Source of the DNA: a virus
Virus record (IMG/VR): IMGVR_UViG_3300045988_115788
Strand: one strand, 5' to 3'
DNA length: 64,000 nucleotides
In this document: positions 1 through 64,000 of the stretch, in pieces
Layout of the letters: each line of letters begins with the position of its first letter
Position numbering within the stretch: the first letter of the stretch is position 1
The notes under the pieces: model-generated
Seen by the model: only the letters and a program-made list of their open reading frames with translations
The model's database searches: none
What the model was told of the DNA's origin: nothing
Made by a program: the position numbers and the translations under genes

Positions 1-66
1 TCTGATGTATCGCAAGCAGGATGCAACACTTTTGGCCGACCTTTTTGCACAGACCCTATTTACTAT

Positions 67-288
67 ATGACTGACGGAGAGGCAATAAGAACTAGGTTTG
101 AAGACATCATATCAAAGCTAGTTGATGTTGGCATCATTGGTGAACAGTATGAATATAATGAATTAAAAGTAGTTAACGATGTATTAGTAAATATTTGGCT
201 AGCTAATGCTATTACAACTTTTAATCCCGTACCTTCAGATAAAGAATGGTTTTGGCGTTTTAAATGTGAGTCAAAAGAGGTACATTGA
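67..288 (+). CDS. hypothetical protein
   Basis: 73-aa ORF co-oriented with the early-region genes. No recognisable motif. Confidence 0.4.
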   Translation: MTDGEAIRTRFEDIISKLVDVGIIGEQYEYNELKVVNDVLVNIWLANAITTFNPVPSDKEWFWRFKCESKEVH

Positions 289-332
289 TAGGAAGTGTTG
301 TTAATAGATTATTGAGGCAAAGGCGGAAGTAA

Positions 333-761
333 ATGAGACTCAAAGAGTTATTTCTTTTTTGGTTTGGCGGCAGTTTTTATGTAACTTTAGAAGTTTTTTA
401 TCGAGGCTATAGTCATATTTCAATGTTTATTCTTGCTGGCGTTGTTTTTAGTCTTGTCGGCCTTTTGAACGAAGTTTTTCCCTGGGAGTTTGATTTAGTT
501 TGGCAGGATATAATCGGTACTGGCGTTGCTTTGATTGGCGAATACTTTACTGGCATGTTAGTTAATGTCAAATTAGGACTAAATGTTTGGGACTATTCCA
601 ATGAATTTCTAAATTTAAATGGACAAATATGTTTGAAATTTGGTTTAATTTGGATTCCTTTGATTCTGTTAGCTATTGTAATAGATGATATTATTCGATG
701 GCGTTTTTATGGAGAAGAGCGGCCCAGATATTATTTATTTGGTAAAATGATAAAAATCTAA
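333..761 (+). CDS. multi-pass membrane protein (resembles the 'putative ABC-transporter type IV' small membrane family)
   Basis: 142-aa ORF with about 4 hydrophobic segments. Family assignment is from memory only. Confidence 0.5.
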   Translation: MRLKELFLFWFGGSFYVTLEVFYRGYSHISMFILAGVVFSLVGLLNEVFPWEFDLVWQDIIGTGVALIGEYFTGMLVNVKLGLNVWDYSNEFLNLNGQICLKFGLIWIPLILLAIVIDDIIRWRFYGEERPRYYLFGKMIKI

Positions 762-768
762 ATAAAAC

Positions 769-797
769 TTGACAAACCTCCTGTCTTGTGGTACAAT
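769..797 (+). promoter_or_regulatory. sigma-70/SigA-type promoter with extended -10
   Basis: TTGACA (769-774), 17-nt spacer, TGgTACAAT (789-797). Lies upstream of RBS AGGAGG and ATG 826. Confidence 0.6.
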
Positions 798-825
798 AAA
801 TGTATCGAAGATAGGAGGTTTTGTT

Positions 826-1068
826 ATGCTGTGTTATGTTAGAAACAATATTTTTAAAAGATTATTACAAAAGTGTGATAGATGTAGAATGAGTTCTGCT
901 AAATATGGATTTGATTACAGAAGCGATTACGAATCAGGTTATATTTGGACAAATCTTTGTGCTGATTGTATAAGAGAATTAAAGAAACGCGACCCTATTA
1001 CTCCTGAAGCAAAAAGTCTTTCCGCAATAGCTAAACGACTTGAACCAAAAACAATTACGATTTTTTAA
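826..1068 (+). CDS. small Cys-rich (zinc-ribbon-like) protein
   Basis: ATG 826 follows AGGAGG. The tool start at 769 (TTG) lies inside the promoter. Contains CDRC...CADC cysteine pairs. Confidence 0.5.
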   Translation: MLCYVRNNIFKRLLQKCDRCRMSSAKYGFDYRSDYESGYIWTNLCADCIRELKKRDPITPEAKSLSAIAKRLEPKTITIF

Positions 1069-1077
1069 GGTGATATA

Positions 1078-1548
1078 ATGAGTGAATTTATTGAATTTAA
1101 CACTTATCAAGAAGAATTAAAGCAATGTGTCAAATGCAATAGACGGCTTGCTAGATTCAAGGATGTGAATGGTAAATACTATTGTTCGCAATGCGTAGGT
1201 AAAGACCCTACATTATTTGGAAAATGTTATTATAGTAACAATAGAGAAGATTTATATACTATTGCGCGACATGAGTGTAGAGACAATACGATAGAAGATG
1301 GAGAATTATTAGATTATGAGCAACAAATAAGGTTCTGCGACCCTAAGAAATTCTATTATCGACATGAATCACCAAAGAGAAAGTGGTGGATAGTGACCCA
1401 TGAATTTGATTGGGATTGGGACTCTGAGTGGGACGAAGGTAAAATGATTGTGGAATATTGTCCTTTCTGTGGCAAGAAATTGGAGGCTCCTGATGGAAAC
1501 GAAGATGGCAAAAGAGATGCTGAGAATAGTTCAAACAAGATTGGATAA
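1078..1548 (+). CDS. zinc-ribbon protein, function unknown
   Basis: 156-aa ORF with CVKC..CSQC and CPFCG cysteine pairs. Confidence 0.5.
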   Translation: MSEFIEFNTYQEELKQCVKCNRRLARFKDVNGKYYCSQCVGKDPTLFGKCYYSNNREDLYTIARHECRDNTIEDGELLDYEQQIRFCDPKKFYYRHESPKRKWWIVTHEFDWDWDSEWDEGKMIVEYCPFCGKKLEAPDGNEDGKRDAENSSNKIG

Positions 1549-1693
1549 TCGCGGAGTATTAAAACCTATTGAATACAAGACGCTAGAAATTTGTTGTGGA
1601 GTTTTGAACGGTTATGCTATTATGGAAGAGTGTGATGGGTTAGTTAGACAAGGAGAAAATGATGATTGGTGGGACAAGGAGGATGTGTGTTAG
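1505..1693 (+). CDS. hypothetical protein
   Basis: In-frame ATG 1505 within tool ORF 1448-1693. Overlaps the end of the preceding gene. Confidence 0.3.
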   Translation: MAKEMLRIVQTRLDNRGVLKPIEYKTLEICCGVLNGYAIMEECDGLVRQGENDDWWDKEDVC

Positions 1694-1720
1694 TTAAAAA
1701 TAAGTTATAAAAAGTTGTAA

Positions 1721-2338
1721 ATAATTAATGAAGGTATCGGAATTGATTTAGGTATTAAAGATTTAGCAATATGCTCTGATAAGAATAAGTATCAGAACAT
1801 AAACAAAACACAAAAAGTAAAGAAAATAGAAAAAAGAAAACGTAGGTTGCAACGTTCCGTATCAAGAAGATATGAGAAAAATAAGAAAGGAGCAAGTTAC
1901 TGTAAAACAAGTAACATTATAAAAAGAGAAAAAGAACTTTTAAAATTGAATCACAGACTAACAAATATTCGTCAAAATTATTTACATCAAACAACATCTG
2001 AGATAGTGAAACGAGAACCAAGTTTCATTTGTATTGAAGATTTGAATGTAAGTGGAATGATGAAAAATAAACATTTATCCAAAGTAGTGCAACAGCAAGG
2101 GTTTTATGAATTTAAACGACAGATTGAATACAAGTCAACATGGAACAATATACCAGTTGTTATAGCAGATAGATTTTTTCCAAGTTCTAAATTATGTAGT
2201 TGTTGCGGTAATGTTAAAAAAGATTTAAAGCTATCAGACCGTGTTTACAAATGTAAATGTGGAAATGTAATTGATAGAGATTTTCAGGCAAGTTTAAATC
2301 TAAAACAGTATGGAGAAAATGTTTTAAATAATCTGTAG
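1721..2338 (+). pseudogene. tnpB: 5'-truncated TnpB (IS200/IS605-family RuvC-like nuclease), C-terminal half only
   Basis: The frame is open from 1721 with no canonical start at its head (the tool start is an internal TTG at 1847). It encodes GIDLGIK (RuvC-I), CIEDLNV (RuvC-II), the CSCCG..CKCG zinc finger and DRDFQAS (RuvC-III). By eye it aligns with the C-terminal ~200 aa of the intact TnpB at 39486-40598. Confidence 0.75.
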
Positions 2339-2510
2339 CATAACACTTTCAAGTTATTACAGATATGTACTGATATGTTAGTCAGGAATTTACGCCTATG
2401 GAGAGCACAAGAACTTGTGAGTAGTGATTGGCTTGTCAACACAAAAACATACTCGTTGAAGTAGGAATGGAACATAAAAGTTTATAACTTTTTATAAGTT
2501 TTCAGTAACG
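2339..2510 (+). ncRNA. possible remnant TnpB omega/reRNA scaffold and right end
   Basis: About 170-nt non-coding tail directly 3' of the truncated tnpB, where TnpB guide-RNA scaffolds are encoded. It shares only short blocks with the 3' flank of the intact tnpB. Unverified. Confidence 0.25.
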
Positions 2511-2518
2511 GATGAAGA

Positions 2519-5500
2519 ATGGTAGATACTTATTTTTCATTACACAACCATAGTGATTATAGTAATCCAAGTTTAGGTTTTAGTGATTCTATTTGTAAAG
2601 TGAGTGGCTTGATTCAAAGAGCTTATGATATTGGTTTACAAGGTGTTACTATCACTGACCATGAATCACTTTCTTCTTTTGTTGAAGCATTAAATTATTA
2701 TGAATCAATGGAGCAAACTAGACCTTTTACTCTAGCTTTAGGCAATGAAATTTATCTTTTAACTGAAGAAGAATATGAAGAAAATCGTTATAACAATGGT
2801 ACGATTCCCTATTTTCATTTCATTCTTATCGCAAAAGACGATGAAGGTTATCGACAACTTTGTAAATTATCCACAAGAGCTTGGGAACGAGCTTATATGA
2901 AAGGTTGTTGGCGTAGACCAACTTTAATGGAAGATTTGGTTGAAATTATTCAGCCAAATCAAGGACATGTGTTTGGATTGAGCGCTTGTTTAGGTTCTCG
3001 TATCGACAAAATGCTTCTTGAAAGAAACAAAGCACTGTTTGAAAAAACTGGACACCTAACACAGATTCAACAGATTTTTGGCAAAGATAATTTCTATTTA
3101 GAAGTGCAACCTTCGGAAATAAAAGGAAACGAACAAAGCACTGTCAATACAATGCTTATGAAGGTAGCCAAACAACTGAAGCTCCCTATTGTTGTCAGTA
3201 CAGATAGTCACTATTTAAAAAAAGATGATGCTATTATTCACGAAGTTTTTTTAAAAAGTCAAGATGGCGAAAGAGAAGTAAGTGATTTTTATGCTACTGC
3301 TTACATGATGGAACCATCTGATTTACGAGAACATTTACGACATGAATTTAATGATGAAGAAATTGACTTTTTGATGTCAAATACAGTGGAATTAGGCCAA
3401 CGTATAGGTAAATATAGTTTTAAGCATAAACCAATCATTCCTGAAATTCCTGAAGAAAAAATTCCTGATTTTAAAACCCAACATACTTTTAAACAATATT
3501 ATTCTGAATATGAGTATTTTGGCTATTATGCTAAAGAAGATTTAGATATACATGAGCGTTATTTCTTTTATCAAATTGAGCAAGGACTAAAGCAAAAAGT
3601 TGTATTGAAACATAAGGATGTAAAAACCTATGTTGACCGGCTTAACACTGAATGGAGAGAACTAAAGTTAATTAGTGATGAATTAAATGGTTTCATGGTG
3701 GCATATTATTCAACTATGAGTAAAATAGTAGACCTTATGTGGGAAGCTAATAGTATAGTAGGCCCAGGAAGAGGCTCTTCTTCTGCTTTTTTAACTTGTT
3801 ATTTGTTGGACATTACAGCTATAGACCCTGTTCCGCTAGGTGACTATATGCCTTATTGGAGACATCTTAGCGCAGAAAGAAAGGCGGAGCTTCCTGATAT
3901 TGATACTGACTCAGAACCCAGTAAAAAATACGCTATCATAGAAGAAGTTAAAAAGTTTTTTGGAGAAGATAAAGTATTAAATGTTGCTACATTTTCTTCA
4001 ATTTCATCGAAAATAGCTATTGAAAAGGCTTGCCGTGGTTTAGGGATTGATGATACAACTGCGGCATATTTAAAATCTTTGATTCCTATTAATAGAGGCA
4101 AAATTGCTAAACTTAAAGATTGTTTATACGGTAGTGATAAAACACCTGTAGTTCATGCTCTTGTTGAAGAAATGAAAAAATACCCTAATCTTGAAAAGTG
4201 CGCTTTAGGGTTGTGCGACATTATTTCTCAAAAGGGACTTCATGCTGCGGGCCTTACGATTAGTAATAAGCCATATACAGAATATTGTAGTATGATGAGA
4301 GCGCCTAACGGCACTCCTTGTACTTGCTACAATCTTTGGGACGCAGAAGAAGTAAGTTTAGTTAAATTTGATTTGTTGACAGTTGATGCTCTACAAAAAG
4401 TTCATGGTGCATTAGACGCCATGGTAAATGATGGAACCATTGAATGGCAGGGCAATCTTCGAGACACATACAACAAATATATTCACCCAGACGTTATTGA
4501 TTATGACACTCCTGAGATGTGGGATTGTATCAATAAAATGTATTCTATATTTCAGTGGGCCACACCTTTTTCTGTTGCGGCACTAAAGCAAATTCAGCCA
4601 ACAACTTTATCAGAACTTTCAGCAGGAAATAGCCTAATTAGACTTATGCCAGACGGAGACGGTGAAACACCTCTTGATACCTATGTTCGATATAAAAATC
4701 ATCCTGAACAATGGAGTGTAGAAGCTTCTGCGTATGGGCTTAATGAAGAAGAAAAATCAATCATAGCCAAATACACCAAAGACGCTCATTATCTTGCAGA
4801 TTGTCAAGAAAAGATTATGCGACTTTCTATGGATGAACATATTGCTGGTTATACTCTAAAAGAAAGCAACCAACTTCGCAAAAGCGTAGCTAAAAAAGAC
4901 GAAGCTTTGCAAGAAAAAGCCAAGCAACAATTTTATGAATACGGAAAAAAGCAAGGCACTAGACAAGTGATGCTTGATTATGTTTGGAATGTACTGTTTA
5001 GTAAATCATTTGGATATTCTTTTTCAAGCATCCACAGTTGGGCTTATTCAATGATTGCTCTTCAGGAACTAAACATTTTTTATCATTACGGTGCTATATA
5101 TTGGAACATTGGTTGTTTACTTACAGAAACAAGTGACGAAGGGTCTGGTTCTGGTGCAGATTACGGTAAGATAGCAAAAGCAATTTATAAAATGCTTGCA
5201 TTTGGTGTAAATATTGTATCTCCTAATGTTAATGAATCTAAAGACAACTTTACTCCAAACGCAAAAGAGAACACTATTTATTACGGATTAGCTACAATTT
5301 CTGGAATTAACTCTCAGATAGCGAATCAAATCATTTCTATGCGGCCTTATAATTCATTTTTAGATTTTTATCGCAAAAATACATTTCCTGGTTCTCTCGT
5401 TACAAAGTCTAAAATTATTCAACTAATCAAAGCTGGATGTTTTGATTGTTTTAATACAAATAGAATTAAGGTGATGCAAGAATATTTCTGTTTATCTACG

Positions 5501-6403
5501 CCACAAAAAACAAAGCTTACAACATCTAATTTGCCTGAAATGATTAAAATTGGTGTTGAAATTCCAGAAGAACTTATCAAACCTTATAATTTTAAAAAGT
5601 ATGTTTGTCAAAAGCAATTCTTTTACAGTGTACATCCTTTGTCTAAATCTAAAAAATTATATAAAGTAGATACTACTGTAATGTCATATTGTGAGGAATA
5701 CTTTATTTCCGTAATGAAAGAAGGGGCAGATTATTGGTTTGTTGATAGCGAGGTCGTTATTTGCGACAAATCTATTGATAAATGCTTTAAGCCTGTTTTT
5801 AATGAGTTAAAGTCTTGGCTACAAAGACCTGAAACAATTAAAGAATATAACAAAAAAGCTATTATTGCCGCGTACAACACACTAGATTGTGTAGATGTCG
5901 ATAGATGGGCAATGCAATCTACGAGTTATTACCATAACAACGGACATGAATTAAAGAATTTAGATTTTAAGCGTTACGGCATTAGTAGATTTTCCGACCT
6001 TCCAGAAGAACCAGTATTTGTTGAAAAAAACTTTGGACAGCGTTCTTGGCGGCAATACGAAATCAGCGCCATAGCTGGAACATTGATTGCTAAAGACGAT
6101 ACTAAGCATATAATTACTTTGCTAACTACTGATTATGATGTAGTAAACTGTAAGCTTACTAGAGAAGCCTATGCTCATTATAAACGAGTGATTAGTTCTG
6201 GTAGTGGGAAAGATAAAGTAGTGTATGATGATGCTTGGATTCAAAGAGGGTCTTTGCTGATTGTTTGTGGCTATCGAAACGGTGACGATTTTAGATGTAA
6301 AAAATACAAAAACAGTGTATATGACCATCAAATGATATTGATTAAACATGTATATGAAGATGGGAGTGCAGACTTGCAGACGGAAAGGGTGTTGATGGAA
6401 TAA
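2519..6403 (+). CDS. dnaE: DNA polymerase III alpha subunit (DnaE-type, PHP domain)
   Basis: 1294-aa ORF with N-terminal PHP motif LHNHSDYS, GPGRGSSSAF..AIDP palm motif and PDIDTD catalytic aspartates. Confidence 0.9.
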   Translation: MVDTYFSLHNHSDYSNPSLGFSDSICKVSGLIQRAYDIGLQGVTITDHESLSSFVEALNYYESMEQTRPFTLALGNEIYLLTEEEYEENRYNNGTIPYFHFILIAKDDEGYRQLCKLSTRAWERAYMKGCWRRPTLMEDLVEIIQPNQGHVFGLSACLGSRIDKMLLERNKALFEKTGHLTQIQQIFGKDNFYLEVQPSEIKGNEQSTVNTMLMKVAKQLKLPIVVSTDSHYLKKDDAIIHEVFLKSQDGEREVSDFYATAYMMEPSDLREHLRHEFNDEEIDFLMSNTVELGQRIGKYSFKHKPIIPEIPEEKIPDFKTQHTFKQYYSEYEYFGYYAKEDLDIHERYFFYQIEQGLKQKVVLKHKDVKTYVDRLNTEWRELKLISDELNGFMVAYYSTMSKIVDLMWEANSIVGPGRGSSSAFLTCYLLDITAIDPVPLGDYMPYWRHLSAERKAELPDIDTDSEPSKKYAIIEEVKKFFGEDKVLNVATFSSISSKIAIEKACRGLGIDDTTAAYLKSLIPINRGKIAKLKDCLYGSDKTPVVHALVEEMKKYPNLEKCALGLCDIISQKGLHAAGLTISNKPYTEYCSMMRAPNGTPCTCYNLWDAEEVSLVKFDLLTVDALQKVHGALDAMVNDGTIEWQGNLRDTYNKYIHPDVIDYDTPEMWDCINKMYSIFQWATPFSVAALKQIQPTTLSELSAGNSLIRLMPDGDGETPLDTYVRYKNHPEQWSVEASAYGLNEEEKSIIAKYTKDAHYLADCQEKIMRLSMDEHIAGYTLKESNQLRKSVAKKDEALQEKAKQQFYEYGKKQGTRQVMLDYVWNVLFSKSFGYSFSSIHSWAYSMIALQELNIFYHYGAIYWNIGCLLTETSDEGSGSGADYGKIAKAIYKMLAFGVNIVSPNVNESKDNFTPNAKENTIYYGLATISGINSQIANQIISMRPYNSFLDFYRKNTFPGSLVTKSKIIQLIKAGCFDCFNTNRIKVMQEYFCLSTPQKTKLTTSNLPEMIKIGVEIPEELIKPYNFKKYVCQKQFFYSVHPLSKSKKLYKVDTTVMSYCEEYFISVMKEGADYWFVDSEVVICDKSIDKCFKPVFNELKSWLQRPETIKEYNKKAIIAAYNTLDCVDVDRWAMQSTSYYHNNGHELKNLDFKRYGISRFSDLPEEPVFVEKNFGQRSWRQYEISAIAGTLIAKDDTKHIITLLTTDYDVVNCKLTREAYAHYKRVISSGSGKDKVVYDDAWIQRGSLLIVCGYRNGDDFRCKKYKNSVYDHQMILIKHVYEDGSADLQTERVLME

Positions 6404-6600
6404 TGAAATGTATTTGGTGTGGAAAGGAAGCTATAAGGATGCCCCTGGTTATGTTTGGGCAAAGGGTAGGTGACACTTACGTTTGTGCATCTTGCGGCTA
6501 TCATTGGGATAACTATGGAAAGAGCTATTCTTCGGACTGGAAACCTGATAAAGAATCGCTATGGAATAAAATAAAGAAATTTTTTAGAAAATTAAAATAA
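6403..6600 (+). CDS. small zinc-ribbon protein
   Basis: 65-aa ORF whose ATG overlaps the dnaE stop (ATGA). Contains CIWCG...CASCG. Confidence 0.5.
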   Translation: MKCIWCGKEAIRMPLVMFGQRVGDTYVCASCGYHWDNYGKSYSSDWKPDKESLWNKIKKFFRKLK

Positions 6601-6603
6601 TAC

Positions 6604-6632
6604 TTGACAACCCCTTCTTCGTGTGATATGAT
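6604..6632 (+). promoter_or_regulatory. sigma-70/SigA-type promoter with extended -10
   Basis: TTGACA (6604-6609), 17-nt spacer, TGaTATGAT (6624-6632). Confidence 0.55.
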
Positions 6633-6654
6633 TAGGTCACAGCAAAAGAAGGGG
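6611..6654 (+). terminator. hairpin overlapping the promoter (possible terminator of the dnaE operon)
   Basis: CCCCTTCTT (6611-6619) pairs with AAGAAGGGG (6646-6654) and is followed by TTATTTTTA. The 26-nt loop is large for a canonical terminator. Confidence 0.35.
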
Positions 6655-6662
6655 TTATTTTT

Positions 6663-6839
6663 ATGGAACATGAATTTTTAATCGCATGGGTAAAGGCGGT
6701 TTTTACAACGATTGGCATTGGAGCGCTGCTAACCGCTTATCTTGCTTTCAAACAGAAAACAATGTGTGACACAATAATTGGAGCAGGGCTTCTGGTTGCA
6801 ACAATTCTTTTGTTTGTAGTAATTAGTATGGTACAATAA
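6663..6839 (+). CDS. small membrane protein (2 predicted TM segments)
   Basis: 58-aa ORF below the tool cutoff (MEHEFLIAWVKAVFTTIGIGALLTAYLAF...). ATG follows a GAAGGGG RBS-like sequence. Confidence 0.45.
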   Translation: MEHEFLIAWVKAVFTTIGIGALLTAYLAFKQKTMCDTIIGAGLLVATILLFVVISMVQ

Positions 6840-6852
6840 AGGGGGACTTAAA

Positions 6853-7242
6853 ATGTTTCGTATTTTTACAATTTGCGTATGTGTTTGTGCGCTTATTCTT
6901 ATGATAATTGTTGCTTTTATTTTTATTTTTCATGTAATTCTTGAAAGAAAAGTAAAAAAGTCAGAGCATCCTAAAATTAAATTTAAAGATTTTAAAGCAT
7001 GGTTTTTGCTTTGTCCAGAAGCTTACGCTTTGAAAGAAGACAGTATATACCGTTTCGGTCTTGGGGATTTTTACTTTAATATCATTGATATTATTCGATA
7101 CAAGTTTTGGAGAAAAAGAGAATACTGCCGTCAGACTGAAGAAAAAAATACGAAACAGATTCACATGCTCTTGTCATACGTCAAGCATGATATTGAAGCG
7201 TATGAAAACAAAACAAGAAAGGAGATTGAGCGACTTGGATGA
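6853..7242 (+). CDS. membrane-anchored protein, unknown function
   Basis: 129-aa ORF with an N-terminal hydrophobic segment (ICVCVCALILMIIVAFIFIF). RBS GGGGGA lies upstream. Confidence 0.5.
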   Translation: MFRIFTICVCVCALILMIIVAFIFIFHVILERKVKKSEHPKIKFKDFKAWFLLCPEAYALKEDSIYRFGLGDFYFNIIDIIRYKFWRKREYCRQTEEKNTKQIHMLLSYVKHDIEAYENKTRKEIERLG

Positions 7243-7252
7243 TTTTTTTGAT

Positions 7253-9505
7253 ATGGTTGCCACAACGGAGCCAGAAAAAATTGAAGTAAAGTGTAAACCA
7301 TGTAAGGAACTTTATTTTGATGCCACTACTGGATACAGAGTTATGGCATGTATCCCTGTTGGCCCCCCTCCAAATGGTCTTGAGCTTAATAAATATGGAA
7401 ATTTTAGCGTTTCTGGAAATGGATTAAATCTTCTAAAAGAAGGTGTTCCTATCAATCTCAAATTAACAGAAGCTAAAAGCAAATATTCAGCGTCTTATAA
7501 TTTTGCTGGACTTCCTGATTTAAGCATGGAAACAGATAAGGTACACGTCAATAGAGATGGCACGATGAGTATCTTATGTAGCTTTGCAACAAAAACACAA
7601 GCTCAACACGTCATGGACGCTTATCCTAACTTTGTAGACATGGTTTTGAATGGCGAAGAAGACCAGTTAGATTATAAGAAAATTTATAACGTAGGAAAGA
7701 AACGACTTGAAGAATACATTTACAAAGTAAGAGAGAATAGCGGTGCAGTTCCTTTCCTACCTTTCTTGTTGAGTATTGGTGTTGCCGACTATGATAAAGC
7801 TGTTGAGATAACAAAAGATTATTCCAACCCTGATAATATGATTTATGCTTACAATCGCGACCCCTATAGTTTTATGATTGAAAGCATTAAATATTCTTTT
7901 GAAACTTCTGATAAAATCATTATTGAGCATAATGAGAAAATGGCAGAATCAAGAGAGCGTTGCGGCTGGGCTTTGTCTACTATTTTAAAACAAAATGAAA
8001 CTGAAACTGGTGACACTAGAATTGCAAAAGAAATAGTTGAACAAGCCTTAAAAATTATGATTCCAGAGGCCGCACAGTGGTATGAAGTTGGCAAAACTTT
8101 AAGCAACACAGTAGAGCATGAAGGTTGGCTTTCTCGTTCTGAAACATATTACGCAGAAAAAAGCATCGCTGATTTCATTAAAAATAGAATTGACAATTCT
8201 GAACATGTTGATTTTGAATGGCAAAATTTTGTACAAAGAGAAGAAGGCAATCTCACAGAAGAACAGAGTAAAATTCTTCAACTAATGTGCGATAACGATG
8301 TTGTTATCCTTACTGGTTGTGCAGGAAGTGGTAAATCGTTCACCACTAAAACTATCATTGATTTGTTAGAATCTAAGAATTTTACTTATCAATTATTGGC
8401 TCCTACAGGAATAGCTTCTAAAGTGCTTTCTACTGCAACGGGTAGACCAGCTTCTACAATTCATCGCTGGGCTGGTGCTGGCGACCCTAGAGATGTTGAT
8501 TACGTTGTTGTTGATGAGCTTGGTATGGTTAGTGCGGAAGTATTAAAAATGCTAATCGAAGTTATTCCACCTACTTGTAAGATGATTTTGGTGTTTGACC
8601 CCGCTCAGTTAATTAGTATTGGCGCAGGGAACGTTGCTAAAGATTTGGTAATGAGTCGGAGAGTTCCTATAGCTATGCTCACAAAAGTCTTTAGATATGG
8701 TATCGGTGGCATAGCAACAATAGCCACAGACTTCCGTAAAGGCATTGTAAGCAACTTAGAAGAAGAGTTTGATGATTTTAAGTATTACAATACTAATAAT
8801 GTAAAGGAACAATTTGAAGGCGTTTTAGAAGCTTATCAGGGGTATTTAAATGATGGTTACACAAGAGAAAACATTCTAATCATCTCCCCTTTTAACGTAG
8901 GGGAAGTAGGCACAAAAGCTATCAATTTGGCGATTCAAGAAAAATATTCTCTTGGACAAGAACTTGAATATAAGACCAACTTTGATGGAAAATTTAGAAT
9001 TGGCGACAAGGTTATTTGCAACAAAAATACTTATGATGCTAAAGTAGCAGAACAAACAAGTAGCGGATATGGATTTTCATTAAATGGTTCAGGCAAGTGC
9101 GAAACTACTTGGGTTTTCAACGGCAACCAGGGTATTGTACTTGGCGATTTTTACGATGATACAAGCAGAAGTAATTGTATTGTTGTAGAATTTGATTGTG
9201 GCATGGTCGCTTTCAGTCAAAAAGAATTTCAAAAACTATCCCTAGCTTATGCTTTGAGTTGTCATAGAGTACAAGGTTGTGAGTCACCTGCTGTTATTTT
9301 TGTAGCCAACAGTCAGCACAAAAAGCTTTTGACCAACAATCTTTGTTATGTTGCCGTGACAAGAGCGAAAAAACACTTGACAATTATTGCAGACTATGAT
9401 ACAATAGAAGAAGCATTAAGAAAGCATGAAGAAACGACTCGCAACACTTGGTTACAAGAAATGATGCAGAAAGGCTGGAAAGAACATGACAAAAAGTCAA
9501 CTTAA
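7253..9505 (+). CDS. RecD/Dda-like SF1 DNA helicase
   Basis: Walker A GCAGSGKS, Walker B VVVDELGMV, and C-terminal SCHRVQGCES and YVAVTRAKKHL motifs. The start is set to the first in-frame ATG after the upstream stop, because the tool start (7061) overlaps the previous gene. No clear RBS, so the start is uncertain. Confidence 0.8.
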   Translation: MVATTEPEKIEVKCKPCKELYFDATTGYRVMACIPVGPPPNGLELNKYGNFSVSGNGLNLLKEGVPINLKLTEAKSKYSASYNFAGLPDLSMETDKVHVNRDGTMSILCSFATKTQAQHVMDAYPNFVDMVLNGEEDQLDYKKIYNVGKKRLEEYIYKVRENSGAVPFLPFLLSIGVADYDKAVEITKDYSNPDNMIYAYNRDPYSFMIESIKYSFETSDKIIIEHNEKMAESRERCGWALSTILKQNETETGDTRIAKEIVEQALKIMIPEAAQWYEVGKTLSNTVEHEGWLSRSETYYAEKSIADFIKNRIDNSEHVDFEWQNFVQREEGNLTEEQSKILQLMCDNDVVILTGCAGSGKSFTTKTIIDLLESKNFTYQLLAPTGIASKVLSTATGRPASTIHRWAGAGDPRDVDYVVVDELGMVSAEVLKMLIEVIPPTCKMILVFDPAQLISIGAGNVAKDLVMSRRVPIAMLTKVFRYGIGGIATIATDFRKGIVSNLEEEFDDFKYYNTNNVKEQFEGVLEAYQGYLNDGYTRENILIISPFNVGEVGTKAINLAIQEKYSLGQELEYKTNFDGKFRIGDKVICNKNTYDAKVAEQTSSGYGFSLNGSGKCETTWVFNGNQGIVLGDFYDDTSRSNCIVVEFDCGMVAFSQKEFQKLSLAYALSCHRVQGCESPAVIFVANSQHKKLLTNNLCYVAVTRAKKHLTIIADYDTIEEALRKHEETTRNTWLQEMMQKGWKEHDKKST

Positions 9506-9731
9506 TAAATTGCTTCTAAAAAGTAATGATATTTGTGGTTTTAATGACATCTTTGGTTATAGTCGAGTGGTGTCACATTATGATAAAAATGAAGACAGAA
9601 CAGCGTTGTATTGTGTTCATTACGAAGACCAAGGGGACGGGTATAGACCAGAAACTATTGAAACTTTAGTAAAATTTCAAGGCAGAAGAATATTGACATT
9701 TGCACCAATAGAGCGAATCAAGGAGGACTAA
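9486..9731 (+). CDS. hypothetical protein
   Basis: 81-aa ORF overlapping the helicase stop. Confidence 0.45.
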   Translation: MTKSQLNKLLLKSNDICGFNDIFGYSRVVSHYDKNEDRTALYCVHYEDQGDGYRPETIETLVKFQGRRILTFAPIERIKED

Positions 9732-9733
9732 TA

Positions 9734-9934
9734 ATGAAAATTTTGGTGGATGAAATGCCCAAGACGCCCAACGATTGTATCTTCTGTGAAGGGTATGTAC
9801 CAGGAGAGTATCATTCTGAAACAAAAGAATATGATAAAGGGTATTATCGTTGTTTGTTGAATCCTTTTGAAGAGTGTAAAGAGGTTTGTACTATGCAATT
9901 CATTAAAAAAGGCAAAGGGTGTTATGATGGCTGA
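9734..9934 (+). CDS. small Cys-rich protein
   Basis: 66-aa ORF. RBS AGGAGG lies upstream. Confidence 0.45.
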   Translation: MKILVDEMPKTPNDCIFCEGYVPGEYHSETKEYDKGYYRCLLNPFEECKEVCTMQFIKKGKGCYDG

Positions 9935-10232
9935 GTATTTTAAGCGTGACTCGCTAATAAAAGCAATCTGTAAAATTAGCGACGATTCAAAGGGTTCGTG
10001 GAGTACATCAAGCATTGTTGACTTTTTACTTAACCAGCCTGTCGCTAATGTGGAAGAGGTTATTTGGGGACATTGGGAACGTAATGGAAAGATTATTCAA
10101 TGTTCTTATTGCGGCTGCGTAATACCCCCAATTTTGTATGTCTCTGAGGGACGTACTTACAAATGGCCGAACAGTGTTCCGAGACGTTGCCCTAATTGTG
10201 AAGCCAAGATGAGGCTAGGAATATACACTTAA
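9924..10232 (+). CDS. zinc-ribbon protein, paralog of 10256-10525
   Basis: ATG 9924 gives MMAEYFKRDSLIKAI..., matching MDEYIEREALINAI... of the next gene. C-terminal CSYCG..CPNC. Confidence 0.5.
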   Translation: MMAEYFKRDSLIKAICKISDDSKGSWSTSSIVDFLLNQPVANVEEVIWGHWERNGKIIQCSYCGCVIPPILYVSEGRTYKWPNSVPRRCPNCEAKMRLGIYT

Positions 10233-10255
10233 TATAAGAAGGAGTATTAAAAAAT

Positions 10256-10525
10256 ATGGATGAATACATTGAGCGAGAAGCGCTAATAAACGCTATTGCT
10301 ACAAGCACGGAACCATTTACTACGGGACTTGTGTTTAGAGCAATCAACAACCAACCTGCCGCCGATGTGGCCTCGGTGAAAATTGGGTTTTGGAAAATTA
10401 GCGGCGTAAATCCAGCCAACAACGTAATAGGTAATTTTAAATGCTCATTATGTGCGAGAACTAGCCTGGAAGATAGTGATTATTGCCCGAACTGTGGAGC
10501 AAAGATGGAGGTGCAAAATGGTTGA
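10256..10525 (+). CDS. zinc-ribbon protein, paralog of 9924-10232
   Basis: Shares the N-terminal EY(I/F)xR(E/D)xLIxAI motif. C-terminal CSLC..CPNCG. Confidence 0.5.
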   Translation: MDEYIEREALINAIATSTEPFTTGLVFRAINNQPAADVASVKIGFWKISGVNPANNVIGNFKCSLCARTSLEDSDYCPNCGAKMEVQNG

Positions 10526-10712
10526 TATAAAGAAAAGAACGGAAGAGTTGCATGTAATCCTAGCCGAACTGGAGCGAGATATCGAAACGTTACAGGCAAA
10601 CATCTCAAAACTCCGTGAGGATATGGATAGCGTGAACGCGGAAACGGACCTAGCCGCGTTTGACAAAGCCCACAATTTAGAACGTGGCCTCAAGCATATT
10701 GAACTGTACTGA
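10518..10712 (+). CDS. small coiled-coil protein
   Basis: ATG 10518 lies 6 nt after GGAGGTG. The tool start at 10452 overlaps the previous gene. Confidence 0.4.
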   Translation: MVDIKKRTEELHVILAELERDIETLQANISKLREDMDSVNAETDLAAFDKAHNLERGLKHIELY

Positions 10713-10725
10713 GGGAGGGAATCGT

Positions 10726-11142
10726 ATGACGATTGAACAAGCTAGAGAGTGGCTCCAACGCCACGCCGACAATACGCCCATGCCTGAAGCGAGGGAGGTG
10801 TACAAGACGATTCTGGAGGCACTGCGATGGACTAGGTGGGTTCCGGTGGAGGAACGATTGCCAAAACCTGAAACCGAAGTGATGATTGTTTGCAATAGAA
10901 ATGGTAAGCGGTTTATTGCAACAGCAATCTATGAAGATGGAACACTGTTTGAAGAGGACAGCGATTGGTGCTGGAATGATATCTGGGAGTATGACCGTTA
11001 TGATGAAGAGCGTGACGATTACATCATTCCGGAGGGCTGGTGGGAAAGCAGATGCTTCACGCCGGACGATGTTTATAGCTGTTGGGTTGACTGCAAAGTA
11101 ACCCACTGGAGGCCGATGCCGGAACCGCCGTGGGTAGAATGA
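10726..11142 (+). CDS. DUF551-like protein
   Basis: ATG 10726 follows GAGGGAGGG. The W(V/I)PVEERLPKPE motif is typical of DUF551 phage proteins (from memory). Confidence 0.5.
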   Translation: MTIEQAREWLQRHADNTPMPEAREVYKTILEALRWTRWVPVEERLPKPETEVMIVCNRNGKRFIATAIYEDGTLFEEDSDWCWNDIWEYDRYDEERDDYIIPEGWWESRCFTPDDVYSCWVDCKVTHWRPMPEPPWVE

Positions 11143-11193
11143 TAACTAACACGTAACCGTGTTGGAATCGACACGGTTAGAAAGGAGAACAAA

Positions 11194-11406
11194 ATGAAAA
11201 AAATCGAACTTTTTCAGTGCGATATTTGCGGAACGCAATTCAAGGAAAAAGCTGATTGCGTGAAGTGTGAGAAAAACCATGAAAGTGGGAAAGATTTGTG
11301 CATAGCTAACGCTAGATTCCTCCCTTTCACACAAGATGCAAGCGGAATGCCTATCACTATCACGCTGATGGGCAAAAATGGTAATACGTATAAATATCGG
11401 CGATGA
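11194..11406 (+). CDS. hypothetical Cys-rich protein
   Basis: 70-aa ORF with RBS AAGGAG. Contains CDICG..CVKC. Confidence 0.45.
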   Translation: MKKIELFQCDICGTQFKEKADCVKCEKNHESGKDLCIANARFLPFTQDASGMPITITLMGKNGNTYKYRR

Positions 11407-11711
11407 AAGGGGATAAAATGAAATGCTGGGGAGATTTCCCAGCCATGGTAGCCTATGCTGCCTGCTATGAAGCCCTAGCGGAAGAGTGCATGGAGTTGGC
11501 CCACTGTGCCCTGAAACTCGCCAGAGTTTTGCGGGGAGATAACCCTGTTAAAGAGGGCGGAAGGAACTACCTGGATAAGTTGGACGAAGAATATACTGAT
11601 GTTATTTCCTGTGCTATTGCCCTGGAACTGAAACCCAATGCGGATATATCCGTTTGGAAGTGGGAGCGACACAAGAAGCGGTTGGAAGAAATGGAGAAAG
11701 ATAATTTTTGA
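11403..11711 (+). CDS. possible MazG-like nucleotide pyrophosphohydrolase
   Basis: Helical about 100-aa protein with EExxE and EEYxD acidic motifs. An alternative start is ATG 11418. Weak assignment. Confidence 0.35.
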   Translation: MKGDKMKCWGDFPAMVAYAACYEALAEECMELAHCALKLARVLRGDNPVKEGGRNYLDKLDEEYTDVISCAIALELKPNADISVWKWERHKKRLEEMEKDNF

Positions 11712-11736
11712 CATATCGTGAATAGAGGAGAATAAT

Positions 11737-11955
11737 ATTATAACAATTAAAGACATTATAAAAATATTATCTGCGTATATACCAGAAACAGAAGTAAAGA
11801 TAACTAGCGGCCCTTTTATCAGTGAAATTGTTGATATACGACCAATCACGGATATAGATACTAATAAGACCTATATGTGTATCTATGGAGACAAAGATGT
11901 TTTCACCAAGTATGAAAACATGGGGGTCTTTTACAATAAGAGAACACGAGATTAA
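11737..11955 (+). CDS. possible small ORF lacking a canonical start codon (ATT/ATA after GGAG)
   Basis: The frame is open from 11722 to the TAA at 11953-11955 in a 360-nt gap otherwise covered only by antisense ORFs. GGAG lies 6 nt upstream of ATT 11737. There is no ATG/GTG/TTG near the head. Confidence 0.25.
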   Translation: MITIKDIIKILSAYIPETEVKITSGPFISEIVDIRPITDIDTNKTYMCIYGDKDVFTKYENMGVFYNKRTRD

Positions 11956-11996
11956 CAATAATTTACATCTTTGTTCATATTGAGTTCATATTTATG

Positions 11997-12005
11997 TGAT
12001 ATAAT
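11997..12005 (+). promoter_or_regulatory. extended -10 promoter element upstream of nrdD
   Basis: TGaTATAAT at 11997-12005. The -35 is poor (TTGAGT with a 14-nt spacer). Confidence 0.4.
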
Positions 12006-12071
12006 GCAATAAAAATAAAAAGGTTGTCGGCGTAGGAATGACAACTTATTTTGTATAAGGAGTGATATTTA

Positions 12072-13256
12072 TTGGTACAAGTAATCAAACGTAACGGAGA
12101 TGTTGTTGATTTTCAACGAGACAAAATTTCTGTTGCAATCCAAAAGGCAATGAAAGAAGTTAGAGATGAAATCAATACTTATGAAGTCAGAGCAATAACT
12201 GATAAAGTAATTGACTCTATTGAACAACGAAAAGAAAATATTAATGTAGAAGAAATTCAAGATATTGTAGAACGTGCGCTTATGACTAGCGGCATGAAGG
12301 ATGTGGCGAAGAGTTACATTACTTATCGCTATTTGCATGGTCTTATTCGAGAATCAAACACTACTGATAGGACTATTAAAGAACTTATCAATGGTGAAAG
12401 CGAATATTGGAACAGTGAAAACAGCAATAAAAATCCAACACTTGTTACTACTCAAAGAGATTATATCGCAGGAATCACAAGTACAGATATTGCTAGACGT
12501 TTTTTACTACCCAAAGATGTTGTTGAAGCACATGATAAGGGCATTATTCATTTCCATGATATTGACTATTTTGCGCAAAAAAGTTTGACGAACTGTGAAT
12601 TAGTAAATCTTGAGGACATGTTGCAAAACGGAACGGTAGTCAATGGAGTTGGCATTGATAAGCCCCATAAGTTGCTTACTGCCGCTACAATCGCTACACA
12701 GATTATTGCAGCAGTAACAAGTTCTACTTATGGTGGGTGTACTATTAACCTTTCTCATTTGGCTCCATTCGTAAGAGATAGTTACAATATTTATTACAAA
12801 AAGTATGAGCAACGAGGTTTTAGTCCAAGTGAATGCCAAAAGTGGGCAGAGCAAGATACTAAGAAGGAAATTGAAGACGCAGTTCAAACCTTTAATTATC
12901 AAACTAATTCCATGACTAATACCAATGGCCAAGCTCCATTCTTGTCTGTGTTCATGTATCTCAATGACAATCCAGAATATATCAAAGAGACAGCAGCATT
13001 GATTAAGGAATTCTTTAATCAACGTATTCTAGGATTTAAGAACGAAGTTGGCCAATATATCACACCAGCCTTTCCAAAGCTATTGTATGTTTTGGATGAC
13101 AATAACATTACCGAGGATTCTGAATATTGGTATCTTACCCAACTTGCAGCAAAATGTACTGCTAAAAGAATGGTACCAGATTATATCTCTGCAAAAATTA
13201 TGCGAAGAGATAAAGTTGATAAGAATGGTAATGGTAATGTCTATGGCTGCATGGGT
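12072..13256 (+). CDS. nrdD: anaerobic ribonucleoside-triphosphate reductase NrdD, exon 1
   Basis: TTG start after AGGAG. ATP-cone-like N-terminus. The coding sense stops matching NrdD after ..NVYGCMG (13256), and an in-frame stop follows soon after. Confidence 0.85.
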
Positions 13257-13570
13257 CAGCGTAAACTACAGCTCATGTAAAATCCTTTGAACCGTGCTAA
13301 CGGGTGTCTATATGATATTTATTATATAGGCTAACGGTTAGGTCTTAATAACCCATTACACTATTAAGATGAGACCGTGGGAAGTTTAATCTTGCCACTT
13401 TATGACAAAGATTGAAAACCTGTATCGACCATCCCTGATGAATGTATGGGAGTAGGGCTGGAGATAAGCACCAGCAGTGTTTTAGGAAACGAAGCACTTG
13501 AAAACCAAAGCGGAGGACTATCGAAAGATAGAAGATATGGTCAGTGCCAATGGTGACATTGGATAACATG
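13257..13570 (+). mobile_element. group I intron (ORF-less) in nrdD
   Basis: 314 nt split the conserved GCMG|CRSFL. The 5' exon ends in U. An internal guide GCUCAUG (13271-13277) can pair with exon CAUGGGU, giving a U.G pair at the splice site. R-like GAGGACUAUCG (13513-13523) and S-like AAGAUAUGGUC (13532-13542) are present. The last nucleotide is G. Confidence 0.8.
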
Positions 13571-14467
13571 TGTAGAAGTTTTTTGACACCTTATGTAGAT
13601 GAGAATAACAAACCGAAATATTGGGGTCGATATAATCAGGGCGTCGTAACAATAAATCTTGTAGACGTTGCATTGTCTTCTGGCGGAGACTTTGATAAGT
13701 TTTGGCATTTGTTTGAAGAACGGACAGAATTATGTCACAAAGCATTACAGTGTAGACATGAACGAATTGCATTAGCTACATCTGATGTAGCTCCTATTTT
13801 ATGGCAACATGGCGCATTAGCAAGATTGCCAAAAGGAGCGCCAATTCACCCATTACTTCATAATGGCTATTCTACGCTCTCCCTCGGCTACGCTGGATTG
13901 TATGAGTGCGTTAAATATATGACCGGCGAATCTCATTCCCATGGAAAAGGATTTGATTTTGGCATTAAAGTTATGCAAGCACTCAATGATAAGTGTGCTA
14001 AATGGAAAGAGGCAGAAAAGATTGACTACTCGCTTTACGGCTCCCCCATTGAAAGCACTACCTACAAGTTTGCAAAATGCTTAAAAACAAGATTCGGCGA
14101 AATTAAAGACATTACAGACCATGATTACGTCACAAACAGCTATCATATTAATGTTCGTGAAGTAATTGACCCATTTGACAAACTTGCTATTGAGGCCAAA
14201 TATCAAAAATTAAGCCCTGGCGGAGCAATTAGCTATATTGAATGTGCCGATTTGACCAATAATATTCCTGCGGTTCTTGAAGTAATTAAATTCATTTATG
14301 ACAATATCATGTATGCAGAACTTAACACAAAAAGCGATTATTGCCAAGTATGCGGTTACGAACATGAAATTGAAATTATTGATGAAGATGGAGAACTTAA
14401 ATGGCGTTGTCCAAATTGCGGCAATGAAGACCAAAACAAGATGAATGTCGCTCGGAGGACTTGCGGT
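13571..14467 (+). CDS. nrdD: NrdD, exon 2
   Basis: Begins CRSFLTPY.., contains the C-terminal zinc ribbon CQVCG..CPNCG, and ends ..ARRTCG at a U (14467). Confidence 0.85.
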
Positions 14468-15348
14468 AAAGATATTGCCGCAGTAAAATGACTTAAATTC
14501 AGAGGAAACCTAAATCTTATATAGACATGGCAATTCTGAGCCAAGCTGATTTATATTATTTTATTATAGAAAGAGGTGATAATGGTGTTAGAACACAAAT
14601 GCGAAGTATGTGGTAGATTATATAGAAAAAAACTAAAAGCAGATGGGAAAATTGTATGTAATAAACATTATAAACAATTTAAAAAATATGGCAAATTTAC
14701 AGACCATTCCCCAAGAATACAAACGGACAAAAATAATATTACAATCGTTGGAGATTTAGCGTATATTGATTTATACGATAAACATTATGAAGTTATTGCA
14801 CAGGCAATAATTGACGCAGAAGATGTTAATCTTGTTAAGAATATTAAATGGAGATTGAATGGCAACGGATATGTTATGAACAATTCCTCAAAGCATACGA
14901 CATTTTTACATTCTTTGATAATGCATACTAAAGAATTAGTAGACCACAAAGATACTAATACACTAAACAACACAAAAGAAAATTTAAGAATCGCAACTAA
15001 AAGTCAAAACCAAATGAATGTAAATTATAAAGGATATTATCTGGTTAACAATAAATGGATTGTGCATATTAAGTTACATCAAAAGCAATTACATCTTGGA
15101 GTGTATTATATAGAAGAAGAGGCGCAATATGCAAGATGGTATGCGGAAAGAATTGTGTTCAAGGAATTTGCTTATCCAAAAGAAGAGCCATACATCCCAG
15201 AACATAGAAAAGCTCAAATACAAGAATATATAAATCAGAAGGTGCAGAGACTATAATAGTCACTATTGTCCTAACAATTAAAATGTATGGGAAATAGAAG
15301 GTATAGTCCACTCCCCTAATAAATATCGGGAAACCGAGGGTACAAAGG
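14468..15348 (+). mobile_element. group I intron with HNH homing-endonuclease ORF, in the nrdD glycyl-radical motif
   Basis: Splits RRTCG|YIGS. A guide GCCGCA (14477-14482) pairs with exon UUGCGGU (U.G at the splice site). R-like GCAGAGACUAUA (15244-15255) and S-like AAGGUAUAGUCC (15298-15309) are present. Ends in G (15348). Confidence 0.8.
14582..15256 (+). CDS. HNH homing endonuclease with AP2-like DNA-binding domain (intron-encoded)
   Basis: ATG 14582 follows AAGAGGTG. Motif HKDTNTLNNTKENLRIATKSQN (HNH_3 type) and an AP2-like YKGYYL..KWIVHI..LHLGVY segment. Confidence 0.75.
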   Translation: MVLEHKCEVCGRLYRKKLKADGKIVCNKHYKQFKKYGKFTDHSPRIQTDKNNITIVGDLAYIDLYDKHYEVIAQAIIDAEDVNLVKNIKWRLNGNGYVMNNSSKHTTFLHSLIMHTKELVDHKDTNTLNNTKENLRIATKSQNQMNVNYKGYYLVNNKWIVHIKLHQKQLHLGVYYIEEEAQYARWYAERIVFKEFAYPKEEPYIPEHRKAQIQEYINQKVQRL

Positions 15349-15438
15349 TATATTGGTTCTCAATTTTGGAATCAAGGACGCACAGAAGAAATCAAGGACA
15401 GATATGTTCATTTAGATAACCACTCTTTGGAGGAATAA
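15349..15438 (+). CDS. nrdD: NrdD, exon 3 (glycyl-radical C-terminus)
   Basis: Hand translation gives YIGSQFWNQGRTEEIKDRYVHLDNHSLEE*. Joined to exon 2 it restores RRTCGYIGS, matching the RVCGY glycyl-radical consensus. Confidence 0.8.
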   Translation, partial: YIGSQFWNQGRTEEIKDRYVHLDNHSLEE

Positions 15439-15439
15439 A

Positions 15440-15988
15440 ATGAATTATTCTTTAATTAACAAAGTAGATATAGTAAATGGCCCAGGAATCAGAATTTCCC
15501 TTTTTGTTTCTGGCTGTAATAGACATTGTAAAAACTGTTACAACAAAGAAGCGCAAAATTTTGATAACGGAGAACCTTTTACTCAAGAAACATATAAAAC
15601 AATCTTAGAACATGTAGCAAAGACTCATTGTTCTGGACTATCCATTTTAGGCGGCGAACCATTAGACCAAGACGCAAATGGGTTAATCGCTTTATTTGAA
15701 CTTGTGCAAGACGTACACAAGCTAGGTAAAACTGTGTGGCTATGGACAGGATATACTTGGCAAGAAGTGTTTGATAAAATTGTAACAGACCCCAAAGCTT
15801 GTAATATGCGCCCTTATCTTCAACAAACTTTACTGTCTGAAGTTGATGTTGTAGTCGATGGGCCTTTTGTTGAAGATAGTAAAGACTTGTCTTTAGCTTT
15901 TAGAGGTAGCTCAAATCAAGGCATCATTGACGTGAAAAAGACTTTAGCAAACGAATACATTACTTTAGTTGAATATATGATTAGATAA
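15440..15988 (+). CDS. nrdG: anaerobic RNR activating protein NrdG (radical SAM)
   Basis: CNRHCKNCYN (CxxxCxxC) cluster and GGEPL motif. Lies immediately downstream of nrdD. Confidence 0.9.
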   Translation: MNYSLINKVDIVNGPGIRISLFVSGCNRHCKNCYNKEAQNFDNGEPFTQETYKTILEHVAKTHCSGLSILGGEPLDQDANGLIALFELVQDVHKLGKTVWLWTGYTWQEVFDKIVTDPKACNMRPYLQQTLLSEVDVVVDGPFVEDSKDLSLAFRGSSNQGIIDVKKTLANEYITLVEYMIR

Positions 15989-15997
15989 TTTATACAA

Positions 15998-16034
15998 GGA
16001 GCTGGGAGAAATCCTGGCTCCTTTTGTTTATTTT
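15998..16034 (+). terminator. rho-independent terminator
   Basis: 10-bp stem GGAGCTGGGA/TCCTGGCTCC (two G.U pairs), GAAA loop, followed by TTTTGTTTATTTT. Confidence 0.7.
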
Positions 16035-16039
16035 GACGA

Positions 16040-16068
16040 TTGACTTTTATGAGATGAGATGATATTAT
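16040..16068 (+). promoter_or_regulatory. sigma-70/SigA-type promoter with extended -10
   Basis: TTGACT (16040-16045), 17-nt spacer, TGaTATTAT (16060-16068). Confidence 0.55.
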
Positions 16069-16100
16069 ATAATCAAGCTAAACAAAGGAGGAAACAATCA

Positions 16101-16664
16101 ATGATTGAAATTAGAAAGGGTGGCACTTTAAGAACAACATGGGAAGAATTGAAAATCAACATTAAAAACAACACCAGTTCACTAAATGTTGGAGATGAGC
16201 TTGACATCGTATTAAAGACTGGTGAGAATGTCACGCTAGTATGTGAGTATGTGGGATATAAATATACGACATTTTTTACAAAGAATCTACTCGAAGACAC
16301 TCATTGCATGAATGAAAACTGGGGCGCAGACAATGAAAAGTGTCTTAGTACGATGGGGTCTTATCTTAGCAAACTATTCTATTTATTGCCAGACGATTTA
16401 CAAAAAGTTGTAACTGGGCCACTTCGTCTATTACACGAGAGAGAAGTTTTTGGAAAAGATGAATATGGAGAGAAGGAAGGGTATGAAACACTTCCTCGTT
16501 ACCTCAAAAAGGAAAATAGGATTAAGACATTGAGCGGTATTCCGTTTCCATATTGGGTGACATCAACAAACTCAGAAATTTTTCCTATTGTGAGTAAAGA
16601 CGGCGATAAAAGTGAGCTCAGTGCCAGTGATGGTTGTGGCGTGTGCTTCGGCTTTGATATCTAA
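16101..16664 (+). CDS. hypothetical protein
   Basis: ATG 16101 lies 8 nt after AGGAGG. The tool start at 16059 lies within the promoter. Confidence 0.5.
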   Translation: MIEIRKGGTLRTTWEELKINIKNNTSSLNVGDELDIVLKTGENVTLVCEYVGYKYTTFFTKNLLEDTHCMNENWGADNEKCLSTMGSYLSKLFYLLPDDLQKVVTGPLRLLHEREVFGKDEYGEKEGYETLPRYLKKENRIKTLSGIPFPYWVTSTNSEIFPIVSKDGDKSELSASDGCGVCFGFDI

Positions 16665-16713
16665 TCTAACAATCGTGTGACCTTGTAGCCCAAATAGGAG
16701 GAATACATTTGAA

Positions 16714-18030
16714 ATGAAAACAATGAAATTAGGTAGCTTGTTTGATGGTTCTGGTGGGTTTCCACTTACCGCCTGCTTGTGTGGAATAATACCAGTCTGG
16801 GCCAGCGAAGTTGAGCCGTATCCGATAGCTGTCACACGGAATAGATTTCCAGAGATGAAACATTTAGGAAATGTTAGTACAGTAAACGGTGCTGACATCG
16901 AACCCGTGGACATCATCACCTTCGGCAGCCCGTGCCAGGACATGAGCATGGCTGGTCGGAGAGACGGCTTGGATGGAAAGCGTTCTAGTCTTTTTTATGA
17001 AGCTGTCCGAATTATTAAAGAAATGAGGTGTGCCACTAATGGCAAATATCCAAGATACATCGTATGGGAAAATGTTCCTGGAGCTTTCTCCTCAAACAGA
17101 GGAGAGGATTTCAAAGCCGTCCTCGAAGCGGTCATTGGAATTGTCGAACCGAACACCCAGGTGCCTATGCCTGAAAAAGCACGATGGCCCTACGCCGACC
17201 TTTACATGGGAGACGGATGGAGTCTTGCGTACCGAACTCTTGACGCTCAATACTGGGGAGTCCCCCAACGCCGTCGTAGAATCTACCTTGTCGCAGATTT
17301 TACAGGCAGAGGTGCCGGAAAAATACTATTTGAGCGCGAGGGCCTGCAAGGGTATTTTACAGAGGGCAGAACGCCGTGGGAAACCGTTTCCAGAAGTTTT
17401 GCGCCTCGCACTGGAGTGGCAAGCAACCTCTGCCTAAACGACCAAGGCGGGAACCGCATGGAATGTTCCGAAGGAGTGGCACCTACACTCCGTGCGGAAG
17501 CTCATGGTCACCAGCCCTGTGTCCTACGGTCGGCAGGATTTTGCCCTGAAGTCTCTGCCAAAACCAGAGGCATTGGTTGGGGAGTTGAGCGTTCACCCAC
17601 GCTTCGTGCAGGTGCTGTTCCCGCCGTTAATGTACAAGAAAATCATTCAACTGTCTTTGCTCAGAGCCACAAAGACCCTCCGACCGTGACGGAAGGGCCA
17701 CAGTACATTGTCCGCAGACTTACTCCAACAGAATGTGCAAGGCTACAGGGATTCCCCGATGAGTGGGGAGAAGTTGGTATGATGAGTGATTTCTCCGACA
17801 CGGACTATCAGTTTTGGCTTGGTGTGCGTAATACATACGCTACTATTAACGGCAAGGCAATCAAAGACTATACTAAACCACAAATGTTAACATGGTATAA
17901 CAAACTACACACAGACGGTGCGGAATACAAAATGTGGGGAAATGGTATTGCCCTTCCTACCGCCCTATATGTGATGCAGGGAATTGCGGATTACTCAAAA
18001 GGCAAAAAGGAGGCAGATTATGAAGCGTGA
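16714..18030 (+). CDS. dcm: DNA (cytosine-5) methyltransferase
   Basis: Motif I LFDGSGG, motif IV GSPCQDMS, motif VI ENVPG, motif VIII QRRRRIYLV, motif X GNGIALP. The gene is noticeably more GC-rich than its surroundings. Confidence 0.9.
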   Translation: MKTMKLGSLFDGSGGFPLTACLCGIIPVWASEVEPYPIAVTRNRFPEMKHLGNVSTVNGADIEPVDIITFGSPCQDMSMAGRRDGLDGKRSSLFYEAVRIIKEMRCATNGKYPRYIVWENVPGAFSSNRGEDFKAVLEAVIGIVEPNTQVPMPEKARWPYADLYMGDGWSLAYRTLDAQYWGVPQRRRRIYLVADFTGRGAGKILFEREGLQGYFTEGRTPWETVSRSFAPRTGVASNLCLNDQGGNRMECSEGVAPTLRAEAHGHQPCVLRSAGFCPEVSAKTRGIGWGVERSPTLRAGAVPAVNVQENHSTVFAQSHKDPPTVTEGPQYIVRRLTPTECARLQGFPDEWGEVGMMSDFSDTDYQFWLGVRNTYATINGKAIKDYTKPQMLTWYNKLHTDGAEYKMWGNGIALPTALYVMQGIADYSKGKKEADYEA

Positions 18031-18241
18031 GGATATGGAGCAACTTCCAGAATTGGAAATCAACAGGATAGCCATGAAGAAAAATGCCAACGGAGTAGCA
18101 ACAAAAGACGCTAAAATGGCCCAGCGAATCATGTACGAACGCTTGCATTGGCCCTGTCCAACCGCACCAAGCCAGCACTGCGATGGGCATGGAAATAAAT
18201 ACACAAAAACTGGTGTGCGTTATGGGGACACTTACGATTAA
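18020..18241 (+). CDS. hypothetical protein
   Basis: ATG 18020 follows AGGAGG and overlaps the dcm end. GC-rich like dcm. Confidence 0.4.
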   Translation: MKREDMEQLPELEINRIAMKKNANGVATKDAKMAQRIMYERLHWPCPTAPSQHCDGHGNKYTKTGVRYGDTYD

Positions 18242-18256
18242 AGGAGGTAAAAAACA

Positions 18257-18484
18257 ATGACCGAAACAAAAAAATTAGAATGGGCGGTTAATCATCCAAA
18301 ATGGGTAGTGGAACACGGCACATTCCTTGACAATTATCCAGGTAGTGATGATTACAATATCTATCAAGTTTACGAAGAAGAAACAAATGTTACAACACTT
18401 TTTGTTGTAGCTTTTGAGGATTCTTTCATGGAAGAACCAGTAAATTGTTATCCCTTGACTCAAATTGGAGATAGACCTTTATGA
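18257..18484 (+). CDS. hypothetical protein
   Basis: 75-aa ORF after AGGAGG. Confidence 0.45.
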   Translation: MTETKKLEWAVNHPKWVVEHGTFLDNYPGSDDYNIYQVYEEETNVTTLFVVAFEDSFMEEPVNCYPLTQIGDRPL

Positions 18485-18975
18485 AGAAAATGAACAATAA
18501 GTATGAAGCAAGAATTTTTCCAAACGGAAGAGTTGTGTGTTATGAAAGAAAAGACCTAGACGATGCCATCAACGCAGGAAAGGAATTGTTAATTGTTTGT
18601 AATTGTCATACAGGCGGGTTTACTGAAGCGATTGGAGCTACTGAAGAACCTGAAAGAATAAGATATAGCGATTATATTCATGAACAGGTATTTACAGGAG
18701 AGGAAATGGCCAAATTCCATAAAATTATTTTTACCGAAGGAGAAAAGATTTTTGATGCCGACTTTGATTATGCCACCCAATATGACTCTATTTACCATTG
18801 TTTTTATGATGGCGATAGGAAAATGCAAATAGACGAAAAAACAACTGCGCGTTGTCTTTACAAAGAACAAGTAAAAGCAATGATTGAAATTGGCCTCCTC
18901 ACTGAAAAAGCATTAGATTACTGTATTCAAACTCCTGTTCCCGTCAAAAGTTCAGTGGATTATTGCTCTGGTTAA
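18481..18975 (+). CDS. hypothetical protein
   Basis: 164-aa ORF with an ATGA overlap with the upstream gene. Confidence 0.5.
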   Translation: MKKMNNKYEARIFPNGRVVCYERKDLDDAINAGKELLIVCNCHTGGFTEAIGATEEPERIRYSDYIHEQVFTGEEMAKFHKIIFTEGEKIFDADFDYATQYDSIYHCFYDGDRKMQIDEKTTARCLYKEQVKAMIEIGLLTEKALDYCIQTPVPVKSSVDYCSG

Positions 18976-18987
18976 AAGAAGGCAAAT

Positions 18988-19209
18988 ATGCTACAAGAAC
19001 TTACACCTGAATCAATTCGTAAACAAGGCGATTTAATATATGAAAATGTTTTCACAACTTATGGGGAAGGCGAACCATTAGTATGCAGTGAGTGCAACTT
19101 TGCTATGGCTTCTACCATCGGCGAAGAAATTTGGCTGTTAAAAAATAGTCTATATATTATTACTTATGCCAATAATCCAGACAATATTATTGATATTGTA
19201 GAATTGTAA
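18988..19209 (+). CDS. hypothetical protein
   Basis: 73-aa ORF. Confidence 0.4.
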   Translation: MLQELTPESIRKQGDLIYENVFTTYGEGEPLVCSECNFAMASTIGEEIWLLKNSLYIITYANNPDNIIDIVEL

Positions 19210-19274
19210 AATTCATTAAAAAATCATTGGCAAAATATAAAAATGTAGCACACTAAAAACGAAAGGAGAATAAG

Positions 19275-19736
19275 ATGCTACGAAAGTTGCTTACTTATGA
19301 AGAAGCAAAAGCAAGACAATGGCATTATGAAGATAAAATTGAGCAAGACAAGGTATATGGCTTGCCTAAAGATTGGTATGGTTGGGACGAACCAATCAAT
19401 GTGACGTTGCTTAAAGAACCTCACATTAAAAATATGCCGGTTTATGTATTTAGAAGCTACTATCTTCCTGCTTGGCTTTTTGAAGGCGAAACTTATGAAA
19501 TGTTTGTACCTTCTTTTGAAGTAGCAAAAGAACTCGAAAGAAGATATGAACCAGAGTCTAGCAAAGATAGTAGCACTTGTCTTGGCGTTCCGATTAGTTG
19601 GGAAGGCTGGAACAGTTATTGCAAATGGACAGAATACGATTCATTTAACAACTGCTATTTAATCGAGGGTTCTTGGTGGATGCCGTATTGGTTACTCTGT
19701 CCTCATAAAACTATTAACTACGAGGTGTGGAAATGA
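19275..19736 (+). CDS. hypothetical protein
   Basis: 153-aa Trp-rich ORF after AAGGAG. Confidence 0.5.
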   Translation: MLRKLLTYEEAKARQWHYEDKIEQDKVYGLPKDWYGWDEPINVTLLKEPHIKNMPVYVFRSYYLPAWLFEGETYEMFVPSFEVAKELERRYEPESSKDSSTCLGVPISWEGWNSYCKWTEYDSFNNCYLIEGSWWMPYWLLCPHKTINYEVWK

Positions 19737-19945
19737 AACTAATTACATTTTATAAGATGGGGCCGAATGGTAGAGAATTTGTTAAGGAATTTAATAAGGA
19801 TATTACTTTGCCACTCAAAAATGAGGAAATTAAATTTGAGGGAGACGAGACTGTTTATAACGTCGTAAGAGCTGTTAATATTTATGACGAAGAAGGTAAC
19901 TGTCGTCTTGAATATGAGCTTGTCGAAAGTGGAGAAATTCTATGA
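19733..19945 (+). CDS. hypothetical protein
   Basis: ATG 19733 overlaps the upstream stop (ATGA). Confidence 0.45.
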   Translation: MKLITFYKMGPNGREFVKEFNKDITLPLKNEEIKFEGDETVYNVVRAVNIYDEEGNCRLEYELVESGEIL

Positions 19946-20148
19946 AATTCTACACTATTCAGGACAGAACAAACACTTTTCGACTAAGAGAATACGATGA
20001 TAGAAAAGGTTGCTCACTTGCTAATGACACGACACATGCCCTTAAATTTGAGTCTCGCGTCTTAGCGGCACAATGGATGGCTGAAAACATGCCAGATGCA
20101 GTAGCAAATAACTGGCTTATCGTAGTGGAGGAATATAATGAAAACTAA
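19942..20148 (+). CDS. small protein, member of a repeated small-protein family
   Basis: KFYTIQD...ALKFESRVLAAQWM pattern shared with 20389, 21874, 26478 and 27310. Confidence 0.45.
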   Translation: MKFYTIQDRTNTFRLREYDDRKGCSLANDTTHALKFESRVLAAQWMAENMPDAVANNWLIVVEEYNEN

Positions 20149-20389
20149 ATATATGAGAATGAGTGCAGGAAAAGATTATCAGGTAAAAGCAGACCAACTG
20201 GTAAACATTGTTCAAGATATTGCCGAAACTGCAATTCAGTATGGCATGAGTATTGAAACTGACAAGGAAGCAGAAGATATTGCGGAAAAGAATCTTGATG
20301 AAGCCATGAGCGCTTTTCTGAAACTAACTGGGCTTAATGAATTATACACTATTCTTGAAGGTTATTATGTTAGAAAGGATGAGCTGTAA
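20138..20389 (+). CDS. hypothetical protein
   Basis: 83-aa acidic helical ORF. Confidence 0.45.
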   Translation: MKTKYMRMSAGKDYQVKADQLVNIVQDIAETAIQYGMSIETDKEAEDIAEKNLDEAMSAFLKLTGLNELYTILEGYYVRKDEL

Positions 20390-20721
20390 TGGAAAAGCTA
20401 ATTAACGCAAAAGTTCACGTTGCTGACCTTGGACAAAAAGTTGTTTCTTTTATTTATAATCCAGATTCACCTTTGTCCGAAGAAGAACAAATTTATAGCA
20501 ATCTTGGTATGACTGTATCTAGCACCGAAGAATATGTTAGAAAAGTTTATGTTCTTCGGACTATTGACGGCAAATATATTGGCGAAAGCTTTGACCTCTT
20601 TGAAACTTTTTGTAACAGAGTAAAGCAATTCGCCACTCGCGTTGACGCCATCAAGTGGTGTGAGGCAACTATGTCAGAAGCGCAAATTAGAGAACTAACC
20701 ATTCACGAAGAACAAGTATAA
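20389..20721 (+). CDS. small protein, member of a repeated small-protein family
   Basis: VYVLRTIDGKYI...VKQFATRVDAIKWCE pattern. Confidence 0.45.
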   Translation: MEKLINAKVHVADLGQKVVSFIYNPDSPLSEEEQIYSNLGMTVSSTEEYVRKVYVLRTIDGKYIGESFDLFETFCNRVKQFATRVDAIKWCEATMSEAQIRELTIHEEQV

Positions 20722-20732
20722 AAGGAGAATGA

Positions 20733-21293
20733 ATGGAAGTAGAACTATTACGTTATCCAACTTACGAAGATTGGACAGAAGTAAAGCGCAGAGCGTTGGT
20801 TACTATTGGGCTAAAGCCTGTCAATCCACCAACAAGCGATTGGTGCCACGACATTCTTGAAGCTAGACATAGCCCCATTCGTTACTTACAATTTTCATTT
20901 TATTTGCATAACATTCCTACTTGGGTGGCTACTCATCTTGTAAGACATGTCCACGCACAACCTTATGTAAAATCTCAGAGAAACGACAGACAGGAAGGAT
21001 ATGATAGAAACAAAGCTCCACAAGATGCTCCTGTCGATATGATTCTTGATATGAACGCAGAAGAACTTATGAATATTATGAATAAGAGACTTTGTTTTCA
21101 AGCGTCTCCTGAGACAAGAGAAGTAGTATCCAAGATGCAGACTGCGGTATTAACTGAGTGTCCTGAATTTCAAGGCCTGCTTGTTCCTATGTGCGTCTAT
21201 CATGGCGGCAAGTGTCACGAAATGAAACCATGTAAGGAAATGGCAGCATATAGAAAGGTTTACTCAGAAAGGATGGAAAAACACCCTTTTTAA
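20733..21293 (+). CDS. ThyX-like (flavin-dependent thymidylate synthase family) protein, short and divergent
   Basis: LVRHVHAQPYVKSQRNDRQ resembles the ThyX RHRxxSxxxxSxR signature. At 186 aa it is shorter than canonical ThyX. It lies next to dut. Confidence 0.45.
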   Translation: MEVELLRYPTYEDWTEVKRRALVTIGLKPVNPPTSDWCHDILEARHSPIRYLQFSFYLHNIPTWVATHLVRHVHAQPYVKSQRNDRQEGYDRNKAPQDAPVDMILDMNAEELMNIMNKRLCFQASPETREVVSKMQTAVLTECPEFQGLLVPMCVYHGGKCHEMKPCKEMAAYRKVYSERMEKHPF

Positions 21294-21331
21294 GTAAAAT
21301 AAGCAACTAAAATAAGGAGGAAAATAAAACA

Positions 21332-21877
21332 ATGAATGATATTATGATTACTAAAGGCGGAGTACTTGTAAAGCAACTAATCCAGTTTGCGAAGCTGACG
21401 CCAAAAGCAATTATTCCTAATAAAAAGGACGAAGATGCAGGTTACGATATTTGGGCCTGTATTGAAGAAGATTTCATTAAGATTGACCCTCTTGAATCTG
21501 TTTTGATTCATACTGGTATTTGTACACATTTTCCAGAAGGCTATGTTATGGTTTTAAAGGAACGCAGTAGCACGGGGCTAAAGGGTATCTCTCTACGGTC
21601 AGGCATCATCGACCAAAGTTACGAAGGGGAAATTGGTGTAATTTGGACTAATTGTTCCAATAAGAGTATTTATCTTTCTAATTTGCCAGAAGAAGAGTTA
21701 TACAAGGCCGCACACAGAGAACCTGACTCTTGTACTTACTATAGCACTCAGAAAGCTATCTGTCAGGCTCTACTTTTGCCTGTGGCGAACTTCACTGTAG
21801 ATGAAGTATCCAAGGATGCAATTCAATGCAATGCGTCTGAGCGTGGCTCTAAGGGCTATGGGAGTACCAACAAGTGA
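21332..21877 (+). CDS. dut: dUTP diphosphatase (trimeric dUTPase)
   Basis: Motifs AGYDIWA, KERSSTG and GIIDQSYEGEIGVIW. Confidence 0.85.
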   Translation: MNDIMITKGGVLVKQLIQFAKLTPKAIIPNKKDEDAGYDIWACIEEDFIKIDPLESVLIHTGICTHFPEGYVMVLKERSSTGLKGISLRSGIIDQSYEGEIGVIWTNCSNKSIYLSNLPEEELYKAAHREPDSCTYYSTQKAICQALLLPVANFTVDEVSKDAIQCNASERGSKGYGSTNK

Positions 21878-22068
21878 TGCAAAGATTTTATGCTATCTAT
21901 GATATAAATCGTCGAAAATATTTTACCGAAAACCCTTTTCGTGCGAATAAATTAACCGATTCGGCGCTTGAAGCAAAATGGTTTTGTTCGAGACTTGCGG
22001 CAAGCATGTTTATCAAGCAGCACAAAGAACTACAACATAAAAGCATTCTTTGTATCAGAATTATCTGA
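21874..22068 (+). CDS. small protein, member of a repeated small-protein family
   Basis: RFYAIYDINRRKYF...ALEAKWFCSRLAASMF pattern. Confidence 0.4.
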   Translation: MMQRFYAIYDINRRKYFTENPFRANKLTDSALEAKWFCSRLAASMFIKQHKELQHKSILCIRII

Positions 22069-22091
22069 TTATTGACTTCTTGTGATTAAAA

Positions 22092-22130
22092 AATACCCCT
22101 CTTGGTTAATTCCAGGAAGGGTATTTTTTC
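22092..22130 (+). terminator. rho-independent terminator
   Basis: Imperfect hairpin AATACCCCTCTTGG...CCAGGAAGGGTAT followed by TTTTTT. Confidence 0.6.
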
Positions 22131-22151
22131 AAAAATTCTTAAAGAAAAAGC

Positions 22152-22180
22152 TTGACAAGAATGGTTCTCTATGTTATCAT
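22152..22180 (+). promoter_or_regulatory. sigma-70/SigA-type promoter with extended -10
   Basis: TTGACA (22152-22157), 17-nt spacer, TGtTATCAT (22172-22180). Confidence 0.6.
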
Positions 22181-22215
22181 AACATCAGAAAACAAAAGCA
22201 AAGGAGATGAACTTT

Positions 22216-22593
22216 ATGAAGTTCACTAGAGAAGCCTATCTAAAGTATGTGGAGCAAGTAGAAGAAGAATACGCCGCTCTCTCTGACTGTGAAAGCAGTT
22301 TAGCCAAAGACATACTCAACAAACCTGTACCGAGCTTTGACGGAAGTGTTTGCGTTTGGGGGCTTGATTATGTGGCATATTTCGATTGCGTGCTTTCTGG
22401 TTGTGGACAAGACAATGCAACCTGGACAACCTATATTGGTTTACAAAGTGACGATAGCAACGACTACAGGACATGGGAAGTAAATTGTTGCACGATGGAA
22501 ACGTTCAAAGCATTGATTTACGCTATCTGCAAGTGTAAAAATTTTACACAAGCTGTTGAGGTACTGAAGGGAAGTGATTGGTGTGAAGGTTGA
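22216..22593 (+). CDS. hypothetical protein (first gene of a promoter-defined unit)
   Basis: ATG 22216 has better spacing from AAGGAG than ATG 22207. Confidence 0.45.
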   Translation: MKFTREAYLKYVEQVEEEYAALSDCESSLAKDILNKPVPSFDGSVCVWGLDYVAYFDCVLSGCGQDNATWTTYIGLQSDDSNDYRTWEVNCCTMETFKALIYAICKCKNFTQAVEVLKGSDWCEG

Positions 22594-23032
22594 CGGTGTG
22601 AGAATCCAAACTATAGGACATAGACCCTGGAATATTCCTAATCTGGAAAAAGACGAACAAGGCTCTTATGCTTTGAACGAACCGAACAATAACAGAGCCA
22701 TTGAACGGCCTGAGTTGGTTCAGCTATGCCTCAACTGCACAAAAGAGAATTGCACAGGTCATTGCGAAGAAATCCGCAAACTTGGTGGAACCAGAAACGC
22801 AACCAAAGGAACTGTACAAGGAAGAAAAATTCCTTTGCCCAAAAATTTCAAACAAGTCTTTGAAAGACTTAATAGCCAAAAAGACACAGCCGCTGTGTAC
22901 AAAGTAAGTATCAGCACAGTACGTCGCTGGATGAAAGACTGTAACATCCCGTATCAAAAGGATAGAAAAACAGCACAAAACTACAAAAAGCAAGTACGCG
23001 CAGACGGAAAATTCGGGGGTGTCAAAAAATGA
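22574..23032 (+). CDS. putative DNA-binding protein (C-terminal helix-turn-helix)
   Basis: Contains CLNCTKENCTGHC, then AAVYKVSISTVRRWMKD (HTH-like). The start codon is uncertain. Confidence 0.4.
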   Translation: MIGVKVDGVRIQTIGHRPWNIPNLEKDEQGSYALNEPNNNRAIERPELVQLCLNCTKENCTGHCEEIRKLGGTRNATKGTVQGRKIPLPKNFKQVFERLNSQKDTAAVYKVSISTVRRWMKDCNIPYQKDRKTAQNYKKQVRADGKFGGVKK

Positions 23033-23256
23033 GGCAAAGACGGCATTATATGAAGCCCGTCTGTAAAGACTGTACAGAACGACATACGGCTTGTCACGAC
23101 ACTTGTGAAAAATATTTGGCGGCAAAACAAGAACTCTTCGAGGCCAAATTAAAAGAAACAAAAGATAGTGACATAGATAGATACATTGAAAAAGGTCGAT
23201 ATCAACGCGCCCATTATCGTTTTGAAATGCAAAGAAGGGGCAGAAAAATTTATTGA
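23029..23256 (+). CDS. small Cys/His-rich protein
   Basis: Contains CKDCTERHTACHDTCEKY. Confidence 0.45.
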   Translation: MRQRRHYMKPVCKDCTERHTACHDTCEKYLAAKQELFEAKLKETKDSDIDRYIEKGRYQRAHYRFEMQRRGRKIY

Positions 23257-23263
23257 AGAACTC

Positions 23264-23292
23264 TTGACAAAACAGCAAGAGTGCGATATAAT
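23264..23292 (+). promoter_or_regulatory. sigma-70/SigA-type promoter
   Basis: TTGACA (23264-23269), 17-nt spacer, TATAAT (23287-23292). Confidence 0.6.
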
Positions 23293-23321
23293 AATTCTAT
23301 CAAATTAAGGAGGAATTAAAA

Positions 23322-23573
23322 ATGCCTGAAACATTTGAGTATTGGAACGACCTTGCCCTGAGTGACAACTACAAAGACAGATTCCGAAGCGAGTACAATA
23401 TTCTACTTATTCGGACAAGAAAACTTTCTAATATGCTAAAGAAGTGGGAAGATGGTGAACTTGATTTCACCCCTGACTGCCCTTACCAGCTACTAGAGGA
23501 GCAATGTGTCGTAATGGCTCAATATCTTAGCATCCTTCAAAAACGTGCTAAGTTAGAAAATATTCTACTATAA
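23322..23573 (+). CDS. hypothetical protein
   Basis: 83-aa ORF after AAGGAGG. Confidence 0.5.
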   Translation: MPETFEYWNDLALSDNYKDRFRSEYNILLIRTRKLSNMLKKWEDGELDFTPDCPYQLLEEQCVVMAQYLSILQKRAKLENILL

Positions 23574-23585
23574 GGAGAAACGAAG

Positions 23586-23753
23586 ATGAAGCTAACTATT
23601 GAATTTTCCAAGGATGAAATTCTGAATCTACAGGAAGGCGCAGACGCAGAATATCCTAAGTATCTGCTAGAAGTTGCAACCAATATGCTAACTACAGTTA
23701 TTGGCAACAATACTAATGGTAGTCTGAAGAAGGTCACTATCGAGGAGGCATGA
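23586..23753 (+). CDS. small hypothetical protein (55 aa, below tool cutoff)
   Basis: ATG 23586 follows AAGGAG. Fills the gap between 23573 and 23750. Confidence 0.35.
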   Translation: MKLTIEFSKDEILNLQEGADAEYPKYLLEVATNMLTTVIGNNTNGSLKKVTIEEA

Positions 23754-24127
23754 TAATGAAGTTTGATTTTACTGAACTAAGAGACATGATTGATGATATA
23801 CTAGAAGAGTATGTAAATTCTCGCGAAAATGCTGTGGATATTACAGCGGAGAAGGCGCACGAAGCTAGAATGAAGAGTGTAGGAACCGAAGTGCCTTTCT
23901 TTTCTTACGGCGTATATCATTATCGCCTTTTTTCCGATGATTGCGATTTCTGTTTCTACCAGTGGAGAACAGAGCAGTATTTTAATTTCTCTGTAGGGGA
24001 TTACATTGAATCCGACATCATTGGAGAAAGAAGCGAAGGAAGATGGTTGATTAAGTTAATTAGCTATAATATTGAACCTGACGAAGATATTATGATTGAT
24101 ATTAACGTAGAATTTGAACCATACTAA
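23750..24127 (+). CDS. hypothetical acidic protein
   Basis: 125-aa ORF after GAGGAGG. An alternative start is ATG 23756. Confidence 0.5.
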   Translation: MIMKFDFTELRDMIDDILEEYVNSRENAVDITAEKAHEARMKSVGTEVPFFSYGVYHYRLFSDDCDFCFYQWRTEQYFNFSVGDYIESDIIGERSEGRWLIKLISYNIEPDEDIMIDINVEFEPY

Positions 24128-24139
24128 AGGAGGAAAAAT

Positions 24140-24487
24140 ATGTCTGCCGTAACCTATCGTCACCCTACTGTTGACCCTGAAGTTCTAGCTATTATTGGTG
24201 ATAACTACATGATTGATGCTCATCATCTTGTTGTATTATCCAGGGAAGAACATTATTTTCATCAAAATGCTTCCCTGACTTATCTTGTGGAAGGATACGT
24301 TGAGTGCGACGTTACTGCACGTCCGTTAATTTTTTGGTATCAGATGATGCACTTTCCTTGCTCCGAGCAGGAATGGAGAGTAGATATTGTTCCTTATACC
24401 TGCGATGGTACCAAGATGAAAGAACTTCGTGATGTTAGTGTCAATCTAGTATACGGAGAACCTATGCCTAGAGTAACAAATCAGTAA
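24140..24487 (+). CDS. hypothetical protein
   Basis: 115-aa ORF after AAGGAGG. Confidence 0.5.
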   Translation: MSAVTYRHPTVDPEVLAIIGDNYMIDAHHLVVLSREEHYFHQNASLTYLVEGYVECDVTARPLIFWYQMMHFPCSEQEWRVDIVPYTCDGTKMKELRDVSVNLVYGEPMPRVTNQ

Positions 24488-24490
24488 TAA

Positions 24491-24530
24491 AAATACCCTC
24501 TTGAACAATATCAAGAGGGTATTTTCTTTA
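24491..24530 (+). terminator. rho-independent terminator
   Basis: Perfect 14-bp stem AAATACCCTCTTGA/TCAAGAGGGTATTT with a 6-nt loop, followed by a T-rich tract. Confidence 0.8.
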
Positions 24531-24547
24531 ATTTTTTTAAAAAAGAC

Positions 24548-24576
24548 TTGACAAGCTGAAATTTTAATGATACAAT
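24548..24576 (+). promoter_or_regulatory. sigma-70/SigA-type promoter with extended -10
   Basis: TTGACA (24548-24553), 17-nt spacer, TGaTACAAT (24568-24576). Confidence 0.6.
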
Positions 24577-24624
24577 AAAGACACAAATAAAGGAGGTAAC
24601 ACGCATTGAAGAAGGTGAATAAAA

Positions 24625-25215
24625 ATGGCTTGGTATCTTGATGTAGGTGACAACTGTTGTTACGCAGACCACGAAGTAAAGGCATGGCGTTGGTGGAAAA
24701 ATGGAATCATTGCTTTTGACAAATGGGCCAAAGAGCATAACATTCATTGCGAGCATAAACAGGACGAAGATTTTGGCGAGGGTTTTGATGAAATCATATT
24801 CTATGACCACTACGCCGATACTCGCAATGATGAAATTGTTATCTTCAAAGCAATGGATGAAGACCTTGTTCTTATCTATAATCCACGCATCGAAGAAACT
24901 GGATGTTTCCCCTTTGATGTAGAAAGTATTGAAGATTTCCATAAAAACTATCTCTGGTATGAAGGATATGATGAAGAATGGGAATGGAATGAAGAAGGTT
25001 TCAAGAGTTTCAGTCTTTGGGCGAAAGAACACGACATTCAGTTTGCTAGAGCCACATGGGACAAAGAAAAACATGAAGACCTTTTAAAGTTCCCTATTTA
25101 TACAGACAGGCACAACATAGTAATACAACTTATCTTGCGGCCTGGAGATATTCTTCATTATTCTCATGATAAAAGAGCAAATGGGGAATTTCCGTTTAGT
25201 ATAGGAGGAGAGTGA
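24625..25215 (+). CDS. highly acidic protein with internal duplication
   Basis: 196 aa, D/E/W-rich. The segment (A/S)F(D/S)xWAKEH(N/D)I occurs twice. First gene after the promoter at 24548. Confidence 0.5.
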   Translation: MAWYLDVGDNCCYADHEVKAWRWWKNGIIAFDKWAKEHNIHCEHKQDEDFGEGFDEIIFYDHYADTRNDEIVIFKAMDEDLVLIYNPRIEETGCFPFDVESIEDFHKNYLWYEGYDEEWEWNEEGFKSFSLWAKEHDIQFARATWDKEKHEDLLKFPIYTDRHNIVIQLILRPGDILHYSHDKRANGEFPFSIGGE

Positions 25216-25511
25216 TGAAACATTCCGTAATGACAAATTCATGTGTTTACATTTATCGCAATTATGATGATGATGGTTTAGTGCCAGAATATCTTGATGT
25301 AAGAGAATATTATGGAACTATTCTATGTCGTTGGTGTACTTATGTACATGATGCAACAGCCTTTAATAGTCTAAAAGAAACAAAACATTATATTGCCAAG
25401 TATATTGAGAAATTTGGCAATATAAAATATCACTTTGCTTTCATGGAGCCTGTTATTGTAATGAAAGATTATTATAGCCATGAAATTTTAGAAGAAGTAG
25501 AAGGTGGATAA
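25212..25511 (+). CDS. hypothetical protein
   Basis: 99-aa ORF with an ATGA overlap. Confidence 0.45.
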   Translation: MMKHSVMTNSCVYIYRNYDDDGLVPEYLDVREYYGTILCRWCTYVHDATAFNSLKETKHYIAKYIEKFGNIKYHFAFMEPVIVMKDYYSHEILEEVEGG

Positions 25512-25513
25512 AA

Positions 25514-26240
25514 ATGAGATATTTAGGTTCAAAAACAAAAATCGCTAAAGATATTGTACCAATTATTCAATCCTATATTGACAATAATAGTATTGAACAA
25601 TATTGGGAGCCATTTGTTGGTGGCGCTAACATTATTGATAAAATCAACTGTAAAGTTAGAGTAGGTACAGACATTCATCCACAGTTAATTGCTTTACTTC
25701 AACAAGCACAAACTGATATTTCTGTATTTCCCGATACAATCAGCGAAGAAGAATATAAAGAAGTCAAGAATAACAAAGATAAATACCCAGATTGGTATGT
25801 TGGTCTTGTAGGATTTTGTAGTTTTGGTTCTAAATACTGGGGGGGGGTATAGAAGAAGCTATGACAAAGAAGGCAGAGCCAAAGATGAAACGAAAGGTGT
25901 AATCAGCAATATCAAAAAGCAAGCTCTTAATTTAAAAGATATTAGCTTTAATTGTCTTGATTATAGTTTATGTACACCATACAATCTTCATCGAAGAACA
26001 TTGATTTATTGCGACCCTCCATATAAAGACACAACAAAATACTCTGGCACAAAACTTTTTGATTATGATAAATTTTATAATTGGTGTAAAATGATGTCAG
26101 ATGCAGGACATATTGTGATTGTAAGTGAATATGATATGCCAAAAGAATTTACATGTATCTGGCAGAAGGAAATTAAGTGTATGGTTGACAAAAATGGAAG
26201 CAATAGAACAGAAAGGATTGAAAAACTTTGGCTACTTTAA
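25514..26240 (+). CDS. dam: N6-adenine DNA methyltransferase (Dam-like), reading frame broken at a G9 tract
   Basis: N-terminal part has RYLGSK and EPFVGGANI (AdoMet binding). C-terminal part has CDPPYKDT (DPPY catalytic motif). The two tool ORFs (25514-25852 and 25824-26240) overlap at GGGGGGGGG 25839-25847. Removing one G fuses them into ...KYWGGYRRSYDKEG.... Confidence 0.8.
25839..25847 (+). repeat. G9 homopolymer inside dam (candidate slipped-strand switch or assembly error)
   Basis: Counted directly: ctGGGGGGGGGtat. Confidence 0.9.
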
Positions 26241-26461
26241 AATGCACAGCACAAATAAAATATGTGGTACGAATCACTTTTTCAGATAAAAAAGAGTATT
26301 ATCTTGCGCCTAGTGTATATAAAGCAAAAAGACTTGAGGAAAATCCTTATAGAGGGTTTCAATATAGCTTACCAGAAGCTCAGAGCATCTGTGAAGAATA
26401 TAAAGAAAAGTATCCTGACTGTATTGTTGAAGCTGTTAAAATTTTGGCGCATGAGGCATAA
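26228..26461 (+). CDS. small protein, paralog of 27586-27801
   Basis: KYVVRITFSDKKEYY...LPEAQSICEEYKEKYPD compares with KYLVKVTLFDGNEYY...LKEANAVSQEFKKYYPE. Confidence 0.5.
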   Translation: MATLKCTAQIKYVVRITFSDKKEYYLAPSVYKAKRLEENPYRGFQYSLPEAQSICEEYKEKYPDCIVEAVKILAHEA

Positions 26462-26477
26462 CGGAAAATAAAGCAAC

Positions 26478-26963
26478 ATGAAAAATTCTCAAGGAAAAGG
26501 CGAATGGATTAGTATTCCTATGCTAGAGCCGCCATATAATATTGAAGATTTTGAATACAGTGATGAACCTGCTTGGTCAGACCCAGAGGAGTTGGCTATG
26601 AAAACATATTTTGTACTAAAAGACCCATACGGAAATTGTTGGTTCAAAGACACACGAAATGGCGAATCGAAATACTTTTCAGATGGAGGAAATACATATT
26701 ATCATCCAAATATGTGTCTAAGATTCAAGACACTAGAAGAAGCTGAATTAGAAGCTATGAATATTATAAATCAAGAAACTTATGTCAACATGCCAGGAAA
26801 TATCAATAAAGTATTTATTGAAATTATGGTAGTTGATGAGGAAAAAGAACAAGAATATGCAGACTCAGTATTTGTTGATACAATGTTTAATAAAGCAAAA
26901 GAAGAAGCACATAAAGATTATGAAGAAATGAAAAACGAAAAATTAAAAAACAAGCAAAAATAA
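26478..26963 (+). CDS. hypothetical protein containing the repeated small-protein domain
   Basis: KTYFVLKDPYGNCWF...LRFKTLEEAELEAMNI matches 27310-27483. Confidence 0.5.
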   Translation: MKNSQGKGEWISIPMLEPPYNIEDFEYSDEPAWSDPEELAMKTYFVLKDPYGNCWFKDTRNGESKYFSDGGNTYYHPNMCLRFKTLEEAELEAMNIINQETYVNMPGNINKVFIEIMVVDEEKEQEYADSVFVDTMFNKAKEEAHKDYEEMKNEKLKNKQK

Positions 26964-27061
26964 TAAAGTGGTTTAGAGGACACTAATAAAACATACATAT
27001 TACTCAAAGAAAGAAGTAAAAAAGAAAAATTAGCATTAGACCCATAAAGGAAACTATTTAA

Positions 27062-27313
27062 ATGGAAAAATTAAAATATAAAAGAAAATACACTTACAAA
27101 TCTTGTGATGCTACATTTTATTATGGCAAAAGAGGATTGAAATTAGTCATTATTCAAGATAGCAAAACCAAAAAGATAGTTGAGATATTAATAGAAGAAG
27201 AATTTGACAAGTGTTATGAAAGAGATTATGAAGTGTATGATAAAGTGATAGATGATATTAAAAGTGGGAAAGGATTGAAAAAACGTAAACATAGAAAGGA
27301 TGAAGGCACATGA
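27062..27313 (+). CDS. hypothetical basic protein
   Basis: 83-aa ORF. Confidence 0.45.
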   Translation: MEKLKYKRKYTYKSCDATFYYGKRGLKLVIIQDSKTKKIVEILIEEEFDKCYERDYEVYDKVIDDIKSGKGLKKRKHRKDEGT

Positions 27314-27483
27314 ACATCAAAACTTACTATGTATTAAAGTCAGAAAATGGAGGGTACTGGACTTACGACAATTACTTCAAGGAGTACAAACGATTTCTTT
27401 TAGGCCCTATGAATCGACAGAAGCTACTCAAATTTTCATCCTTAGAAGACGCACAGAAAGAAGCAATCAAAATCATGGAATAA
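27310..27483 (+). CDS. small protein (57 aa), member of the repeated family
   Basis: Hand translation gives MNIKTYYVLKSENGGYWTY...LKFSSLEDAQKEAIKIME. ATG overlaps the upstream stop (ATGA). Preferred over tool ORF 27300-27491, which is in another frame. Confidence 0.45.
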   Translation: MNIKTYYVLKSENGGYWTYDNYFKEYKRFLLGPMNRQKLLKFSSLEDAQKEAIKIME

Positions 27484-27585
27484 AAATATGAAATGATATT
27501 TGTTGAAACAGTATTTGATAATTGGTAAGTATAACTAACGAAATGTTATAAAAAACTACGAAGCGATAGAAAAGGATGAAACAAC

Positions 27586-27801
27586 ATGGAAAAATATCTA
27601 GTAAAAGTAACTCTTTTTGACGGAAATGAATACTACGTTTGTAAAGGATTTTTTACAAAATATACTCTTGATTCAAATATTTCTAATGGGATTCATTTTG
27701 ATTTAAAAGAGGCTAACGCAGTTAGTCAAGAATTTAAAAAATATTATCCTGAATACGAAGTGCGACTAAGTAAAGTAGATTACGAGAAAGAAGAATTTTA
27801 G
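27586..27801 (+). CDS. small protein, paralog of 26228-26461
   Basis: See 26228-26461. Confidence 0.5.
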   Translation: MEKYLVKVTLFDGNEYYVCKGFFTKYTLDSNISNGIHFDLKEANAVSQEFKKYYPEYEVRLSKVDYEKEEF

Positions 27802-27822
27802 CATTGGGACACAATTTGGGAT

Positions 27823-28038
27823 ATGGAAAGGGCCGCAAATGACTTATTCAATTTTTTAAATTATAAAATCAAATATTTTCCAGATGAAACATTTTATACA
27901 TGGTATGTATATACTGATTGCAGATGTCGTTGTTTGCTAGTAGAACAAAAAGTAGAAGGAATTTCAAAAGGCTTTTATCATGTATATGAAAATGATGTTG
28001 TTAGTGTGACAAGCAAAAAAATAACAAAAGAATTATGA
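27823..28038 (+). CDS. hypothetical protein
   Basis: 71-aa ORF. Last + strand gene before the convergence point. Confidence 0.4.
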   Translation: MERAANDLFNFLNYKIKYFPDETFYTWYVYTDCRCRCLLVEQKVEGISKGFYHVYENDVVSVTSKKITKEL

Positions 28039-28103
28039 TTTACTCTAAAAATGGAACGATTCTAAGAGTGTTTAATGGATAAATAATAATATAGCGTAAA
28101 AAA

Positions 28104-28131
28104 TACCCCTAGAGAATTATCTCTAGGGGTA
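28104..28131 (-). terminator. rho-independent terminator at the convergence point (U-tract on the - strand)
   Basis: Stem TACCCCTAGAG/CTCTAGGGGTA with a 6-nt loop. A-run on the + side gives TTTTTT downstream on the - strand. It lies 19 nt past the stop of the 28150-29205 gene. Confidence 0.7.
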
Positions 28132-28149
28132 AAATTATATTATGTTTTA

Positions 28150-29205
28150 TTAAACATAGAAGCAGGGGGCCACCGCATTGCAATAACGCGAGAAGTAGCC
28201 GTCCGCCGAACCATCAGCGTACACATAGCAAAAGGTGTTGGAGTCGCCGAAACACGGACTTCTGTTCCACCACCATACAGCACTGTTAGTGTTATTATAT
28301 TTATACCTAACCTTACTATTTCCATTTTTATAATAATCATACTGCTTCTGCTTATTCTGCTCTGCTGAATTAGCGTAATCTCTAGTACCATGAACTTCAA
28401 ATTCCGCTTCTAAGCAGATAGTTTCAGTTGTTGCAGTTACGTTAGAAGAATTATTAGTACCGCCACCTGTATTATCGGTATATTTTGTAACAGTTTTCAA
28501 TACGTTCTGAAGGCCAGTAGGTAGAGCATTTTTAATTGCAGACATGATTGTAGAACGCATATAACAACCTTCCCAACCACCGCTATTTGTATTACTGTCC
28601 CCATAAGACATGGAGAAATAACCAGAAGAAGTCATGGGGTATCGGCGATATTGGGAATCAACCAATCCAACAGTTTCGTTATTTACTTTACCGATGCAGA
28701 AATGAATACGATTATTCCCTTCGATTTCTGCGTTGTGATTGATGCCTAAGATATAAGCATCAATCTTTACATTACTAAAAGTAGTATTGCCTACTGTGCC
28801 ATTCAATACAATACTTTTAGTATCGCCAACACTGAATAAATTAGCCGCATCACCACTTGCGCTAACAGCACTAATCTCGGCCCAAGAATAATCGTTCAAA
28901 GTACGAAAAACTTTGTATTGCTTAAATTCTCTTACTTCAATAGTTGCCGTATTACTTCCCGCCGTAACAGTCCAAGTACCATATCCTACGTTGCCAATAG
29001 TCGCAATACCATCTTTACTTGTTGCAGATAAGGTCTTACCGCCGCTAACAGCTTGTGCAACAGTTCCCGTAGTACAGTATACTATAAATTGCGCTCCACT
29101 TGGTTCATAATCAATAATATTATCTAAAAGAATTTCAGGATACAGAATATCATACTGATTCTGTTCATTTAGATTTCTCATCGTAAATTTATATTTTCCC
29201 ATCAT
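28150..29205 (-). CDS. receptor-binding/tail-fibre protein with C-terminal DGR variable region (remote target)
   Basis: Paralog of 37627-38724, sharing long identical stretches such as IDAYILGINHNAEIEGNNRIHFCIGKVNNETVGL. The C-terminus ..WWWNRSPCFGDSNTFCYVYADGSADGYFSRYCNAVAPCFYV aligns with the TR. Confidence 0.8.
   Translation of the reverse strand: MMGKYKFTMRNLNEQNQYDILYPEILLDNIIDYEPSGAQFIVYCTTGTVAQAVSGGKTLSATSKDGIATIGNVGYGTWTVTAGSNTATIEVREFKQYKVFRTLNDYSWAEISAVSASGDAANLFSVGDTKSIVLNGTVGNTTFSNVKIDAYILGINHNAEIEGNNRIHFCIGKVNNETVGLVDSQYRRYPMTSSGYFSMSYGDSNTNSGGWEGCYMRSTIMSAIKNALPTGLQNVLKTVTKYTDNTGGGTNNSSNVTATTETICLEAEFEVHGTRDYANSAEQNKQKQYDYYKNGNSKVRYKYNNTNSAVWWWNRSPCFGDSNTFCYVYADGSADGYFSRYCNAVAPCFYV
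28165..28258 (-). repeat. DGR variable repeat VR2
   Basis: Aligns with TR 36972-37065 (offset -8807). By hand count there are 14 mismatches at TR adenines (T on the + strand) and 3 at non-adenine positions. Confidence 0.75.
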
Positions 29206-29477
29206 TTTTCCCCTTCAAGATAAGCTTTGAATTTATCAATAATAGCCTTATCAACATATTGCTTATTAGTCAAATGATTACTGTCAGTAGGAGCGCCACC
29301 AGAAATATCGTCACAAGTAAGAGTGATAACAGGGTCAGGTTTACCATTAACTACGACAGGAACATCTACAACTCCTTCTACGGCATTTACAACGGGCCTA
29401 CCTAGCACATCCTTAGTTACATGGAATTGTTCTGCATTAAACAGATAACCGCCATCTGGAGCCTTAAATTCTGCCAT
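29202..29477 (-). CDS. small fibre-associated protein, paralog of 32428-32628
   Basis: MAEFKAPDGGYLFNAEQFHVTKDVLGRPVVNAV compares with MAEVKAPGGNFFLNSEQFYITKNRYGQPVLNSI. Confidence 0.5.
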   Translation of the reverse strand: MAEFKAPDGGYLFNAEQFHVTKDVLGRPVVNAVEGVVDVPVVVNGKPDPVITLTCDDISGGAPTDSNHLTNKQYVDKAIIDKFKAYLEGEK

Positions 29478-29490
29478 GTATCATCCCTCC

Positions 29491-29934
29491 TTAAACTGTG
29501 CCAGTGACTTGATACCAGAAGTCGCCAGCTTTTTGATTGGTGGGCTGAGTTTCAGAAACTTTGATATCAATAGAACTTAGAGCAACAGCAGTAGGAACGC
29601 CACTTTCATTAAATCCTACATATTGACCGCTGGTACCAGTTAGTGCGACAGCTTTACCGTTAGTATCACTAACAATCACACTATTTTTAGTAACAGTATT
29701 ACCTCCAGTAGTCTGCATATAATCAGCTTGAATATCTGCAATATCACTTGCTTGGGTATTAACTTCGTTAGTTAATGTAGTTAAATCGCTCTTGTTAGCA
29801 AGTTCAATTTCACCTTCGGTAATAGCTTTGTCGCCAACAAACACCTGCTTAGTGTCTTTGGCTAGGTACATCTGACCATCTTCAAGATTAGGCTTTTTCG
29901 CAAAAGTGCCTCGAAGTATTTGAATTTTTTTCAT
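29491..29934 (-). CDS. tail-fibre protein with Mtd_N-like N-terminus
   Basis: N-terminus MKKIQILRGTFAKKPNLEDGQMYLAKDTKQVFVGD resembles the major-tropism-determinant/hyaluronidase-type N-terminal fibre domain. C-terminus has GDFWYQV. Confidence 0.5.
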   Translation of the reverse strand: MKKIQILRGTFAKKPNLEDGQMYLAKDTKQVFVGDKAITEGEIELANKSDLTTLTNEVNTQASDIADIQADYMQTTGGNTVTKNSVIVSDTNGKAVALTGTSGQYVGFNESGVPTAVALSSIDIKVSETQPTNQKAGDFWYQVTGTV

Positions 29935-29949
29935 ATTTACACATCCTCC

Positions 29950-30627
29950 TTAAAGAAATAGTACATTAGTTGCAATAGTATCGTCTGACATATCTAAATC
30001 GCCGCCATCAATATCTCCAATGGTAAGCTGTTTATCTTTATCAAAGATAATACTTTTTTTATCTGTTTTTATAGATAATACATTGTTTGTAAAATCCAAT
30101 CCATCCCCTGTTGCAAGCGTAGTTTCACTTGAAACTGGTATATCGCTAATTTCATACTCTTTCTTTTTGCTATCCCATAGCTTCCAGTATCCTGAACTAT
30201 CTGGAATAGGTGGATGTTGATATAATTCATCCAAATTACTTTCAATTTGATAAAATTCAGAAGGGAGAGGCCCTTTCTCTTGATAAGCAGAACAATAACC
30301 TAATACAGGTTTTTTAATCCATGCTTCAAATTTATCGCTTAAAAAAACTTTATCATCATTGATTCGTCTTAGTTGAAACAAGCATTTGCCAACAGGGAGT
30401 TGACCGGCAGTGAATATATAATAATATTCGCCTAATTCATCATTGTAATTTAAACTTATAGTGTTATGATAAATACACCCGTCTTGCTTTGATTCAACGT
30501 CCAATTTATAGTTACCAGGAACATCAACAACGCAAGAAAAAGTATCTACCAAATTATCAGTCTCAAAACCAATTACTCTATCATTAAAAAGGTAAGTGAT
30601 TTTGCGACCTTTAAGCTCAACTCGCAT
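29950..30627 (-). CDS. tail-fibre-associated structural protein
   Basis: 225-aa ORF within the fibre cluster. Contains an IGDIDGGDLD motif near the C-terminus. Confidence 0.4.
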   Translation of the reverse strand: MRVELKGRKITYLFNDRVIGFETDNLVDTFSCVVDVPGNYKLDVESKQDGCIYHNTISLNYNDELGEYYYIFTAGQLPVGKCLFQLRRINDDKVFLSDKFEAWIKKPVLGYCSAYQEKGPLPSEFYQIESNLDELYQHPPIPDSSGYWKLWDSKKKEYEISDIPVSSETTLATGDGLDFTNNVLSIKTDKKSIIFDKDKQLTIGDIDGGDLDMSDDTIATNVLFL

Positions 30628-30654
30628 CTTCGTTCCGCCTCCTTTTATGAAGAA

Positions 30655-30690
30655 GTTAAAAAATAAGGGGAGAATGTTTATCCTCCCCTT
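30655..30690 (-). terminator. rho-independent terminator (- strand)
   Basis: Stem AAGGGGAG/CTCCCCTT with a 10-nt loop, followed on the - strand by ATTTTTT. Confidence 0.65.
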
Positions 30691-30728
30691 AAAGTTATTT
30701 TATATTAAATTGTATATTAAGTTTTCAA

Positions 30729-32348
30729 TTAAGCAATTTCACCAGCATCAATATCGCCAACAGAAATAACACCTGCGGCAACAGTGATAGAAGTACCATC
30801 GGGCTTAACAGCACCAGCAACAGCAGTAGAAGCAACATCCATAGTAATTCCGTTAGTAGAATTTAGACTTAGACCGTTGCCAGCAACAACCTTGGTAGAA
30901 ACAACACGCTCATCAGAAATAGCAATGCCGTCACCAGCAGTATAAGCCTTTTCGGTAGCAACGAATAGACCATCAGTACCTAGAGATAGAGCATTACCAG
31001 AAGCGGCAGAGATAGCAACCTTTACGGTAGGAGCAGTAGCTTCACCGGCGACAGTAATAGACTTATCTGCGGCAGTTACGGAAGCAACCTTACCATCTGC
31101 GGCAGTCTGAACCTTTGCAATTTCTTCCTGGGCATACTTCTTAACACCGTAAACAGTAGCCTTATCGGCAGCATCAGCGGTAGTACCTAGAACAGCGGCA
31201 GCGGCACCAGCTTCATCAAAAGCGCTCTTGGGCTGATAAGCGGCAGTGTCTAGGCCCTTAACAGCAACGTCAGTACCTTCAACAGCGATAGTGCCATTAG
31301 TAGCACCAGTTGCAATGTCGCTATTCTGTAGGGCAGAATCAGCTAGACCTAGAGAAGCCTTAACACCAGCGGCAAGCTTTTCTAGGGTGATAGAACCATC
31401 GGTAATAGTGGCAGTAACCTTGTGGTCTTCAGAAACAGCAATAACGACCATATCATCTGCCTGAGAGCCAGAAGTAACATACTCAATTAGGTCAGCAACA
31501 TTGATATAAATCTTATCAGAAGTCTTGTTAGCAATGGTTAGCTCAATGTAAGTACCAGGGGTCTGACCTTCAGGATTGACAACAACCTTACCAGACTCAA
31601 CAACCATGTCTTTAGGAATGTTGATGGAGGCGCCAACATTAGCGCCATCCTTCTGTAGGTTATAGACTGCGGCAAAATCACCAGAATCTTCAGCCTTAAC
31701 AATGGTATAAGTAGAGGCGGCAGGAATGGTTACGGATAGACCGGCGGCACCAAGAGTTAGAGCATTGCCTACGGCAGGGTCTACCTTAACAGCAACAGTA
31801 GGTTCAGTGACAGAGCCACCAACAGTTACAGAAGTGTCGCCAGCCTTAACAGCATTTACAACTTCCTTCTTTAGATTTGCGGCGGCTTCAGTGGCGGCAC
31901 CAGCAACATCAAAGTATTCAACATCCTTTGCGGAAGCAGTGCCAAGGCCAGTAATCTTGGAAGCAGGAATGTCGAACTTTAGGTCTTCTAGGGCTAGGTC
32001 AGCACCTTCAGTGACGCGGCCCTTTGCATCAACAGTAACCTTACCATAAGTACCAGCAGTAACGCCAGAAGCGGCTAGTTCTAGTACAAGATTAACTGCG
32101 GCAGTGCCATCAAAATCTACGGCAGGAGCAGTAGCATCGCCAGAAATGGAGAAAGCACGAGCAACAGCTAGCTTTGCGGCTTGGTCAGCAGTGCCACCAT
32201 CGGGGTTAATGATTACATTACCAGCAGTAGTACCATTAGTACCAATGTATAGCTTGCCAGTGTCACGGGCAAAAGCAAATTCACCAGCCTTTAGAGCGGT
32301 TGCGAGTACAGCGGCGGATAGACCTCTTTTAATTTGAATAGTCTGCAT
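30729..32348 (-). CDS. Ala/Gly/Thr/Val-rich tail fibre protein
   Basis: ATG 32348 gives MQTIQIKRGLSAAV..GEFAFARDTGKLYIGTNG (Mtd_N-like). Contains AGTYGKVTVDAKGRVTEG, a phage tail-fibre repeat-like motif. The gene is markedly GC-richer than its flanks. Confidence 0.7.
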   Translation of the reverse strand: MQTIQIKRGLSAAVLATALKAGEFAFARDTGKLYIGTNGTTAGNVIINPDGGTADQAAKLAVARAFSISGDATAPAVDFDGTAAVNLVLELAASGVTAGTYGKVTVDAKGRVTEGADLALEDLKFDIPASKITGLGTASAKDVEYFDVAGAATEAAANLKKEVVNAVKAGDTSVTVGGSVTEPTVAVKVDPAVGNALTLGAAGLSVTIPAASTYTIVKAEDSGDFAAVYNLQKDGANVGASINIPKDMVVESGKVVVNPEGQTPGTYIELTIANKTSDKIYINVADLIEYVTSGSQADDMVVIAVSEDHKVTATITDGSITLEKLAAGVKASLGLADSALQNSDIATGATNGTIAVEGTDVAVKGLDTAAYQPKSAFDEAGAAAAVLGTTADAADKATVYGVKKYAQEEIAKVQTAADGKVASVTAADKSITVAGEATAPTVKVAISAASGNALSLGTDGLFVATEKAYTAGDGIAISDERVVSTKVVAGNGLSLNSTNGITMDVASTAVAGAVKPDGTSITVAAGVISVGDIDAGEIA

Positions 32349-32427
32349 AATATCAAACTCTTTTATAAAAATATTTTTATAATTAGCTTTAAGTGAAATC
32401 TTAATCACAAAAAGCTATTTTTTAATT

Positions 32428-32628
32428 TTAAACAATCTCACCAGCATCTAGTTCAATGTTTTGGTGAGCTTTTTTATCATCATTGTGTTTATTTATAGCC
32501 ACGACAATACTGCCGCCACCACCAGAATCAATAGAATTTAATACTGGTTGACCATATCTGTTTTTAGTAATATAAAATTGCTCACTGTTCAAGAAAAAGT
32601 TACCGCCAGGAGCTTTTACTTCGGCCAT
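32428..32628 (-). CDS. small fibre-associated protein, paralog of 29202-29477
   Basis: ATG 32628 follows AAAGGTGG. Ends in ELDAGEIV. Confidence 0.5.
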   Translation of the reverse strand: MAEVKAPGGNFFLNSEQFYITKNRYGQPVLNSIDSGGGGSIVVAINKHNDDKKAHQNIELDAGEIV

Positions 32629-32718
32629 TAAAACGACCACCTTTCTTAACTCTGTACAAAGTTTTTATAGATTCTATATAAACTTAGCAAGCGGTACCTC
32701 TCGCCAAGATAATTTTCT

Positions 32719-33030
32719 TTATTCTTCTGGCGCATTTACTTTTTTAGACATAGAGCATAGGTCATCAATTAGTTTAGACACTGCCTCCATGTCAATATCA
32801 TAATTAACTTCATTAGCAGAAGCCTTAATCATAGCAAGAACATACTGTTTCTTTTCTGCACCAGATTCGTATTGCTTTTCGGCCTCTTCCATGTATTTCA
32901 TCACAAGATTCAGCACAATAGACCAATTCTTTTCTTTTACTGCTTTCTGAATATATCTTACAAGAGCAATAATAAGAGGAATAGTCGTTGCAATGCCGCT
33001 AAGAATAGAAATTACAATGTTAATATCCAT
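32719..33030 (-). CDS. holin-like membrane protein
   Basis: N-terminal TM segment (INIVISILSGIATTIPLIIALV) and a charged C-terminus. Lies adjacent to the amidase. Confidence 0.45.
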   Translation of the reverse strand: MDINIVISILSGIATTIPLIIALVRYIQKAVKEKNWSIVLNLVMKYMEEAEKQYESGAEKKQYVLAMIKASANEVNYDIDMEAVSKLIDDLCSMSKKVNAPEE

Positions 33031-33044
33031 ATATATTACCTCTT

Positions 33045-33374
33045 TTAAATAGTAGGTTCATTATAATCATTTATTTTAAACTCATTTGCTTTAGCTAAAG
33101 CATAAGAAATGCCATCGCCGTCTGCGCTTGTATTTTCATCTCTGTTTTTATCTACAATACGACTTAAAACAATACTACAAGCAGTTCCAATAGGTGTAAA
33201 TACAATAGTCCAACAATAAAGGCTACCCGTATAATCCATACCAATACACTTAATAGCTAAATAAAAGCCGCCAGCTAAACCAAATGCTAAAAATAAAAGA
33301 ATATAAACAGCTAGTCGATTTGTAAACCCTAACCGCTTAAAATGATTTCTTATTCTATGTTTTCTTTTAGCCAA
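33045..33374 (-). CDS. holin-like membrane protein (2 TM)
   Basis: Two hydrophobic segments. Lies immediately downstream of the amidase. Confidence 0.5.
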   Translation of the reverse strand: MAKRKHRIRNHFKRLGFTNRLAVYILLFLAFGLAGGFYLAIKCIGMDYTGSLYCWTIVFTPIGTACSIVLSRIVDKNRDENTSADGDGISYALAKANEFKINDYNEPTI

Positions 33375-33375
33375 C

Positions 33376-34170
33376 TTAAATCAGCCCTTTTCTCCCCATA
33401 ACCGCAATAAATTCATCACGCTTTAAGAATCCTTCAGGCGCTTCACCATTAACTAGCTTCTGTTGAGTTGCTTTATTCCAATGCCCTTCTTGCTTAGACC
33501 AATCAGGTTCAGGCTTAGAAGCAACGTATTGAGAAGCCTTTTGTAACAGTGTATATGCCTGTTCAGGAGTCATTTCTTTAATGAAAGTATTTATATCCAT
33601 GTCTTCTTCAACCTCCTCTACGGGCTTTGTAGTGGCCTGTAAACGCTTATTTACTTCTGCCGCAATCTCACCATATTTACTGAACAAATAATTACCAGGA
33701 CAAGACTTGTCTGGCCTAGTGTATCTATGTGGCACCATATTGCATGCCGCCCAATTACCTGTAAAAGCTGGACAATATTGCTTTCCTTCTTTCCAAATAA
33801 GCTTCTTGATGCCATTACGTTTACAAATATCCACACATAAATTGATTAGAGCAACGTATGCTTTTTTAGTACATTCATAAGGTTCTTTATAACTTTGAAT
33901 ACTAGATACTTCAATAGTAACTACTTCATGGTCTACTTTATGGCTTGTACACCAAGCACGATTTTCTTCAAGAACATATTGACCAATTCTACCATCTGGC
34001 CCAATACCATAATGAGAAGAAGCTTTTCTTTGTTGAAAAACTTGTCCACAACCTTCAACAGAACCAGGCCCCGCCATAGTATGAATACTGATGCCCTTAA
34101 TCCGGCCTTGTCTAGGCTTTGTACAATGAGGTGATAGTTTAGTATAATTTACTAATTTACTTTGAGACAT
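33376..34170 (-). CDS. N-acetylmuramoyl-L-alanine amidase (endolysin, Amidase_2/PGRP type)
   Basis: GISIHTMAG...SSHYGIGPDGRIGQYVLEENRAWC...VVTIEVS motif pattern. ATG 34170 preferred (MSQSKLVNY). Confidence 0.7.
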   Translation of the reverse strand: MSQSKLVNYTKLSPHCTKPRQGRIKGISIHTMAGPGSVEGCGQVFQQRKASSHYGIGPDGRIGQYVLEENRAWCTSHKVDHEVVTIEVSSIQSYKEPYECTKKAYVALINLCVDICKRNGIKKLIWKEGKQYCPAFTGNWAACNMVPHRYTRPDKSCPGNYLFSKYGEIAAEVNKRLQATTKPVEEVEEDMDINTFIKEMTPEQAYTLLQKASQYVASKPEPDWSKQEGHWNKATQQKLVNGEAPEGFLKRDEFIAVMGRKGLI

Positions 34171-34840
34171 TAAAAGCACCATCCAACTTATTAACAATAT
34201 TATTCATTTGTTCTTGTGCGGCAGTAAGCATCTCATTCATTTTAGCCTTAAAAGTATCATTTAGTTCTTCGCCATATTGTACACCATACACCTTATTAGG
34301 TTCAGTATAAGTTTTCATTTGAGCTTTTAACATGTTGAAATAAGTGGTATGATAAGTAACGTGTGTCTTATAAGCCATATATAGTTCAGTAATAGATTTT
34401 GCATCCATTACAGCACATTCTTCACCATCTGCATGATAAGGGAAAGAATTTGCACCAAGAACAATGGAATTAAACATAGAATCAATATTAGTTTGGTCGG
34501 CGGCAGTTAGAGAATAATGCTTGCCATTATAATCAATACCATCAATAATAGTTTTATTGCAAATGGCAGAAAGTTCAACACATTTCTTATCCATTGCTTC
34601 ACCCAAATAGTCAAATTTAGGCAGTTGTTTAAGAGTTTCTTCATCTACTTCTCGAATTTCTACACTTTCAGGACAGCCAATTCCGTTAGTACCTAAAATA
34701 TTATAAGCAACAGACATAAACGCAACGCCCTTTGGATTGCTGGATTTATCTTGCCCATAACATCCATTGTCTTGTAGCTTAATATAATTTAGTTCATCAG
34801 TAGTACCTATTACCAAATTATTTCGGATAATTGCATACAT
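34157..34840 (-). CDS. DUF4376-like fibre partner protein (possible fibre chaperone), paralog of 38743-39363 and 41585-42181
   Basis: Shared block ...GKHYSLTAADQTNIDSMFNSIVLGANSFPYHADGEECAVMDAKSI..Y..THVTYHTTYFN. Confidence 0.55.
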   Translation of the reverse strand: MYAIIRNNLVIGTTDELNYIKLQDNGCYGQDKSSNPKGVAFMSVAYNILGTNGIGCPESVEIREVDEETLKQLPKFDYLGEAMDKKCVELSAICNKTIIDGIDYNGKHYSLTAADQTNIDSMFNSIVLGANSFPYHADGEECAVMDAKSITELYMAYKTHVTYHTTYFNMLKAQMKTYTEPNKVYGVQYGEELNDTFKAKMNEMLTAAQEQMNNIVNKLDGAFNVSK

Positions 34841-34862
34841 TAAATAAACCAGTCCTTTCCGA

Positions 34863-35300
34863 TTAAATTTTTTGACAAATTGTCAAAATACGTTCTAGTT
34901 CTTCGATAGGTGCTTCATAAAAATCTTTACTCCACACCCAAAAGTCACTATGTTCTGCGCGGCGATATTTAGTTAAAGATTCATCTTCCCATAGTAAATT
35001 CCAACGCTCTTGATGCTTCTTTTGATTAAAGGCCCTGTCTTTGTTAAGACGTTTTAGAATCTTGTCAATTAGTTCGCCACGAAGAAGTCCTTTGTTGTCG
35101 TTATTGATTGCAAAATAATCATAAGCATTTTGAGATGTATTGTAACATAGCGGCCCATTTTCGTTTGAAATAAGACCATTAGTTTCTGTACAAAGCGTTG
35201 CATAAGGCAGATTAACCATGCCTTGAAGTGCTTTTTGATTAAATCTCTTTTTTACAATATAATTATTTTTCATTTTATTCCTTTCTAATTTGCGGCTCAT
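34863..35300 (-). CDS. hypothetical protein immediately downstream of the DGR RT
   Basis: 145-aa ORF overlapping the RT stop by 26 nt (alternative ATG at 35273). No recognisable motif. Confidence 0.45.
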   Translation of the reverse strand: MSRKLERNKMKNNYIVKKRFNQKALQGMVNLPYATLCTETNGLISNENGPLCYNTSQNAYDYFAINNDNKGLLRGELIDKILKRLNKDRAFNQKKHQERWNLLWEDESLTKYRRAEHSDFWVWSKDFYEAPIEELERILTICQKI

Positions 35301-36681
35301 TTAAAATATCGTGTATTTTATCAAAGATGTCCATAGGCTTAGATTTCATTTTAGCAAGATAATCTTTTCGTTCGCAAAGAGGTATGAATCCATTATACAT
35401 CATCGACTCAATTTTCTTTGATTGAAGGTCAAGAAAAATCTTTAATTGTTTTTTAGAACAATAATAGACCCAACCACAATAATCATTCCAAACATATTTG
35501 ATATAACATTTAAAAGGTTTATTTTGTTGACTCAAATATTGAATGAAAGTAGATACAAACTTTTTATCCATATTATATATGGTTCGATAGCAACCAAAAT
35601 GTTTTGCATAGCCTCTCCAACATTGGTATGTTACACAAATATCATCTATTGACATTTTTCCCTCGTCAGCCCATTTCTTGAAAATTTTTAATTTTCTTCT
35701 AATTCTTTTAAGACTATCTTTATTCAATTTTGTTACGATTTTTCCACTATCTGTCAAAGTAAATCTAATTTTCAAAAAAGTAAAACTATGGTGCTTAAAA
35801 GGAGTTATGCGATTTTTCTTTTCGTTTATTTTTATGCCAACAGAATTGGCTAATATTTCAACAAAATTTTTTATCTCTTTTAGTTCTTCAAAAGAATTGC
35901 TGATTACATAACCATCATCCATATATCTGCCATAACCTTTTATGCGAAAAACATCTTTAATGTAATGGTCTATAAGATTAGCATAATCTAAAGCAATATT
36001 TTGTGATATTGGACTGCCTAATCCAACTCCAAATGGCCCCTTAGAATCATGTAAAGTAAGAAATTCATCAATAAATTTATCTCCAAGAACAATCAACTGT
36101 CTATCTTTTATATATTTTCTTAATTCCATTTTTGCACCTTCATGCGGAATTGAAGCAAAATATTTAGAAAAATCATATTGATAAATGCCTCCTTTATAAC
36201 CATACTTTCTATAATGATGCCGCAGTTGCTTTTTTAGCATCTGTATGGCAAAGTGGATACCTTTATTTTTCAACGAAGCTGAATTAGTTGAAACAAAACT
36301 TTTAGAATAAGCTTCTGTCATTATTTCGTTGCAAAAACACTTTTGAACCGCTCTATCTTCAATATTCAAAGCATGTATGTCTCTTATTTTTCCATGCTCA
36401 TTTGTTTTAAAGAAGCAAAAGCCATGAAATTTATAGGCATTAGCATCCATCTTTTTCTTTAATTCAAAAGACCTTATTAACAATTCATTTTCAAAATTTT
36501 GTACTGAAGTTTTCCATCTAACTCCTTTACAACATTCTTTTGATGCTCTATATAAATTTTCAAAAGAATAAACTTCATCATAACTTTTATTTACTATATT
36601 TCTTTTCTTTAAATCTCTTTTTGCTTTACGCCTTAAATATCTTTTCTCATGGCGCTCTTTACTTGTCAGAATTTTCACCAC
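35275..36681 (-). CDS. DGR reverse transcriptase
   Basis: 468 aa. RT motifs YQYDFSKYFASIPH (A), GVGLGSPISQNIA (the [I/L]GxxxSQ hallmark of DGR RTs) and GRYMDDGYVIS (YxDD). Lies adjacent to the TR and avd. Confidence 0.9.
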   Translation of the reverse strand: MVKILTSKERHEKRYLRRKAKRDLKKRNIVNKSYDEVYSFENLYRASKECCKGVRWKTSVQNFENELLIRSFELKKKMDANAYKFHGFCFFKTNEHGKIRDIHALNIEDRAVQKCFCNEIMTEAYSKSFVSTNSASLKNKGIHFAIQMLKKQLRHHYRKYGYKGGIYQYDFSKYFASIPHEGAKMELRKYIKDRQLIVLGDKFIDEFLTLHDSKGPFGVGLGSPISQNIALDYANLIDHYIKDVFRIKGYGRYMDDGYVISNSFEELKEIKNFVEILANSVGIKINEKKNRITPFKHHSFTFLKIRFTLTDSGKIVTKLNKDSLKRIRRKLKIFKKWADEGKMSIDDICVTYQCWRGYAKHFGCYRTIYNMDKKFVSTFIQYLSQQNKPFKCYIKYVWNDYCGWVYYCSKKQLKIFLDLQSKKIESMMYNGFIPLCERKDYLAKMKSKPMDIFDKIHDILNEPQIRKE

Positions 36682-36971
36682 TTTTTATTTTAATTTTTTC
36701 GTATAATTTTTAGTTTTGTTAAAAACTAAGATAATTTGCTAATTACATAACTGGTACCTATGAAATTTGTCTAAAATTATCAAACAACAAACCATGCAAG
36801 AAGCGTCCAGGACACAGTATCGAAAAAATAATTTAGGATGCCAAAGCAGAGCCAAGGATATTTCCCCCTTCTATGAAAAGATTATTTTCACCTAGCAAAA
36901 ACTAGGTTACTTCTCAATCCCAGTAGCCATCTATAACCAAAAAATGGCGGCTACTATTGGCATAGAATCAG

Positions 36972-37065
36972 GGGGGCCACCGCATTGCAATTCCGCGAGT
37001 TGTTGTTGTTCGCCGAACCATCAGTGTTCACATTGCAGAAGTTGTTGGAGTTGTCGGAATACGGA
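36972..37065 (-). repeat. DGR template repeat (TR)
   Basis: About 94 nt between avd and the RT. The - strand sense is AAC-rich (..AACAACAACAAC..). By hand count it has 26 adenines. It aligns with VR1 and VR2. Confidence 0.85.
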
Positions 37066-37092
37066 AACGGGAAATACCCTATTTTTTATTTA

Positions 37093-37551
37093 TTATTCTT
37101 TTAATTCATTTTGATACTTTTTATATCTTTTCTTTGTGTCTTGTATTACACCCGAAATCAATTTCCTTTCGGTTGTTATTAAATCTACCCAATCTTGAAA
37201 AATATTATTTGCCTGCTCTTTCGTCCCAAGAAAATTATTTCCTTCTCTTATATATTCATATACGGTTGAAACCATAAAAGTTAAAGCATAAATTTTAGAC
37301 CTTGCAATATATAAATGAGATAATCTTTTTTCATACTCTTCTTGAGACATGGTTTTACTTATATAATAAGAATTTGCTTGAAAAACACTAAGACTAATAT
37401 CTCGTGTCAAATTATATAAATCTTGATACATATTAAATTTATAAGATTTTGGAAACTTTTTAGATAATTTTATAGTAAAAATAAAAAGTTTCTTTGCTGT
37501 AGTTAAAAACTCCGCTTTAGAAGGATTTCTTTGTGCTTTATATACAGACAT
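37093..37551 (-). CDS. avd: DGR accessory variability determinant (Avd-like four-helix-bundle protein)
   Basis: 152-aa basic helical protein located between the target gene and the TR, which is the canonical avd position. Confidence 0.7.
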   Translation of the reverse strand: MSVYKAQRNPSKAEFLTTAKKLFIFTIKLSKKFPKSYKFNMYQDLYNLTRDISLSVFQANSYYISKTMSQEEYEKRLSHLYIARSKIYALTFMVSTVYEYIREGNNFLGTKEQANNIFQDWVDLITTERKLISGVIQDTKKRYKKYQNELKE

Positions 37552-37583
37552 ATTTTATTAAATTCCTTTTCTTCTTGATGTAT

Positions 37584-37611
37584 GCCCTGCCACGCTTGCG
37601 CGAAGCAGGGC
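37584..37611 (-). promoter_or_regulatory. GC-rich hairpin 15 nt downstream of the VR1 gene stop (candidate DGR retrohoming hairpin)
   Basis: GCCCTGC (37584-37590) pairs with GCAGGGC (37605-37611). No U-tract follows on the - strand. Confidence 0.4.
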
Positions 37612-37626
37612 TTTGGATTTTACAGA

Positions 37627-38724
37627 TTAAACATAGAAGCAGGGGGCCACCGCATCGCAATACCGCGAGTTGGTGCCGGACGCCGAACCACCAGTGTGCA
37701 CAAAGCAGAAGTAGCCGGAGTTGCCGGAATACGGACTCCTGTTCCACCAATATACAGCACTGTTAGTGTTATTATATTCATATCTAACTTTACTATTCCC
37801 GTTTTTATAATAGTCATACTGTTGTTGTTTGTTTTGTTCATAACTATTAGCGTATTTTCTAGTACCATGAACCTCAAATTCTGCTTCAAGACAAATTGTT
37901 TCAGTTGTTGCAGTTACATAAGAAGAGTTGCTACCACCGCCGCCACCTGTATTATCAGTATACTTCGTAACTGTCTTTAACACATTTTGAAGGTCAGTAG
38001 GTAAAACATCTTTAATTGCAGGAATAATTGTAGAACGCATATAACAACCTTCCCAACCTCCAACATTTGTATCGCTATCACCATAAGACATAGAGAAATA
38101 ACCAGAAGAAGTTATTGGATATTGTTCATATTTGGAATCAATTAGTCCAACAGTTTCGTTATTAACCTTGCCAATACAAAAGTGAATACGATTATTCCCT
38201 TCGATTTCTGCATTGTGGTTAATACCTAAGATATAAGCATCAATAGATAAATTAGAAAACGTAGTATTACCTACTTGCCCGTTAATAATAATCGTTTTTG
38301 TATCCCCTACATTCCAATAATTAGAAGCTTCTCCACTTGCGCTAATTTCACTAATAATGTTCCACGAATTATCATTAAGTGTAGCACTAACAACAGTAAA
38401 AGATATTTCATAAATCTTTAAAGCGTCTATTGTTATGTTTTGCGTTTTAGTAGTCCCTGAGATATTAGTAGAAACTAAATATTCTCCATATTGAAGATTA
38501 TCAAAAGTAGCAATGCCAGTTGTGTTAGTTACAGCTGTTGCGGTTTTAGCCCCACTTAAATTTACAACCTGTCCTGCTGCTCCACCGACAATAGCTACAT
38601 CAATTCTTGCTCCTCCTAAATTTTCCAAGTCTTTTATATTTTCTTTCACCGTGTTGGGATACAGTATATCATAACTATTAGAAGCTTCATTATACTCTCG
38701 CATAGTGATTAGATATTCTGCCAT
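37627..38724 (-). CDS. receptor-binding/tail-fibre protein, primary DGR target
   Basis: 365 aa. The C-terminus ..VYWWNRSPYSGNSGYFCFVHTGGSASGTNSRYCDAVAPCFYV corresponds to TR-encoded PYSDNSNNFCNVNTDGSANNNNSRNCNAVAP. Shares the N-terminal MAEY..T..N....YD.LYP motif with the other RBPs. Confidence 0.85.
   Translation of the reverse strand: MAEYLITMREYNEASNSYDILYPNTVKENIKDLENLGGARIDVAIVGGAAGQVVNLSGAKTATAVTNTTGIATFDNLQYGEYLVSTNISGTTKTQNITIDALKIYEISFTVVSATLNDNSWNIISEISASGEASNYWNVGDTKTIIINGQVGNTTFSNLSIDAYILGINHNAEIEGNNRIHFCIGKVNNETVGLIDSKYEQYPITSSGYFSMSYGDSDTNVGGWEGCYMRSTIIPAIKDVLPTDLQNVLKTVTKYTDNTGGGGGSNSSYVTATTETICLEAEFEVHGTRKYANSYEQNKQQQYDYYKNGNSKVRYEYNNTNSAVYWWNRSPYSGNSGYFCFVHTGGSASGTNSRYCDAVAPCFYV
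37642..37735 (-). repeat. DGR variable repeat VR1
   Basis: Aligns with the TR at offset +670. All 15 hand-counted mismatches are at TR adenine positions. Confidence 0.85.
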
Positions 38725-38742
38725 TGCACAACCTCCTTATTG

Positions 38743-39363
38743 TTATTTTTCTTCCATTTTTATTTTCAAAATTTTTTCCATATTTTCTTTTAAATCATCA
38801 GGAAGTTCAATCCCATAATAAATTGACTTTAATTCTTTCATCTTGTTACATCTTTTAATCCAAGACATAAGATGATTGCAATAAGTCAAATGATAAAGTT
38901 TATGTTGAACAAAAGCATTACTAATTAACTTGATATTATTAGCACTATATAGTTCGCATAATTCACCATCAGCATGATAAGGATATTCTTTCATTCCATT
39001 ATTAACAGCATCTAATGCAGTTGCAATATTGATTTGGTCTGTTTCTTCCATAGAAAAATGTTTAACAGTTTCATTTTCTAATGTTACGTCGCAACCAGTA
39101 ACAATAGCTTTACTACATTTATCAGAAACTTCTTCTAATTTTTGATTTCTTAAAGGAGAAATATCAATATTAAATACTGAAACAGGAATTAGTTTTTTAA
39201 CAATATTATTTTCATCTAGTTCAATATTGACGAAAGGAAAAGTAGAAGGAATTTCAATTTCATCTGGGATTAAAGCATAACCTTCTGGCGGCGATATTTC
39301 TATTTCAGTTACAAAATTCTCATGCGCCCCATTGATATATTCTTCTATTTTAATGTATCTCAT
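38743..39363 (-). CDS. DUF4376-like fibre partner protein (paralog)
   Basis: ATG 39363 gives MRYIKIEEY.... Shared block ...HFSMEETDQINIATALDAVNNGMKEYPYHADGELCELYSANNI. The tool start at 39447 lies in the tnpB 3' flank. Confidence 0.55.
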   Translation of the reverse strand: MRYIKIEEYINGAHENFVTEIEISPPEGYALIPDEIEIPSTFPFVNIELDENNIVKKLIPVSVFNIDISPLRNQKLEEVSDKCSKAIVTGCDVTLENETVKHFSMEETDQINIATALDAVNNGMKEYPYHADGELCELYSANNIKLISNAFVQHKLYHLTYCNHLMSWIKRCNKMKELKSIYYGIELPDDLKENMEKILKIKMEEK

Positions 39364-40752
39364 AACAAAACACCCCTTATTGAACCTCACATAGTTAAAG
39401 TCACATGATTCTTGAGAACTCTTTTCCATTGAAAAGATATTTATCAAGCTATCCCGACCGTTCCTGCCGTTCTTTTTTGTATTTGCTAGACTACTTCAAG
39501 TATCCGTATTCCTTCGTTTAAAATATTTATTGCCGCATTTATGTCTCTATCAAGATGAGTATTACAACAAGGACAAACCCATTCTCTAACTTTGAGATTT
39601 TTTGTTTCTTTATTGACATATCCACACACATTGCAAATTTGAGAGCTTGCAAAAAACTTACCTACTTTGACAACTTGTTTACCATACCAATTAGCTTTAT
39701 ATTCCAATTCTCTAACAAACTCAGACCATGATGCATCTGCTATAGACATCGCAAGTTTGTGATTTTTAATCATATTTGACACTTGTAAATCCTCTAAACA
39801 GATTATATCATTATTTCTAATAATTTTAGTAGACAACTTTTGTAAGAAGTCTTTTCTCTGATTCGCAATATGCTCTTGAAGTCTTGCCACTTTAATTCTT
39901 GCTTTATTGCAATTTGAGCCGCCTTTTGATTTTCGAGACAGTTCTTTTTGTAACTTAACAAGTTTATCTAAAGACTTTTTGAAATATTTAGGATTTGCAA
40001 TCATTTCTCCATTAGACATTATACAAAATTCTTTAATTCCTAAATCAATACCAACCGATTTTTCAGTCTTTTCTAATGGTTCCATATTAACATCAGTACA
40101 ACAAAGTGACACATAATATTTTCCACTGGGTACTTGTGACACAGTTGCGTTAAGTATCCTACCTTGTGGTACCAACTTATTTTTCGTTTTTACCATTCCA
40201 AGTTTAGGTAATTTAATGTGCTTATTACAGTATTGAATATTTCCATTAGTGCATTTTGACTTATAAGAATATCTATGAATTTTCTTTGACTTGAATTTTG
40301 GATACCCACTGCGTTCCTTAAAAAAATTCTGATATGCAGAATCCAAATCTTTGAGTGAAGACTGAAGAGCAGTGGAGTCAACCTCTTTAAGCCATTGTAA
40401 TTCTGTTTTAAGATTTTTCATATCGTTTGCACACTGCGCATACGAAAAAGATTTTTTTGATTCTTCATATATTTTAATTCTCTTTGCAAGGTATACATTG
40501 TATATAAATCTACAACATCCAAATGTCTTTGCTATTAACTCTTTTTGTTTCTTATTCGGATAAATCCTGTACTTATAGGCTTTTTCCACTATCTTCACCT
40601 CACTTTATTTGGCACACCAAACCACATGATATTGAATTGCATATAACATATCCTCGACCATGAGTTACTTCCATGATATGTCATCTCATGTGCGTATTTT
40701 CTGTTTTTGCGACGATTTATCTCACCACTGAAGTGACAAGTGTTCTCGCCTT
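39364..40752 (-). mobile_element. IS200/IS605-family TnpB-only element (approximate boundaries)
   Basis: Consists of tnpB, an about 155-nt 5' flank with the imperfect palindrome ACATATC (40646-40652)/GATATGT (40675-40681), and an about 120-nt 3' non-coding flank. No tnpA is present. It interrupts an RBP/partner gene pair. Confidence 0.6.
39486..40598 (-). CDS. tnpB: TnpB (RNA-guided RuvC-like nuclease, IS605 OrfB family)
   Basis: 370 aa. N-terminal [12 protein letters not shown] signature, VGIDLGIK (RuvC-I), CLEDLQV (RuvC-II), CNVCG..CPCC zinc finger and [10 protein letters not shown] (RuvC-III). Confidence 0.85.
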
Positions 40753-40753
40753 A

Positions 40754-41581
40754 TCAATAAAAGATAATGTACCAATAATCGCACAGGGAAGAATTGCATC
40801 TATCTCTAGTCAGATAATTACCTGTGGTTGAAAATTCGATAGATATGTTTGATGTGTTCCAAGTTATATCTGAAAAACTTGTGTTTACAGATTCAGAAGC
40901 ACCGTAAAATAGCTTAACTTCGCTTTGAAGAGAAGTGACAAAAAACAAACATTCACTCGTGCCGCCAGAATCACTGCCATAAATTAAAAACCTGGCTCGT
41001 GCAGAAGTAGGAATTTCTATAGCGTCAGAATTGGTGCCTTTTCTTGTACCTAATGCAGTAGTGCCTTTTAGCCCCTCCAAATCAGTATAGTCAACAGAAA
41101 CATAATCTGCCGCAATCCAAAAACTACCATTATACATCAATCTTAAAGGACGGTTTGCTGACATCCAACTAACATTTCTAAAATCTTTTATAGAAGTTAA
41201 AGATGTCCCTAAAGCTCGTTCAATATACTTATTACCCAAGCCATTAACATTAAGATATGGGTCAACCCTTTTACTTACTGTGTTAGGCATTATAGTAAGC
41301 ATTGCGCCCTTTGTTAAACTTGTGATATGAGAAGCGGTGCAAGTGTATGTTAATCCATCTGAACTTGTTGCTACAATCGGAGTAAGTTCAGGCGTGGTTC
41401 CACTACTGCCGCCACCATGCTCGTAAGCCGCTTTAAGAGCATCATTCACATTAACTGTGCCACTCAGTCCTAAATCTGTTGCAATTTCACTTACATCAAC
41501 TTGTTCACCTTTGGTTGCTGGATATAATTGGTCATATCCTGTATTTGTTTTATTTTCTATTGTAAAATTATATTCTGCCAT
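40754..41581 (-). CDS. receptor-binding protein paralog (non-DGR)
   Basis: N-terminus MAEYNFTIENKTNTGYDQLYPATKGEQVDVS is nearly identical to that of 42174-42980. The C-terminal domains differ. Confidence 0.55.
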   Translation of the reverse strand: MAEYNFTIENKTNTGYDQLYPATKGEQVDVSEIATDLGLSGTVNVNDALKAAYEHGGGSSGTTPELTPIVATSSDGLTYTCTASHITSLTKGAMLTIMPNTVSKRVDPYLNVNGLGNKYIERALGTSLTSIKDFRNVSWMSANRPLRLMYNGSFWIAADYVSVDYTDLEGLKGTTALGTRKGTNSDAIEIPTSARARFLIYGSDSGGTSECLFFVTSLQSEVKLFYGASESVNTSFSDITWNTSNISIEFSTTGNYLTRDRCNSSLCDYWYIIFY

Positions 41582-41584
41582 TTT

Positions 41585-42181
41585 TTAGCCTTTCAACTTT
41601 GCAATAATGTTTTGCATCTGTACATCTGCACTTGCCATCATATCCTCAAGTTGTTCCTGAAAAACACCCGTCAACTCTTGTCCAAAAAATACTTTTTCAA
41701 CATCTTTTTTATCAGTTAAAGTATCAATATACATTTTTAGTTGATTGTAATATGTCGTGTAATAAGTTACTGTTTTCTTATAAAGCACATAAAGATTAAG
41801 AATATCTTCTGCTTTCATGTTGCAACAGCTTTCACCATCAGCATGATAGGGGTATTCTTTCGCCCCAGCCAATATTGCATTAAACATTGAATCAATATTT
41901 ATTTGGTCATTTGGAGTTAAACTGTATACTTTTCCATTATATTGAACACCCTTTTGTATTATTTTAGAACATTCTTCTGACATTTGCTGAATTTTTTCTT
42001 GGCGAATCCCTTGCAAGATATATTCATCCGAAAAACTCGATATAGGATTATCAAAAGAATTGTTATATTCTTCTTCTGTTGCTTCAACACAACCTTTTGG
42101 AAGATAATCTATGCTATCAACAAGTCCAACCTGTACTATATTGTTTTTATCATCAAGTCGTTTAAAAAATATTTTATTCAT
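41585..42181 (-). CDS. DUF4376-like fibre partner protein (paralog)
   Basis: ATG 42181 gives MNKIFFKRL... Shared block ..GKVYSLTPNDQINIDSMFNAILAGAKEYPYHADGESCCNMKAEDI. Confidence 0.55.
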   Translation of the reverse strand: MNKIFFKRLDDKNNIVQVGLVDSIDYLPKGCVEATEEEYNNSFDNPISSFSDEYILQGIRQEKIQQMSEECSKIIQKGVQYNGKVYSLTPNDQINIDSMFNAILAGAKEYPYHADGESCCNMKAEDILNLYVLYKKTVTYYTTYYNQLKMYIDTLTDKKDVEKVFFGQELTGVFQEQLEDMMASADVQMQNIIAKLKG

Positions 42182-42980
42182 ATACAATACCTCTATATCG
42201 TACAAGATTATAATTAGTAGAACTGTTAAGATTTTGATACCAAATTTTAAAAGTTACTCCGCTTAAATCATATTTAAAAGCACCAATAGAATACAGAAAA
42301 CGGTTTGCGGTCGCGCTTGTAGGATATTGACAAAAAGCAGTTCCTCCTTGCATAGAAAATGTTGTTGCATTATTCCCATAATAAGTAAACTCAAAAGGTG
42401 CGTCACTGCTAAGTCTGGTAGGTTCTTTATCTATATTTACAAAATATTGCCATCCAAAATTAAACACACGCTTAGACATATCATAAGTTGTGGTTGAAGA
42501 ACTAGGCAAGAGAGGTGCGTTTGAAGCATAGCAATATCGTGCATAAGCATTAAAAGTACCATCATCTTGTCTAATTAAAAACATACGAACATCACCTACT
42601 GCTGAAGCACCGGTTTCTAAAACAGTAGAAAGTCTATTCCACTCTCTATCAACTCCCCGTCCAATTTCTAAATAAACCATAGTAGGAAGTTTTGTCAAAG
42701 TTTTGGCAAAAGGCAGTGTATAAGAATAATATTGGCTAGTGTCGCCCATCTCAGAATTGATACTGCCGTTGGCAATAGTAGTAACAATTTTAGGAAAACC
42801 TGTTTTATTGGTAGCTGTAGCGTAAAGACTTGTTAAAGCTTGTTCTACATTTAACGGGCCTGATTCTCCAATAGCCGAGGCAACAGAAGATACGTCAACT
42901 TGTTCGCCCTTAGTTGCCGGATATAATTGGTCATATCCAGAAGAAGTTTTATTTTCTATTGTAAAATTATATTCTGCCAT
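42174..42980 (-). CDS. receptor-binding protein paralog (non-DGR)
   Basis: N-terminus MAEYNFTIENKTSSGYDQLYPATKGEQVDVS. Confidence 0.55.
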   Translation of the reverse strand: MAEYNFTIENKTSSGYDQLYPATKGEQVDVSSVASAIGESGPLNVEQALTSLYATATNKTGFPKIVTTIANGSINSEMGDTSQYYSYTLPFAKTLTKLPTMVYLEIGRGVDREWNRLSTVLETGASAVGDVRMFLIRQDDGTFNAYARYCYASNAPLLPSSSTTTYDMSKRVFNFGWQYFVNIDKEPTRLSSDAPFEFTYYGNNATTFSMQGGTAFCQYPTSATANRFLYSIGAFKYDLSGVTFKIWYQNLNSSTNYNLVRYRGIVYE

Positions 42981-42992
42981 ATAATCACCTAA

Positions 42993-43958
42993 TTATAAAT
43001 TATTCGCACTTAAAGAATCAGAAGTAACACTTAAAGATGTATTTATATTGTTACCAACTACAATAGTTTTTTTTGTTAATAAGTTTTGATTAGAATCAAA
43101 GCTCATATCGTTTCCCACAATAGTGTAATTAAAAGTTGTTTTATCTCCTGCAACGGTTATAAAATTAGTAGCTTGTAACCTATTACCAAAGATTAAAACA
43201 TAATTCATATTGCCCCCATTTGCAGAAGGCGACACAATGCAAGAACCTTCAACAGAAGATTCCGCTATATTTCCTTGAATAGTTGCGTTGCCATTCTGTC
43301 CTTTTTGTTGTATTGAGTCCATGACAAAAATGTTAAAACTTTTTGCAACATTGTTTGTGATTACAAGGTCTGTTCTTCCAGAAACACAATTTGTTACCTC
43401 GCTAAAAAAACAATTATTTACTCTAACTGGCTGGTCGCCACAGACCCCATACTTGCCTCCTGTAAAATAACAATTCTCTATTTCTGCGCTTCCAAAAAAA
43501 GAAATTGCGCCTACTGAACTTGATGTTATTGCAAATTGCAAATTACCTACATAATTTCTCTTACTGCTATAATCAGACGTTTTAAATAAAAAGTCTCCCG
43601 TCCAATTTGTTTCATGCTGTTGTATAGAAGCATTTTCATTTCCAATTATCGTTTTTCCTTCAACAATAATTGGCTTACTAATATTATATACGCCACTTAA
43701 AAAACAAATACAATCATTCTCATTCATTGCTCTTTGTATAATGTTCGCATTTTCTTCTGGGTTTGCTCCACAATAATAATCACAATCATCTGAAGTGTAA
43801 ACTAAAGTAGTCTCATTAACAGATGTTCCAATCGTTGCAAATGCGCTCTTACCCGCAGAAAGCAACGCTACATTGATTTCATCAATTTTATTATTAAATG
43901 TAGTGGTGCTAAAAGCATCCGTACCAACAAATTTTGTAACTGCCGCCATATTCACCAT
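42993..43958 (-). CDS. tail structural protein, possibly beta-helix type
   Basis: 321 aa with repetitive N/G/V-rich segments (..ENCYFTGG..NNCFFSEVTNC..). Assigned mainly by position. Confidence 0.35.
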   Translation of the reverse strand: MVNMAAVTKFVGTDAFSTTTFNNKIDEINVALLSAGKSAFATIGTSVNETTLVYTSDDCDYYCGANPEENANIIQRAMNENDCICFLSGVYNISKPIIVEGKTIIGNENASIQQHETNWTGDFLFKTSDYSSKRNYVGNLQFAITSSSVGAISFFGSAEIENCYFTGGKYGVCGDQPVRVNNCFFSEVTNCVSGRTDLVITNNVAKSFNIFVMDSIQQKGQNGNATIQGNIAESSVEGSCIVSPSANGGNMNYVLIFGNRLQATNFITVAGDKTTFNYTIVGNDMSFDSNQNLLTKKTIVVGNNINTSLSVTSDSLSANNL

Positions 43959-43978
43959 CCTCCCTTATCCACTGTTTC

Positions 43979-44350
43979 CTAAGTAATATTTAGCGCTGTA
44001 ATTTGGGTAAAAGTCATATTCTTTTGAGTAACTTGAGCAAAAGTGTAAGGAATTGCCCTTTCTTTGTCTGTCTTAAACCAAATCTGCCCAATTTTTAAAC
44101 CTAGTGGTTCATTTTTGCTCACAGGAATTAAATCATTTTTAAAATCTTTATCATCATCATTTTGTACTTTTTCCAAATAATCTACGATTTCATTCAATGA
44201 ACTCGCTACAGACGCCTTTGTTTTTAGTTGAGAACTTTTTACCTCTTTAATAGCTTTGCTATAATTTTTTTGTTGCCAAGATTCTTTAATATTTTCCCAT
44301 AAAGGTCTGTCTTTTAAATGAATATCTTGTCTTCTTAGATTATATTTCAT
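43979..44350 (-). CDS. tail/baseplate-associated protein
   Basis: 123-aa ORF. Contains an IGQIWFKTD motif similar to GDFW(F/Y) in neighbouring proteins. Confidence 0.35.
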   Translation of the reverse strand: MKYNLRRQDIHLKDRPLWENIKESWQQKNYSKAIKEVKSSQLKTKASVASSLNEIVDYLEKVQNDDDKDFKNDLIPVSKNEPLGLKIGQIWFKTDKERAIPYTFAQVTQKNMTFTQITALNIT

Positions 44351-44358
44351 AAACTACC

Positions 44359-44679
44359 TCACAGTTTTTTTGTAATATGAAACCAAAAATCACCACTACT
44401 TTGACCGGATGGTTGGCTTTCAGAAACAACATAGCCAGGAGTGTATCTTTCTAAAAAGAACGCTTCAACTGCTTCAATAGTATCTGTCATATCATTTAAA
44501 AATTCTGCCGAAATAAGCTTCTTGTCGTGGTCAGGGATTTTTTCTAAAATACTTGCCGCCAAACTTAAATCACCATTTTGCATGGCTTCTTGATATTGCT
44601 TGACTAAAGGCGCATCAGTTTCTACTAAATCTAATCGCTTATCGAAAGTTTGAACGGTGCCAGGAAAACTTGTTGCCAT
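44359..44679 (-). CDS. tail/baseplate-associated protein
   Basis: 106-aa ORF ending ..GDFWFHITKKL. Confidence 0.35.
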   Translation of the reverse strand: MATSFPGTVQTFDKRLDLVETDAPLVKQYQEAMQNGDLSLAASILEKIPDHDKKLISAEFLNDMTDTIEAVEAFFLERYTPGYVVSESQPSGQSSGDFWFHITKKL

Positions 44680-44691
44680 ATATATCTCCTT

Positions 44692-46404
44692 TTAAACATA
44701 AATATCTGTCGTTCCTTTTTGATAAATACTTATATCCCTACTAATCGTTGAGCCATTTAAAGTTGCAACAATAGTATAAGTACCCATCCCTTTAACTTGT
44801 AAGTTCAAAACACCAGAAGCCCCTATTGTACCAATAGCTACACTTTCTAAATTCGCATCTTGAATTACAATTTCTGTGCCAGAAGAACCATGAATAGCCA
44901 AAACTATTTTTTCAACCGCCGCTGTTGCGTAATAAGGATAAAAAGTCATAGCAGTAATTTCAGAAGTTCCACCTTCGCTATAATCAACAGAATAAGACTT
45001 AACAATATATTTTTTCATTTCTTCATTGTCTCTAACTGCATGTTGCATTAAAATATTGACATCAAGCCAAGGGACAGGCAAGGTAGTTAATTTTACAGTA
45101 TCATTAAGTCTTGCCGCCCAATATAGTTCTATTGCCGCACGTTGCAAGGCCAAATCATCTGTTGTTATATTATCATATTCACCGCCATAGCAAACTTTAC
45201 GAATACTTCCTACAGAGCCGCCAATATAAAAAGGACTATTTATATCATTATCGCTTGCTTCTCCATAAGCTTGTTGTCTTCCGATATAAATAAAATATCC
45301 GCCACCAAGTTCTTTGTCTTTATATTGCAATACGGCATATTCTTTTTTAGGTAATTCATAAAGCCTAGAACCATTAGTGTCGTAAATTTCATAAAGCTCA
45401 GTGACTTCAATCTCCCCTTCCACCAAATCATACTCTGCAATAAAATATAAATTACCGCTGTAATTGGGGACAGTAAGACCAATTATAGTACCGTCCAATA
45501 AGGTTCCTTGAGGCGCATACTTTACTTCAATAGCACCTACATTAGCACCCTCATATCTGACTACTCCATAAATAGCATCACTATAATAATAACTTACGTC
45601 ATGTGTTCTACCGTATACTTCGATTACGTTTTTTACTGCTTGAAAGTCCGTATCAATATCTTCACCTATAAGAATCCATTTCAAAAAAGAATCATCTATT
45701 AAAACTGAATCATTATCATCATCTGGAATAGGTTCATAATGAAATACCCCATCTATATCAAAATAGATTTGATAATTTGGAAGTATATCTCTTAATTCGC
45801 TAAGAATATCATATATAGTGCCACCTTGGTCAATTTGAATATCATAAGGAACTTCTTGAATACTTCCATCTACATTTTGACATTCATTAACAATGTATTT
45901 GTTAAATCCCATAAGTTGAATCGCCGCAATAATAGCTCCTTTAACTGAGCTTCCTTGGGGAATAACAGTTGGGATACCAGGCAAATAACCGTTTCTTGTA
46001 CCAGTTAGTTTTGACATTAAATCTAAACCTTGAATGGATAAAGAATTTGTTGTCGCATCATATCGCCAAGAAGGTGCATCAACAAGATAAATCCCTTGAT
46101 TGTACCAATAAATTTCACCCGTTGCCCTATCTTCATATCCGACCTGCGGAGAAATATATTTATCCAGCCAAATATCACTACCAGGAGAAACTTCAAATTC
46201 CTTGTTTTCAACAACAAGTTCTATTGAACAACTACGTCGTAAGTCACTATCAGCATCTACATTTACAGAACAACTTAACATTTTCCCACTTATTTCATCA
46301 ACTTGTCTAAAATTACCAAATTTATTTAAAGATAGTACTTTTACTTTAAGATAACGAATGAAAGAAGTCTGTTTTAAAATATCAAAATCCTTTTCTGTAA
46401 ACAT
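44692..46404 (-). CDS. large tail-tip/baseplate structural protein
   Basis: 570-aa ORF downstream of the tape measure. Assigned by position. Confidence 0.4.
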   Translation of the reverse strand: MFTEKDFDILKQTSFIRYLKVKVLSLNKFGNFRQVDEISGKMLSCSVNVDADSDLRRSCSIELVVENKEFEVSPGSDIWLDKYISPQVGYEDRATGEIYWYNQGIYLVDAPSWRYDATTNSLSIQGLDLMSKLTGTRNGYLPGIPTVIPQGSSVKGAIIAAIQLMGFNKYIVNECQNVDGSIQEVPYDIQIDQGGTIYDILSELRDILPNYQIYFDIDGVFHYEPIPDDDNDSVLIDDSFLKWILIGEDIDTDFQAVKNVIEVYGRTHDVSYYYSDAIYGVVRYEGANVGAIEVKYAPQGTLLDGTIIGLTVPNYSGNLYFIAEYDLVEGEIEVTELYEIYDTNGSRLYELPKKEYAVLQYKDKELGGGYFIYIGRQQAYGEASDNDINSPFYIGGSVGSIRKVCYGGEYDNITTDDLALQRAAIELYWAARLNDTVKLTTLPVPWLDVNILMQHAVRDNEEMKKYIVKSYSVDYSEGGTSEITAMTFYPYYATAAVEKIVLAIHGSSGTEIVIQDANLESVAIGTIGASGVLNLQVKGMGTYTIVATLNGSTISRDISIYQKGTTDIYV

Positions 46405-46408
46405 AATT

Positions 46409-47332
46409 TTACTCCTTACTTGGAATTAAATTAGCATAGTACAAATCATCTCTACTGTCAACAGACCCCGCTTCGACCCAATCAGCAGAAGCGTTAATAA
46501 CGCCCATTCCATAATTAGAATCATAACTCAAAGAAGGGGTACCAGTAAATACAACCAAAAAAGAATTTCCATTCCAGTCCTTTATTACTTTTGGTTGCTT
46601 GTCCGTAACGAACTCTAAGAAACTATTTGCTTTGTCTACAATAGCTTTTCTATCAGGAACTCTTTCCTCTTCATCATAATTGTCTTGAAGAACCATTCCA
46701 GCAAGACTGCCTGTTTTGTAGTTTGTTGTTGCATTGCTAATCAAAGTAGGATATTTCTTATTCAAAGGTTCATAAATATCAACTTTTTGATTTTGTTGAG
46801 TATCTCCGTAAGATACTTGAGCATACATTTTAAAAGCCGTGTCAACGGTACAAATAAAAACACCTTTATATTGGCTTAGAACGCGGCGCGTAAAATATTG
46901 CCCTTCAATCGTATCTGTGTCCATTGGAACAATAGCATACTCATAAGTTACATTGCTTTTTACTGCTGAATAATCATCAAAAGTTATAACAGTATTTTTA
47001 TTTCTTAAATCAAATTCTTTTATAGTAAACCAATTTCCGGTTCCAACTTCTCTTCTTTTGATTCTTGCTTTATAAGCACGAGAAAAAGCATCAGGAAAAT
47101 ACCCTGCTTGTAAAGTCTTTTTATCAAAATGAGTTAAAAGCAAAGTGTCTTTATCCCAAATATTGCTAATGCTTTCAGTTTCTTCAAATTCTGTATTTTT
47201 TGAAAGTCTAATTTGTTCTATAACAAACCCACCAGCAGAAAGAGAATTTGTTTCAAAATTATAGACAGGCATAGGGTCTGCCGCATTTCCGTCCGCAAAA
47301 AAGTTGTATCCCAAAAAGCCTATCATCTTCAA
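46409..47332 (-). CDS. tail-tip/baseplate structural protein
   Basis: 307-aa ORF. Assigned by position. Confidence 0.4.
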   Translation of the reverse strand: MKMIGFLGYNFFADGNAADPMPVYNFETNSLSAGGFVIEQIRLSKNTEFEETESISNIWDKDTLLLTHFDKKTLQAGYFPDAFSRAYKARIKRREVGTGNWFTIKEFDLRNKNTVITFDDYSAVKSNVTYEYAIVPMDTDTIEGQYFTRRVLSQYKGVFICTVDTAFKMYAQVSYGDTQQNQKVDIYEPLNKKYPTLISNATTNYKTGSLAGMVLQDNYDEEERVPDRKAIVDKANSFLEFVTDKQPKVIKDWNGNSFLVVFTGTPSLSYDSNYGMGVINASADWVEAGSVDSRDDLYYANLIPSKE

Positions 47333-48549
47333 CCCTCCTTCTTGGTTAAAACTATGTCAAGCAAACCATTTACATATCTTACCCAAATATTCAAATCTTC
47401 AAAAGACAAAGGACGAGAAATTGAATTGCTATAAGCTATATAAGAATGTTTTTTGCTAGTTTCTCCATACGTTACATGGAAAATATCTAAACGACATTCT
47501 ATCCATGCAATGCCTTCGTTTATATCTTCTTTATAGTCTAATGTTAATTCAGGATAAGCCTCTGTTTCAGCGTCATATTTTCCTTGTAACTTTATGTTGT
47601 CATAATTTTTTCCAACCTGTTTAAAATCCCTTCCATCTACTTGCAAAGTAAAATCATCTTTAGAATTAAAACCGCTCCAAGTTGTAAAACCATACCTATT
47701 AGTTTCAGAATTGTATCCAGGATAATAACCATTATCAGAAGTAAATCCTGCGTCAGGAAAAGTGCTAATACTTGGCTGAATATTTTTTAATGGACTTTCA
47801 ACATGAATAAACCCTTGTTCACAATTATTTTCTAAAAACAATAAACTATCATCTTCGATTGGGTAACTAATAGTAATATCTTTTTGAGAGCGCTGAGAAA
47901 AAGTTAAGTTAAAGCTAGTGTTCCCTATTGCTTCAACTGAATATGTTCTTCCTTGTTCAAGACCAAAAAAGGTATATTCATAACTAACTTCCTCGTTAGG
48001 CTCCATATTAACAAGATAAGTGTATTGTATTCCAGAAGTGTCCACTATCTTATTTGCTTTTACGTCATATAAATTTAAAATATAACTATCAAGAATTTGT
48101 GTCTCTCCTGTTTGTTGAATTTCCGTCTGTCCTGTATCATAAACTAATCTTACTGTTTGTGTGGGGCCATTAAAGTCAGCTAAATCACTAGCGACAAAAG
48201 AAGGACGAAAATAAGGTTCCCTTCCAGTGTAAAAAGTCTTAGCAATAGACCACTCAGATGTTTCAGAACCATTAGATGTTCTTACTTGGCAAGACCAAAT
48301 GTCACTACGAACAGGAATTTTATCCTTTGCGTCAAAGCTTACTACTTGAGGACTTTGATTATAAGTTCCAGAATAAGTATATGAAGAAGAGGCGCTAGTT
48401 AGTGATGTTATCTTTACTTCATAATTTGTTGGCTTATTGCCGCCAGAAACAACAAATTCCATATAGAAAGGAAAAGTTGTGGGCTGAACATACAAACCAC
48501 TCACAACAATAGAATTTAATTTTACAATTACTGGTGTATACAGCGCCAA
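47329..48549 (-). CDS. tail-tip/baseplate structural protein
   Basis: 406-aa ORF. Assigned by position. Confidence 0.4.
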   Translation of the reverse strand: MALYTPVIVKLNSIVVSGLYVQPTTFPFYMEFVVSGGNKPTNYEVKITSLTSASSSYTYSGTYNQSPQVVSFDAKDKIPVRSDIWSCQVRTSNGSETSEWSIAKTFYTGREPYFRPSFVASDLADFNGPTQTVRLVYDTGQTEIQQTGETQILDSYILNLYDVKANKIVDTSGIQYTYLVNMEPNEEVSYEYTFFGLEQGRTYSVEAIGNTSFNLTFSQRSQKDITISYPIEDDSLLFLENNCEQGFIHVESPLKNIQPSISTFPDAGFTSDNGYYPGYNSETNRYGFTTWSGFNSKDDFTLQVDGRDFKQVGKNYDNIKLQGKYDAETEAYPELTLDYKEDINEGIAWIECRLDIFHVTYGETSKKHSYIAYSNSISRPLSFEDLNIWVRYVNGLLDIVLTKKEG

Positions 48550-48562
48550 GGAATCACCTCCT

Positions 48563-48805
48563 TCAAATTAGAATAAATGCTTGACTCATTTGCCCTTGTG
48601 GAACAAAAACTTTTACACTAATTCCTTCTTTAACATCGGATTTTTTACCACCGTACACAGGTAAATCATAAATTTTATTTTTCACCTTCACCTTCAAAGA
48701 TGTACCCTCTTTTACGATAATACCTGTATAAATTTGAGTATTGTTTTCTTCTACTCTTTTATTTACAATAACTTCAATAGCATCTAAAAAATTTTCAACA
48801 TTCAT
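48563..48805 (-). CDS. small tail-associated protein
   Basis: 80-aa ORF immediately after the tape measure. Confidence 0.4.
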   Translation of the reverse strand: MNVENFLDAIEVIVNKRVEENNTQIYTGIIVKEGTSLKVKVKNKIYDLPVYGGKKSDVKEGISVKVFVPQGQMSQAFILI

Positions 48806-48854
48806 AAGCTACCTCATTTTTCAAAGGGGAGCCATAAGACTCCCCTTTTTAAAC

Positions 48855-51800
48855 TTATCTTCTCTTATAAGCTCTTTGGTTCGCAATATTGATTACTGCT
48901 TTCACAAAATCTTCAGCGTCATTTCCATTTTTAACATTGGGGAAAGACATTTGAACTCCGTTCATACTTATTCCACTTTGAGTATTGTTTACCAAGCTTT
49001 TTAATACCGAATCAGGAGTTAAAGCGCCCCAAGCAAACAAATTGCGAGTTAAATCATTAGGTATGACGCCATCACCAGAACCTAATACACCCAATTCTGG
49101 GCCGTTTTCTCCTAGAAGACTTAATCCAGGATTGGTATTTTTTTCAGTTCCTTTTTCGTATTTTCCAACACCTGCAACAGTATAAATGTTACCATTTTGA
49201 TTAACTGTGACTGAACCATCATTGTTTTTAGTCCAATAAGAGCCATCGCCGCCAGTCAATGTAGCGTAAGCTTTAGCGTTCTCAATAAAGTCTATACCTT
49301 TTTGAGAGGTGATATTATACGCTCCGCCAGAAGAATTATAACCAGTATATCGTTTTGTTTGACTACCGCCAGTACTTTGACCTGGTTGACTTATTGGTTT
49401 CTCAATTAGTTCAGACTCATAAGTACCGTCAGACTTTACTTTAGTAATTTTATAAGTGCCGCCAGCAGTAGTAACCCTGTCGCCAACTTTAAGCCCTCTG
49501 GGAGCTTTACCGTCATTTCCTACAGAAACCGTAGTTCCTTTAGATTCAGACCAGCTCACATCGGAAGGCGCAGGGTCATATCTAGCACCAGTTCCTTCAT
49601 AATCTTTATTAGTAATGTTATTTACTAACTCAGACTCGTAAGTGCCGTCATTTTTAACCTTGGTTATTCTGTAAGTTCCACCGGCAGTAACAACATTGTC
49701 GCCAACCTTTAAGCCGCTAGGAGCATTACCATTTTTACCTACTTGATAAGTTCTTCCGCTAGATTCAGTTTTAGGTGTTTCTGTAGCGCTAGAAACTTTG
49801 TCGTAAGTGCCGCCACGAGAAGCGTATTCTTTTCGAGTTTCGCTACTGATTTTTTTGGATTCATAAGTTCCGTCTTCATTAACCTTAATGATTTGGAACG
49901 TCCCGCCATCAGTAACTACCTTGTCACCAATTTTAAGCCCCTTGGGAGCTTTCCCATCTTTGCCCGCTTCATAAGTGCCAGAACCAAAGATTTCACCCTT
50001 GTCAATACGCTCTTGCATATTTTGGGCATCTTTAAGCTGTCTCATATATTCTTTATACTCAGAAACAAAATTAGAAAGATTTCTAATACGAGTATCCCAA
50101 TTCATCTTTTCAGAATTTATACCAAATTCTTGTTCGATAATTAGACGATTCTGTTCTTCTTGATAATCATCAACAACATTTTCCCACTCGTTTTTATACT
50201 CTTCCCATTTATTTATCTGTTCTTCAATATTTTTGACAGCTTCATCTTTTAGCTTTTCAAGACGGTCTTTCTCATCTTCTAGTGCTTTTTCACGTTCATA
50301 GCTTTCAAGATTTTTCTGCGCTTCACTAATTTCATCTATATCATCCGCATATTGGAATCTACCATCTTTGTAGACATAAACTTTCTTTTGTCGCGCTTTC
50401 GCTAGTTCATCTTGAAGCTCTTGTAACTTGATATTGTCTTCAATTTTATCGTTCTCTTCTTCAAGAGCTTTTATTTTTTCGTCGTAATAATCTTCCCAAT
50501 AATCTTTTTCTTCATTGAGGTCATCAATACGACGCTGTGCATCTTTAGCTACTTGCTCAAAAAGAAGTTCATACTTTTCTGTTTTGTTTTGAAGACCTTC
50601 TTCAAGCTCTTCATAATAGTTTTGCCATTCTTCTTTAGCCTTTTCTGCCGCTTCCGTTGCGGCATCAGCAATAGATTGAAATAGGTCTTGTGCATCGCCC
50701 TCAAGACTCCACCAACTGCTTTGAATTTCCCGAATAATAGTATCATTTTCATTGATACCCAATTTACGATAATATTCAGCTTGTTTGTGAAGTTCGGCTT
50801 GCATCGCTCTAATCTGAGCAATCTGCTCTTCTTCTGTTGCGCCATTCTTTTGCATTAGGAACAATCTATGTTCCATAATGTCAATTTGTTCAGAATAGAG
50901 TTTGTTTTGCTCTTCTAATTGCTTAGTAAAAGCTTCTGTGCGCTTATTTTGTGCATCAATAACAGCTTGAGCTAAACCTGCTCCAGAGCCAATCTTTTTG
51001 CTGATTTCTTTCGCTTGCTTCTCAAGGTCAGACTTCTTTAAATCAGAATAAGACCCCTTGGCGGTTTCGTATTGTTTAGTAACAGATTTAGTCCAATCAG
51101 CATAAGCATTGTTTACTTTTGGCAATTCAGGCTGTTTATTTTTATCAAAATCGCCCCAATGAGTCTTTTCAGAAGTAGACAATTTGCTAAGTAACTGGCG
51201 TGTAGTATCATTGTTATATACCTCTGCACCAGAAGGAAGTTTAACAATTTCTGGGCCTTCTTCACCAACAAGAATAGTACCTTCTTTAGTAACCGTACCA
51301 CCCGTAGCCATGCCGTGGATTGTATCTATATATTGAGCATTAGAAAGAGCGCCACTCCCAGCAGAAGCCGCTCCAGACGCAGAAGCTTTTAGATTTCTTA
51401 ATGCTGCTGCCGCCGCATTAGCTTTACCAACAATAGCAGTCAGGCTAGAAGATAAACCACTTACATTTAAAGTAAGATTACCAACACTTCTTGCAGATGC
51501 CGCAAAGCTTCTTAGTGCCGCACTTGCACTATTCGCCGCAGTTGCTACTTTTCTTAAAGCGCCAGAAGTTCTATTTGCTGGCCCAGCAACTTTACCCACA
51601 GCAGAAGACGCTTTAGAAGCACTAGAAGAAATTCTACTTAAAGTAGCACCGCAGCTAGACGCAGAAGTAGCTAGACTAGCGACTCCTGCACTGGCAGAAC
51701 TTGCCGCGCCCGAAACAATACTGAGAGAGGTAGATAGTAATGCGCCACTCCCTGCCGCAGAAGACAGGTTACTTGCAATAGAACTAATATTGACAGACGC

Positions 51801-54800
51801 TTGAGACGCCGCCATACTAACGCTATTCATGCTGCCAGCAATAGTTAGCATACTAGATGCCGCATTGCTTAGAGAAGCTGTAGCGGTTGTTACATTAGCC
51901 GCAAAAGTACCTAATGCAGTCCCCGCATTTCCAGAAGCAGTCCCTAGACTATTCATGTGAGTGACAGATTGACTAGACTGCGTAGTAAGAGTGATTAGTG
52001 CGGATGCCGCATTGTGAGCGCCGTCAGTGATGCCAGACATAGCATTGGAGGCACTTGTTGCAATAGAAGATAGAGAAGTATCTACTGTTGTTGCGCTAGT
52101 GCTAAGATTGGTCATGCTTTCGCTTACTTGACTGACAAGAGTATTTACTTGGACAAGCGTTCCTTTGACTCCAATAAGAGAGCCACTAACAGCAGTCAAG
52201 CTACTTGACGCATTAGAAAAAGCTTGTGCTAATCTTTGTCCTGCGTCACCTGCCGCTTGACCAAAATCAGCGATACTACTTGCCATTTTACTTGCAACAG
52301 TATTGATACTATTGAAAGTTTCAGTAACGCCAGCAGTTTGAGATTTTAAATTTGCAAAACCGCTAGAAAGTCCTGTTGCGCTATCATGAGCACCATCTAA
52401 CGCCGCTTTAATATTGTCTCTTAATACTTGACACTGTTGAGCCACTTCTACAACAGCATCACCAACAGACCTTATATTATCAACAGTGGTTTGAATAGAC
52501 GTAGCCATACTAGAGAAATTGCTACTAACAGAAGTAGACATGTTTCCTAGTCCCTGATTCACAGTACCAATAGCAGTAGAAATTTCTACAATCCGTCCTG
52601 CAAAATCAGTAAAATTAGAAGAAAGAGTTGCGGCATCTCCTGCAAATTTGCTAAACGAATCTCCCAGCCCATCAATCAATCCTGAATATTTTTCAATACC
52701 AGAAGAAAATACGTCAAAAGATTCAGCAATATTGTTTAGGCCACTCGTATCAACTTGAGCAGATTCAACAATTCTTTGATTAGCTTCTTCAAACTTTTCT
52801 GCTGCTTTAATTGCTTCTTCACCTATTGTTTTATAAGCATCGGAAGCACCTGCAACATCTACAGTTTGAACACCTTCATCAACAGCATCATTTACCGCTT
52901 GTTGGGCTTCACCAACCTGCTTCGCACCCTCTTTAGCATTTTCGCCAAGTTGTTTGTAGCTGGTTCCAGCAGCTTCCATTCCTCCGACAGCGCCAGATAA
53001 CAATTCACTAGCACTGCCAAACATTTTGCCGCCCTTTTCTGCTGTTTTGCCGCCTTCTTCTACACCTTTGCCGCTTTCTTTTGCCGCTTCGCCAAAATTA
53101 AATCCTTCGCCTCTCATGCCTGGGCCAACAAGTTGTTTGTTATTGATAATATCAATCCACTCAACCCACATTTTGGCAACAGTATCGCCATCTTCAGCCG
53201 CTTTTCTTGCTTGGTCAACAAGACTCTTCATCGCGTCGGTTTCAAAAACCTTGGGGTCAATTTTGCCGCCTTCCATAATGGTTTTCATTACATCGACCCA
53301 TTGTTTTGCGGCTTCATCTCCCTCTGCGGCAGATTTTTGTAATTGTTCACTAAATTGAAGCGCGCCATCACCATTTATATCAAACTTGGCTTCGTTAAGC
53401 TTGTCAATAACAGAAAGAATTTTTTGTGCGTATTCGTCACCGTTATCTGCGGCTTTCCTAAGATTATCTATCCAAGGGCCAAAAGCATCATCTTTAAGAT
53501 TAACAAAATCTATTTCGCCAGACGCAATTCCTTTAATGATTTCCATTAACTTCTTTGCGCCTTCATCCGTTGATTCAGCAAGAGTTTTGCCAAATCCTTC
53601 TGCAAAATTGGAAGAATCAGTTAAGGTTTTTGCTAACTCTCTAGTTTTGTTATCTATTTTAGAAATTTCATCGGCACTTTTCTTGGTTTCTTCAGCTGTA
53701 TTTGCATACGCCTCTGCCAACAATTTTTCTGCTTGTTCTTTGGACTTCGTGACGCCTAAACTTTCTAGCAAAGTGGCTAGACGGTCTTTATCCATATTTG
53801 CAAGTTGCGCTTCATTCATTTGGGTCAGCAAATAATCTTTGGCAATTTGTGTCATTGCCTCATCATATTTTTCTGCTGTCACCGAACCATCTTCAAACAT
53901 TTGTTGAAGGTCTGTAAGCCCCTCAGAAACAAAACCAGAAGCAGATAGAGAATTAACAGTATTAAGAACAGTTGTTAGTTCTTCATCAGTAGATTTTCCT
54001 TTTTCGCCAACACCTTGCATAGCATCAGCGAACCCTTGCAAAGCATCTTTCGCTGAATTTACAGCAGTGACTTGTTGAGCGTTAGTAATCTCACCATAAG
54101 CTTGAAGTTCAAAATCTGGGTCAAGTTCTCGCAAATATTTATACATATCTGCGTGTTTTTGTGTCCACTCATCCCCAGAAGAAACGGCTTCTTGTAACTG
54201 TTCTTCGTATTTTAATAAGGTGGCACTTAAATCATCTACTTGTTTATTAACATCTTCAATATTCCACTGACCACCAAGCAAACCAGCTACGCCATCTTTT
54301 TTCATAGTGATTTGCCCTGTTTGTAACATTTGCTTTTGGACTTCTTGTAACTCTTTTAAATCTTTTAAATCTTCTTTGTAGCTAGGGGTAGAAACACTTT
54401 CTAGTGGCCCTTTGCCTGTGTTCGCACCTACATAGGTGTGAACTCTGCCTTCTTCATCTGTCCATTTTTGTGAAGTATCTTCGCCAGGTGTTTCATCACC
54501 AAACATTTCTACGTTACGAATTTTTTCTTGAACTTCGTCAAGCTGTCCTTCAAAGTCCTTTAAGCGCTGTTGCCAAATTTGAACAAATCTTGGGTCTGCA
54601 CCAGACTCTTGCAACCGTTGAATTTCTGATTGACAAGTAGATATATTATCTTCTAGTTCTTCAGCAGAAGCATTAAGCTTTCCTAAAGGAGACTCTGCTT
54701 TAGTTATGTCATAAGCTTGTTTAATAAGAACTATTAGAGCGGCAATAGCAATAGACAAAGGTAAAGCGGCTTCACCAAGGGAGGAAAAGAAGCCAGATAC

Positions 54801-55766
54801 TTTTTCTCCCATTGAACTACTAGCTTCTCCAACATCGTCCATAACATCGCCGACATCATCAATGTTGTCCTTAACTTCATCAGCAATGTCTCCCATGTCA
54901 CCGAGCAGATTTTCTGCATCGCTTATACCATCACTAAAGTTACCAAATTTATTGCCGACATCAAATAGTTCATCAAAAGAATCGCTTACATCATCAATAC
55001 CGTCGGTAATATTTTCAGTAATATCGCCAACTTCTTCAAGCCCATTTCCAAAATTGCCAAATTTATTGCCAACATCAAATAATTCGTCAAAAGAATCTCC
55101 TGTCTCTGTTACTGTGTCTTTGACATTGACTAATGTATTTTCAGCATTTTGAATACCGTTTCCAAAATTACCAAACTGATTACCAACATCAAACAATTCA
55201 TCAAAAGAAGATTCTACAATATTTACCGTATCCGCTGCACCGCTAAAAGCATTAGAAATTGTATTTCCTGCGTTACTTGCGGCATTAGCTATATTAGACA
55301 CTGTGTTTGCTGTATTAGAAGCAGCAGTTGTTACCGTGTTTATTGCGTTTGCCGCAGTTGTTGCTCCTGTACCAATATTAGCAAAAATATCACCAAAATT
55401 AGCAAACTGAGAAACCAGTTTACTAATAGTTGGAGCAAATTTGCCAATACCACCAGTAAGAACACCAGTAAGAACGCCAAACTGCGTTGCTACTCTGCTA
55501 ATATCGCCTAGGGGTCCTTCAGAAGTCAGTGTTGAAAACACACTATTAAGTACATCCAATGCAGACTTCATTGCATCAGAATTTAAAACAGAAGTTGCAA
55601 ACTCCTGAAATGTTGATTTGAGGTTTGAAAGTTTTCCTTCAAAACTCTCCATATATCTTTCATTCTCTTGAGCGGCTGACCCTTGAGAATTAAGTGCTGT
55701 TTCAGTCGCGGCAATAGCAGTATCGAAATTATCCATAATTGCCGCAAGATTCTGGCTCTGATTAGC
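48855..55766 (-). CDS. tail tape measure protein, exon 3
   Basis: Begins ANQSQNLAAIMDNFD... when joined to exon 2. Long helical and low-complexity protein with internal repeats. About 2303 aa in this exon. Confidence 0.85.
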   Translation of the reverse strand, partial: ANQSQNLAAIMDNFDTAIAATETALNSQGSAAQENERYMESFEGKLSNLKSTFQEFATSVLNSDAMKSALDVLNSVFSTLTSEGPLGDISRVATQFGVLTGVLTGGIGKFAPTISKLVSQFANFGDIFANIGTGATTAANAINTVTTAASNTANTVSNIANAASNAGNTISNAFSGAADTVNIVESSFDELFDVGNQFGNFGNGIQNAENTLVNVKDTVTETGDSFDELFDVGNKFGNFGNGLEEVGDITENITDGIDDVSDSFDELFDVGNKFGNFSDGISDAENLLGDMGDIADEVKDNIDDVGDVMDDVGEASSSMGEKVSGFFSSLGEAALPLSIAIAALIVLIKQAYDITKAESPLGKLNASAEELEDNISTCQSEIQRLQESGADPRFVQIWQQRLKDFEGQLDEVQEKIRNVEMFGDETPGEDTSQKWTDEEGRVHTYVGANTGKGPLESVSTPSYKEDLKDLKELQEVQKQMLQTGQITMKKDGVAGLLGGQWNIEDVNKQVDDLSATLLKYEEQLQEAVSSGDEWTQKHADMYKYLRELDPDFELQAYGEITNAQQVTAVNSAKDALQGFADAMQGVGEKGKSTDEELTTVLNTVNSLSASGFVSEGLTDLQQMFEDGSVTAEKYDEAMTQIAKDYLLTQMNEAQLANMDKDRLATLLESLGVTKSKEQAEKLLAEAYANTAEETKKSADEISKIDNKTRELAKTLTDSSNFAEGFGKTLAESTDEGAKKLMEIIKGIASGEIDFVNLKDDAFGPWIDNLRKAADNGDEYAQKILSVIDKLNEAKFDINGDGALQFSEQLQKSAAEGDEAAKQWVDVMKTIMEGGKIDPKVFETDAMKSLVDQARKAAEDGDTVAKMWVEWIDIINNKQLVGPGMRGEGFNFGEAAKESGKGVEEGGKTAEKGGKMFGSASELLSGAVGGMEAAGTSYKQLGENAKEGAKQVGEAQQAVNDAVDEGVQTVDVAGASDAYKTIGEEAIKAAEKFEEANQRIVESAQVDTSGLNNIAESFDVFSSGIEKYSGLIDGLGDSFSKFAGDAATLSSNFTDFAGRIVEISTAIGTVNQGLGNMSTSVSSNFSSMATSIQTTVDNIRSVGDAVVEVAQQCQVLRDNIKAALDGAHDSATGLSSGFANLKSQTAGVTETFNSINTVASKMASSIADFGQAAGDAGQRLAQAFSNASSSLTAVSGSLIGVKGTLVQVNTLVSQVSESMTNLSTSATTVDTSLSSIATSASNAMSGITDGAHNAASALITLTTQSSQSVTHMNSLGTASGNAGTALGTFAANVTTATASLSNAASSMLTIAGSMNSVSMAASQASVNISSIASNLSSAAGSGALLSTSLSIVSGAASSASAGVASLATSASSCGATLSRISSSASKASSAVGKVAGPANRTSGALRKVATAANSASAALRSFAASARSVGNLTLNVSGLSSSLTAIVGKANAAAAALRNLKASASGAASAGSGALSNAQYIDTIHGMATGGTVTKEGTILVGEEGPEIVKLPSGAEVYNNDTTRQLLSKLSTSEKTHWGDFDKNKQPELPKVNNAYADWTKSVTKQYETAKGSYSDLKKSDLEKQAKEISKKIGSGAGLAQAVIDAQNKRTEAFTKQLEEQNKLYSEQIDIMEHRLFLMQKNGATEEEQIAQIRAMQAELHKQAEYYRKLGINENDTIIREIQSSWWSLEGDAQDLFQSIADAATEAAEKAKEEWQNYYEELEEGLQNKTEKYELLFEQVAKDAQRRIDDLNEEKDYWEDYYDEKIKALEEENDKIEDNIKLQELQDELAKARQKKVYVYKDGRFQYADDIDEISEAQKNLESYEREKALEDEKDRLEKLKDEAVKNIEEQINKWEEYKNEWENVVDDYQEEQNRLIIEQEFGINSEKMNWDTRIRNLSNFVSEYKEYMRQLKDAQNMQERIDKGEIFGSGTYEAGKDGKAPKGLKIGDKVVTDGGTFQIIKVNEDGTYESKKISSETRKEYASRGGTYDKVSSATETPKTESSGRTYQVGKNGNAPSGLKVGDNVVTAGGTYRITKVKNDGTYESELVNNITNKDYEGTGARYDPAPSDVSWSESKGTTVSVGNDGKAPRGLKVGDRVTTAGGTYKITKVKSDGTYESELIEKPISQPGQSTGGSQTKRYTGYNSSGGAYNITSQKGIDFIENAKAYATLTGGDGSYWTKNNDGSVTVNQNGNIYTVAGVGKYEKGTEKNTNPGLSLLGENGPELGVLGSGDGVIPNDLTRNLFAWGALTPDSVLKSLVNNTQSGISMNGVQMSFPNVKNGNDAEDFVKAVINIANQRAYKRR
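49400..49975 (-). repeat. three tandem about 40-aa coding repeats in the tape measure C-terminal region
   Basis: GKDGKAPKGLKIGDKVVTDGGTFQIIKVNEDGTYESKKIS / GKNGNAPSGLKVGDNVVTAGGTYRITKVKNDGTYESELV / GNDGKAPRGLKVGDRVTTAGGTYKITKVKSDGTYESELI. Confidence 0.8.
54925..55215 (-). repeat. three tandem coding repeats (xSFDELFDVGNxFGNFxxG) in the tape measure
   Basis: Read directly from the translated ORF and its nucleotide repeats. Confidence 0.8.
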
Positions 55767-56146
55767 CATTATTAACTAAATTAAATGTTTTTCAACATTT
55801 CTAGTTTCTGACTATATCTTCACTATTTCGTTAAATAGTGTCAGTGCGCTTCGGATTGCTCCTACTCTACTCGCTTCGTCCGCTTATGCGTCTTATTCTG
55901 CCCATACTATAACACAGACAGTTACATTTATCAAGAATTTTTTCTTGATTGCTTTCGATAGTCGATGAAGGTTATACCGTATTTCAACGGCATCTTCCCT
56001 GCGGATTAACCATATATTTTTATCTCTTTTACAATCTCTTAGTTAATTACTCTAAGCCCCTATCTATGTTACCATGATAAGTTTGTGTATAAAACTTTAG
56101 GTTGTCCCCGTCAATTCACACTGAACAGGCGCTAACTTTAGAGTCC
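55767..56146 (-). mobile_element. group I intron (ORF-less) in the tape measure gene
   Basis: 380 nt lie between ..FLNVQAG and ANQSQNL... The 5' exon GCAGGU pairs with guide GCCUGU (+ 56125-56130), giving a U.G pair. Q AAUCCGCAGG (+ 55998-56009), R-like CACUGACACUAU (+ 55836-55847) and S AAGAUAUAGUC (+ 55810-55820) are present. Ends in G. Confidence 0.8.
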
Positions 56147-56704
56147 ACCTGCTTGAACGTTTAAGAAATACTTTTTTTGGTCTTCATCCAAAGTATTCCA
56201 TTTACCAGCCAAATCGCCTAGCGTATCATATAAAGAACGAAGATTGCCTTTTTCATCTTTAATTGCAATTCCGTGGTCTTTATAAAACGCAATTAGTTTT
56301 TGACCTGTACTTGAACTGTCATCAAGAATTTGATTATATCGAGACTGTACCGACACCAAAGCTCTCGATACTTTATTGCTGTTTCTAGTAATTTCTGTAC
56401 CTGCTGTTAGAAGACCTAGTGTTTCCTCGTAGGTAACGTTGCCAACAGCCATCGCAGAAGAAGCGTTACCGATAGATTGAGACAAATCACTAGAAGAAAC
56501 TGCAAAATTATTGCTAACAGAATTTAATGCGTCCACGACGTGCGTCGCTTCACTAGCAGGCTTATTAAATGCTTTTAATTGAGAAATAATAAAACTTGCC
56601 GCGTCACCAGCACTCATAGCATCATCTGCTACGTTTTGGAACATAGTTGCGGTTTTTGCTAAATTTGCACTTTCGGTATCTGAATATCCAGACTTTTTAA
56701 ATTC
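56147..56704 (-). CDS. tail tape measure protein, exon 2
   Basis: In-frame from EFKKSGYSDTESANLAKTATMFQNVADD... to ..FLNVQAG. Matches the TP901-type tape-measure core by eye. Confidence 0.8.
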
Positions 56705-57787
56705 CTATCTATTAAGCAGTGTCGTTAATACTGCTCAGAGTAAAAAGACAATATTTTTTCTTTGAATGTACCATCATCTATTTGCCAATAAGGTATTCTT
56801 AATAAAGGTACATGATGAGTTTTGCAATAATAATCTTTAATTTTATCATTTTTTTGAGTTTCTTTAAAATATTCTTGGAAATGCCTTCCTCCATCAACTT
56901 CTATTAACTTTTTGTTTTCTTTATTGAAATTCAAGCAAAAATCAAAAGGAAGACATCTTTTATTGCCCCTACAATCAGTTATTTTAAATTCTCGTTTAAA
57001 AGGAATATTTTGTTCATTTAAAAAATCAGCGACTATTTTTTTCAAACTGCTTAATTTTCTATGTCCAGAAGCATCATAATCACCTGTATTCAATGCTCTA
57101 AATTTTTCAATATCTCGCAAAAAATTATTTCTACAAACAAAATATTGCACACCAAAATCGTCTTCTATTAAAATATTAGTTTTATTAAAAGTCGGTTTAT
57201 TATATCCTTTTATTTTTCTTGGTTTTATATCTTTAATAGGGGTTATTACTTTAAAGCCTTCTTTTTCAAAATCTTCTATGATTTTTTCTAAATCAAGCCT
57301 ACGCTCTTTCCAACTAGCGGAATGGGCGCATTTTGTACAAAGTCCTGGGAAAACTTGCCGTTTTAAAGTATCCCACTTTACATCGTAACGAGAATTACAT
57401 TCTCTACAAAAAACACTCACGACAATTCTTGCTTTTCCTGATTTTTTTATATTTCTAAAAGAAATCAAATGAATTTTATTATCATCACAAAACTTATAAA
57501 TTTCTTGTTTTGTTTTTTCTTGCATTTTTTACTCCTTCTTATACTCTCGCATAAGTTTAGACTATATCTTCATCCTAAAAAAGGATGTGGGGCACTTCAA
57601 GTTCACTTGAACCTTACAGATATTATTTCAATCTTAGTCGTTGAACCATATTTTTAAATCAATAAAAACTGGATGCTGATTTGCCAATTCTTAGCGTTGT
57701 TACTCTTTGGTAGCTAAGACTCTAAGGTTTGTTTCAGCAATTCACCCCATTCACTTACTTATATTACTATAAGCTCAACCAAATCAT
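56705..57787 (-). mobile_element. group I intron with endonuclease ORF in the tape measure gene
   Basis: Lies between ..SEMIDAAT and EFKKSG... Exon GCAACU pairs with guide GGUUG (+ 57776-57780). P-like GAAUUGCUGAAAC, Q-like AAUCAGCA, R GUUCAACGACUAAGA (+ 57632-57647) and S GAAGAUAUAGUC (+ 57560-57571) are present. The ORF lies 3' of the core. Ends in G (AUAG|GAA). Confidence 0.8.
56725..57525 (-). CDS. intron-encoded putative homing endonuclease (Zn-ribbon N-terminus, Vsr/DUF559-like PD-(D/E)XK C-terminus)
   Basis: 266 aa with CRECN..CTKC and, C-terminally, LPFDFCL...LIEVDGGRHF, which resembles the DUF559/Vsr-type nuclease core. Family assignment is tentative. Confidence 0.5.
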   Translation of the reverse strand: MQEKTKQEIYKFCDDNKIHLISFRNIKKSGKARIVVSVFCRECNSRYDVKWDTLKRQVFPGLCTKCAHSASWKERRLDLEKIIEDFEKEGFKVITPIKDIKPRKIKGYNKPTFNKTNILIEDDFGVQYFVCRNNFLRDIEKFRALNTGDYDASGHRKLSSLKKIVADFLNEQNIPFKREFKITDCRGNKRCLPFDFCLNFNKENKKLIEVDGGRHFQEYFKETQKNDKIKDYYCKTHHVPLLRIPYWQIDDGTFKEKILSFYSEQY

Positions 57788-58165
57788 AGTTGCGGCATCA
57801 ATCATCTCAGAACCAGTTCGTCCAACTTCTCGTCCCATAACTTGAAGCTTCTTAACGTACTTATCGAGACTGTCACCCTGTAAATCTGATACCTTTTTAA
57901 ATTCTGTTAGTGATTTATCAACAGTTAAAATTTCGTTAGCAAAAGACTTGAGAACTCCAATACTAGAGTTCAATACCATGTTTGCTTCTTGCAAAGTTAG
58001 TCCAGATGCCGCCGCACTCTTGTTCATAGAATTTAAATTCTTTGTTGCCGCAGATGTATCAAGACTGACTTTGCTTCCTTTTCCTGTTACTTTTTCAAGT
58101 TGAGATTGTATATCAGAAGTATCAAGCTCAACCCCTACCAATATCTTCCAATCAGATGAAGCCAT
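57788..58165 (-). CDS. tail tape measure protein, exon 1
   Basis: MASSDWKILVGVELDTSDIQSQLEKV... to ..GSEMIDAAT. The tool ORF then runs into intron sequence (MIWLSL*). Confidence 0.8.
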
Positions 58166-58181
58166 AGAAACATCTCCCCTT

Positions 58182-58706
58182 TCAACTCTGGAAGCGTCTC
58201 TTTTTGATAGCCCCTACTCGCACCGCGCCAATCAGAATCGCTTCGGCTACATCATCTTGAGATTTTTTTGAGTTAGGCCCATTCCAGACAAGTTCAAGAT
58301 TAAATTTCTTATTTGCTAACTCTACAGCTTTTTGTTTAAGAACTTCTCTCTTTGTATCTTCTCGTCTTCCAGTAAATATTCCCAACTCGCTTCTCCATTG
58401 ATTCGGAAAATAATATTTCATACTCAATCCAAAAGAAGAAGCGAGTCCGAGAATATAACCCTGAACTGCTCCTAACATCATCAATGTTTTTGTCCCCTGC
58501 TTTTGCAAAGGAACATCTTCCATTACAAGTTCAGTAGGACTATATTTTTTTATAATTTCTGACAAGTATTGACCTTGCCAAACTAATCTTTCGTGCCATT
58601 CTAACTTACTAGGAGGTTGTAATGTAGTATAATACACAAGCTCTGTATTGTCAAATACCGCAACTCCTGTTGAAGTTGTACTGGCGTCTAAAGCAATTAT
58701 TTTCAT
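58182..58706 (-). CDS. ruvC: RuvC-like Holliday junction resolvase
   Basis: 174 aa. N-terminal IIALDASTTSTGVAVF (catalytic Asp), LVMEDVPLQ (Glu) and C-terminal SQDDVAEAILIG, typical of RuvC-fold resolvases. Confidence 0.6.
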   Translation of the reverse strand: MKIIALDASTTSTGVAVFDNTELVYYTTLQPPSKLEWHERLVWQGQYLSEIIKKYSPTELVMEDVPLQKQGTKTLMMLGAVQGYILGLASSFGLSMKYYFPNQWRSELGIFTGRREDTKREVLKQKAVELANKKFNLELVWNGPNSKKSQDDVAEAILIGAVRVGAIKKRRFQS

Positions 58707-58737
58707 TAATCTGTTTGGTGGAGACTCGTAACTTCAA

Positions 58738-60033
58738 TCATAGAGGAGCTAAATCATCTCTTGTATCCACCGTACACCTTTCAATTAAATAAGTTTTGTT
58801 TGTTTCTTTTAATTTTAATTTCTTAAAACTGACAGAGCCTTTGTTAACCTTTTGGCCATTTAAATTTCTAATATCAAAGAAACCTGATGCCCTTCTACCA
58901 AATATAAAATATTCGTAATTCTGATATTCTACTCTATCAAAGAGTCTAAAACCTTTGACTGTATACTCAGCTTGATTACGTTTTCGGATGCCACCTTTTA
59001 ACGTATTAGCTTTATATAGCTGACGATTATGACATCTGACCTTTTTATAGTAAAAATACTCTCCACTACTCTTAGCCTTTGGATTTCCACTAATACAACG
59101 TGCATCTAAATAATGTGTCTTTGGTAGATTGTTTTTTATACGAGTGTTTTTCGTAATATAACCATAAGTCATAGAAACATTTGCATAAATTTCCTTTAGC
59201 CGATTATAAAATACCCATCTCATAACATTCATAAAGGCCGCGTGTTTATAAGAGTTTGTTATTTTTGGCTCCCAACCCCAAAGCCTATTAGCTTCTTTTT
59301 TGTGATATTTACTATCATTGCAAGTGTTACAAAGTGTAATCAGACTTGAGGGTTTGTTTGTATGGTCGCCTTTCCAGTAGGCATGGTGGTGTGTTACAAG
59401 AATTGAATCTTTCGATTTACCTTTACACCATTGACAGGTATAATTATCTCGGTGGAAAATATATTCCCTGATATTCCAACCTGTAAGCTCACCTTTCTGA
59501 TAGTCCATCCCTTTTGGAATGGGTTCACCTTCCATTTGAGCTTTAAGCAGTTGCATATCAAACGATGCTGTTTCTACTACAATTTTTGTAATAGGCAACA
59601 TCTTGTGTACTTTTTCTACCATTGCAAAATGAGTCTGAATCTTATGTTCAATACTTGGAGTCAACCAACCTTTGTGTTTGCTGGATACTCGATTGTTAAA
59701 TCGTCTTTTTCTGTAACGGGTTTTACGATTTCGCCTTGAGTGACGAAATTTTCTTCGTGCCTCAAGTAATTTTGTTATATCGTTACGAAGTTCTACATCA
59801 GCTTCAAACAATACTTTATCTTTTGTAGTTGCAGATAATCCAATATGCTTAGAACCGGCATCTACACCTAATGTAATATTTTGTATGCAATTTGTTGTAT
59901 TATACAACAACTGTATCGTAAATGGACAACGCTTAATAACCTTGGCTTTGTTTATCTTTAAAAGCCTTCTTACCTTTCCGTGTCTGTTTGTTGGCATAAG
60001 TGGTTGTCCGTTTTTGTTAAGTACATATACCAT
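58738..60033 (-). CDS. iscB: IscB (OMEGA-family RNA-guided nuclease, Cas9 ancestor type)
   Basis: 431 aa from ATG 60033 (AAGGAG 9 nt upstream). PLMP motif NGQPLMPT, RuvC-I LGVDAGSKHIG, Arg-rich bridge helix RRKFRHSRRNRKTRYRKRRF, RuvC-II IVVETASFD, HNH HRDNYTCQWC...LITLCNTCN, and RuvC-III THYLDARC. Confidence 0.8.
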   Translation of the reverse strand: MVYVLNKNGQPLMPTNRHGKVRRLLKINKAKVIKRCPFTIQLLYNTTNCIQNITLGVDAGSKHIGLSATTKDKVLFEADVELRNDITKLLEARRKFRHSRRNRKTRYRKRRFNNRVSSKHKGWLTPSIEHKIQTHFAMVEKVHKMLPITKIVVETASFDMQLLKAQMEGEPIPKGMDYQKGELTGWNIREYIFHRDNYTCQWCKGKSKDSILVTHHHAYWKGDHTNKPSSLITLCNTCNDSKYHKKEANRLWGWEPKITNSYKHAAFMNVMRWVFYNRLKEIYANVSMTYGYITKNTRIKNNLPKTHYLDARCISGNPKAKSSGEYFYYKKVRCHNRQLYKANTLKGGIRKRNQAEYTVKGFRLFDRVEYQNYEYFIFGRRASGFFDIRNLNGQKVNKGSVSFKKLKLKETNKTYLIERCTVDTRDDLAPL

Positions 60034-60042
60034 AACAAACAC

Positions 60043-60310
60043 TCCTTTTCTTTAATAGTGATATGTTGTATGCTATAAGCCAGTACATATCAAACTGTAA
60101 GATACCTTCGCCTATGTTAATAAGAGGTTTTATATCGGCAACACTGTTCCTACCCATCAGAACTGTTTAACCACCGACCTTAGAGCAAAGGGCTAGGTAT
60201 AACACCCTTTGGTAACTATATATTCTCTTTTAACGTAGTGTTTGAAACACTTAGGCTAGTCAATAAAAGCTTTTGCAAGCCTGCGACTTTAGTCGTGGGT
60301 TATTGACTAT
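60043..60310 (-). ncRNA. candidate IscB omega-RNA
   Basis: About 265-nt ORF-free region directly 5' of iscB, the known location of IscB omega-RNAs. Hand-folded helices: TAGTCAATAA (60309-60300) pairs with TTATTGACTA (60266-60257), enclosing CGAC-UAAA-GUCG and GCUU-GCAA-AAGC hairpins. The ends are not determined. Confidence 0.55.
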
Positions 60311-60771
60311 ACTAAAGGCAAACCTGCTCCTCTTGCCGCAGAAGAAAACCAACCATCTAATTGTGACTCAATCATAGTTACCAACGGTTCCCAAGCGTCT
60401 CTTGCCGCTCTCCAATAGCCATCACCAAACAATGGGCCTGACTGTCCTTGATAGATAATGTCTGCCATATAAGATGCCGCAGAACCCCATTCAGGAGAAC
60501 CGTGACTATACTCGCCGTCATAAGAAATCGCACCTTCATCATATTTAAAAGTGGCACTAACGTCTCCGCTTCCGCCACCATCTTCTGATTTCCAAGCATT
60601 ATAAAATTGTTTAGTACGACTATAATACGAAGGACTTCCCGCAGAATATACATAAGATTCAATCATTTGTTTATTGGTTTCTTCTATTTTTTTCATAATA
60701 TCACTCACTGCTGTTTTCAGTGCTTTTAATGCTGCACTTCTAAGTGCCGCCTCCGATGTAAAAACAGGCAT
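60307..60771 (-). CDS. tail-module structural protein, unknown role
   Basis: 154-aa ORF whose ATG overlaps the upstream stop (TAATG). Confidence 0.45.
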   Translation of the reverse strand: MPVFTSEAALRSAALKALKTAVSDIMKKIEETNKQMIESYVYSAGSPSYYSRTKQFYNAWKSEDGGGSGDVSATFKYDEGAISYDGEYSHGSPEWGSAASYMADIIYQGQSGPLFGDGYWRAARDAWEPLVTMIESQLDGWFSSAARGAGLPLV

Positions 60772-61139
60772 TACTTTACTTCCTCTAGTTTCTCAGACAG
60801 CGCAGGAACCATTTCAAGAGCCTTGTTAATAGTTCTGCCTAGAGACTCATTAAAAGCAATAGCCTTATACACAAGTTTCAAATTCTTAATATGATTCTTT
60901 ACTGCATCAATAAAACCACAACAAAGTAACTCGTCGTGACCATATTCTTCAAATTCTTCCATACTAATATCTACAGCATAGCAAATTACCATTGCATCAA
61001 TAATGGTTTCTCTCTCTGCCCATTCTGTGAATTGATTTACAGTATTAACAATATTTTGGATTTGTGAATATGTAAGATAAGGCTTAACACTCACATCATA
61101 TTCTTTAAGCTCGACAGGAGTAATTTTTTTTATATTCAT
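60771..61139 (-). CDS. possible tail assembly chaperone
   Basis: 122-aa acidic protein between the major tail protein and the tape measure. Assigned by position only. No slippery frameshift site was identified. Confidence 0.35.
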   Translation of the reverse strand: MNIKKITPVELKEYDVSVKPYLTYSQIQNIVNTVNQFTEWAERETIIDAMVICYAVDISMEEFEEYGHDELLCCGFIDAVKNHIKNLKLVYKAIAFNESLGRTINKALEMVPALSEKLEEVK

Positions 61140-61155
61140 CCTTTTAATCCTTTCA

Positions 61156-61557
61156 TTAGAATTTTACAAATTGTGTAGCATATAAAATTCCAAGTCCAAG
61201 TAGCGCTACAATCCAGGGGAAGTTCTTCTTAAAGAATTGACTAATGTTAAATGAGTTATCATCTTCAATTTGTTTAATTCTTTTAGACACAGAGTCAAAA
61301 TGAGCATCTGTGATAGAAGAAACCTCCTCGACTTTATTTTCTAGCGCAACAATATCATCTGACTGCTGACTTAAATTATCGTTAATTTGAGTCATAGCAA
61401 TTCTAACATCCACCATAGTTTCTGTTAATTTTTGATAAGCGGCAGTATTTTGTTGAACCATTTCTTTAAGAAAAGGTTGCGTAGCTTCAAGTTCAGTAAC
61501 TCTGCCGTTAATTTTATTAACTTTATTTTCTAATTCATGTATTATCTCTTCTGGCAT
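61156..61557 (-). CDS. coiled-coil protein with C-terminal TM segment
   Basis: 133 aa. The C-terminus FPWIVALLGLGILYATQFVKF is hydrophobic. Confidence 0.45.
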   Translation of the reverse strand: MPEEIIHELENKVNKINGRVTELEATQPFLKEMVQQNTAAYQKLTETMVDVRIAMTQINDNLSQQSDDIVALENKVEEVSSITDAHFDSVSKRIKQIEDDNSFNISQFFKKNFPWIVALLGLGILYATQFVKF

Positions 61558-61569
61558 TATTAACCCTCC

Positions 61570-61872
61570 TTATATAACAAGAATCCATTCACCGTTAACT
61601 TTTTTAACATTAACAATCTTAGGAACCTCTTCATAAGGATTACGGAAAGAATAAATCTTTCCTTTAATGTCAACATTGATTGTTTTCTTATTGCTGGCAA
61701 CAACTACGCCTTGATTTCTCCCTACTTTAGGAATATAATTTTTGGCTTGCTTACACTGTATTGGCATGGAGTTATTCGGCCTCCATCCATGTGTTTTGTC
61801 GCACCAGTACATCCAAGGACAATTATTGCCAGTAATTTTACAAATATTTTGACTTACTACATATTCGCACAT
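61570..61872 (-). CDS. hypothetical Cys-rich protein
   Basis: ATG 61872 follows GAGGTGG. The tool start at 61905 lies inside the terminator hairpin. Confidence 0.45.
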   Translation of the reverse strand: MCEYVVSQNICKITGNNCPWMYWCDKTHGWRPNNSMPIQCKQAKNYIPKVGRNQGVVVASNKKTINVDIKGKIYSFRNPYEEVPKIVNVKKVNGEWILVI

Positions 61873-61894
61873 AGTAACCACCTCAATATTAAAA

Positions 61895-61920
61895 AAGGAG
61901 GGCATATTTCAGCCCTCCTT
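61895..61920 (-). terminator. rho-independent terminator after the major tail protein gene
   Basis: 9-bp stem AAGGAGGGC/GCCCTCCTT with an 8-nt loop, followed on the - strand by TTTTTT. Confidence 0.7.
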
Positions 61921-61930
61921 AAATAATTTA

Positions 61931-63007
61931 TTATTCTACAGTGATTCGTGCGTAAGCAGGGTCAAGATTAGGATGACTACCCTTTAGAGTTACACTAACA
62001 ATAGATTCACCCTTGTTGGTTTTAGCCGTAATTTGACCTTCCTTACCTGCTTCATTAGATACTTCAACAGAAGTACCAGTAACAACAGCAAAGGTAAAGT
62101 TATCATTGCTCTTAATCTGTGCGGCACTAGAACCAGAGAACACAGCACGAACAATTAGAGTGTCTACCGCATTAGAAGACATGGTTAGCTCTGCGTTCTG
62201 AACAGCTAGAGCAACAACATTATCTTCCCAAGACTCACCAAAAATCTCTTCGGTCATAGTTCCGTAATAAGGTTCATCTTCACAAGTATCAGTAGAGGTG
62301 ACAGCTAGGGCCATACCAGTTAGAGATACAGTTGCGGCAGAGGTGGAATTTAGAGATAGTTCTTGACTCCCGTCCATTTGAAGACGAGGAATATCAGTAA
62401 TTAGTCTACCAATCTTAGGAGTATCACTAGAAGCGCCAACATCACCACTAAATAGGTCGTTAATAATCACAACGTGTAGTTCAGCAGGAACATACTGAGT
62501 CTTAATGGTGATAGAACGTGCATTGGGGTTCTGCCAAAAATACTTAATACAATAAGTTTCGTTTTGCTTAGAAGCAGGAATATTCATATTGTACTTGTTA
62601 CCAGTACCCTTGACAATGGTACCGACAGTCCAGTTTTCTTCGGTGGGCTTCTTATACCAACCAATTAGGGTACCCTCAAAAGCTAGAGGAATTTCAGCTA
62701 GCTCAACAGTACCAGCAGTCTTAACAGCAACGTCAGACTCTTCGTTGATGGACAGACCACCTTGAGTAACAGTAGTGCCTAGTGCAGCAGCCATATATTC
62801 GAGGCTAAACATGGCGTCAGTAAGAGTAACACTTAGAGAAGAGTCATGGAAATACTTGCCCCAAAGAGCGTTACCAGCGCCAGCTCTAATTTCCTCGGAA
62901 GTAATATCAAAGCTGAACGTAGATTCGGTTAGGGTTTGAGCAACGGCAAATAGTTCGTTACCACGGAATAGCAGGGCCTTACCGACACCAGCAAGGAATT
63001 TCTTCAT
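61931..63007 (-). CDS. major tail protein with C-terminal Ig-like domain
   Basis: 358 aa. Position (upstream of the chaperone-like gene and tape measure, followed by a strong terminator) and a Big_2-like C-terminal segment. Family recalled from memory only. Confidence 0.5.
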   Translation of the reverse strand: MKKFLAGVGKALLFRGNELFAVAQTLTESTFSFDITSEEIRAGAGNALWGKYFHDSSLSVTLTDAMFSLEYMAAALGTTVTQGGLSINEESDVAVKTAGTVELAEIPLAFEGTLIGWYKKPTEENWTVGTIVKGTGNKYNMNIPASKQNETYCIKYFWQNPNARSITIKTQYVPAELHVVIINDLFSGDVGASSDTPKIGRLITDIPRLQMDGSQELSLNSTSAATVSLTGMALAVTSTDTCEDEPYYGTMTEEIFGESWEDNVVALAVQNAELTMSSNAVDTLIVRAVFSGSSAAQIKSNDNFTFAVVTGTSVEVSNEAGKEGQITAKTNKGESIVSVTLKGSHPNLDPAYARITVE

Positions 63008-63024
63008 CCTAACATCATCCTTTC

Positions 63025-63849
63025 TTATTCAAATTTATTTAACATATTAGTATAGTTGTCACCCATAGATGTATTAGAAGAAGTTTTCACTTTTCCGTCT
63101 CCACCCATAGATTTGCTATAATCACCAACATCTGTGATATATCCCTCAAATTTATCTTTCTTTTTCGGGAATATCCAATGGTCAGCTTTTTCAGCTTGAC
63201 CCGAATGCAATATCAAGGCACGCGTTGTCAGAAATTCGACCTCTCCAACAACTTCACTAAATAAAGCATCAAAGCTTCTTAATGTCATTTCTAAAAGGTC
63301 TTTTTTTGGAACGCCTGTGTGAGCAGTAACTATTGCCATTCTTCGTTCTAAATTAGGCGGTTCCTTTCCTTTTGCCTTTAGTTTGTCCATGTCTTGCATT
63401 GCTTTTTTTAGGTCTGGGTTAATATATTCATCATCATATCTAGCATCATTTTGATACAAAATTATTCGCATAATTTCTTCAAAATGGTTTGGTTTAATGA
63501 CAATATCGCCATCTTGCAAATAAGGTTTCCCCTTATCATCTCTTTGTAATATAGGGTTTGTCATTCCTAGACATAATAACAATATAGTACCAAGACTTGT
63601 TGCATATATAGCGTCACTAGGAATTAACACATCACTAATGAATTGCAAATAACTCATTTGAATAATTTTAACATCATTTATTGAGTTCTTATCCATTTTT
63701 AGAATTGGTTCACTAGCGCTATATAATGCAGAATCAATTAACTTTACCGGCTTAATTTCTATAATCTTGTCCCCTGCTTTATAAGGAACAGCTTTATCAA
63801 AAGGAAAGTATGCAGTCTTTAATAAATCAATATTAACGCTCACAAGCAC
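63025..63849 (-). CDS. hypothetical structural-module protein
   Basis: 274-aa ORF with a GTG start at 63849. The start is uncertain. Confidence 0.4.
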   Translation of the reverse strand: MLVSVNIDLLKTAYFPFDKAVPYKAGDKIIEIKPVKLIDSALYSASEPILKMDKNSINDVKIIQMSYLQFISDVLIPSDAIYATSLGTILLLCLGMTNPILQRDDKGKPYLQDGDIVIKPNHFEEIMRIILYQNDARYDDEYINPDLKKAMQDMDKLKAKGKEPPNLERRMAIVTAHTGVPKKDLLEMTLRSFDALFSEVVGEVEFLTTRALILHSGQAEKADHWIFPKKKDKFEGYITDVGDYSKSMGGDGKVKTSSNTSMGDNYTNMLNKFE

Positions 63850-64000
63850 CTTCCCTTCCAGAATCTCCCATAACAGTAGACAGATAAAGTGTTACACCAG
63901 CGAAAGTTTTCTGATTACCAACAACATTTCTAGCTAATGCGTATCGACTCATATCCTCGTGAAATACCAATTTACCAACGCCGCCAACTTCAACGCCATT
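63833..64000 (-). CDS. 3' end of a - strand gene truncated by the window edge
   Basis: Hand translation of the - strand gives ..NGVEVGGVGKLVFHEDMSRYALARNVVGNQKTFAGVTLYLSTVMGDSGREGACER*, open to the window end. Confidence 0.4.
   Translation of the reverse strand, partial: NGVEVGGVGKLVFHEDMSRYALARNVVGNQKTFAGVTLYLSTVMGDSGREGACER

Follow-up and report, generated by a model that had tools for sequence, protein, structure and literature searches.

Group I introns of 250–500 nt that lack an open reading frame (ORF) are common in phages. In Bacillus cereus-group prophages, introns of this class (TMP-IVS1, IVS2 and IVS3a/b) interrupt tape-measure genes at three sites per gene, with IA1 or IA2 cores and with some copies devoid of an endonuclease (Tourasse & Kolsto 2008, PMC2504315). 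Near-identical cores are found there at different sites with altered P1 and P10, and an early in-frame stop codon lies inside the intron (PMC2504315). A tape-measure intron is also listed for Lactobacillus phage JCL1032 (PMC2504315), and ORF-less introns of ∼350 nt have been proposed in phage tail genes (PMC4124061).

The window considered here is a stretch of 64,000 nt of viral DNA (IMG/VR record IMGVR_UViG_3300045988_115788), and its tape-measure gene is interrupted twice. The second interruption (56146..55767, minus strand) is very probably a phage IA-type group I intron without ORF, located between codons 312 and 313, and its excision would give a protein of 2,615 aa. With the B. cereus-group introns it shares the type of host gene, the phage IA class, the occurrence of several in-frame introns per gene and the early stop, as well as the presence of cores at two different sites (96% identical between the window and its relative L101). 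The phage lineage is another one, the nearest isolates being Enterocloster phages with ∼42% identity in the tape-measure protein. The likeness concerns gene type, class and pattern, and intron 2 repeats the described tape-measure intron pattern in another phage lineage. More generally, it has in common with other phage group I introns the ribozyme class, consensus Q, R and S elements, the P7.1 and P7.2 hairpins and a location in conserved parts of essential genes.

Organization of the interrupted gene

All genes in the tape-measure part of the window lie on the minus strand. The initial annotation had described a 380-nt ORF-less group I intron between ..FLNVQAG and ANQSQNLAAIM.., in a three-exon gene encoding ∼2,615 aa, and both strings and coordinates were recovered on that strand. 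The gene is organized as follows.

58165..57788, minus strand: exon 1 of the tape-measure gene (126 codons)
57787..56705, minus strand: intron 1, a group I intron of 1,083 nt with a 266-aa endonuclease-like ORF (57525..56725); RF00028 gives 59.7 bits on 57795..57538
56704..56147, minus strand: exon 2 (186 codons)
56146..55767, minus strand: intron 2, read as an ORF-less group I intron of 380 nt, its ends fixed by the empty site of L101 and by the U.G and terminal-G rules
55766..48858 (..48855 with the stop codon), minus strand: exon 3 (2,303 codons and stop)

The ORF upstream of the insert reads ..KKYFLNVQAG and then GL before a stop codon at 56138, two codons inside the insert, while the sequence directly 3′ of it, GCT AAT CAG.., encodes ANQSQNLAAIM. 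The insert has to be removed: translation otherwise ends at this stop, and exon 3 offers no ribosome-binding site of its own and no conserved start. When it is deleted in silico, ..CAA GCA GGT meets GCT AAT CAG.. in frame; the predicted ligated DNA is GCAGGT joined to GCTAATCAG, and the corresponding RNA junction of the spliced message would be ..CAAGCAGGU joined to GCUAAUCAG.. (also written ..UUAAACGUUCAAGCAGGU joined to GCUAAUCAGAGCCAG..). The three exons joined computationally add up to the expected length (126 + 186 + 2,303 = 2,615 aa) without any internal stop. In this product the Pfam PhageMin_Tail domain covers residues 107–305, and so crosses junction 1 and reaches junction 2. The tryptic peptide predicted across junction 2 is YFLNVQAGANQSQNLAAIMDNFDTAIAATETALNSQGSAAQENER, and that across junction 1 contains ..EMIDAATEFK. 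As for coding capacity, ORFs inside the insert do not exceed 20 aa on the sense strand or 42 aa on the antisense strand, so that the insert was rightly described as ORF-less and holds no intron-encoded endonuclease gene.

Intron 1 separates ..EMIDAAT from EFKKSGYSD.., two stretches that adjoin each other in Enterocloster phage PMBT24 and in L101, and has a group I core of its own, scoring 59.7 bits with RF00028 (above the gathering score of 50) when 271 nt are searched alone. Its 266-aa ORF may encode a PD-(D/E)xK-type nuclease, as read from a PFDF..IEVDG..H motif. Pfam gave only sub-threshold DUF matches for this ORF, and a search of PDB sequences gave no match.

Splice sites and internal guide

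The elements that define the two splice sites of intron 2 are the following.

56153..56147, minus strand: 5′ strand of P1, AGCAGGU, the last 7 nt of exon 2, with U56147 in the U.G pair at the 5′ splice site
56136..56131, minus strand: P10 guide GUUAGC, pairing with GCUAAU, the first 6 nt of exon 3 (55766..55761)
56130..56124, minus strand: internal guide sequence GCCUGUU, the 3′ strand of P1, pairing with exon AGCAGGU
55767, minus strand: terminal (omega) G of intron 2, which with the preceding AU forms an accidental ATG (55769..55767); in the intron of relative L051, ending ..AAUAACG, the G is kept

Exon AGCAGGU and guide GCCUGUU form seven pairs, with U56147 opposite a G at the splice site; the shorter guide first proposed (GCCUGU, 56130..56125, pairing with GCAGGU through the same U.G) is part of this helix. 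At the other end, intron 2 terminates in ..AAUAAUG, and the GUUAGC located immediately 5′ of the guide is complementary to the start of exon 3. The two guides form one stretch of 13 nt, GUUAGC-GCCUGUU (GUUAGCGCCUGUU, 56136..56124), that pairs continuously with the ligated junction AGCAGGU-GCUAAU, P1 abutting P10. Among all 13-mers of the 64-kb window, both strands included, this stretch alone can pair with ligated junction 2, and a guide of this kind arises in 39 of 500,000 shuffles of the first 40 nt of the intron. An intron at the same insertion site in relative L128 carries exon GCGGGU and guide GCCCGU, a compensatory change in P1.

The predicted catalytic core

Between the guide and the terminal G, the core elements follow one another in the canonical group I order.

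56123..56117, minus strand: 5′ strand of P3, CAGUGUG, from the Rfam alignment, followed by J3/4 AAU (56116..56114)
56113..56107, minus strand: 5′ strand of P4, UGaCGGG, with partner UCCGCA, from the Rfam alignment
56103..56008, minus strand: P5 (AACC/GGUU) and its three-hairpin extension P5a-c, from folding and family covariation
56007..55998, minus strand: Q element AAUCCGCAGG, the 3′ strand of P4 and the beginning of P6
55999..55969, minus strand: P6 (GG/CC) and the P6a hairpin AUGCCGU..ACGGUAU, from the Rfam alignment, folding and six P6 combinations in the family
55969..55956, minus strand: R element UUCAUCGACUAUCG, with the 5′ strand of P7, GACUA, at 55963..55959, from the Rfam alignment
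55949..55930, minus strand: P7.1 hairpin between P7 and P3′, from unconstrained folding
55921..55898, minus strand: P7.2 hairpin between P7 and P3′, from unconstrained folding
55848..55842, minus strand: 3′ strand of P3, CGCACUG, from the Rfam alignment and a family permutation test
55840..55821, minus strand: P8 hairpin CACUAUUU-AACG-AAAUAGUG, from the Rfam alignment, folding and relatives
55820..55810, minus strand: S element AAGAUAUAGUC, J8/7 and the 3′ strand of P7, UAGUC
55806..55774, minus strand: P9 hairpin, from the Rfam alignment and folding; it has the sole stem substitution of L051, C-G to U.G

Searched on 431 nt, the RF00028 model (Intron_gpI) aligns over model positions 1–253 with 28.9 bits and E = 1.4e-5, for a gathering score of 50. 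This alignment assigns P3 (CAGUGUG/CGCACUG), J3/4 AAU, P4, P5, P6, P8, P9, R UUCAUCGACUA and S GAAGAUAUAGUC. The lowered score goes together with two insertions, one of 88 nt in P5 and another of 110 nt between P7 and P3′. A scan of the whole window at the gathering threshold and a scan of 6 kb at E ≤ 10 returned zero group I matches. This is an effect of the speed filters in long scans and not an absence of introns, since the same scans also missed intron 1 in spite of its 59.7 bits when searched alone.

Of the core strings named in the initial annotation, those for Q and S were found in place. The string given as ‘R-like’, CACUGACACUAU, is present at 55846..55835 but corresponds to the 3′ strand of P3 (CGCACUG) and the start of P8; the true R is the UUCAUCGACUAUCG identified through the Rfam alignment. 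The exact 11-mer of S occurs twice in the window, once per tape-measure gap. The RF00028 consensus is reproduced without change in the P7 strands GACUA/UAGUC and in J8/7 AAGAUA, and the G-C pair of P7 is presumably the guanosine-binding site, by analogy with G264-C311 of Tetrahymena. A point against the group I reading is that P7, as modeled, lacks the 5′-strand bulge of the Tetrahymena intron; its extra nucleotide appears to be on the 3′ strand.

Unconstrained folding of intron 2 recovers P1, P3, P6a, P7.1, P7.2, P8 and P9, with a z-score of −3.35 and none of 100 shuffles equally stable; a constrained fold was run with the P7 strands left unpaired because P3 and P7 form a pseudoknot. The core comprises the P4-P6 domain, the P3-P7 pseudoknot and P8, and is accompanied by covariation in the family. 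Hairpins P7.1 and P7.2 are the hallmark of group I subgroup IA. Both lie between P7 and P3′ in intron 2 and both are kept by compensatory changes in L128 and in Enterocloster phage CB457P1. The modeled structure is thus like that of subgroup IA, and more precisely IA2-like, the latter assignment following solely from the presence of P7.1 and P7.2.

Given this structure, established group I chemistry leads us to infer catalysis and splicing in vivo along a conventional pathway. The tape-measure gene would be transcribed as a single pre-mRNA, in which the RNA of intron 2 would fold into the P3–P9 core while the guide GUUAGC-GCCUGUU would keep both exons in place, the 3′ end of exon 2 through P1 and its U.G splice-site pair and the first nucleotides of exon 3 through P10. 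Exogenous guanosine would attack the 5′ splice site at U56147, and the freed 3′-OH of the exon would then attack after the terminal G 55767, joining ..CAA GCA GGU and GCU AAU CAG.. in frame through transesterification and exon ligation. Removal of intron 2 and of the ORF-bearing intron 1 would yield one mRNA and one tape-measure protein of 2,615 aa.

Empty sites and homologous introns in relatives

Alleles without the insert exist in related phages. The two flanking translations joined at junction 2 and used as a query give a single ungapped tblastn piece against tape-measure genes annotated in Enterocloster phages (42% identity) and in many Bacillus and Lactococcus phages. In PMBT24, for example, ..YYASLIGGKTQVDVVTAILKNFNTAIEATDTAINSAGSAMTENEKYLDS.. 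aligns opposite ..KYFLNVQAG joined to ANQSQNLAAIMDNFDTAIAATETALNSQGSAAQENERYMES.. of the window. In L101 (IMG/VR contig 3300045988_133080), the gene is uninterrupted at junction 2 and encodes ..KKYFINIQAGANQSQNLAAILGNFDTAV..; its DNA, ..CAGGCAGGTGCTAATCAGAGCCAGAA.., is identical to the ligated exons of the window across the junction, and the predicted ligated sequence ..GCAGGTGCTAATCAGAGCCAGAA.. is found exactly. The gene of another relative, L127, is likewise uninterrupted at this site. The ligated exons are therefore reproduced by L101 at the nucleotide level; at the protein level they are matched by L127, PMBT24 and Bacillus phages. The DNA comparison leaves an ambiguity of 1 nt in the boundary because intron 2 and exon 3 both start with G, and the limits 56146..55767 follow from the group I rules that the 5′ exon ends in U and the intron in G.

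Homologous introns occur both at the same site and elsewhere. The intron of L008 is 100% identical to that of the window, and the one of L051, at the same site, is 98% identical, with seven or eight substitutions that fall in loops or change Watson–Crick pairs into G.U; pairing is kept in all stems. In L128 (IMGVR_UViG_3300045988_093517), an intron with a 78%-identical core (989–∼2540) interrupts the same codon position (..IAG and TNQ.. vs ..QAG and ANQ.. in the window) and carries a 368-aa ORF after P7′, where the window copy has its 33-nt P9 hairpin. The C-terminal domain of this ORF resembles the ORF of window intron 1 (35% identity, E = 2e-13). A third situation is found in L101, which has an intron (426–1016) after codon 186 whose core is 96% identical to that of the window over nt 31–305, with P1, P3, P8 and P9 replaced; the surrounding exons are 68–83% identical to those of the window. 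L127 contains a homologous intron (1946–2500) at this second site of L101, also after codon 186. None of the homologous introns of L101, L127, L128 and CB457P1 is annotated in public records. Intron 2 is probably derived from a homing-endonuclease-bearing intron by loss of the endonuclease gene; a cycle of endonuclease gain and loss fits, since the ORF is absent from the window copy and an ORF-bearing homologue occupies the same site in L128.

Covariation and conservation of the intron RNA

The P4-P5abc-P4′ pattern of intron 2 is present in at least 120 IMG/VR contigs, and also in 19 representative bacterial genomes of several phyla. Helices were taken by anchors; MAFFT alignments were misaligned for 25 ORF-less members (in the 3′ half) and for five close relatives (in the 5′ part). 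Among 60 non-redundant representatives, 93.3% of the cells of P5 and P5a-c are paired, compared with 69.8% for shuffled and ∼40% for slid partners. Changes on both sides affect 476 cells vs 145, and none of 500 shuffles reaches the observed values. Compensatory changes affect 24 of the 32 pairs of the P5 domain in these representatives. The family also contains six complementary dinucleotide combinations in P6 and six complementary pentamer pairs in P7, including GAACA/UGUUC, GCAUA/UAUGC, GAUUA/UAAUC and GACCA/UGGUC, while P4 is invariant because it was fixed by the search pattern.

For P3, partners located next to P8 form on average 5.23 of 7 pairs vs 4.43 ± 0.11 after permutation, a value reached in 0 of 2,000 permutations; this test was restricted to the position adjoining P8. 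Searching all 70 nt upstream of S for a complement of the P3 5′ heptamer had no discriminating power, and a rank test on duplex energies was weakly significant (p = 0.014). In the five close relatives, compensatory changes are seen in P1, P3, P5a, P6, P6a, P7, P7.1, P7.2 and P8, with almost no broken pairs. P3 reads UAGGGUG/CGCCCUA in L101 and CAGACUU/GAGUCUG in L128 and CB457P1, and the P7 of L128 is GAACA/UGUUC; the L128 helices differ from those of the window and are still complementary.

In one further contig, L104 (IMGVR_UViG_3300027899_000880), two copies of the intron-core pattern lie ∼340 nt apart (8226–8773), which suggests tandem or twin introns of the same family in one gene.

These data bear on the possibility that the insert is a decayed group I relic, dead for splicing, in a gene that is permanently split into separate polypeptides or has become a pseudogene. 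Loss of the endonuclease ORF and an RF00028 score below the gathering score would fit such decay. Yet every core helix is intact, as are the conserved strings of Q, R and S, and the substitutions that separate the window from L051 and L101 keep pairing, which indicates ongoing selection on the intron RNA. The exons, moreover, are in frame and conserved, exon 3 has no ribosome-binding site and in L051 no start codon either, and the tape-measure protein is essential for tail assembly. A dead relic is accordingly improbable, and an intron that is still excised remains by far the better reading.

The ATG at the 3′ splice site

Downstream of the insert, an ORF of 2,304 aa begins with MANQSQNLAAIM.. 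at 55769. Its ATG, formed at the 3′ splice site by the last nucleotides of intron 2, had been regarded as an artefact from the beginning, and the comparison with L051 bears this out. The 98%-identical intron of that relative ends in AAUAACG, with no ATG and no replacement start codon, and no Shine–Dalgarno sequence was found upstream of the ATG at 55769. For these two reasons the start of the 2,304-aa ORF is artefactual. By comparison, a neighboring real start, that of the 266-aa ORF of intron 1, is preceded by AAGGAG.

The same observations weigh on a simpler interpretation, in which 56146..55767 is a plain intergenic spacer between two tail genes, the second being the 2,304-aa ORF read from ATG 55769, perhaps from a promoter in the spacer. 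The ATG stands exactly at the start of the long ORF, and two sigma-70-like matches (10/12) lie on the sense strand inside the insert; such matches are frequent in this AT-rich DNA, with 16 found vs 9.5 expected. Against this, homologues encode both parts in a single protein that runs through the junction without a gap, the start lacks the Shine–Dalgarno sequence seen before the 266-aa ORF as well as conservation in L051, and the sequence between the two ORFs is a conserved structured RNA with covariation. An intergenic spacer is thus very unlikely.

Any other element (a miniature transposon, a small RNA gene, a group II intron or a site of translational bypass) is the least credible of all, for although the insert is short, ORF-less and variably present among relatives, RF00028 is the only Rfam family that matches it, no group II signature was found, and its ends show neither terminal inverted repeats nor target duplication and fit the group I splice-site rules. 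Individual candidates were rejected on the same grounds: a transposon for want of such repeats and duplication, and a group II intron for its wrong size and lack of a match. An intein was discarded in view of the stop codons in the insert. Ribosomal hops known to us are far shorter than 380 nt, a length that rules out this mechanism.

The group I intron is consequently the reading retained. It agrees with the class assigned in the initial annotation, and the evidence for it combines empty-site alleles, homologous introns with compensatory changes and a full-length RF00028 alignment at 28.9 bits (gathering score 50).

Related introns in other phages

A first homologue outside the immediate relatives is found in Staphylococcus Twortvirinae. 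Over nt 27–190 (∼160 nt), intron 2 is 72–73% identical to the sequence that splits the endolysin gene of these phages (vB_SauH_DELF3, LC576631; vB_ScaM-V1SC04, OP297178). The similarity extends over P3–P7 with the same P4-P5abc architecture, and the Twortvirinae insert matches RF00028 at model positions 57–150. It differs from intron 2 in its endolysin host gene, in an ORF annotated with an AP2 domain and in unrelated P1, P8 and P9; the intervening sequence itself is unannotated. The lysK intron of phage K (O'Flaherty et al. 2004) is one that we take to be of the same kind. Experimental splicing of this staphylococcal intron was sought in the literature, with nothing usable found.

A closer parallel is the tape-measure intron of Enterocloster phage CB457P1 (OP172753; 3528–4694), whose core has 72.5% identity to that of intron 2 over 240 nt and whose guide shares the motif GCCUGU. 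Its removal gives exactly the PMBT24 protein ..IGGKTQVDVVTAIL.., so that the sister phage PMBT24 (OQ326496) represents the intron-less allele. Unlike intron 2, the CB457P1 intron lies 11 nt further downstream in codon phase 2, measures ∼1.17 kb, contains ORFs, has an extra hairpin between P4 and P5 and lacks the bulged A of P4. In the annotation of CB457P1 the tape-measure gene appears as distinct hypothetical proteins, and one of them extends into the intron.

Other elements in the window

Several other RNA or endonuclease elements were noted in the window. The gene for anaerobic ribonucleotide reductase (nrdD) is split at position 264 of the Pfam NRDD profile by a gap of 263 nt (13281–13543, plus strand) between ORFs 12072..13280 and 13544..14491. 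The gap contains R GUAUCGACCAUCC, S GAAGAUAUGGUCAG and P7 GACCA/UGGUC, and RF00028 gives a weak full-length match (13304..13563, 19.1 bits, E = 0.0096). An ORF-less group I intron, the third in the window, is the probable identity of this gap. An HNH_3 endonuclease ORF (14576..15256, plus strand) lies between nrdD and a radical-SAM activase gene (15440..15988), with R- and S-like strings GCAGAGACUAUAA ... GAAGGUAUAGUCC directly after it (region 14576–15320, plus strand). This ORF represents a free-standing homing endonuclease, or else it belongs to a further intron-like element.

In the structural module, a HEARO/omega-RNA (60307..60097, minus strand, 152 bits) is followed by a 434-aa protein with RRXRR and HNH domains (region 58738–60307), which looks like an IscB-like RNA-guided nuclease. 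The pair is located just upstream of a RuvC-like ORF of 174 aa and of the tape-measure gene. In PMBT24 and CB457P1 a RuvC-like gene also immediately precedes the tape-measure gene. Other Rfam matches above threshold are an RT-2 RNA (36674–36924, minus strand, 93.4 bits) and a RAGATH-18 RNA (2395–2467, plus strand, 67.6 bits).

Annotation, mobility and evolution of the intron family

For annotation, the finding means that one tape-measure protein of 2,615 aa encoded by three exons replaces three ORFs, which affects predicted tail length and proteomic searches. It also points to a practical weakness of Rfam scans of whole windows, which missed both tape-measure introns although one of them exceeds the gathering score when searched alone. 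Given this failure and the at least 120 IMG/VR contigs with the P4-P5abc-P4′ pattern, phage introns of this IA family are probably widely unannotated.

The relatives together provide a natural series for endonuclease loss and site movement, in which the site may be empty or hold an intron with or without an ORF, and in which the same core recurs at other sites. Homologous copies occupy at least four positions, and the position between codons 126 and 127 holds a different intron. As seen above, a 96%-identical core is located between codons 186 and 187 of L101, in exons of 68–83% identity. The choice of sites appears to track complementarity to the guide GCCUGU, the targets being GCAGGU, GCGGGU and CCAGGU. 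It may be speculated that intron 2 spread by co-conversion with intron 1, located 558 bp upstream.

As a tentative proposal, to which we give well below even chances, the N-terminal domain of the tape-measure protein in this phage group may serve as a hotspot in which a single ribozyme lineage actively switches sites. Such a pattern, if true, would not be predicted by classical endonuclease homing alone and would imply RNA-guided (reverse-splicing-like) transposition, or hitch-hiking of intron 2 on the endonuclease of its neighbor, intron 1.

What the first reader, a model, noticed from the sequence alone, without database searches (positions are those of the whole stretch)
56705..57787. Group I intron with a Vsr/DUF559-like endonuclease ORF inside the tape measure gene
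The tape measure N-terminal exon (..GSEMIDAAT) is separated from EFKKSGYSD.. by 1,083 nt. These contain clear P/Q/R/S core elements (R GUUCAACGACUAAGA, S GAAGAUAUAGUC), a guide GGUUG pairing with exon GCAACU, and a 266-aa ORF placed 3' of the core. The ORF has a zinc ribbon and a C-terminal FDF...IEVDGGRH motif resembling PD-(D/E)XK Vsr/DUF559 nucleases, rather than the common GIY-YIG, HNH or LAGLIDADG homing enzymes. To my knowledge introns in tape measure genes are uncommon, and this endonuclease type is rare among characterised homing endonucleases.
Basis: partly seen in the sequence, partly recalled or inferred. Interest (0 to 1): 0.7.

Follow-up and report, generated by a model that had tools for sequence, protein, structure and literature searches.

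The report
Mobile self-splicing introns in phage tail gene

Summary
Joining the flanks gives a tape measure protein (TMP) that aligns without a gap across the junction to the uninterrupted TMP of Enterocloster phage PMBT24. Rfam's group I model does not hit it. However, 12 homologous introns support the P1-P8 structure, including the exon-guide helix P1 and the P3/P7 pseudoknot: 99.4% of cells paired, 30 of 61 pairs with compensatory changes, 0 of 500 shuffles as high.

The 266-aa ORF lies after P9. Its C-terminal domain folds like the I-Bth0305I catalytic domain (TM 0.67-0.74). It belongs to the very large zinc-ribbon/CapR-like plus EDxHD/Vsr-like outgroup described in 2025, with about 67,000 cluster representatives.

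A second, ORF-less group I intron (56146..55767) splits the same gene. Related gut phages carry introns at six or more TMP sites, with presence/absence differences, as expected for homing.

TMP introns have been documented since 2008, so the rarity claims do not hold. Verdict: real, ordinary in kind, a new member of a known kind. Splicing and cleavage are inferred, not measured.

The parts
57788..58165 (-). TMP exon 1 (126 codons, ...GSEMIDAAT); last base U forms the U.G pair of P1
56705..57787 (-). Group I intron 1 (1083 nt, IA-type with P7.1/P7.2), carrying the homing endonuclease gene after P9
57776..57785 (-). Internal guide sequence. GGUUG (57780..57776) pairs with exon CAACU (P1). GAUUU (57785..57781) can pair with exon 2 GAAUU (P10).
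   Evidence: P1 paired 8/8, U.G invariant, pair col3/20 AU:4 UA:3 GC:1. P10 read by eye.
57757..57774 (-). P2 hairpin GCUUAUA-GUAA-UAUAAGU (GNRA loop)
   Evidence: 4 of 6 pairs with compensatory change
57744..57749 (-). P3 5' strand UGGGGU; pairs with GCCCCA at 57593..57588
57674..57739 (-). P4 (UGCUGA 57739..57734 / UCAGCA 57679..57674) enclosing P5/P5a (57719..57689)
57646..57672 (-). P6/P6a
   Evidence: MAFFT shifts the window copy by one column here.
57632..57646 (-). R element GUUCAACGACUAAGA, containing the P7 5' strand A-(C bulge)-GACU
   Evidence: P7 is 100% paired; pair 164/242 is UA:11 CG:1.
57599..57634 (-). P7.1 (57634..57618) and P7.2 (57614..57599), the peripheral hairpins typical of subgroup IA
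   Evidence: helices 10 and 11, 7 of 10 pairs compensatory
57588..57593 (-). P3 3' strand GCCCCA
57571..57587 (-). P8 hairpin CAUCCU-UUUUU-AGGAUG
   Evidence: 5 of 6 pairs compensatory
57559..57571 (-). S element GAAGAUAUAGUC(U) = J8/7 plus the P7 3' strand AGUCU
57532..57555 (-). P9 hairpin (57555..57538), followed by the Shine-Dalgarno AAGGAG (57537..57532) of the endonuclease ORF
56725..57525 (-). Homing endonuclease ORF, 266 aa. N-terminal CxxC...CxxC zinc ribbon module plus a second module. C-terminal Vsr-like nuclease domain (about residues 156-266) with D195, E209, D211, H215, D227, K230.
56705..56735 (-). 3' hairpin AGCAGU-AUUAACGAC-ACUGCU, spanning the ORF stop codon, then the tail UAAUAGAUAG ending in the terminal G (56705)
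   Evidence: the hairpin covaries by eye in 9 homologues, and all end in G before GA(A/G)TT or CAATT.
56147..56704 (-). TMP exon 2 (186 codons, EFKKSG...NVQAG), PhageMin_Tail domain
55767..56146 (-). P1 is CAGGU/GCCUG, P10 is GUUAGC/GCUAAU (6 bp), P3 is CAGUGUG/CGCACUG, S is GAAGAUAUAGUC, and the terminal base is G.
   Evidence: (39.1 bits, E 6e-11 with a model built only from intron-1 homologues)
48855..55766 (-). TMP exon 3 (ANQSQNLAAIMDNF... to the stop); the spliced TMP is 2615 aa

Best explanation
The window comes from a large gut siphophage, distantly related to Enterocloster phage PMBT24. Its tape measure gene is transcribed as three exons separated by two subgroup-IA group I introns.

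Intron 1 (57787..56705):
- It folds into the canonical P1-P9 ribozyme.
- The guide GGUUG pairs with the exon end CAACU, with a U.G pair at the splice site.
- Exogenous G bound in P7 attacks the 5' splice site.
- After P10 forms (GAUUU with GAAUU), the terminal G at 56705 is exchanged and the exons are ligated. This restores ...EMIDAAT-EFKKSG....

The endonuclease:
- Its 266-aa ORF sits downstream of P9, with its own Shine-Dalgarno sequence.
- It has zinc-ribbon/CapR-like DNA-binding modules and a C-terminal Vsr-like (EDxHD-type, PD-(D/E)XK-fold) nuclease domain.
- During co-infection it would cut the intron-less TMP allele near ...GCAACT|GAATTT....
- Repair from the intron-bearing copy would then copy the intron in (homing).

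Intron 2 (56146..55767) is an ORF-less relative. It splices the same way but has lost its endonuclease gene.

Shown by computation: exon continuity, the RNA structure with covariation, the nuclease fold and conserved residues, and presence/absence differences among relatives. Inferred: the splicing chemistry, DNA cleavage and homing.
For: 1. Exon continuity. The spliced protein aligns to the PMBT24 TMP at 37% identity, E 2e-81. There is no gap at either junction: EMIDAAT|EFKKSG against EMVEAATEFKKMG, and NVQAG|ANQSQ against SLIGGKTQ. tblastn gives single-piece hits spanning residues 3-401.

2. RNA structure.
- On 12 homologous introns, 99.4% of 643 cells are paired and 30 of 61 pairs have compensatory changes.
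- No shuffle of 500 reaches these values. Slid controls give 33-40% paired and 3-7 compensatory pairs.
- RNAalifold finds P3-P6, P7.1, P7.2, P8 and P9 unaided.
- The exon-guide helix P1 itself covaries (AU:4, UA:3, GC:1), and the U.G pair is invariant.
- Every homologue ends in G.

3. Selection on the ribozyme. Against the 97.9%-identical phage L016, the ribozyme core plus tail (282 nt) has 0 differences. Exons and the ORF differ by 1.6-2.9%.

4. Independent detection of intron 2. A CM built from intron-1 homologues finds intron 2 at 39 bits (E 6e-11) and nothing else in the window. It also hits the other TMP interruptions in relatives and has no hit in intron-less PMBT24.

5. The endonuclease.
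- PHROGs annotated 'homing endonuclease' and 'intron encoded nuclease' match.
- AlphaFold2 models have pLDDT 87.5 (whole protein) and 88.6 (domain).
- Foldseek to 3r3p_B gives probability 1.00 with TM 0.67/0.74. It also matches NGO0050, RAP-domain proteins, TnsA and the R2 endonuclease domain.
- D195, E209, D211, G212, H215, D227, K230 and R243 are invariant in 25 homologues.

6. Mobility signature. The site at aa 126/127 is occupied in L002, L005-L008, L009-L014 and L016-L019. It is empty in L021, L022 and PMBT24.

7. Homologues of the same endonuclease sit inside a join-annotated terL in Staphylococcus phage SEP1 and inside a split nrdE in Lactococcus phage P1048.
Against: - Rfam RF00028 gives no hit on either intron, even at E<=10. 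This is weak evidence. The same scan misses the SEP1 terL and P1048 nrdE interruptions. The model does work in this setup: it hits a neighbouring intron type in L006 at 25.5 bits.
- No RNA data are available, so splicing itself is not shown.
- The endonuclease has no sequence-level match to any PDB chain, 3R3P included.
- This copy has Lys at residue 162, where 20 of 21 homologues, including the 98%-identical L016 copy, have Glu. This is probably the first 'E' of the EDxHD motif, so the enzyme here may be weakened or inactive.
- Foldseek E-values are modest (about 1e-3 to 1e-2). TnsA ranks above 3R3P by E-value.
Confidence: 0.86

Rival explanations
1. The intron still splices, but its endonuclease is inactive or attenuated in this copy. 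The intron would then be fixed and vertically inherited, at a late stage of the homing cycle. Intron 2 has already lost its ORF altogether.
For: - K162 replaces a Glu conserved in 20 of 21 homologues; the near-identical L016 copy has E162.
- Window and L016 differ by 11 amino acids from 23 nt changes in the ORF. All are at or before residue 170, so constraint on the N-terminal part looks relaxed.
- Intron 2 has no ORF. L021 has a full 375-aa endonuclease of the same family at that site, and L017 has a truncated remnant.
Against: - The ORF is intact with a good Shine-Dalgarno sequence.
- The K162 form is the representative of a cluster of 114 member sequences.
- All other invariant residues are kept.
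- The I-Bth0305I authors say only that the equivalent Glu 'might also participate in catalysis' (PMC3239194).
Confidence: 0.3
2. There is no splicing. A free-standing endonuclease gene has split the TMP gene into separately translated pieces ('genes in pieces'), and the RNA motifs are incidental.
For: - HEG-split phage genes exist, as discussed in PMC10448857.
- The Rfam group I model is negative.
Against: - There are 30 compensatory pairs, including pairs in the exon-guide helix.
- The ribozyme core shows no substitutions while the exons diverge.
- The join is exact, in frame and gapless.
- Exon 2 has no start codon at the junction; its first in-frame ATG is 20 codons in.
- Exon 3's ATG, one codon before the exon start, lies inside the intron's 3' tail.
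- ORF-less intron 2 has the same architecture.
Confidence: 0.03
3. The ORF product is better classed as a generic restriction-endonuclease-fold (TnsA/DUF2726-like) nuclease than as a member of the EDxHD family. It could also serve another role, such as a maturase or a defence nuclease.
For: - TnsA and the R2 RLE domain rank first by Foldseek E-value.
- Pfam hits are to DUF5889 and DUF2726, and DUF559 matches only 1 of 25 members.
- No HMM hit to 3R3P.
- BFVD names include 'Restriction enzyme'.
Against: - The best TM-scores over a whole small domain are to 3r3p_B (0.67/0.74) and NGO0050.
- The pattern D...E-x-D-G-x-x-H...D matches the Vsr/DUF559 style, not D...ExK.
- The ORF always lies inside introns at conserved sites of essential genes.
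- PMC12350094 reaches the same assignment for this architecture.
- Both families share one superfamily, so the distinction is one of degree.
Confidence: 0.1

Closest known systems
Group I introns TMP-IVS1/2/3 in tape measure genes of Bacillus cereus-group prophages (Tourasse & Kolsto 2008, PMC2504315)
   Same: - IA1/IA2 group I introns at several sites within one TMP gene.
- Related cores adapted to different sites by changing P1/P10.
- ORF-less and HEG-bearing versions both occur.
- Presence/absence differs among related phages.
All of these are seen here.
   Different: Different phage lineage (gut Clostridia-type phages rather than Bacillus prophages). There is no detectable nucleotide similarity to phage records. 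At least six sites are used across relatives. I did not compare the insertion positions with IVS1-3.
I-Bth0305I, prototype of the EDxHD homing endonucleases (PDB 3R3P; PMC3239194)
   Same: It is encoded in a phage group I intron. Its C-terminal Vsr-like catalytic domain of about 100 aa is the best whole-domain structural match (probability 1.00, TM 0.67/0.74, 20% identity). Equivalent Asp, His and Asp residues are conserved.
   Different: - No sequence or profile hit.
- The N-terminus is a zinc ribbon/CapR-like module, not NUMOD/HTH.
- The ORF lies after P9, not in P5.
- The host gene is TMP, not recA.
- The first Glu is Lys in this copy.
[quoted passage not shown]
   Same: Same architecture: about 60-aa zinc-binding modules followed by a Vsr-like domain of about 100 aa. 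Among the homologues here, CapR matches 7, DUF4379 8 and DUF723 3 of 25. The family is very large (67,450 representatives). Most are found in phage group I introns.
   Different: The window protein is a short form with two N-terminal modules. On its own it reaches only a weak Zn_ribbon_4 hit (E 0.083). I did not align it directly with that paper's sequences.
ICP1 (Vibrio phage) TMP intron with an HNH-3 HEG, splicing verified by RNA-seq/RT-PCR (PMC10448857)
   Same: A HEG-bearing intron interrupts the TMP gene. HEG content varies between isolates while the surrounding context stays the same.
   Different: The HEG there is HNH-type, the host is Gram-negative, and splicing has experimental support there but not here.
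Phage T4 td/nrdB/nrdD(sunY) and Staphylococcus/Bacillus phage IA2 introns
   Same: By my reading they share the P7.1/P7.2 extensions, the R and S consensus sequences, an ORF placed in a peripheral loop, and an ORF 3' end that overlaps a structural hairpin. This rests on general knowledge of subgroup IA; the structure here is.
   Different: The HEG families differ (GIY-YIG and HNH in T4). I did not assign the subgroup by a formal classifier.

Membership tests
Group I intron | P1 helix between the 5' exon end and an internal guide, with a U.G pair at the splice site | tested here: met
   helix 1 is 100% paired in 8/8 sequences, U.G is 8/8, and one pair shows AU/UA/GC covariation.
Group I intron | Conserved core P3-P8 with the P3/P7 pseudoknot | tested here: met
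   all helices 97-100% paired. Compensatory changes occur in P3, P4, P5, P5a, P6, P7 and P8. Slid controls give 33-40% paired.
Group I intron | Terminal G at the 3' end, and P10 pairing with the 3' exon | tested here: met
   G precedes the exon in all 9 distinct homologues. P10 of 5 bp (intron 1) and 6 bp (intron 2) was read by eye, and was not tested statistically.
Group I intron | Guanosine-binding P7 with a bulged nucleotide, and conserved J8/7 (R and S elements) | tested here: met
   A-(C)-GACU / AGUCU is invariant in 12/12 apart from one compensatory change. Searches show motif enrichment. The binding function itself is inferred.
Group I intron | Match to the Rfam RF00028 covariance model | tested here: not met
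   no hit at the gathering score or at E<=10. Controls: annotated phage interruptions are also missed, and a neighbouring intron type in L006 is hit at 25.5 bits.
Group I intron | Self-splicing with GTP/Mg2+; ligated exons in RNA | not testable with these tools
   No RNA data are available. Exon continuity is inferred from the gapless protein alignment.
Group I intron, subgroup IA | P7.1 and P7.2 between P7 and the P3 3' strand | tested here: met
   helices 10 and 11, 7 of 10 pairs compensatory. The split between IA1 and IA2 was not decided formally.
EDxHD / Vsr-like homing endonucleases (I-Bth0305I) | Vsr-like alpha/beta nuclease fold in the C-terminal domain | tested here: met
   3r3p_B at probability 1.00, TMq 0.67, TMt 0.74, rmsd 3.8 over 106 columns. 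The domain model has pLDDT 88.6 and pTM 0.82.
EDxHD / Vsr-like homing endonucleases (I-Bth0305I) | Composite motif E...D...x...H...D | tested here: inconclusive
   D195, H215 and D227 are invariant. The first Glu is Lys162 in this copy but Glu in 20 of 21 homologues. The residue equivalence to I-Bth0305I rests on motif order, not on a residue-level superposition.
EDxHD / Vsr-like homing endonucleases (I-Bth0305I) | Detectable sequence homology to I-Bth0305I or Vsr | tested here: not met
   no PDB hit to 3R3P or 1VSR at E<=10. Pfam DUF559 matches 1 of 25 members and RAP 2 of 25.
EDxHD / Vsr-like homing endonucleases (I-Bth0305I) | N-terminal NUMOD/HTH DNA-binding region | tested here: not met
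   no NUMOD or HTH hit. Instead there is a CxxC...CxxC zinc ribbon, and homologues hit DUF4379, CapR and DUF723.
CapR-like + Vsr-like outgroup HEGs (PMC12350094) | Tandem zinc-binding modules of about 60 aa, followed by a Vsr-like domain of about 100 aa, encoded in phage introns | tested here: met
   family-level CapR, DUF4379 and DUF723 hits; multiple matched stretches per protein; the Vsr-like domain; intron context. The window protein's own N-terminal hit is weak.
Homing endonuclease (functional class) | Site-specific cleavage of the intron-less allele, and intron homing | not testable with these tools
   Indirect evidence only: occupied and empty alleles of the same site occur among related phages.
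Phage tape measure protein | PhageMin_Tail/TMP domain, very long protein, position after the tail genes | tested here: met
   PF10145, E 8.4e-23; homology to annotated TMPs with the same RuvC-then-TMP gene order.

The most novel reading that the evidence does not exclude
The conserved N-terminal domain of the TMP in this gut-phage lineage is an extreme intron hotspot.

- At least six insertion sites are used across relatives: after aa 89, 118, 126, about 186, 240 and 312.
- A single gene can carry up to four introns.
- In several relatives, two group I introns of different types are separated by a 24-nt micro-exon encoding SEMxxAAT.
- In those relatives, the upstream intron carries a small membrane-protein ORF with a promoter-like site upstream, instead of a homing endonuclease.

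If all of these splice correctly, this would be an unusually dense case, and an example of an intron serving as a carrier for a non-nuclease 'moron' gene.
Probability: 0.45. Interest if true: 0.5.

Novelty: new member of a known kind. Interest (0 to 1): 0.3.

Why it matters
- Annotation. Without the splice model, the essential TMP is called as three fragments plus a 'hypothetical' or wrongly named 'HNH' protein. Rfam's group I model misses these introns, so automated pipelines will keep doing this.
- The endonuclease. The locus adds a clean, covariation-supported example of the very abundant but biochemically untested zinc-ribbon/Vsr-like homing endonucleases. Natural occupied and empty target alleles are available (window and L016 against L022, L021 and PMBT24), and so is a natural K162/E162 pair for testing the role of the first motif residue.
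- Scope. It does not change what is known about intron biology.

Tried and rejected
- Rfam scans: gathering threshold on the whole window, and E<=10 on 55500-58300. No Intron_gpI hit. I do not treat this as a refutation, given the controls.
- Megablast of the locus against 50,697 phage records: no match.
- Exact pattern from the intron core against 185,579 bacterial and archaeal genomes: 0 hits. No prophage copy was found in representative genomes.
- phmmer and hmmsearch of the ORF, of the full alignment and of the C-terminal-domain alignment against PDB sequences: no relevant hit. Only the structure comparison linked it to 3R3P.
- Full-length model against PDB: diluted scores, with TnsA first. 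I repeated the search with the C-terminal domain alone.
- Other introns in the window: the lone S-like motif at 13532(+) and the lone R-like motif at 21606(+) are unpaired. My CM finds nothing else at E<=1.
- Intein or group II intron: rejected. The insert has stop codons in frame and a group I core.
- Recent horizontal transfer as the reason for the identical intron core in L016: rejected. The embedded ORF differs by 2.9%, as much as the exons, so purifying selection on the ribozyme explains the pattern better.
- The MAFFT alignment of intron-2 relatives (A3) was too poorly aligned at the 5' side for pair counting. I used a four-sequence RNAalifold run instead.
Full report
**1. The observation**

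Everything lies on the minus strand. An ORF of 132 aa (58165..57767) reads MASSDW...GSEMIDAAT and then runs into stop codons. A second frame resumes at 56704 with EFKKSGYSD. Between them lie exactly 1083 nt (57787..56705).

- The quoted R element GTTCAACGACTAAGA is at 57646..57632.
- The S element GAAGATATAGTC is at 57571..57560.
- The guide GGTTG is at 57780..57776.
- The 266-aa ORF is at 57525..56725 and is preceded by AAGGAG.

Degenerate R and S motifs each occur three times in the 64-kb window, against about 0.25 expected. Only the two TMP interruptions have both, in order, on one strand.

**2. The host gene and the junctions**

Exon 2 carries a PhageMin_Tail domain (PF10145, E 8.4e-23). 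While checking it I found a second interruption. Exon 2 ends ...NVQAG at 56147, and the long ORF (48855..55769) is preceded by 380 nt that contain another GAAGATATAGTC.

Joining 58165..57788, 56704..56147 and 55766..48855 gives an open 2615-aa protein. Its first 450 residues align to the uninterrupted TMP of Enterocloster phage PMBT24 at 37% identity (E 2e-81). There is no gap at either junction:
- EMIDAAT|EFKKSG against EMVEAATEFKKMG;
- NVQAG|ANQSQNLAAIMDNF against SLIGGKTQVDVVTAILKNF.

tblastn against 50,697 phage records gives 147 TMP hits, many of them single pieces spanning both junctions. PMBT24 also has a RuvC-like gene directly upstream of its TMP, as the window does.

**3. Is it a group I intron?**

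Rfam's RF00028 finds nothing, either at the gathering score or at E<=10. I therefore tested the structure directly.

*Collecting homologues.* Homologues of the intron ORF were traced to their contigs. A conserved core pattern was scanned in IMG/VR. Together these gave 12 distinct intron sequences at the same TMP site (alignment A2).

*Unaided prediction.* RNAalifold predicts P3, P4, P5, P5a, P6, P7.1, P7.2, P8 and P9 on its own.

*Full model.* I counted pairs for a full model that adds P1, P2 and the P3/P7 pseudoknot:
- 99.4% of 643 cells are standard pairs;
- 30 of 61 pairs show changes on both sides;
- no shuffle of 500 reaches any observed measure;
- sliding the partners by 1-3 columns drops pairing to 33-40% and compensatory pairs to 3-7.

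*Splice-site helix.* P1 itself covaries: exon CAACU/CUACU/CGACU pairs with guide GGUUG/GGUAG/GGUCG. The U.G pair at the splice site is invariant. P7 keeps its bulged nucleotide and its G-C pair in all 12 sequences, with one compensatory U-A to C-G change.

*3' end.* All homologues end in G immediately before the exon. A hairpin spanning the ORF's stop codon covaries by eye.

*Selection.* Against the 97.9%-identical phage L016, the ribozyme core and tail (282 nt) have no differences. Exons, the ORF and intron 2 differ by 1.6-2.9%.

*Independent model.* A covariance model built from A2 finds the second interruption, which was not in its training set, at 39.1 bits (E 6e-11). It finds nothing else in the window at E<=1. 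It also hits the other TMP interruptions in relatives and has no hit in intron-less PMBT24.

*Why the Rfam negative is uninformative.* The same scan misses the join-annotated interruptions of Staphylococcus phage SEP1 terL and Lactococcus phage P1048 nrdE. Yet it does hit a different intron type in relative L006 (25.5 bits, E 2.8e-4).

**4. Intron 2 (56146..55767, no ORF)**

The features read from the sequence are:
- P1 CAGGU/GCCUG;
- a 6-bp P10 GUUAGC/GCUAAU, which fixes the 3' splice site;
- P3 CAGUGUG/CGCACUG;
- P4 with a bulged A;
- P6, and a long P7.1/P7.2 extension;
- P8, S and P9 with a GAAA loop;
- a terminal G.

RNAalifold on four relatives recovers these helices, with 13 compensatory pairs.

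The relatives are instructive. L021 has this intron at the same site with a 375-aa endonuclease of the same family. L017 has a truncated remnant of that nuclease domain at the site. L022 has a 92%-identical core at a different site (after aa 186) with a re-tailored P1.

**5. The ORF**

*Sequence searches.*
- Pfam gives only weak hits: DUF5889, DUF7255, DUF2726 and Zn_ribbon_4.
- PHROGs gives phrog_559 (E 2e-21, labelled 'HNH endonuclease'), phrog_9084 ('homing endonuclease') and phrog_7140 ('intron encoded nuclease').
- There is no HNH motif.
- Across 25 homologues, L192, D195, E209, D211, G212, H215, D227, K230, L241 and R243 are invariant.
- Sequence and profile searches of the PDB find nothing relevant.

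*Structure.*
- AlphaFold2 models are confident: pLDDT 87.5 for the whole protein, and 88.6 with pTM 0.82 for residues 156-266.
- For the C-terminal domain, Foldseek's best whole-domain match is the I-Bth0305I catalytic domain, 3R3P chain B (probability 1.00, TM 0.67/0.74, 20% identity).
- It also matches NGO0050, RAP-domain proteins, TnsA and the R2 endonuclease domain. All have the PD-(D/E)XK fold.

*How common it is.*
- Among the homologues, Pfam CapR matches 7, DUF4379 8 and DUF723 3 of 25.
- BFVD gives 97 matches at E<=1e-3. Names include 'Group I intron-associated VSR homing endonuclease', 'Homing endonuclease', 'Group I intron protein', 'DUF2726' and 'Treble clef zinc finger'.
- A profile search finds 67,450 cluster representatives at E<=1e-3.
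- tblastn finds 254 isolated phages with homologues.

*One caveat for this copy.* Residue 162 is Lys where 20 of 21 homologues, including L016, have Glu. By motif order this is the first E of EDxHD, a residue that the I-Bth0305I paper says 'might also participate in catalysis' (PMC3239194).

**6. Mobility signature**

Mapping the spliced TMP onto relatives gives the following intron occupancy:

| Phage | Introns after TMP residue |
|---|---|
| window, L016 | 126, 312 |
| L002 | 118, 126, 240 |
| L005 | 89, 118, 126, about 186 |
| L006 | 118, 126, about 186, 240 |
| L017 | 89, 118, 126, 312 |
| L021 | 118, 312 (126 empty) |
| L022 | about 186 only (126 and 312 empty) |
| PMBT24 | none |

Such occupied and empty alleles at conserved sites are what homing predicts.

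**7. Comparison with the literature**

- Group I introns (IA1/IA2) at three sites of the TMP gene were described in B. cereus-group prophages in 2008. That study includes the same phenomena of related cores re-targeted through P1/P10 and of HEG loss (PMC2504315).
- TMP is called a frequently interrupted gene, and splicing of the ICP1 TMP intron was shown by RNA-seq and RT-PCR (PMC10448857).
- The EDxHD family was defined on I-Bth0305I (PMC3239194), and its CapR-like outgroup was described in 2025 (PMC12350094).

The finding is therefore a new member of known kinds.

**8. Mechanism, and what is shown**

Shown by computation:
- exon continuity;
- the ribozyme secondary structure, under selection;
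- the nuclease fold and conserved residues;
- allele polymorphism among relatives.

Inferred from established group I and homing-endonuclease biology:
- G-initiated two-step transesterification;
- translation of the ORF from its own Shine-Dalgarno sequence;
- a double-strand break, or a nick, at the intron-less TMP site during co-infection;
- recombinational copying of the intron.

Confidence is about 0.9 that the RNA is a splicing group I intron. It is about 0.7 that this copy's endonuclease is active.

Noticed in passing
window 58709-60307 (-): HEARO/omega RNA 60307..60097, IscB-like ORF 60042..58738: - A complete IscB-omega RNA (OMEGA) unit: RF02033 at 152 bits, and a 434-aa RRXRR+HNH protein. 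No TnpA-like gene was noted next to it.
- It is a clean insertion of about 1.6 kb relative to the 95-98%-identical phage L016. There the upstream gene's stop codon abuts the RuvC start codon (...TTTAGTATA|ATGAAAAT...).
- The presumed guide position, just 5' of the scaffold, is flanking phage DNA.
- The empty site continues with ATGAAA, which from memory would fit an NWRRNA-type TAM. This suggests RNA-guided re-targeting of empty sites, but it is not verified.

   Followed up: partly
window 28150-38724 (-): RT 36681..35275, RT-2 RNA 36924..36674, TR 36972-37065, VRs 28165-28258 and 37642-37735: A diversity-generating retroelement.
- An RVT_1 reverse transcriptase, with the Rfam RT-2 RNA just upstream.
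- A 94-nt template repeat.
- Two variable repeats (82-84% identical to the template) at the 3' ends of two paralogous ORFs (29205..28150 and 38724..37627).
- Many differences fall where the template has T on the + strand (A on the coding strand).

   Followed up: partly
window 2395-2467 (+): A RAGATH-18 RNA (67.6 bits) lies immediately upstream of a DnaE-like DNA polymerase III alpha gene at 2519-6403.
   Followed up: no
L006 3001-3739, L002 3044-3739, L005 3001-3739: - Relatives carry a further group I intron of a different type between ...ARTG and SEMxxAAT. Rfam RF00028 scores it at 25.5 bits, starting exactly at L006 3001.
- This leaves a 24-nt micro-exon (L006 3716-3739) before the endonuclease-bearing intron.
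- The 5' splice site appears to follow a C (ACCGGC| pairing with GCCGG) rather than a U.

   Followed up: partly
L006 3360-3701, L002 3455-3709: The extra intron in relatives encodes a hydrophobic, membrane-like protein of 84-113 aa instead of an endonuclease. A promoter-like site (TTGACT ... TAGAAT or TATAAT) precedes the ORF.
   Followed up: no
window 57042-57040 (codon 162 of the endonuclease ORF): The window copy, like cluster P0001 with 114 member sequences, has Lys162. L016 and 20 of 21 aligned homologues have Glu there, which is probably the first residue of the EDxHD motif.
   Followed up: partly
L021 2153-3280; L017 about 5200-5440; L022 420-1016: - The site of the window's ORF-less intron 2 holds a full 375-aa endonuclease of the same family in L021.
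- In L017 it holds a truncated remnant of that nuclease domain.
- L022 has a 92%-identical core inserted at another TMP site (after aa 186) with a different guide sequence.

   Followed up: partly
window 58182-58706 (-): A RuvC-like Holliday junction resolvase gene sits directly upstream of the TMP gene. The arrangement is conserved in PMBT24 and in the metagenomic relatives, and is unusual for a tail gene module.
   Followed up: no
L023 472-1443 (Staphylococcus phage SEP1); L024 1886-3208 (Lactococcus phage P1048): RefSeq labels homologues of this Vsr-like endonuclease 'HNH endonuclease', inside a three-piece terL and a split nrdE. The query protein has no HNH domain, so the name looks like a propagated mis-annotation.
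   Followed up: partly

What the first reader, a model, noticed from the sequence alone, without database searches (positions are those of the whole stretch)
58738..60310. IscB nuclease with an upstream structured RNA region inside a phage tail operon
The 431-aa ORF carries the full IscB domain string: PLMP motif, split RuvC, Arg-rich bridge helix and an HNH insertion. It is preceded by an about 265-nt ORF-free region that folds by hand into nested helices, which is where IscB omega-RNAs are encoded. It sits between a tail-module gene (60307-60771) and the tape measure. No tnpA is present, and only 31 nt follow the stop before the next gene, so a recognisable right end is missing. If the IS200/605 logic holds, the guide would correspond to sequence at or overlapping the 3' end of the upstream tail gene (about 60310-60330). 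A phage-borne IscB in the structural module could act as a homing or anti-competitor nuclease rather than as part of a mobile IS.
Basis: partly seen in the sequence, partly recalled or inferred. Interest (0 to 1): 0.85.

Follow-up and report, generated by a model that had tools for sequence, protein, structure and literature searches.

The report
RNA-guided IscB element in phage tail operon
A 1.6-kb selfish element encoding the RNA-guided nuclease IscB and its guide RNA sits between two genes of a gut phage's tail operon, and its guide matches exactly the uninterrupted site in sister phages that lack it, so it is an ordinary family member caught in a natural set-up for RNA-guided homing between phages.

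Summary
ORF 58738..60033(-) is an intact IscB (NCBIfam guided_IscB 351 bits, cutoff 175). Region 60097..60307(-) is a full-length HEARO/omega-RNA (Rfam 152 bits, gathering 83).

Sister phage contigs with an empty site define the element to the base. It spans 58707..60307 (1601 nt), between the stop codon of a tail-module gene and the ATG of a RuvC-like gene that is ancestral to this phage group. The left boundary coincides with the first base of the RNA scaffold. The 16 nt of flank (60308..60323, GTTTGCCTTTAGTATA) are therefore the guide.

In three of the four empty alleles this sequence is intact and followed by ATGAA. ATGAA is the reverse complement of the TTCAT TAM measured for GstIscB, and here it is also the RuvC start codon. 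The fourth empty allele has a mismatch 2 nt from the TAM.

iscB is under purifying selection (dN/dS 0.06-0.13), and all catalytic residues are present. The claimed "missing" right end exists: a degenerate hairpin plus an 18-nt spacer.

The family is common in gut viral contigs (105 stretches carry its scaffold start) and prefers sites directly 5' of ATGAA start codons.

Verdict: a new member of a known kind. It has the canonical OMEGA architecture and no TnpA. It probably persists or spreads by cutting empty alleles of co-infecting phages. That step is inferred, not shown.

The parts
60308..60323 (-). Predicted 16-nt guide of the omega-RNA (GTTTGCCTTTAGTATA). It is the last codons of the tail-module gene plus the first two bases of its stop codon, and it lies outside the element.
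   Evidence: It lies directly 5' of the HEARO model start and directly outside the insertion boundary defined by the empty alleles L003, L004 and L033. Conservation among 16 related omega-RNAs begins exactly after it. It is unique in the window. The 16-nt length is an assumption taken from a reported effective guide of 13-16 nt (PMC13180657).
60097..60307 (-). Omega-RNA scaffold (Rfam HEARO RF02033). Its first base, G at 60307, completes the TAG stop codon of the upstream gene.
   Evidence: It scores 152 bits against a gathering score of 83 and is full length, matching model positions 1-211. 31 of 48 consensus pairs show compensatory changes across 16 relatives. There are no SNPs against L005, whereas iscB has 12.
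60034..60096 (-). Linker between the scaffold and iscB, holding the iscB ribosome-binding site AAGGAG at 60047..60042.
   Evidence: Read directly from the sequence. The family alignment starts at MVYVLNK, which supports the ATG at 60033 as the start codon.
58738..60033 (-). iscB coding sequence (431 aa plus stop), with all catalytic residues intact.
   Evidence: NCBIfam guided_IscB 351.5 bits against a cutoff of 175. Pfam RRXRR 205 bits. PDB IscB matches. All invariant residues of the clade are retained. dN/dS is 0.064 against L008 and 0.125 against L005.
58707..58745 (-). Right end on the iscB strand, equivalent to the TnpA-defined left end. It consists of a degenerate subterminal hairpin at 58725..58745 (CTCTATGATTGAAGTTACGAG, overlapping the iscB stop codon) and an 18-nt spacer at 58707..58724 (TCTCCACCAAACAGATTA).
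   Evidence: The boundary comes from the empty alleles. The end is homologous to the L008 end and to the family's canonical end, CCCACGACTGAAGTCGCGGG followed by a 17-nt spacer. The hairpin pairing was counted by hand.
58702..58706 (-). Predicted TAM, ATGAA. It consists of the start codon of the RuvC-like gene plus the next two bases, and it lies outside the element.
   Evidence: It follows the protospacer directly in the empty alleles. It is the reverse complement of the TTCAT TAM measured for GstIscB (PMC10055086). A second occupied/empty pair, L008 and L065, has the same motif. ATGAA occurs at 10-11 of 14 distinct family insertion sites.
58707..60307 (-). The whole inserted element, 1601 nt. 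The boundaries can shift by 2 nt because of a TA repeat.
   Evidence: The alignment of the window to L003, L004, L031, L032 and L033 breaks at 60308 and resumes at 58706-58708. The independent L008 copy is also 1601 nt.
60307..60771 (-). Upstream tail-module gene (154 aa). It supplies the guide and, presumably, the transcription of the omega-RNA.
   Evidence: ORF listing. Its homolog in Enterocloster phage PMBT24 lies in the same position, before the RuvC and tape-measure genes. No terminator-like site lies between it and the scaffold.
58182..58706 (-). RuvC-like Holliday-junction resolvase gene (174 aa). It is ancestral to the phage and not part of the element. Its ATG is part of the TAM.
   Evidence: PHROG 827/159 resolvase. 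PMBT24 has the order tail gene, 6 nt, RuvC endonuclease, tape measure. In the empty alleles its ATG overlaps the tail gene's TAA stop codon.

Best explanation
**What it is.** Window 58707..60307(-) is an intact, non-autonomous IS200/IS605-type (ISC) element. It consists only of an omega-RNA gene and iscB. It is inserted in the translational-coupling junction (GTATA|ATGAAA) between a tail-module gene and a RuvC-like gene of a roughly 100-120-kb gut phage.

**Proposed mechanism.**
1. Shown: the architecture, the boundaries, the intact protein and the intact RNA.
2. Inferred: read-through transcription of the tail operon produces an RNA whose 5' part is the last 16 nt of flank (GTTTGCCTTTAGTATA), fused to the scaffold.
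3. Inferred: IscB, translated from its own RBS, binds this RNA.
4. Inferred from the family's biochemistry: the complex recognises the same 16 nt followed by the TAM ATGAA. That combination exists only in genomes without the insertion. In the occupied allele the guide is followed by GTCAA, so the element's own genome is spared.
5. Inferred: the complex cuts both strands of the target with its HNH and RuvC domains.
6. Inferred: during co-infection with, or superinfection of, a sister phage, the break is repaired from the IscB-bearing genome, which copies the element in (homing). If the break is not repaired, the competitor genome is lost.

**Origin.** The original insertion presumably needed a TnpA supplied in trans. 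The ends have the family's hairpin-spacer geometry, and the insertion lies exactly 3' of TTCAT on the TnpA strand.
For: **Identity**
- Protein.
- RNA.

**Boundaries and target**
- Four empty alleles in near-identical phages (L003, L004/L031, L032, L033) break exactly at the scaffold start.
- Three of them keep a perfect protospacer followed by ATGAA.
- Flanks differ by only 0-9 bases per 100 nt within 500 nt of the site, so homology for repair is ample.

**TAM**
- GstIscB uses TTCAT, which is ATGAA on the iscB strand (PMC10055086).
- The second pair, L008 and L065, has the same motif and the same 1601-nt insert.
- ATGAA occurs at 10-11 of 14 distinct family sites.

**Self versus non-self**
- The occupied allele has GTCAA after the guide.

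**Maintained function**
- dN/dS is 0.06-0.13.
- There are no SNPs in the omega-RNA against L005.

**Orientation**
- The element is co-oriented with the upstream gene, as required for IscB omega-RNA biogenesis (PMC10055086).
- No terminator lies between the tail gene and the scaffold.

**Precedent**
- TnpB drives IS spread among plasmid copies without TnpA (10.1101/2025.02.20.638934).
- Homing into co-infecting phages has been proposed as theoretically possible (PMC13565253).
Against: - No expression, cleavage or transfer data exist for this element.
- Only one insertion lineage is seen at this site: the window and one IMG/VR contig, 99.2% identical. Element and flanks have diverged about equally. 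A single old insertion followed by vertical descent therefore explains the distribution without any homing.
- The 16-nt guide length and the TAM are inferred, not measured.
- The C-terminal roughly 90 aa (presumed TAM-interacting domain) do not align by sequence to solved IscBs.
- The WIN/L008/L035 sub-clade has an unusual HNH loop, with Ser for the usual Asn and N for the last H.
- No promoter was identified.
- The host, and whether co-infection occurs, are unknown.
Confidence: 0.7

Rival explanations
1. The element is a passive IS passenger. A host-encoded TnpA transposed it into the phage. IscB serves only the classical 'restorative' role, re-cutting the donor joint after TnpA excision, and has no role between phage genomes.
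For: - The IS200/IS605 end geometry is canonical and the insertion lies exactly 3' of TTCAT.
- The family has many different insertion sites, 14-16 distinct guides, which requires real transposition.
- Only one insertion lineage is seen at this site.
Against: - No TnpA was found in the element, in the gap between the tandem copies examined, or next to any of the 13 relatives inspected.
- IscB is rarely linked to TnpA in general (PMC9755519).
- The TnpA-side hairpin of this copy is degraded relative to the family consensus, yet iscB and the RNA are conserved.
- Restorative homing needs a sister copy, and a replicating phage pool provides one. The two models therefore overlap rather than exclude each other.
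Confidence: 0.18
2. The element is a domesticated anti-competitor weapon. The phage keeps IscB because cutting the empty allele destroys related phages (interference competition). Copying of the element is incidental.
For: - Strong purifying selection acts on iscB.
- The target lies in a constrained junction, the stop of a tail gene and the start of the RuvC gene, which is hard for a competitor to mutate.
- Intron-encoded endonucleases are known to mediate phage interference competition (PMC11620839, listed).
Against: - Flanks of the occupied and empty alleles are nearly identical, so recombinational repair and conversion should be efficient.
- Four of six sampled genomes lack the element, so it is dispensable.
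- Nothing distinguishes this copy from ordinary mobile family members.
Confidence: 0.09
3. The element is an inactive relic: a decaying insertion with no nuclease activity.
For: - The right-end hairpin is degraded, and the ORF is shortened by an earlier stop codon compared with L008.
- The same window holds a clearly decayed TnpB remnant.
Against: - All catalytic and invariant residues are present.
- dN/dS is 0.06-0.13.
- The omega-RNA is full length at 152 bits and invariant against L005.
- The lost C-terminal tail is not conserved in the family.
Confidence: 0.03

Closest known systems
ISGst5-type IscB elements of Geobacillus stearothermophilus (Meers et al. 2023, PMC10055086)
   Same: - The omega-RNA scaffold sits at the transposon end upstream of iscB, with the guide supplied by the flank.
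- The element is co-oriented with the upstream gene.
- The TAM is TTCAT on the TnpA strand, which is ATGAA on the iscB strand.
- The motif at the scaffold end (TTGAC here) differs from the TAM at two positions, which prevents self-cleavage.
- The RNP targets the empty or donor-joint site.
   Different: - This element sits in a phage structural operon, not a bacterial chromosome.
- No cognate TnpA was identified.
- Its TnpA-side hairpin is degenerate.
- Activity is untested.
- Protein similarity to GstIscB was not measured here.
OgeuIscB-omega-RNA (PDB 7UTN, 7XHT)
   Same: - Same domain order: PLMP, RuvC-I, bridge helix, RuvC-II, HNH, RuvC-III. The alignment has E=4e-42, or 3.5e-70 with a profile.
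- The guide RNA is HEARO-type.
- The TAM lies 3' of the target.
   Different: - This protein is 431 aa, against 496 aa for OgeuIscB.
- The C-terminal domain cannot be aligned by sequence.
- The HNH loop is a variant.
- The predicted TAM is ATGAA, against NWRGNA-type for OgeuIscB (PMC13180657).
Free-standing and intron-encoded homing endonucleases of phages (T4 Seg/Mob, I-TevI-like)
   Same: - The gene is selfish and sits between conserved phage genes.
- It is predicted to cut the allele that lacks it in a co-infecting relative.
- It is polymorphic among near-identical phages.
- It neighbours two group I-like introns in the tape-measure gene, one with an HNH-type endonuclease ORF.
   Different: - Target recognition is by a 16-nt RNA guide plus a 5-nt motif, not by protein.
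- Specificity is rewritten automatically at each new insertion site.
TnpB-driven IS605 gene drive in plasmids (Mears et al. 2025, 10.1101/2025.02.20.638934)
   Same: An OMEGA nuclease programmed by its insertion site cuts copies of the replicon that lack the insertion. The element spreads without TnpA.
   Different: - That system uses TnpB, not IscB, and plasmids, not phages.
- It was shown experimentally. Here the evidence is only comparative.

Membership tests
IscB (RNA-guided endonuclease, OMEGA class) | N-terminal PLMP domain | tested here: met
   P11-L12-M13-P14 lie within MVYVLNKNGQPLMPT. P11, M13 and P14 are invariant in the 13-sequence clade alignment. The region aligns to OgeuIscB residues 3-116.
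IscB (RNA-guided endonuclease, OMEGA class) | Split RuvC nuclease with its catalytic acidic and His residues (motifs I, II and III) | tested here: met
   D58 (LGVDAG), E154 (VVETASF), and H307 and D310 (HYLDARC) are all invariant in the clade. They align to the corresponding OgeuIscB motifs. D58 matches the GstIscB D58 used as a dead mutant (PMC10055086).
IscB (RNA-guided endonuclease, OMEGA class) | Arg-rich bridge helix after RuvC-I | tested here: met
   Residues 93-115 (RRKFRHSRRNRKTRYRKRRFNNR) include the invariant R93, R97, R100, R101, R103, R106, R108, R111 and R115. Pfam RRXRR scores 205 bits.
IscB (RNA-guided endonuclease, OMEGA class) | HNH nuclease inserted within RuvC | tested here: met
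   C200/C203/C235/C238 and H215/H216 are invariant. Pfam HNH alone is weak at 16.6 bits, below its cutoff. PHROG HNH families and the NCBIfam IscB model cover the region. The sub-clade has a variant loop (SSLITLCNTCN).
IscB (RNA-guided endonuclease, OMEGA class) | C-terminal TAM-interacting domain | tested here: inconclusive
   Residues of about 340-431 are conserved within the clade, for example D366, G379 and G384. They do not align by sequence to solved IscBs, because the profile matches only positions 1-338. No structure was predicted.
IscB (RNA-guided endonuclease, OMEGA class) | Whole-protein score above the curated family threshold | tested here: met
   NCBIfam NF040563 (equivalog) scores 351.5 bits against a cutoff of 175.
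IscB (RNA-guided endonuclease, OMEGA class) | Cognate omega-RNA (HEARO) encoded directly upstream on the same strand, with a variable 5' guide | tested here: met
   RF02033 scores 152 bits against a gathering score of 83 at 60097..60307. Covariation appears in 31 of 48 pairs. The 24 nt upstream are unconserved among 16 relatives.
IscB (RNA-guided endonuclease, OMEGA class) | RNA-guided, TAM-dependent double-strand DNA cleavage | not testable with these tools
   This requires biochemistry or plasmid interference assays. Here there is only a predicted target (16 nt plus ATGAA) present in the empty alleles.
IS200/IS605 (ISC) insertion sequence | Insertion without target duplication, directly 3' of a short target motif (TAM) on the TnpA strand | tested here: met
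   Comparison of empty and occupied alleles shows ...TTTTCAT|element|TATACTAAAGG on the + strand. There is no duplication beyond a 2-nt TA ambiguity. The L008/L065 pair shows the same.
IS200/IS605 (ISC) insertion sequence | Subterminal imperfect hairpins at both ends rather than terminal inverted repeats | tested here: met
   The scaffold-side hairpin is CCCACGACTAAAGTCGCAGG. The far-end hairpin is canonical in the family (CCCACGACTGAAGTCGCGGG plus a 17-nt spacer) but degenerate in this copy (CTCTATGATTGAAGTTACGAG plus an 18-nt spacer). The pairing was judged by hand.
IS200/IS605 (ISC) insertion sequence | Y1 HUH transposase TnpA, in the element or in trans | tested here: not met
   The 1601-nt element has no room for one. 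None was found in the tandem-copy gap or beside the relatives inspected. The window as a whole was not scanned exhaustively for TnpA. The element is therefore filed as non-autonomous.
Phage homing endonuclease gene (functional class) | Presence/absence polymorphism among close relatives, with the cleavage site intact in the alleles that lack the gene | tested here: met
   The window and L005 are occupied. L003, L004/L031 and L033 are empty with a perfect protospacer plus TAM. L032 is empty with a T>C change 2 nt from the TAM.
Phage homing endonuclease gene (functional class) | Super-Mendelian inheritance and co-conversion of flanks in mixed infection | not testable with these tools
   This needs phage crosses. 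The comparative data are compatible with a single insertion followed by vertical descent.

The most novel reading that the evidence does not exclude
This element would be a natural RNA-guided gene drive between phage genomes. It has lost dependence on a transposase and spreads or persists by cutting the empty allele of co-infecting sister phages.

Its family has specialised on the junction immediately 5' of ATGAA start codons:
- The TAM is the start codon of the downstream gene.
- The guide is that gene's ribosome-binding region, or the end of the upstream gene.
- Transcription comes free from the host operon.
- Expression of the downstream gene is rescued by translational coupling to iscB. 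In L008, the iscB TGA overlaps the next gene's ATG.

The target would then lie in sequence the victim cannot easily mutate. The L032 allele (TAA>CAA, 2 nt from the TAM) would be a naturally occurring drive-resistant allele.
Probability: 0.4. Interest if true: 0.75.

Novelty: new member of a known kind. Interest (0 to 1): 0.55.

Why it matters
IscB and its omega-RNA are the presumed ancestors of Cas9 and are being engineered as compact genome editors. Their natural role is understood mainly as keeping a transposon in place after TnpA excision.

Spread by cutting homologous replicons has been shown only for TnpB on plasmids. For phages a 2026 review calls it theoretical.

This locus offers a concrete natural test case with these features:
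- base-exact occupied and empty alleles in near-identical phages;
- a predicted guide and TAM;
- a candidate resistant allele;
- a neighbourhood full of other homing elements.

The start-codon-adjacent insertion rule, if general, would explain how such elements sit inside operons at low cost. It would also help in predicting guides and TAMs for uncharacterised IscBs.

If the element is only a vertically inherited passenger, the finding is routine annotation: many phage 'HNH endonucleases' are IscBs.

Tried and rejected
- **Megablast of 57700-61600 against GenBank phages:** no match. Relatives had to be found by protein and pattern scans.
- **Promoter and terminator scan:** promoter-like sites were not enriched over shuffles (11 found against 10.2 expected). 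This says nothing about omega-RNA transcription.
- **RuvC-like gene as part of the element:** rejected. PMBT24 has the same tail gene, RuvC, tape-measure order without IscB, and the empty alleles keep the RuvC gene.
- **First estimate of insert size (1599 nt):** wrong. With the 2-nt TA overlap it is 1601 nt.
- **Generic hairpin-finding script:** it picked irrelevant stems and crashed. It was replaced by end-of-homology mapping between elements in different contexts and by the rule 'first ATGA after the stop codon' with a random-position control.
- **Exact right-end motif of the window copy:** it recovered only the WIN and L008 lineages. The wider family has a different, better-paired end.
- **TnpA in the 530-nt gap of tandem copies:** none. 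The gap holds an unrelated 83-aa ORF, and the second copy is a solo omega-RNA.
- **Rfam group I intron model on the tape-measure spacers:** no hit at E<10. The intron call there rests on intron-less relatives and splice-site rules only.
- **Metagenome scan with the tail protein:** only 4 loci, too few for allele frequencies.
- **SNP distribution, window against L005:** the element and the flanks are equally diverged, so there is no sign of recent transfer.
- **Profile search for the C-terminal TAM-interacting domain in PDB sequences:** no alignment beyond profile position 338.
- **Structure prediction and the large protein-database searches:** not run. The family assignment was already above curated thresholds.
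- **Literature searches:** they found no report of phage-to-phage OMEGA homing or of start-codon-adjacent IscB insertion. This shows only that none is in the library searched.
Full report
**1. The observation**

The real start is the ATG at 60033, which has an AAGGAG ribosome-binding site 8 nt upstream. The family alignment begins at MVYVLNK, which agrees with that start.

The 431-aa protein scores 351.5 bits against the NCBIfam equivalog 'RNA-guided endonuclease IscB' (cutoff 175) and 205 bits against Pfam RRXRR. It aligns to the solved IscB structures 7UTN and 7XHT at E=4e-42, and at 3.5e-70 when a profile of 13 clade members is used.

The following residues are present and invariant in the clade:
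- PLMP: P11-L12-M13-P14
- RuvC-I: D58
- Arg-rich helix: residues 93-115
- RuvC-II: E154
- Four zinc cysteines: C200, C203, C235, C238
- HNH: H215/H216
- RuvC-III: H307/D310

D58 and the His pair correspond to the D58A/H209A/H210A dead mutant of GstIscB (PMC10055086).

The ORF-free region upstream is a full-length HEARO RNA (Rfam RF02033, the IscB omega-RNA) at 60097..60307(-). It scores 152 bits against a gathering score of 83. In an alignment with 15 relatives, 31 of 48 consensus base pairs show compensatory changes.

**2. Boundaries, guide and target**

The nearest cultured relatives of the flanking tail gene are roughly 100-kb Enterocloster phages. In phage PMBT24 the order is tail gene, 6 nt, RuvC endonuclease, intact tape measure. 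The RuvC-like gene at 58182..58706 is therefore ancestral. The omega-RNA and iscB are an insertion.

Scans of viral and metagenome contigs found near-identical phages:
- One contig (L005/L007/L156, all the same contig) is 99.2% identical to the window and is occupied.
- L003, L004 (the same contig as L031), L032 and L033 are empty.

The alignments of the empty alleles to the window stop at 60308 and resume at 58706-58708. At base level:
- Empty allele: ...GTTTGCCTTTAGTATA|ATGAAAATAATT...
- Occupied allele: ...GTTTGCCTTTAGTATA|GTCAATAACC...[1601 nt]...CAAACAGATTA|ATGAAAATAATT...

The left break coincides with the first position of the HEARO model. Homology between elements in different contexts also begins at that position. 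The 16 nt of flank at 60308..60323 are therefore the guide.

In the empty allele the tail gene's TAA stop overlaps the RuvC ATG. In the occupied allele the element's first G turns the stop into TAG, so the tail protein is unchanged.

**3. The TAM**

Meers et al. state that the IscB scaffold derives from the TnpA-defined right end, with the guide outside the boundary. They also state that GstIscB requires TTCAT, written on the TnpA strand (PMC10055086). On the iscB strand this is ATGAA, lying 3' of the target. That is exactly what follows the protospacer in the empty alleles.

In the occupied allele the guide is followed by GTCAA (TTGAC on the TnpA strand). It differs from the TAM at two positions, which is the arrangement Meers et al. 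describe for avoiding self-cleavage.

A second, independent occupied/empty pair was found by a designed pattern scan. L008 carries an 86%-identical copy, again exactly 1601 nt long. L065 has the empty site GGGAGGAAGAAGTAA|ATGAAAAGGTGG.

The guide is unique in the window. Two sites match it with 3 mismatches each, and neither is followed by ATGAA.

**4. Is the system maintained?**

- iscB evolves under purifying selection. dN/dS is 0.064 against L008, where dS is about 0.97, and 0.125 against L005.
- Between the window and L005 there are 12 SNPs in iscB and none in the omega-RNA or the guide.
It consists of a subterminal hairpin overlapping the iscB stop codon (58725..58745) and an 18-nt spacer (58707..58724).
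- In the wider family this end is CCCACGACTGAAGTCGCGGG followed by a 17-nt spacer, which mirrors the scaffold-side hairpin.
- In L008 that hairpin is weaker, and in the window it is weaker still, with several G-T pairs and a 1-nt deletion (pairing counted by hand).
- No TnpA was found in the element or beside the relatives inspected. This agrees with the report that few HEARO/IscB genes are linked to TnpA (PMC9755519).

**5. The family and its insertion-site preference**

The first 25 nt of the scaffold occur in 105 viral-contig stretches. These hold 117 copies, of which 51 are complete, with 14-16 distinct guides.

Of 14 distinct sites, 10-11 have ATGAA directly after the right end. In 9 of the 14, that ATG opens an ORF of at least 160 aa. 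In a control, only 28% of ATGA motifs found downstream of random positions in related loci opened an ORF of even 60 aa.

Several guides are plain ribosome-binding regions, for example TTGAGGAGGAAAAGCA and GCCAGGAGGAAAATCT. These elements therefore often sit between a gene's Shine-Dalgarno sequence, or the upstream stop codon, and its ATG, in the same orientation.

In L008 the iscB TGA overlaps the downstream ATG, which would restore translational coupling.

A broader set of 13 relatives from viral and bacterial contigs shows the same trend. ATGA lies within 75 nt of the stop codon in 11 of 13, against 36% in the control.

I did not find this rule described in the library searched.

**6. Mechanism**

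What is shown:
- the architecture;
- base-exact boundaries;
- an intact protein and RNA;
- target sites present in sister genomes;
- absence of the TAM in the element's own genome.

What is inferred from the biochemistry of the family:
1. Read-through of the tail operon produces the guide-scaffold RNA. IscB guides must be transcribed from outside the element, and Meers et al. found a strong same-orientation bias.
2. IscB binds this RNA.
3. The complex cuts genomes carrying GTTTGCCTTTAGTATA followed by ATGAA.
4. Recombinational repair from the occupied genome then copies the element in.

The flanks differ by only 0-9 bases per 100 nt within 500 nt of the site, so a repair template is available.

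L032 has a T>C change at the second position from the TAM. This converts the TAA stop to CAA, with a new TGA stop one codon later. A tested HEARO nuclease tolerated mismatches poorly through position 13 from the TAM (PMC9755519). L032 is therefore a plausible resistant allele.

**7. Evidence against active homing at this site**

Only one insertion lineage is seen. The element and its flanks have diverged to the same extent between the two occupied genomes. A single insertion followed by vertical descent explains the data. Nothing here measures expression or cleavage.

**8. Context that bears on plausibility**

The population is a mosaic of selfish elements:
- The tape-measure gene of the window is split by two intron-like insertions (57787..56705 and 56146..55767). 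One of them holds an endonuclease ORF.
- Relatives lack intron 1, or carry a 92%-identical copy of intron 2 at a different position.
- L005 and L003 carry an IStron inside a structural gene that is uninterrupted in the window. It consists of a group I intron (Rfam Intron_gpI, 73.6 bits) and a 366-aa TnpB.

All four combinations of the IscB element and the IStron occur: the window (+/-), L005 (+/+), L003 (-/+) and L004 (-/-). By flank identity the genomes relate as ((window, L005), L003), L004. On that tree the IscB element needs one gain. The IStron needs at least two events, or recombination between the sites. Exchange between these genomes therefore does happen.

**9. Comparison with what is known, and novelty**

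The element passes the sequence-testable defining features of IscB and of a non-autonomous IS200/IS605 (ISC) unit. The exceptions are the C-terminal TAM-interacting domain, which is inconclusive by sequence, and TnpA, which was not found.

Phage-borne IscB is not new:
- GenBank phages such as c-st, and phages of Ralstonia and Staphylococcus, carry homologs labelled 'HNH endonuclease'.
- PHROGs 119 and 2214 are such families.

Two points are worth keeping. The first is the natural, base-exact set-up for RNA-guided homing between phages. A 2026 review calls such homing theoretical (PMC13565253), and it has been shown only for TnpB on plasmids. The second is the start-codon-adjacent insertion rule.

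I classify the finding as a new member of a known kind, with moderate interest.

Noticed in passing
window 1719..2467 (+): This is a second OMEGA remnant. A 5'-truncated TnpB scores 72 bits on the Pfam Cas12f1-like TNB domain and also matches OrfB_IS605. Its frame opens after a TAA at about 1718 and begins at the RuvC-I motif GIDLGIK, with no N-terminal half and no good start codon. It is followed by a RAGATH-18 RNA at 2395..2467 (67.6 bits, gathering 44.9), which a 2026 review describes as the guide RNA of IS607-type TnpB. The remnant ends 51 nt upstream of the DNA polymerase III alpha gene (2519..6403).
   Followed up: partly
window 57787..56705 (-) and 56146..55767 (-): The tape-measure gene is split into three pieces by two intron-like insertions. 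Intron 1 (1083 nt) holds a 266-aa endonuclease ORF at 56725..57525 (PHROG HNH, homing and intron-encoded nuclease families). It is absent from L033 and L003, which read through the junction. Intron 2 (380 nt) has no ORF. Both insertions follow a U, end in a G, and share the motif GAAGATATAGTC. The Rfam group I model gave no hit at E<10.
   Followed up: partly
L003 7581..7911, compared with window 56122..55793: A 92%-identical copy of the window's intron 2 sits at a different position in the tape-measure gene of L003, after ...ATHIIDA. L033 has an intron at the window's intron-2 site, but with a 384-aa ORF. Intron content and position therefore vary among near-identical phages.
   Followed up: partly
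L005 1207..3081 and L003 (same place), corresponding to window ~63686-63690: This is an IStron: a group I intron (Rfam Intron_gpI, 73.6 bits, gathering 50, at L005 1256..1586) followed by a full-length 366-aa TnpB (1879..2979). It is inserted inside the coding sequence of the homolog of window gene 63025..63849. It is absent from the window, L004 and L033. Together with the IscB element, all four presence/absence combinations occur among these phages.
   Followed up: partly
window 30729..36924 (-): This region looks like a diversity-generating retroelement. It holds a reverse transcriptase ORF at 35275..36681 (Pfam RVT_1), an RT-2 RNA at 36674..36924 (93 bits, gathering 40), and a 559-aa protein with a weak match (below Pfam's cutoff) to the Mtd (major tropism determinant) N-terminal domain at 30729..32408. 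Template and variable repeats were not searched for.
   Followed up: no
L032 3948..3972 (NFYZ01004837.1): This is an empty-site allele with a T>C change 2 nt from the TAM (GTTTGCCTTTAGTACA|ATGAAA). The change turns the tail gene's TAA stop into CAA, with a new TGA stop one codon later. SNP density is locally raised, with 4 and 8 differences in the 100 nt on either side of the site. It is a possible nuclease-resistant allele.
   Followed up: partly
L071 (reverse strand) 8499 and 10630, and about ten other viral contigs: Two exact matches to the scaffold start lie about 2131 nt apart in many contigs. In L071 the first belongs to a complete IscB element. The second is a solo omega-RNA start with no iscB behind it. 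The gap holds an unrelated 83-aa ORF and no TnpA.
   Followed up: partly
L009 2988..3945 and 8763..8837: In a 132-kb viral contig, a ROOL RNA (304 bits) and a tRNA lie immediately upstream of the HEARO-IscB unit. A RAGATH-18 RNA lies about 5 kb downstream.
   Followed up: no
window 58182..58706 (-): A RuvC-like Holliday-junction resolvase gene sits inside the tail module, directly before the tape-measure gene. The position is conserved in Enterocloster phage PMBT24. This is an unusual place for a recombination gene. In the empty alleles it is translationally coupled (TAATG) to the tail gene.
   Followed up: partly
window 58738..60033 (-), residues 215-245 of IscB: The window, L008 and L035 form a sub-clade that shares a variant HNH loop (HHHAYWKGDHTNKPSSLITLCNTCNDSKYH). 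Ser replaces the usual Asn, and N replaces the last metal-binding His of the other clade members.
   Followed up: no
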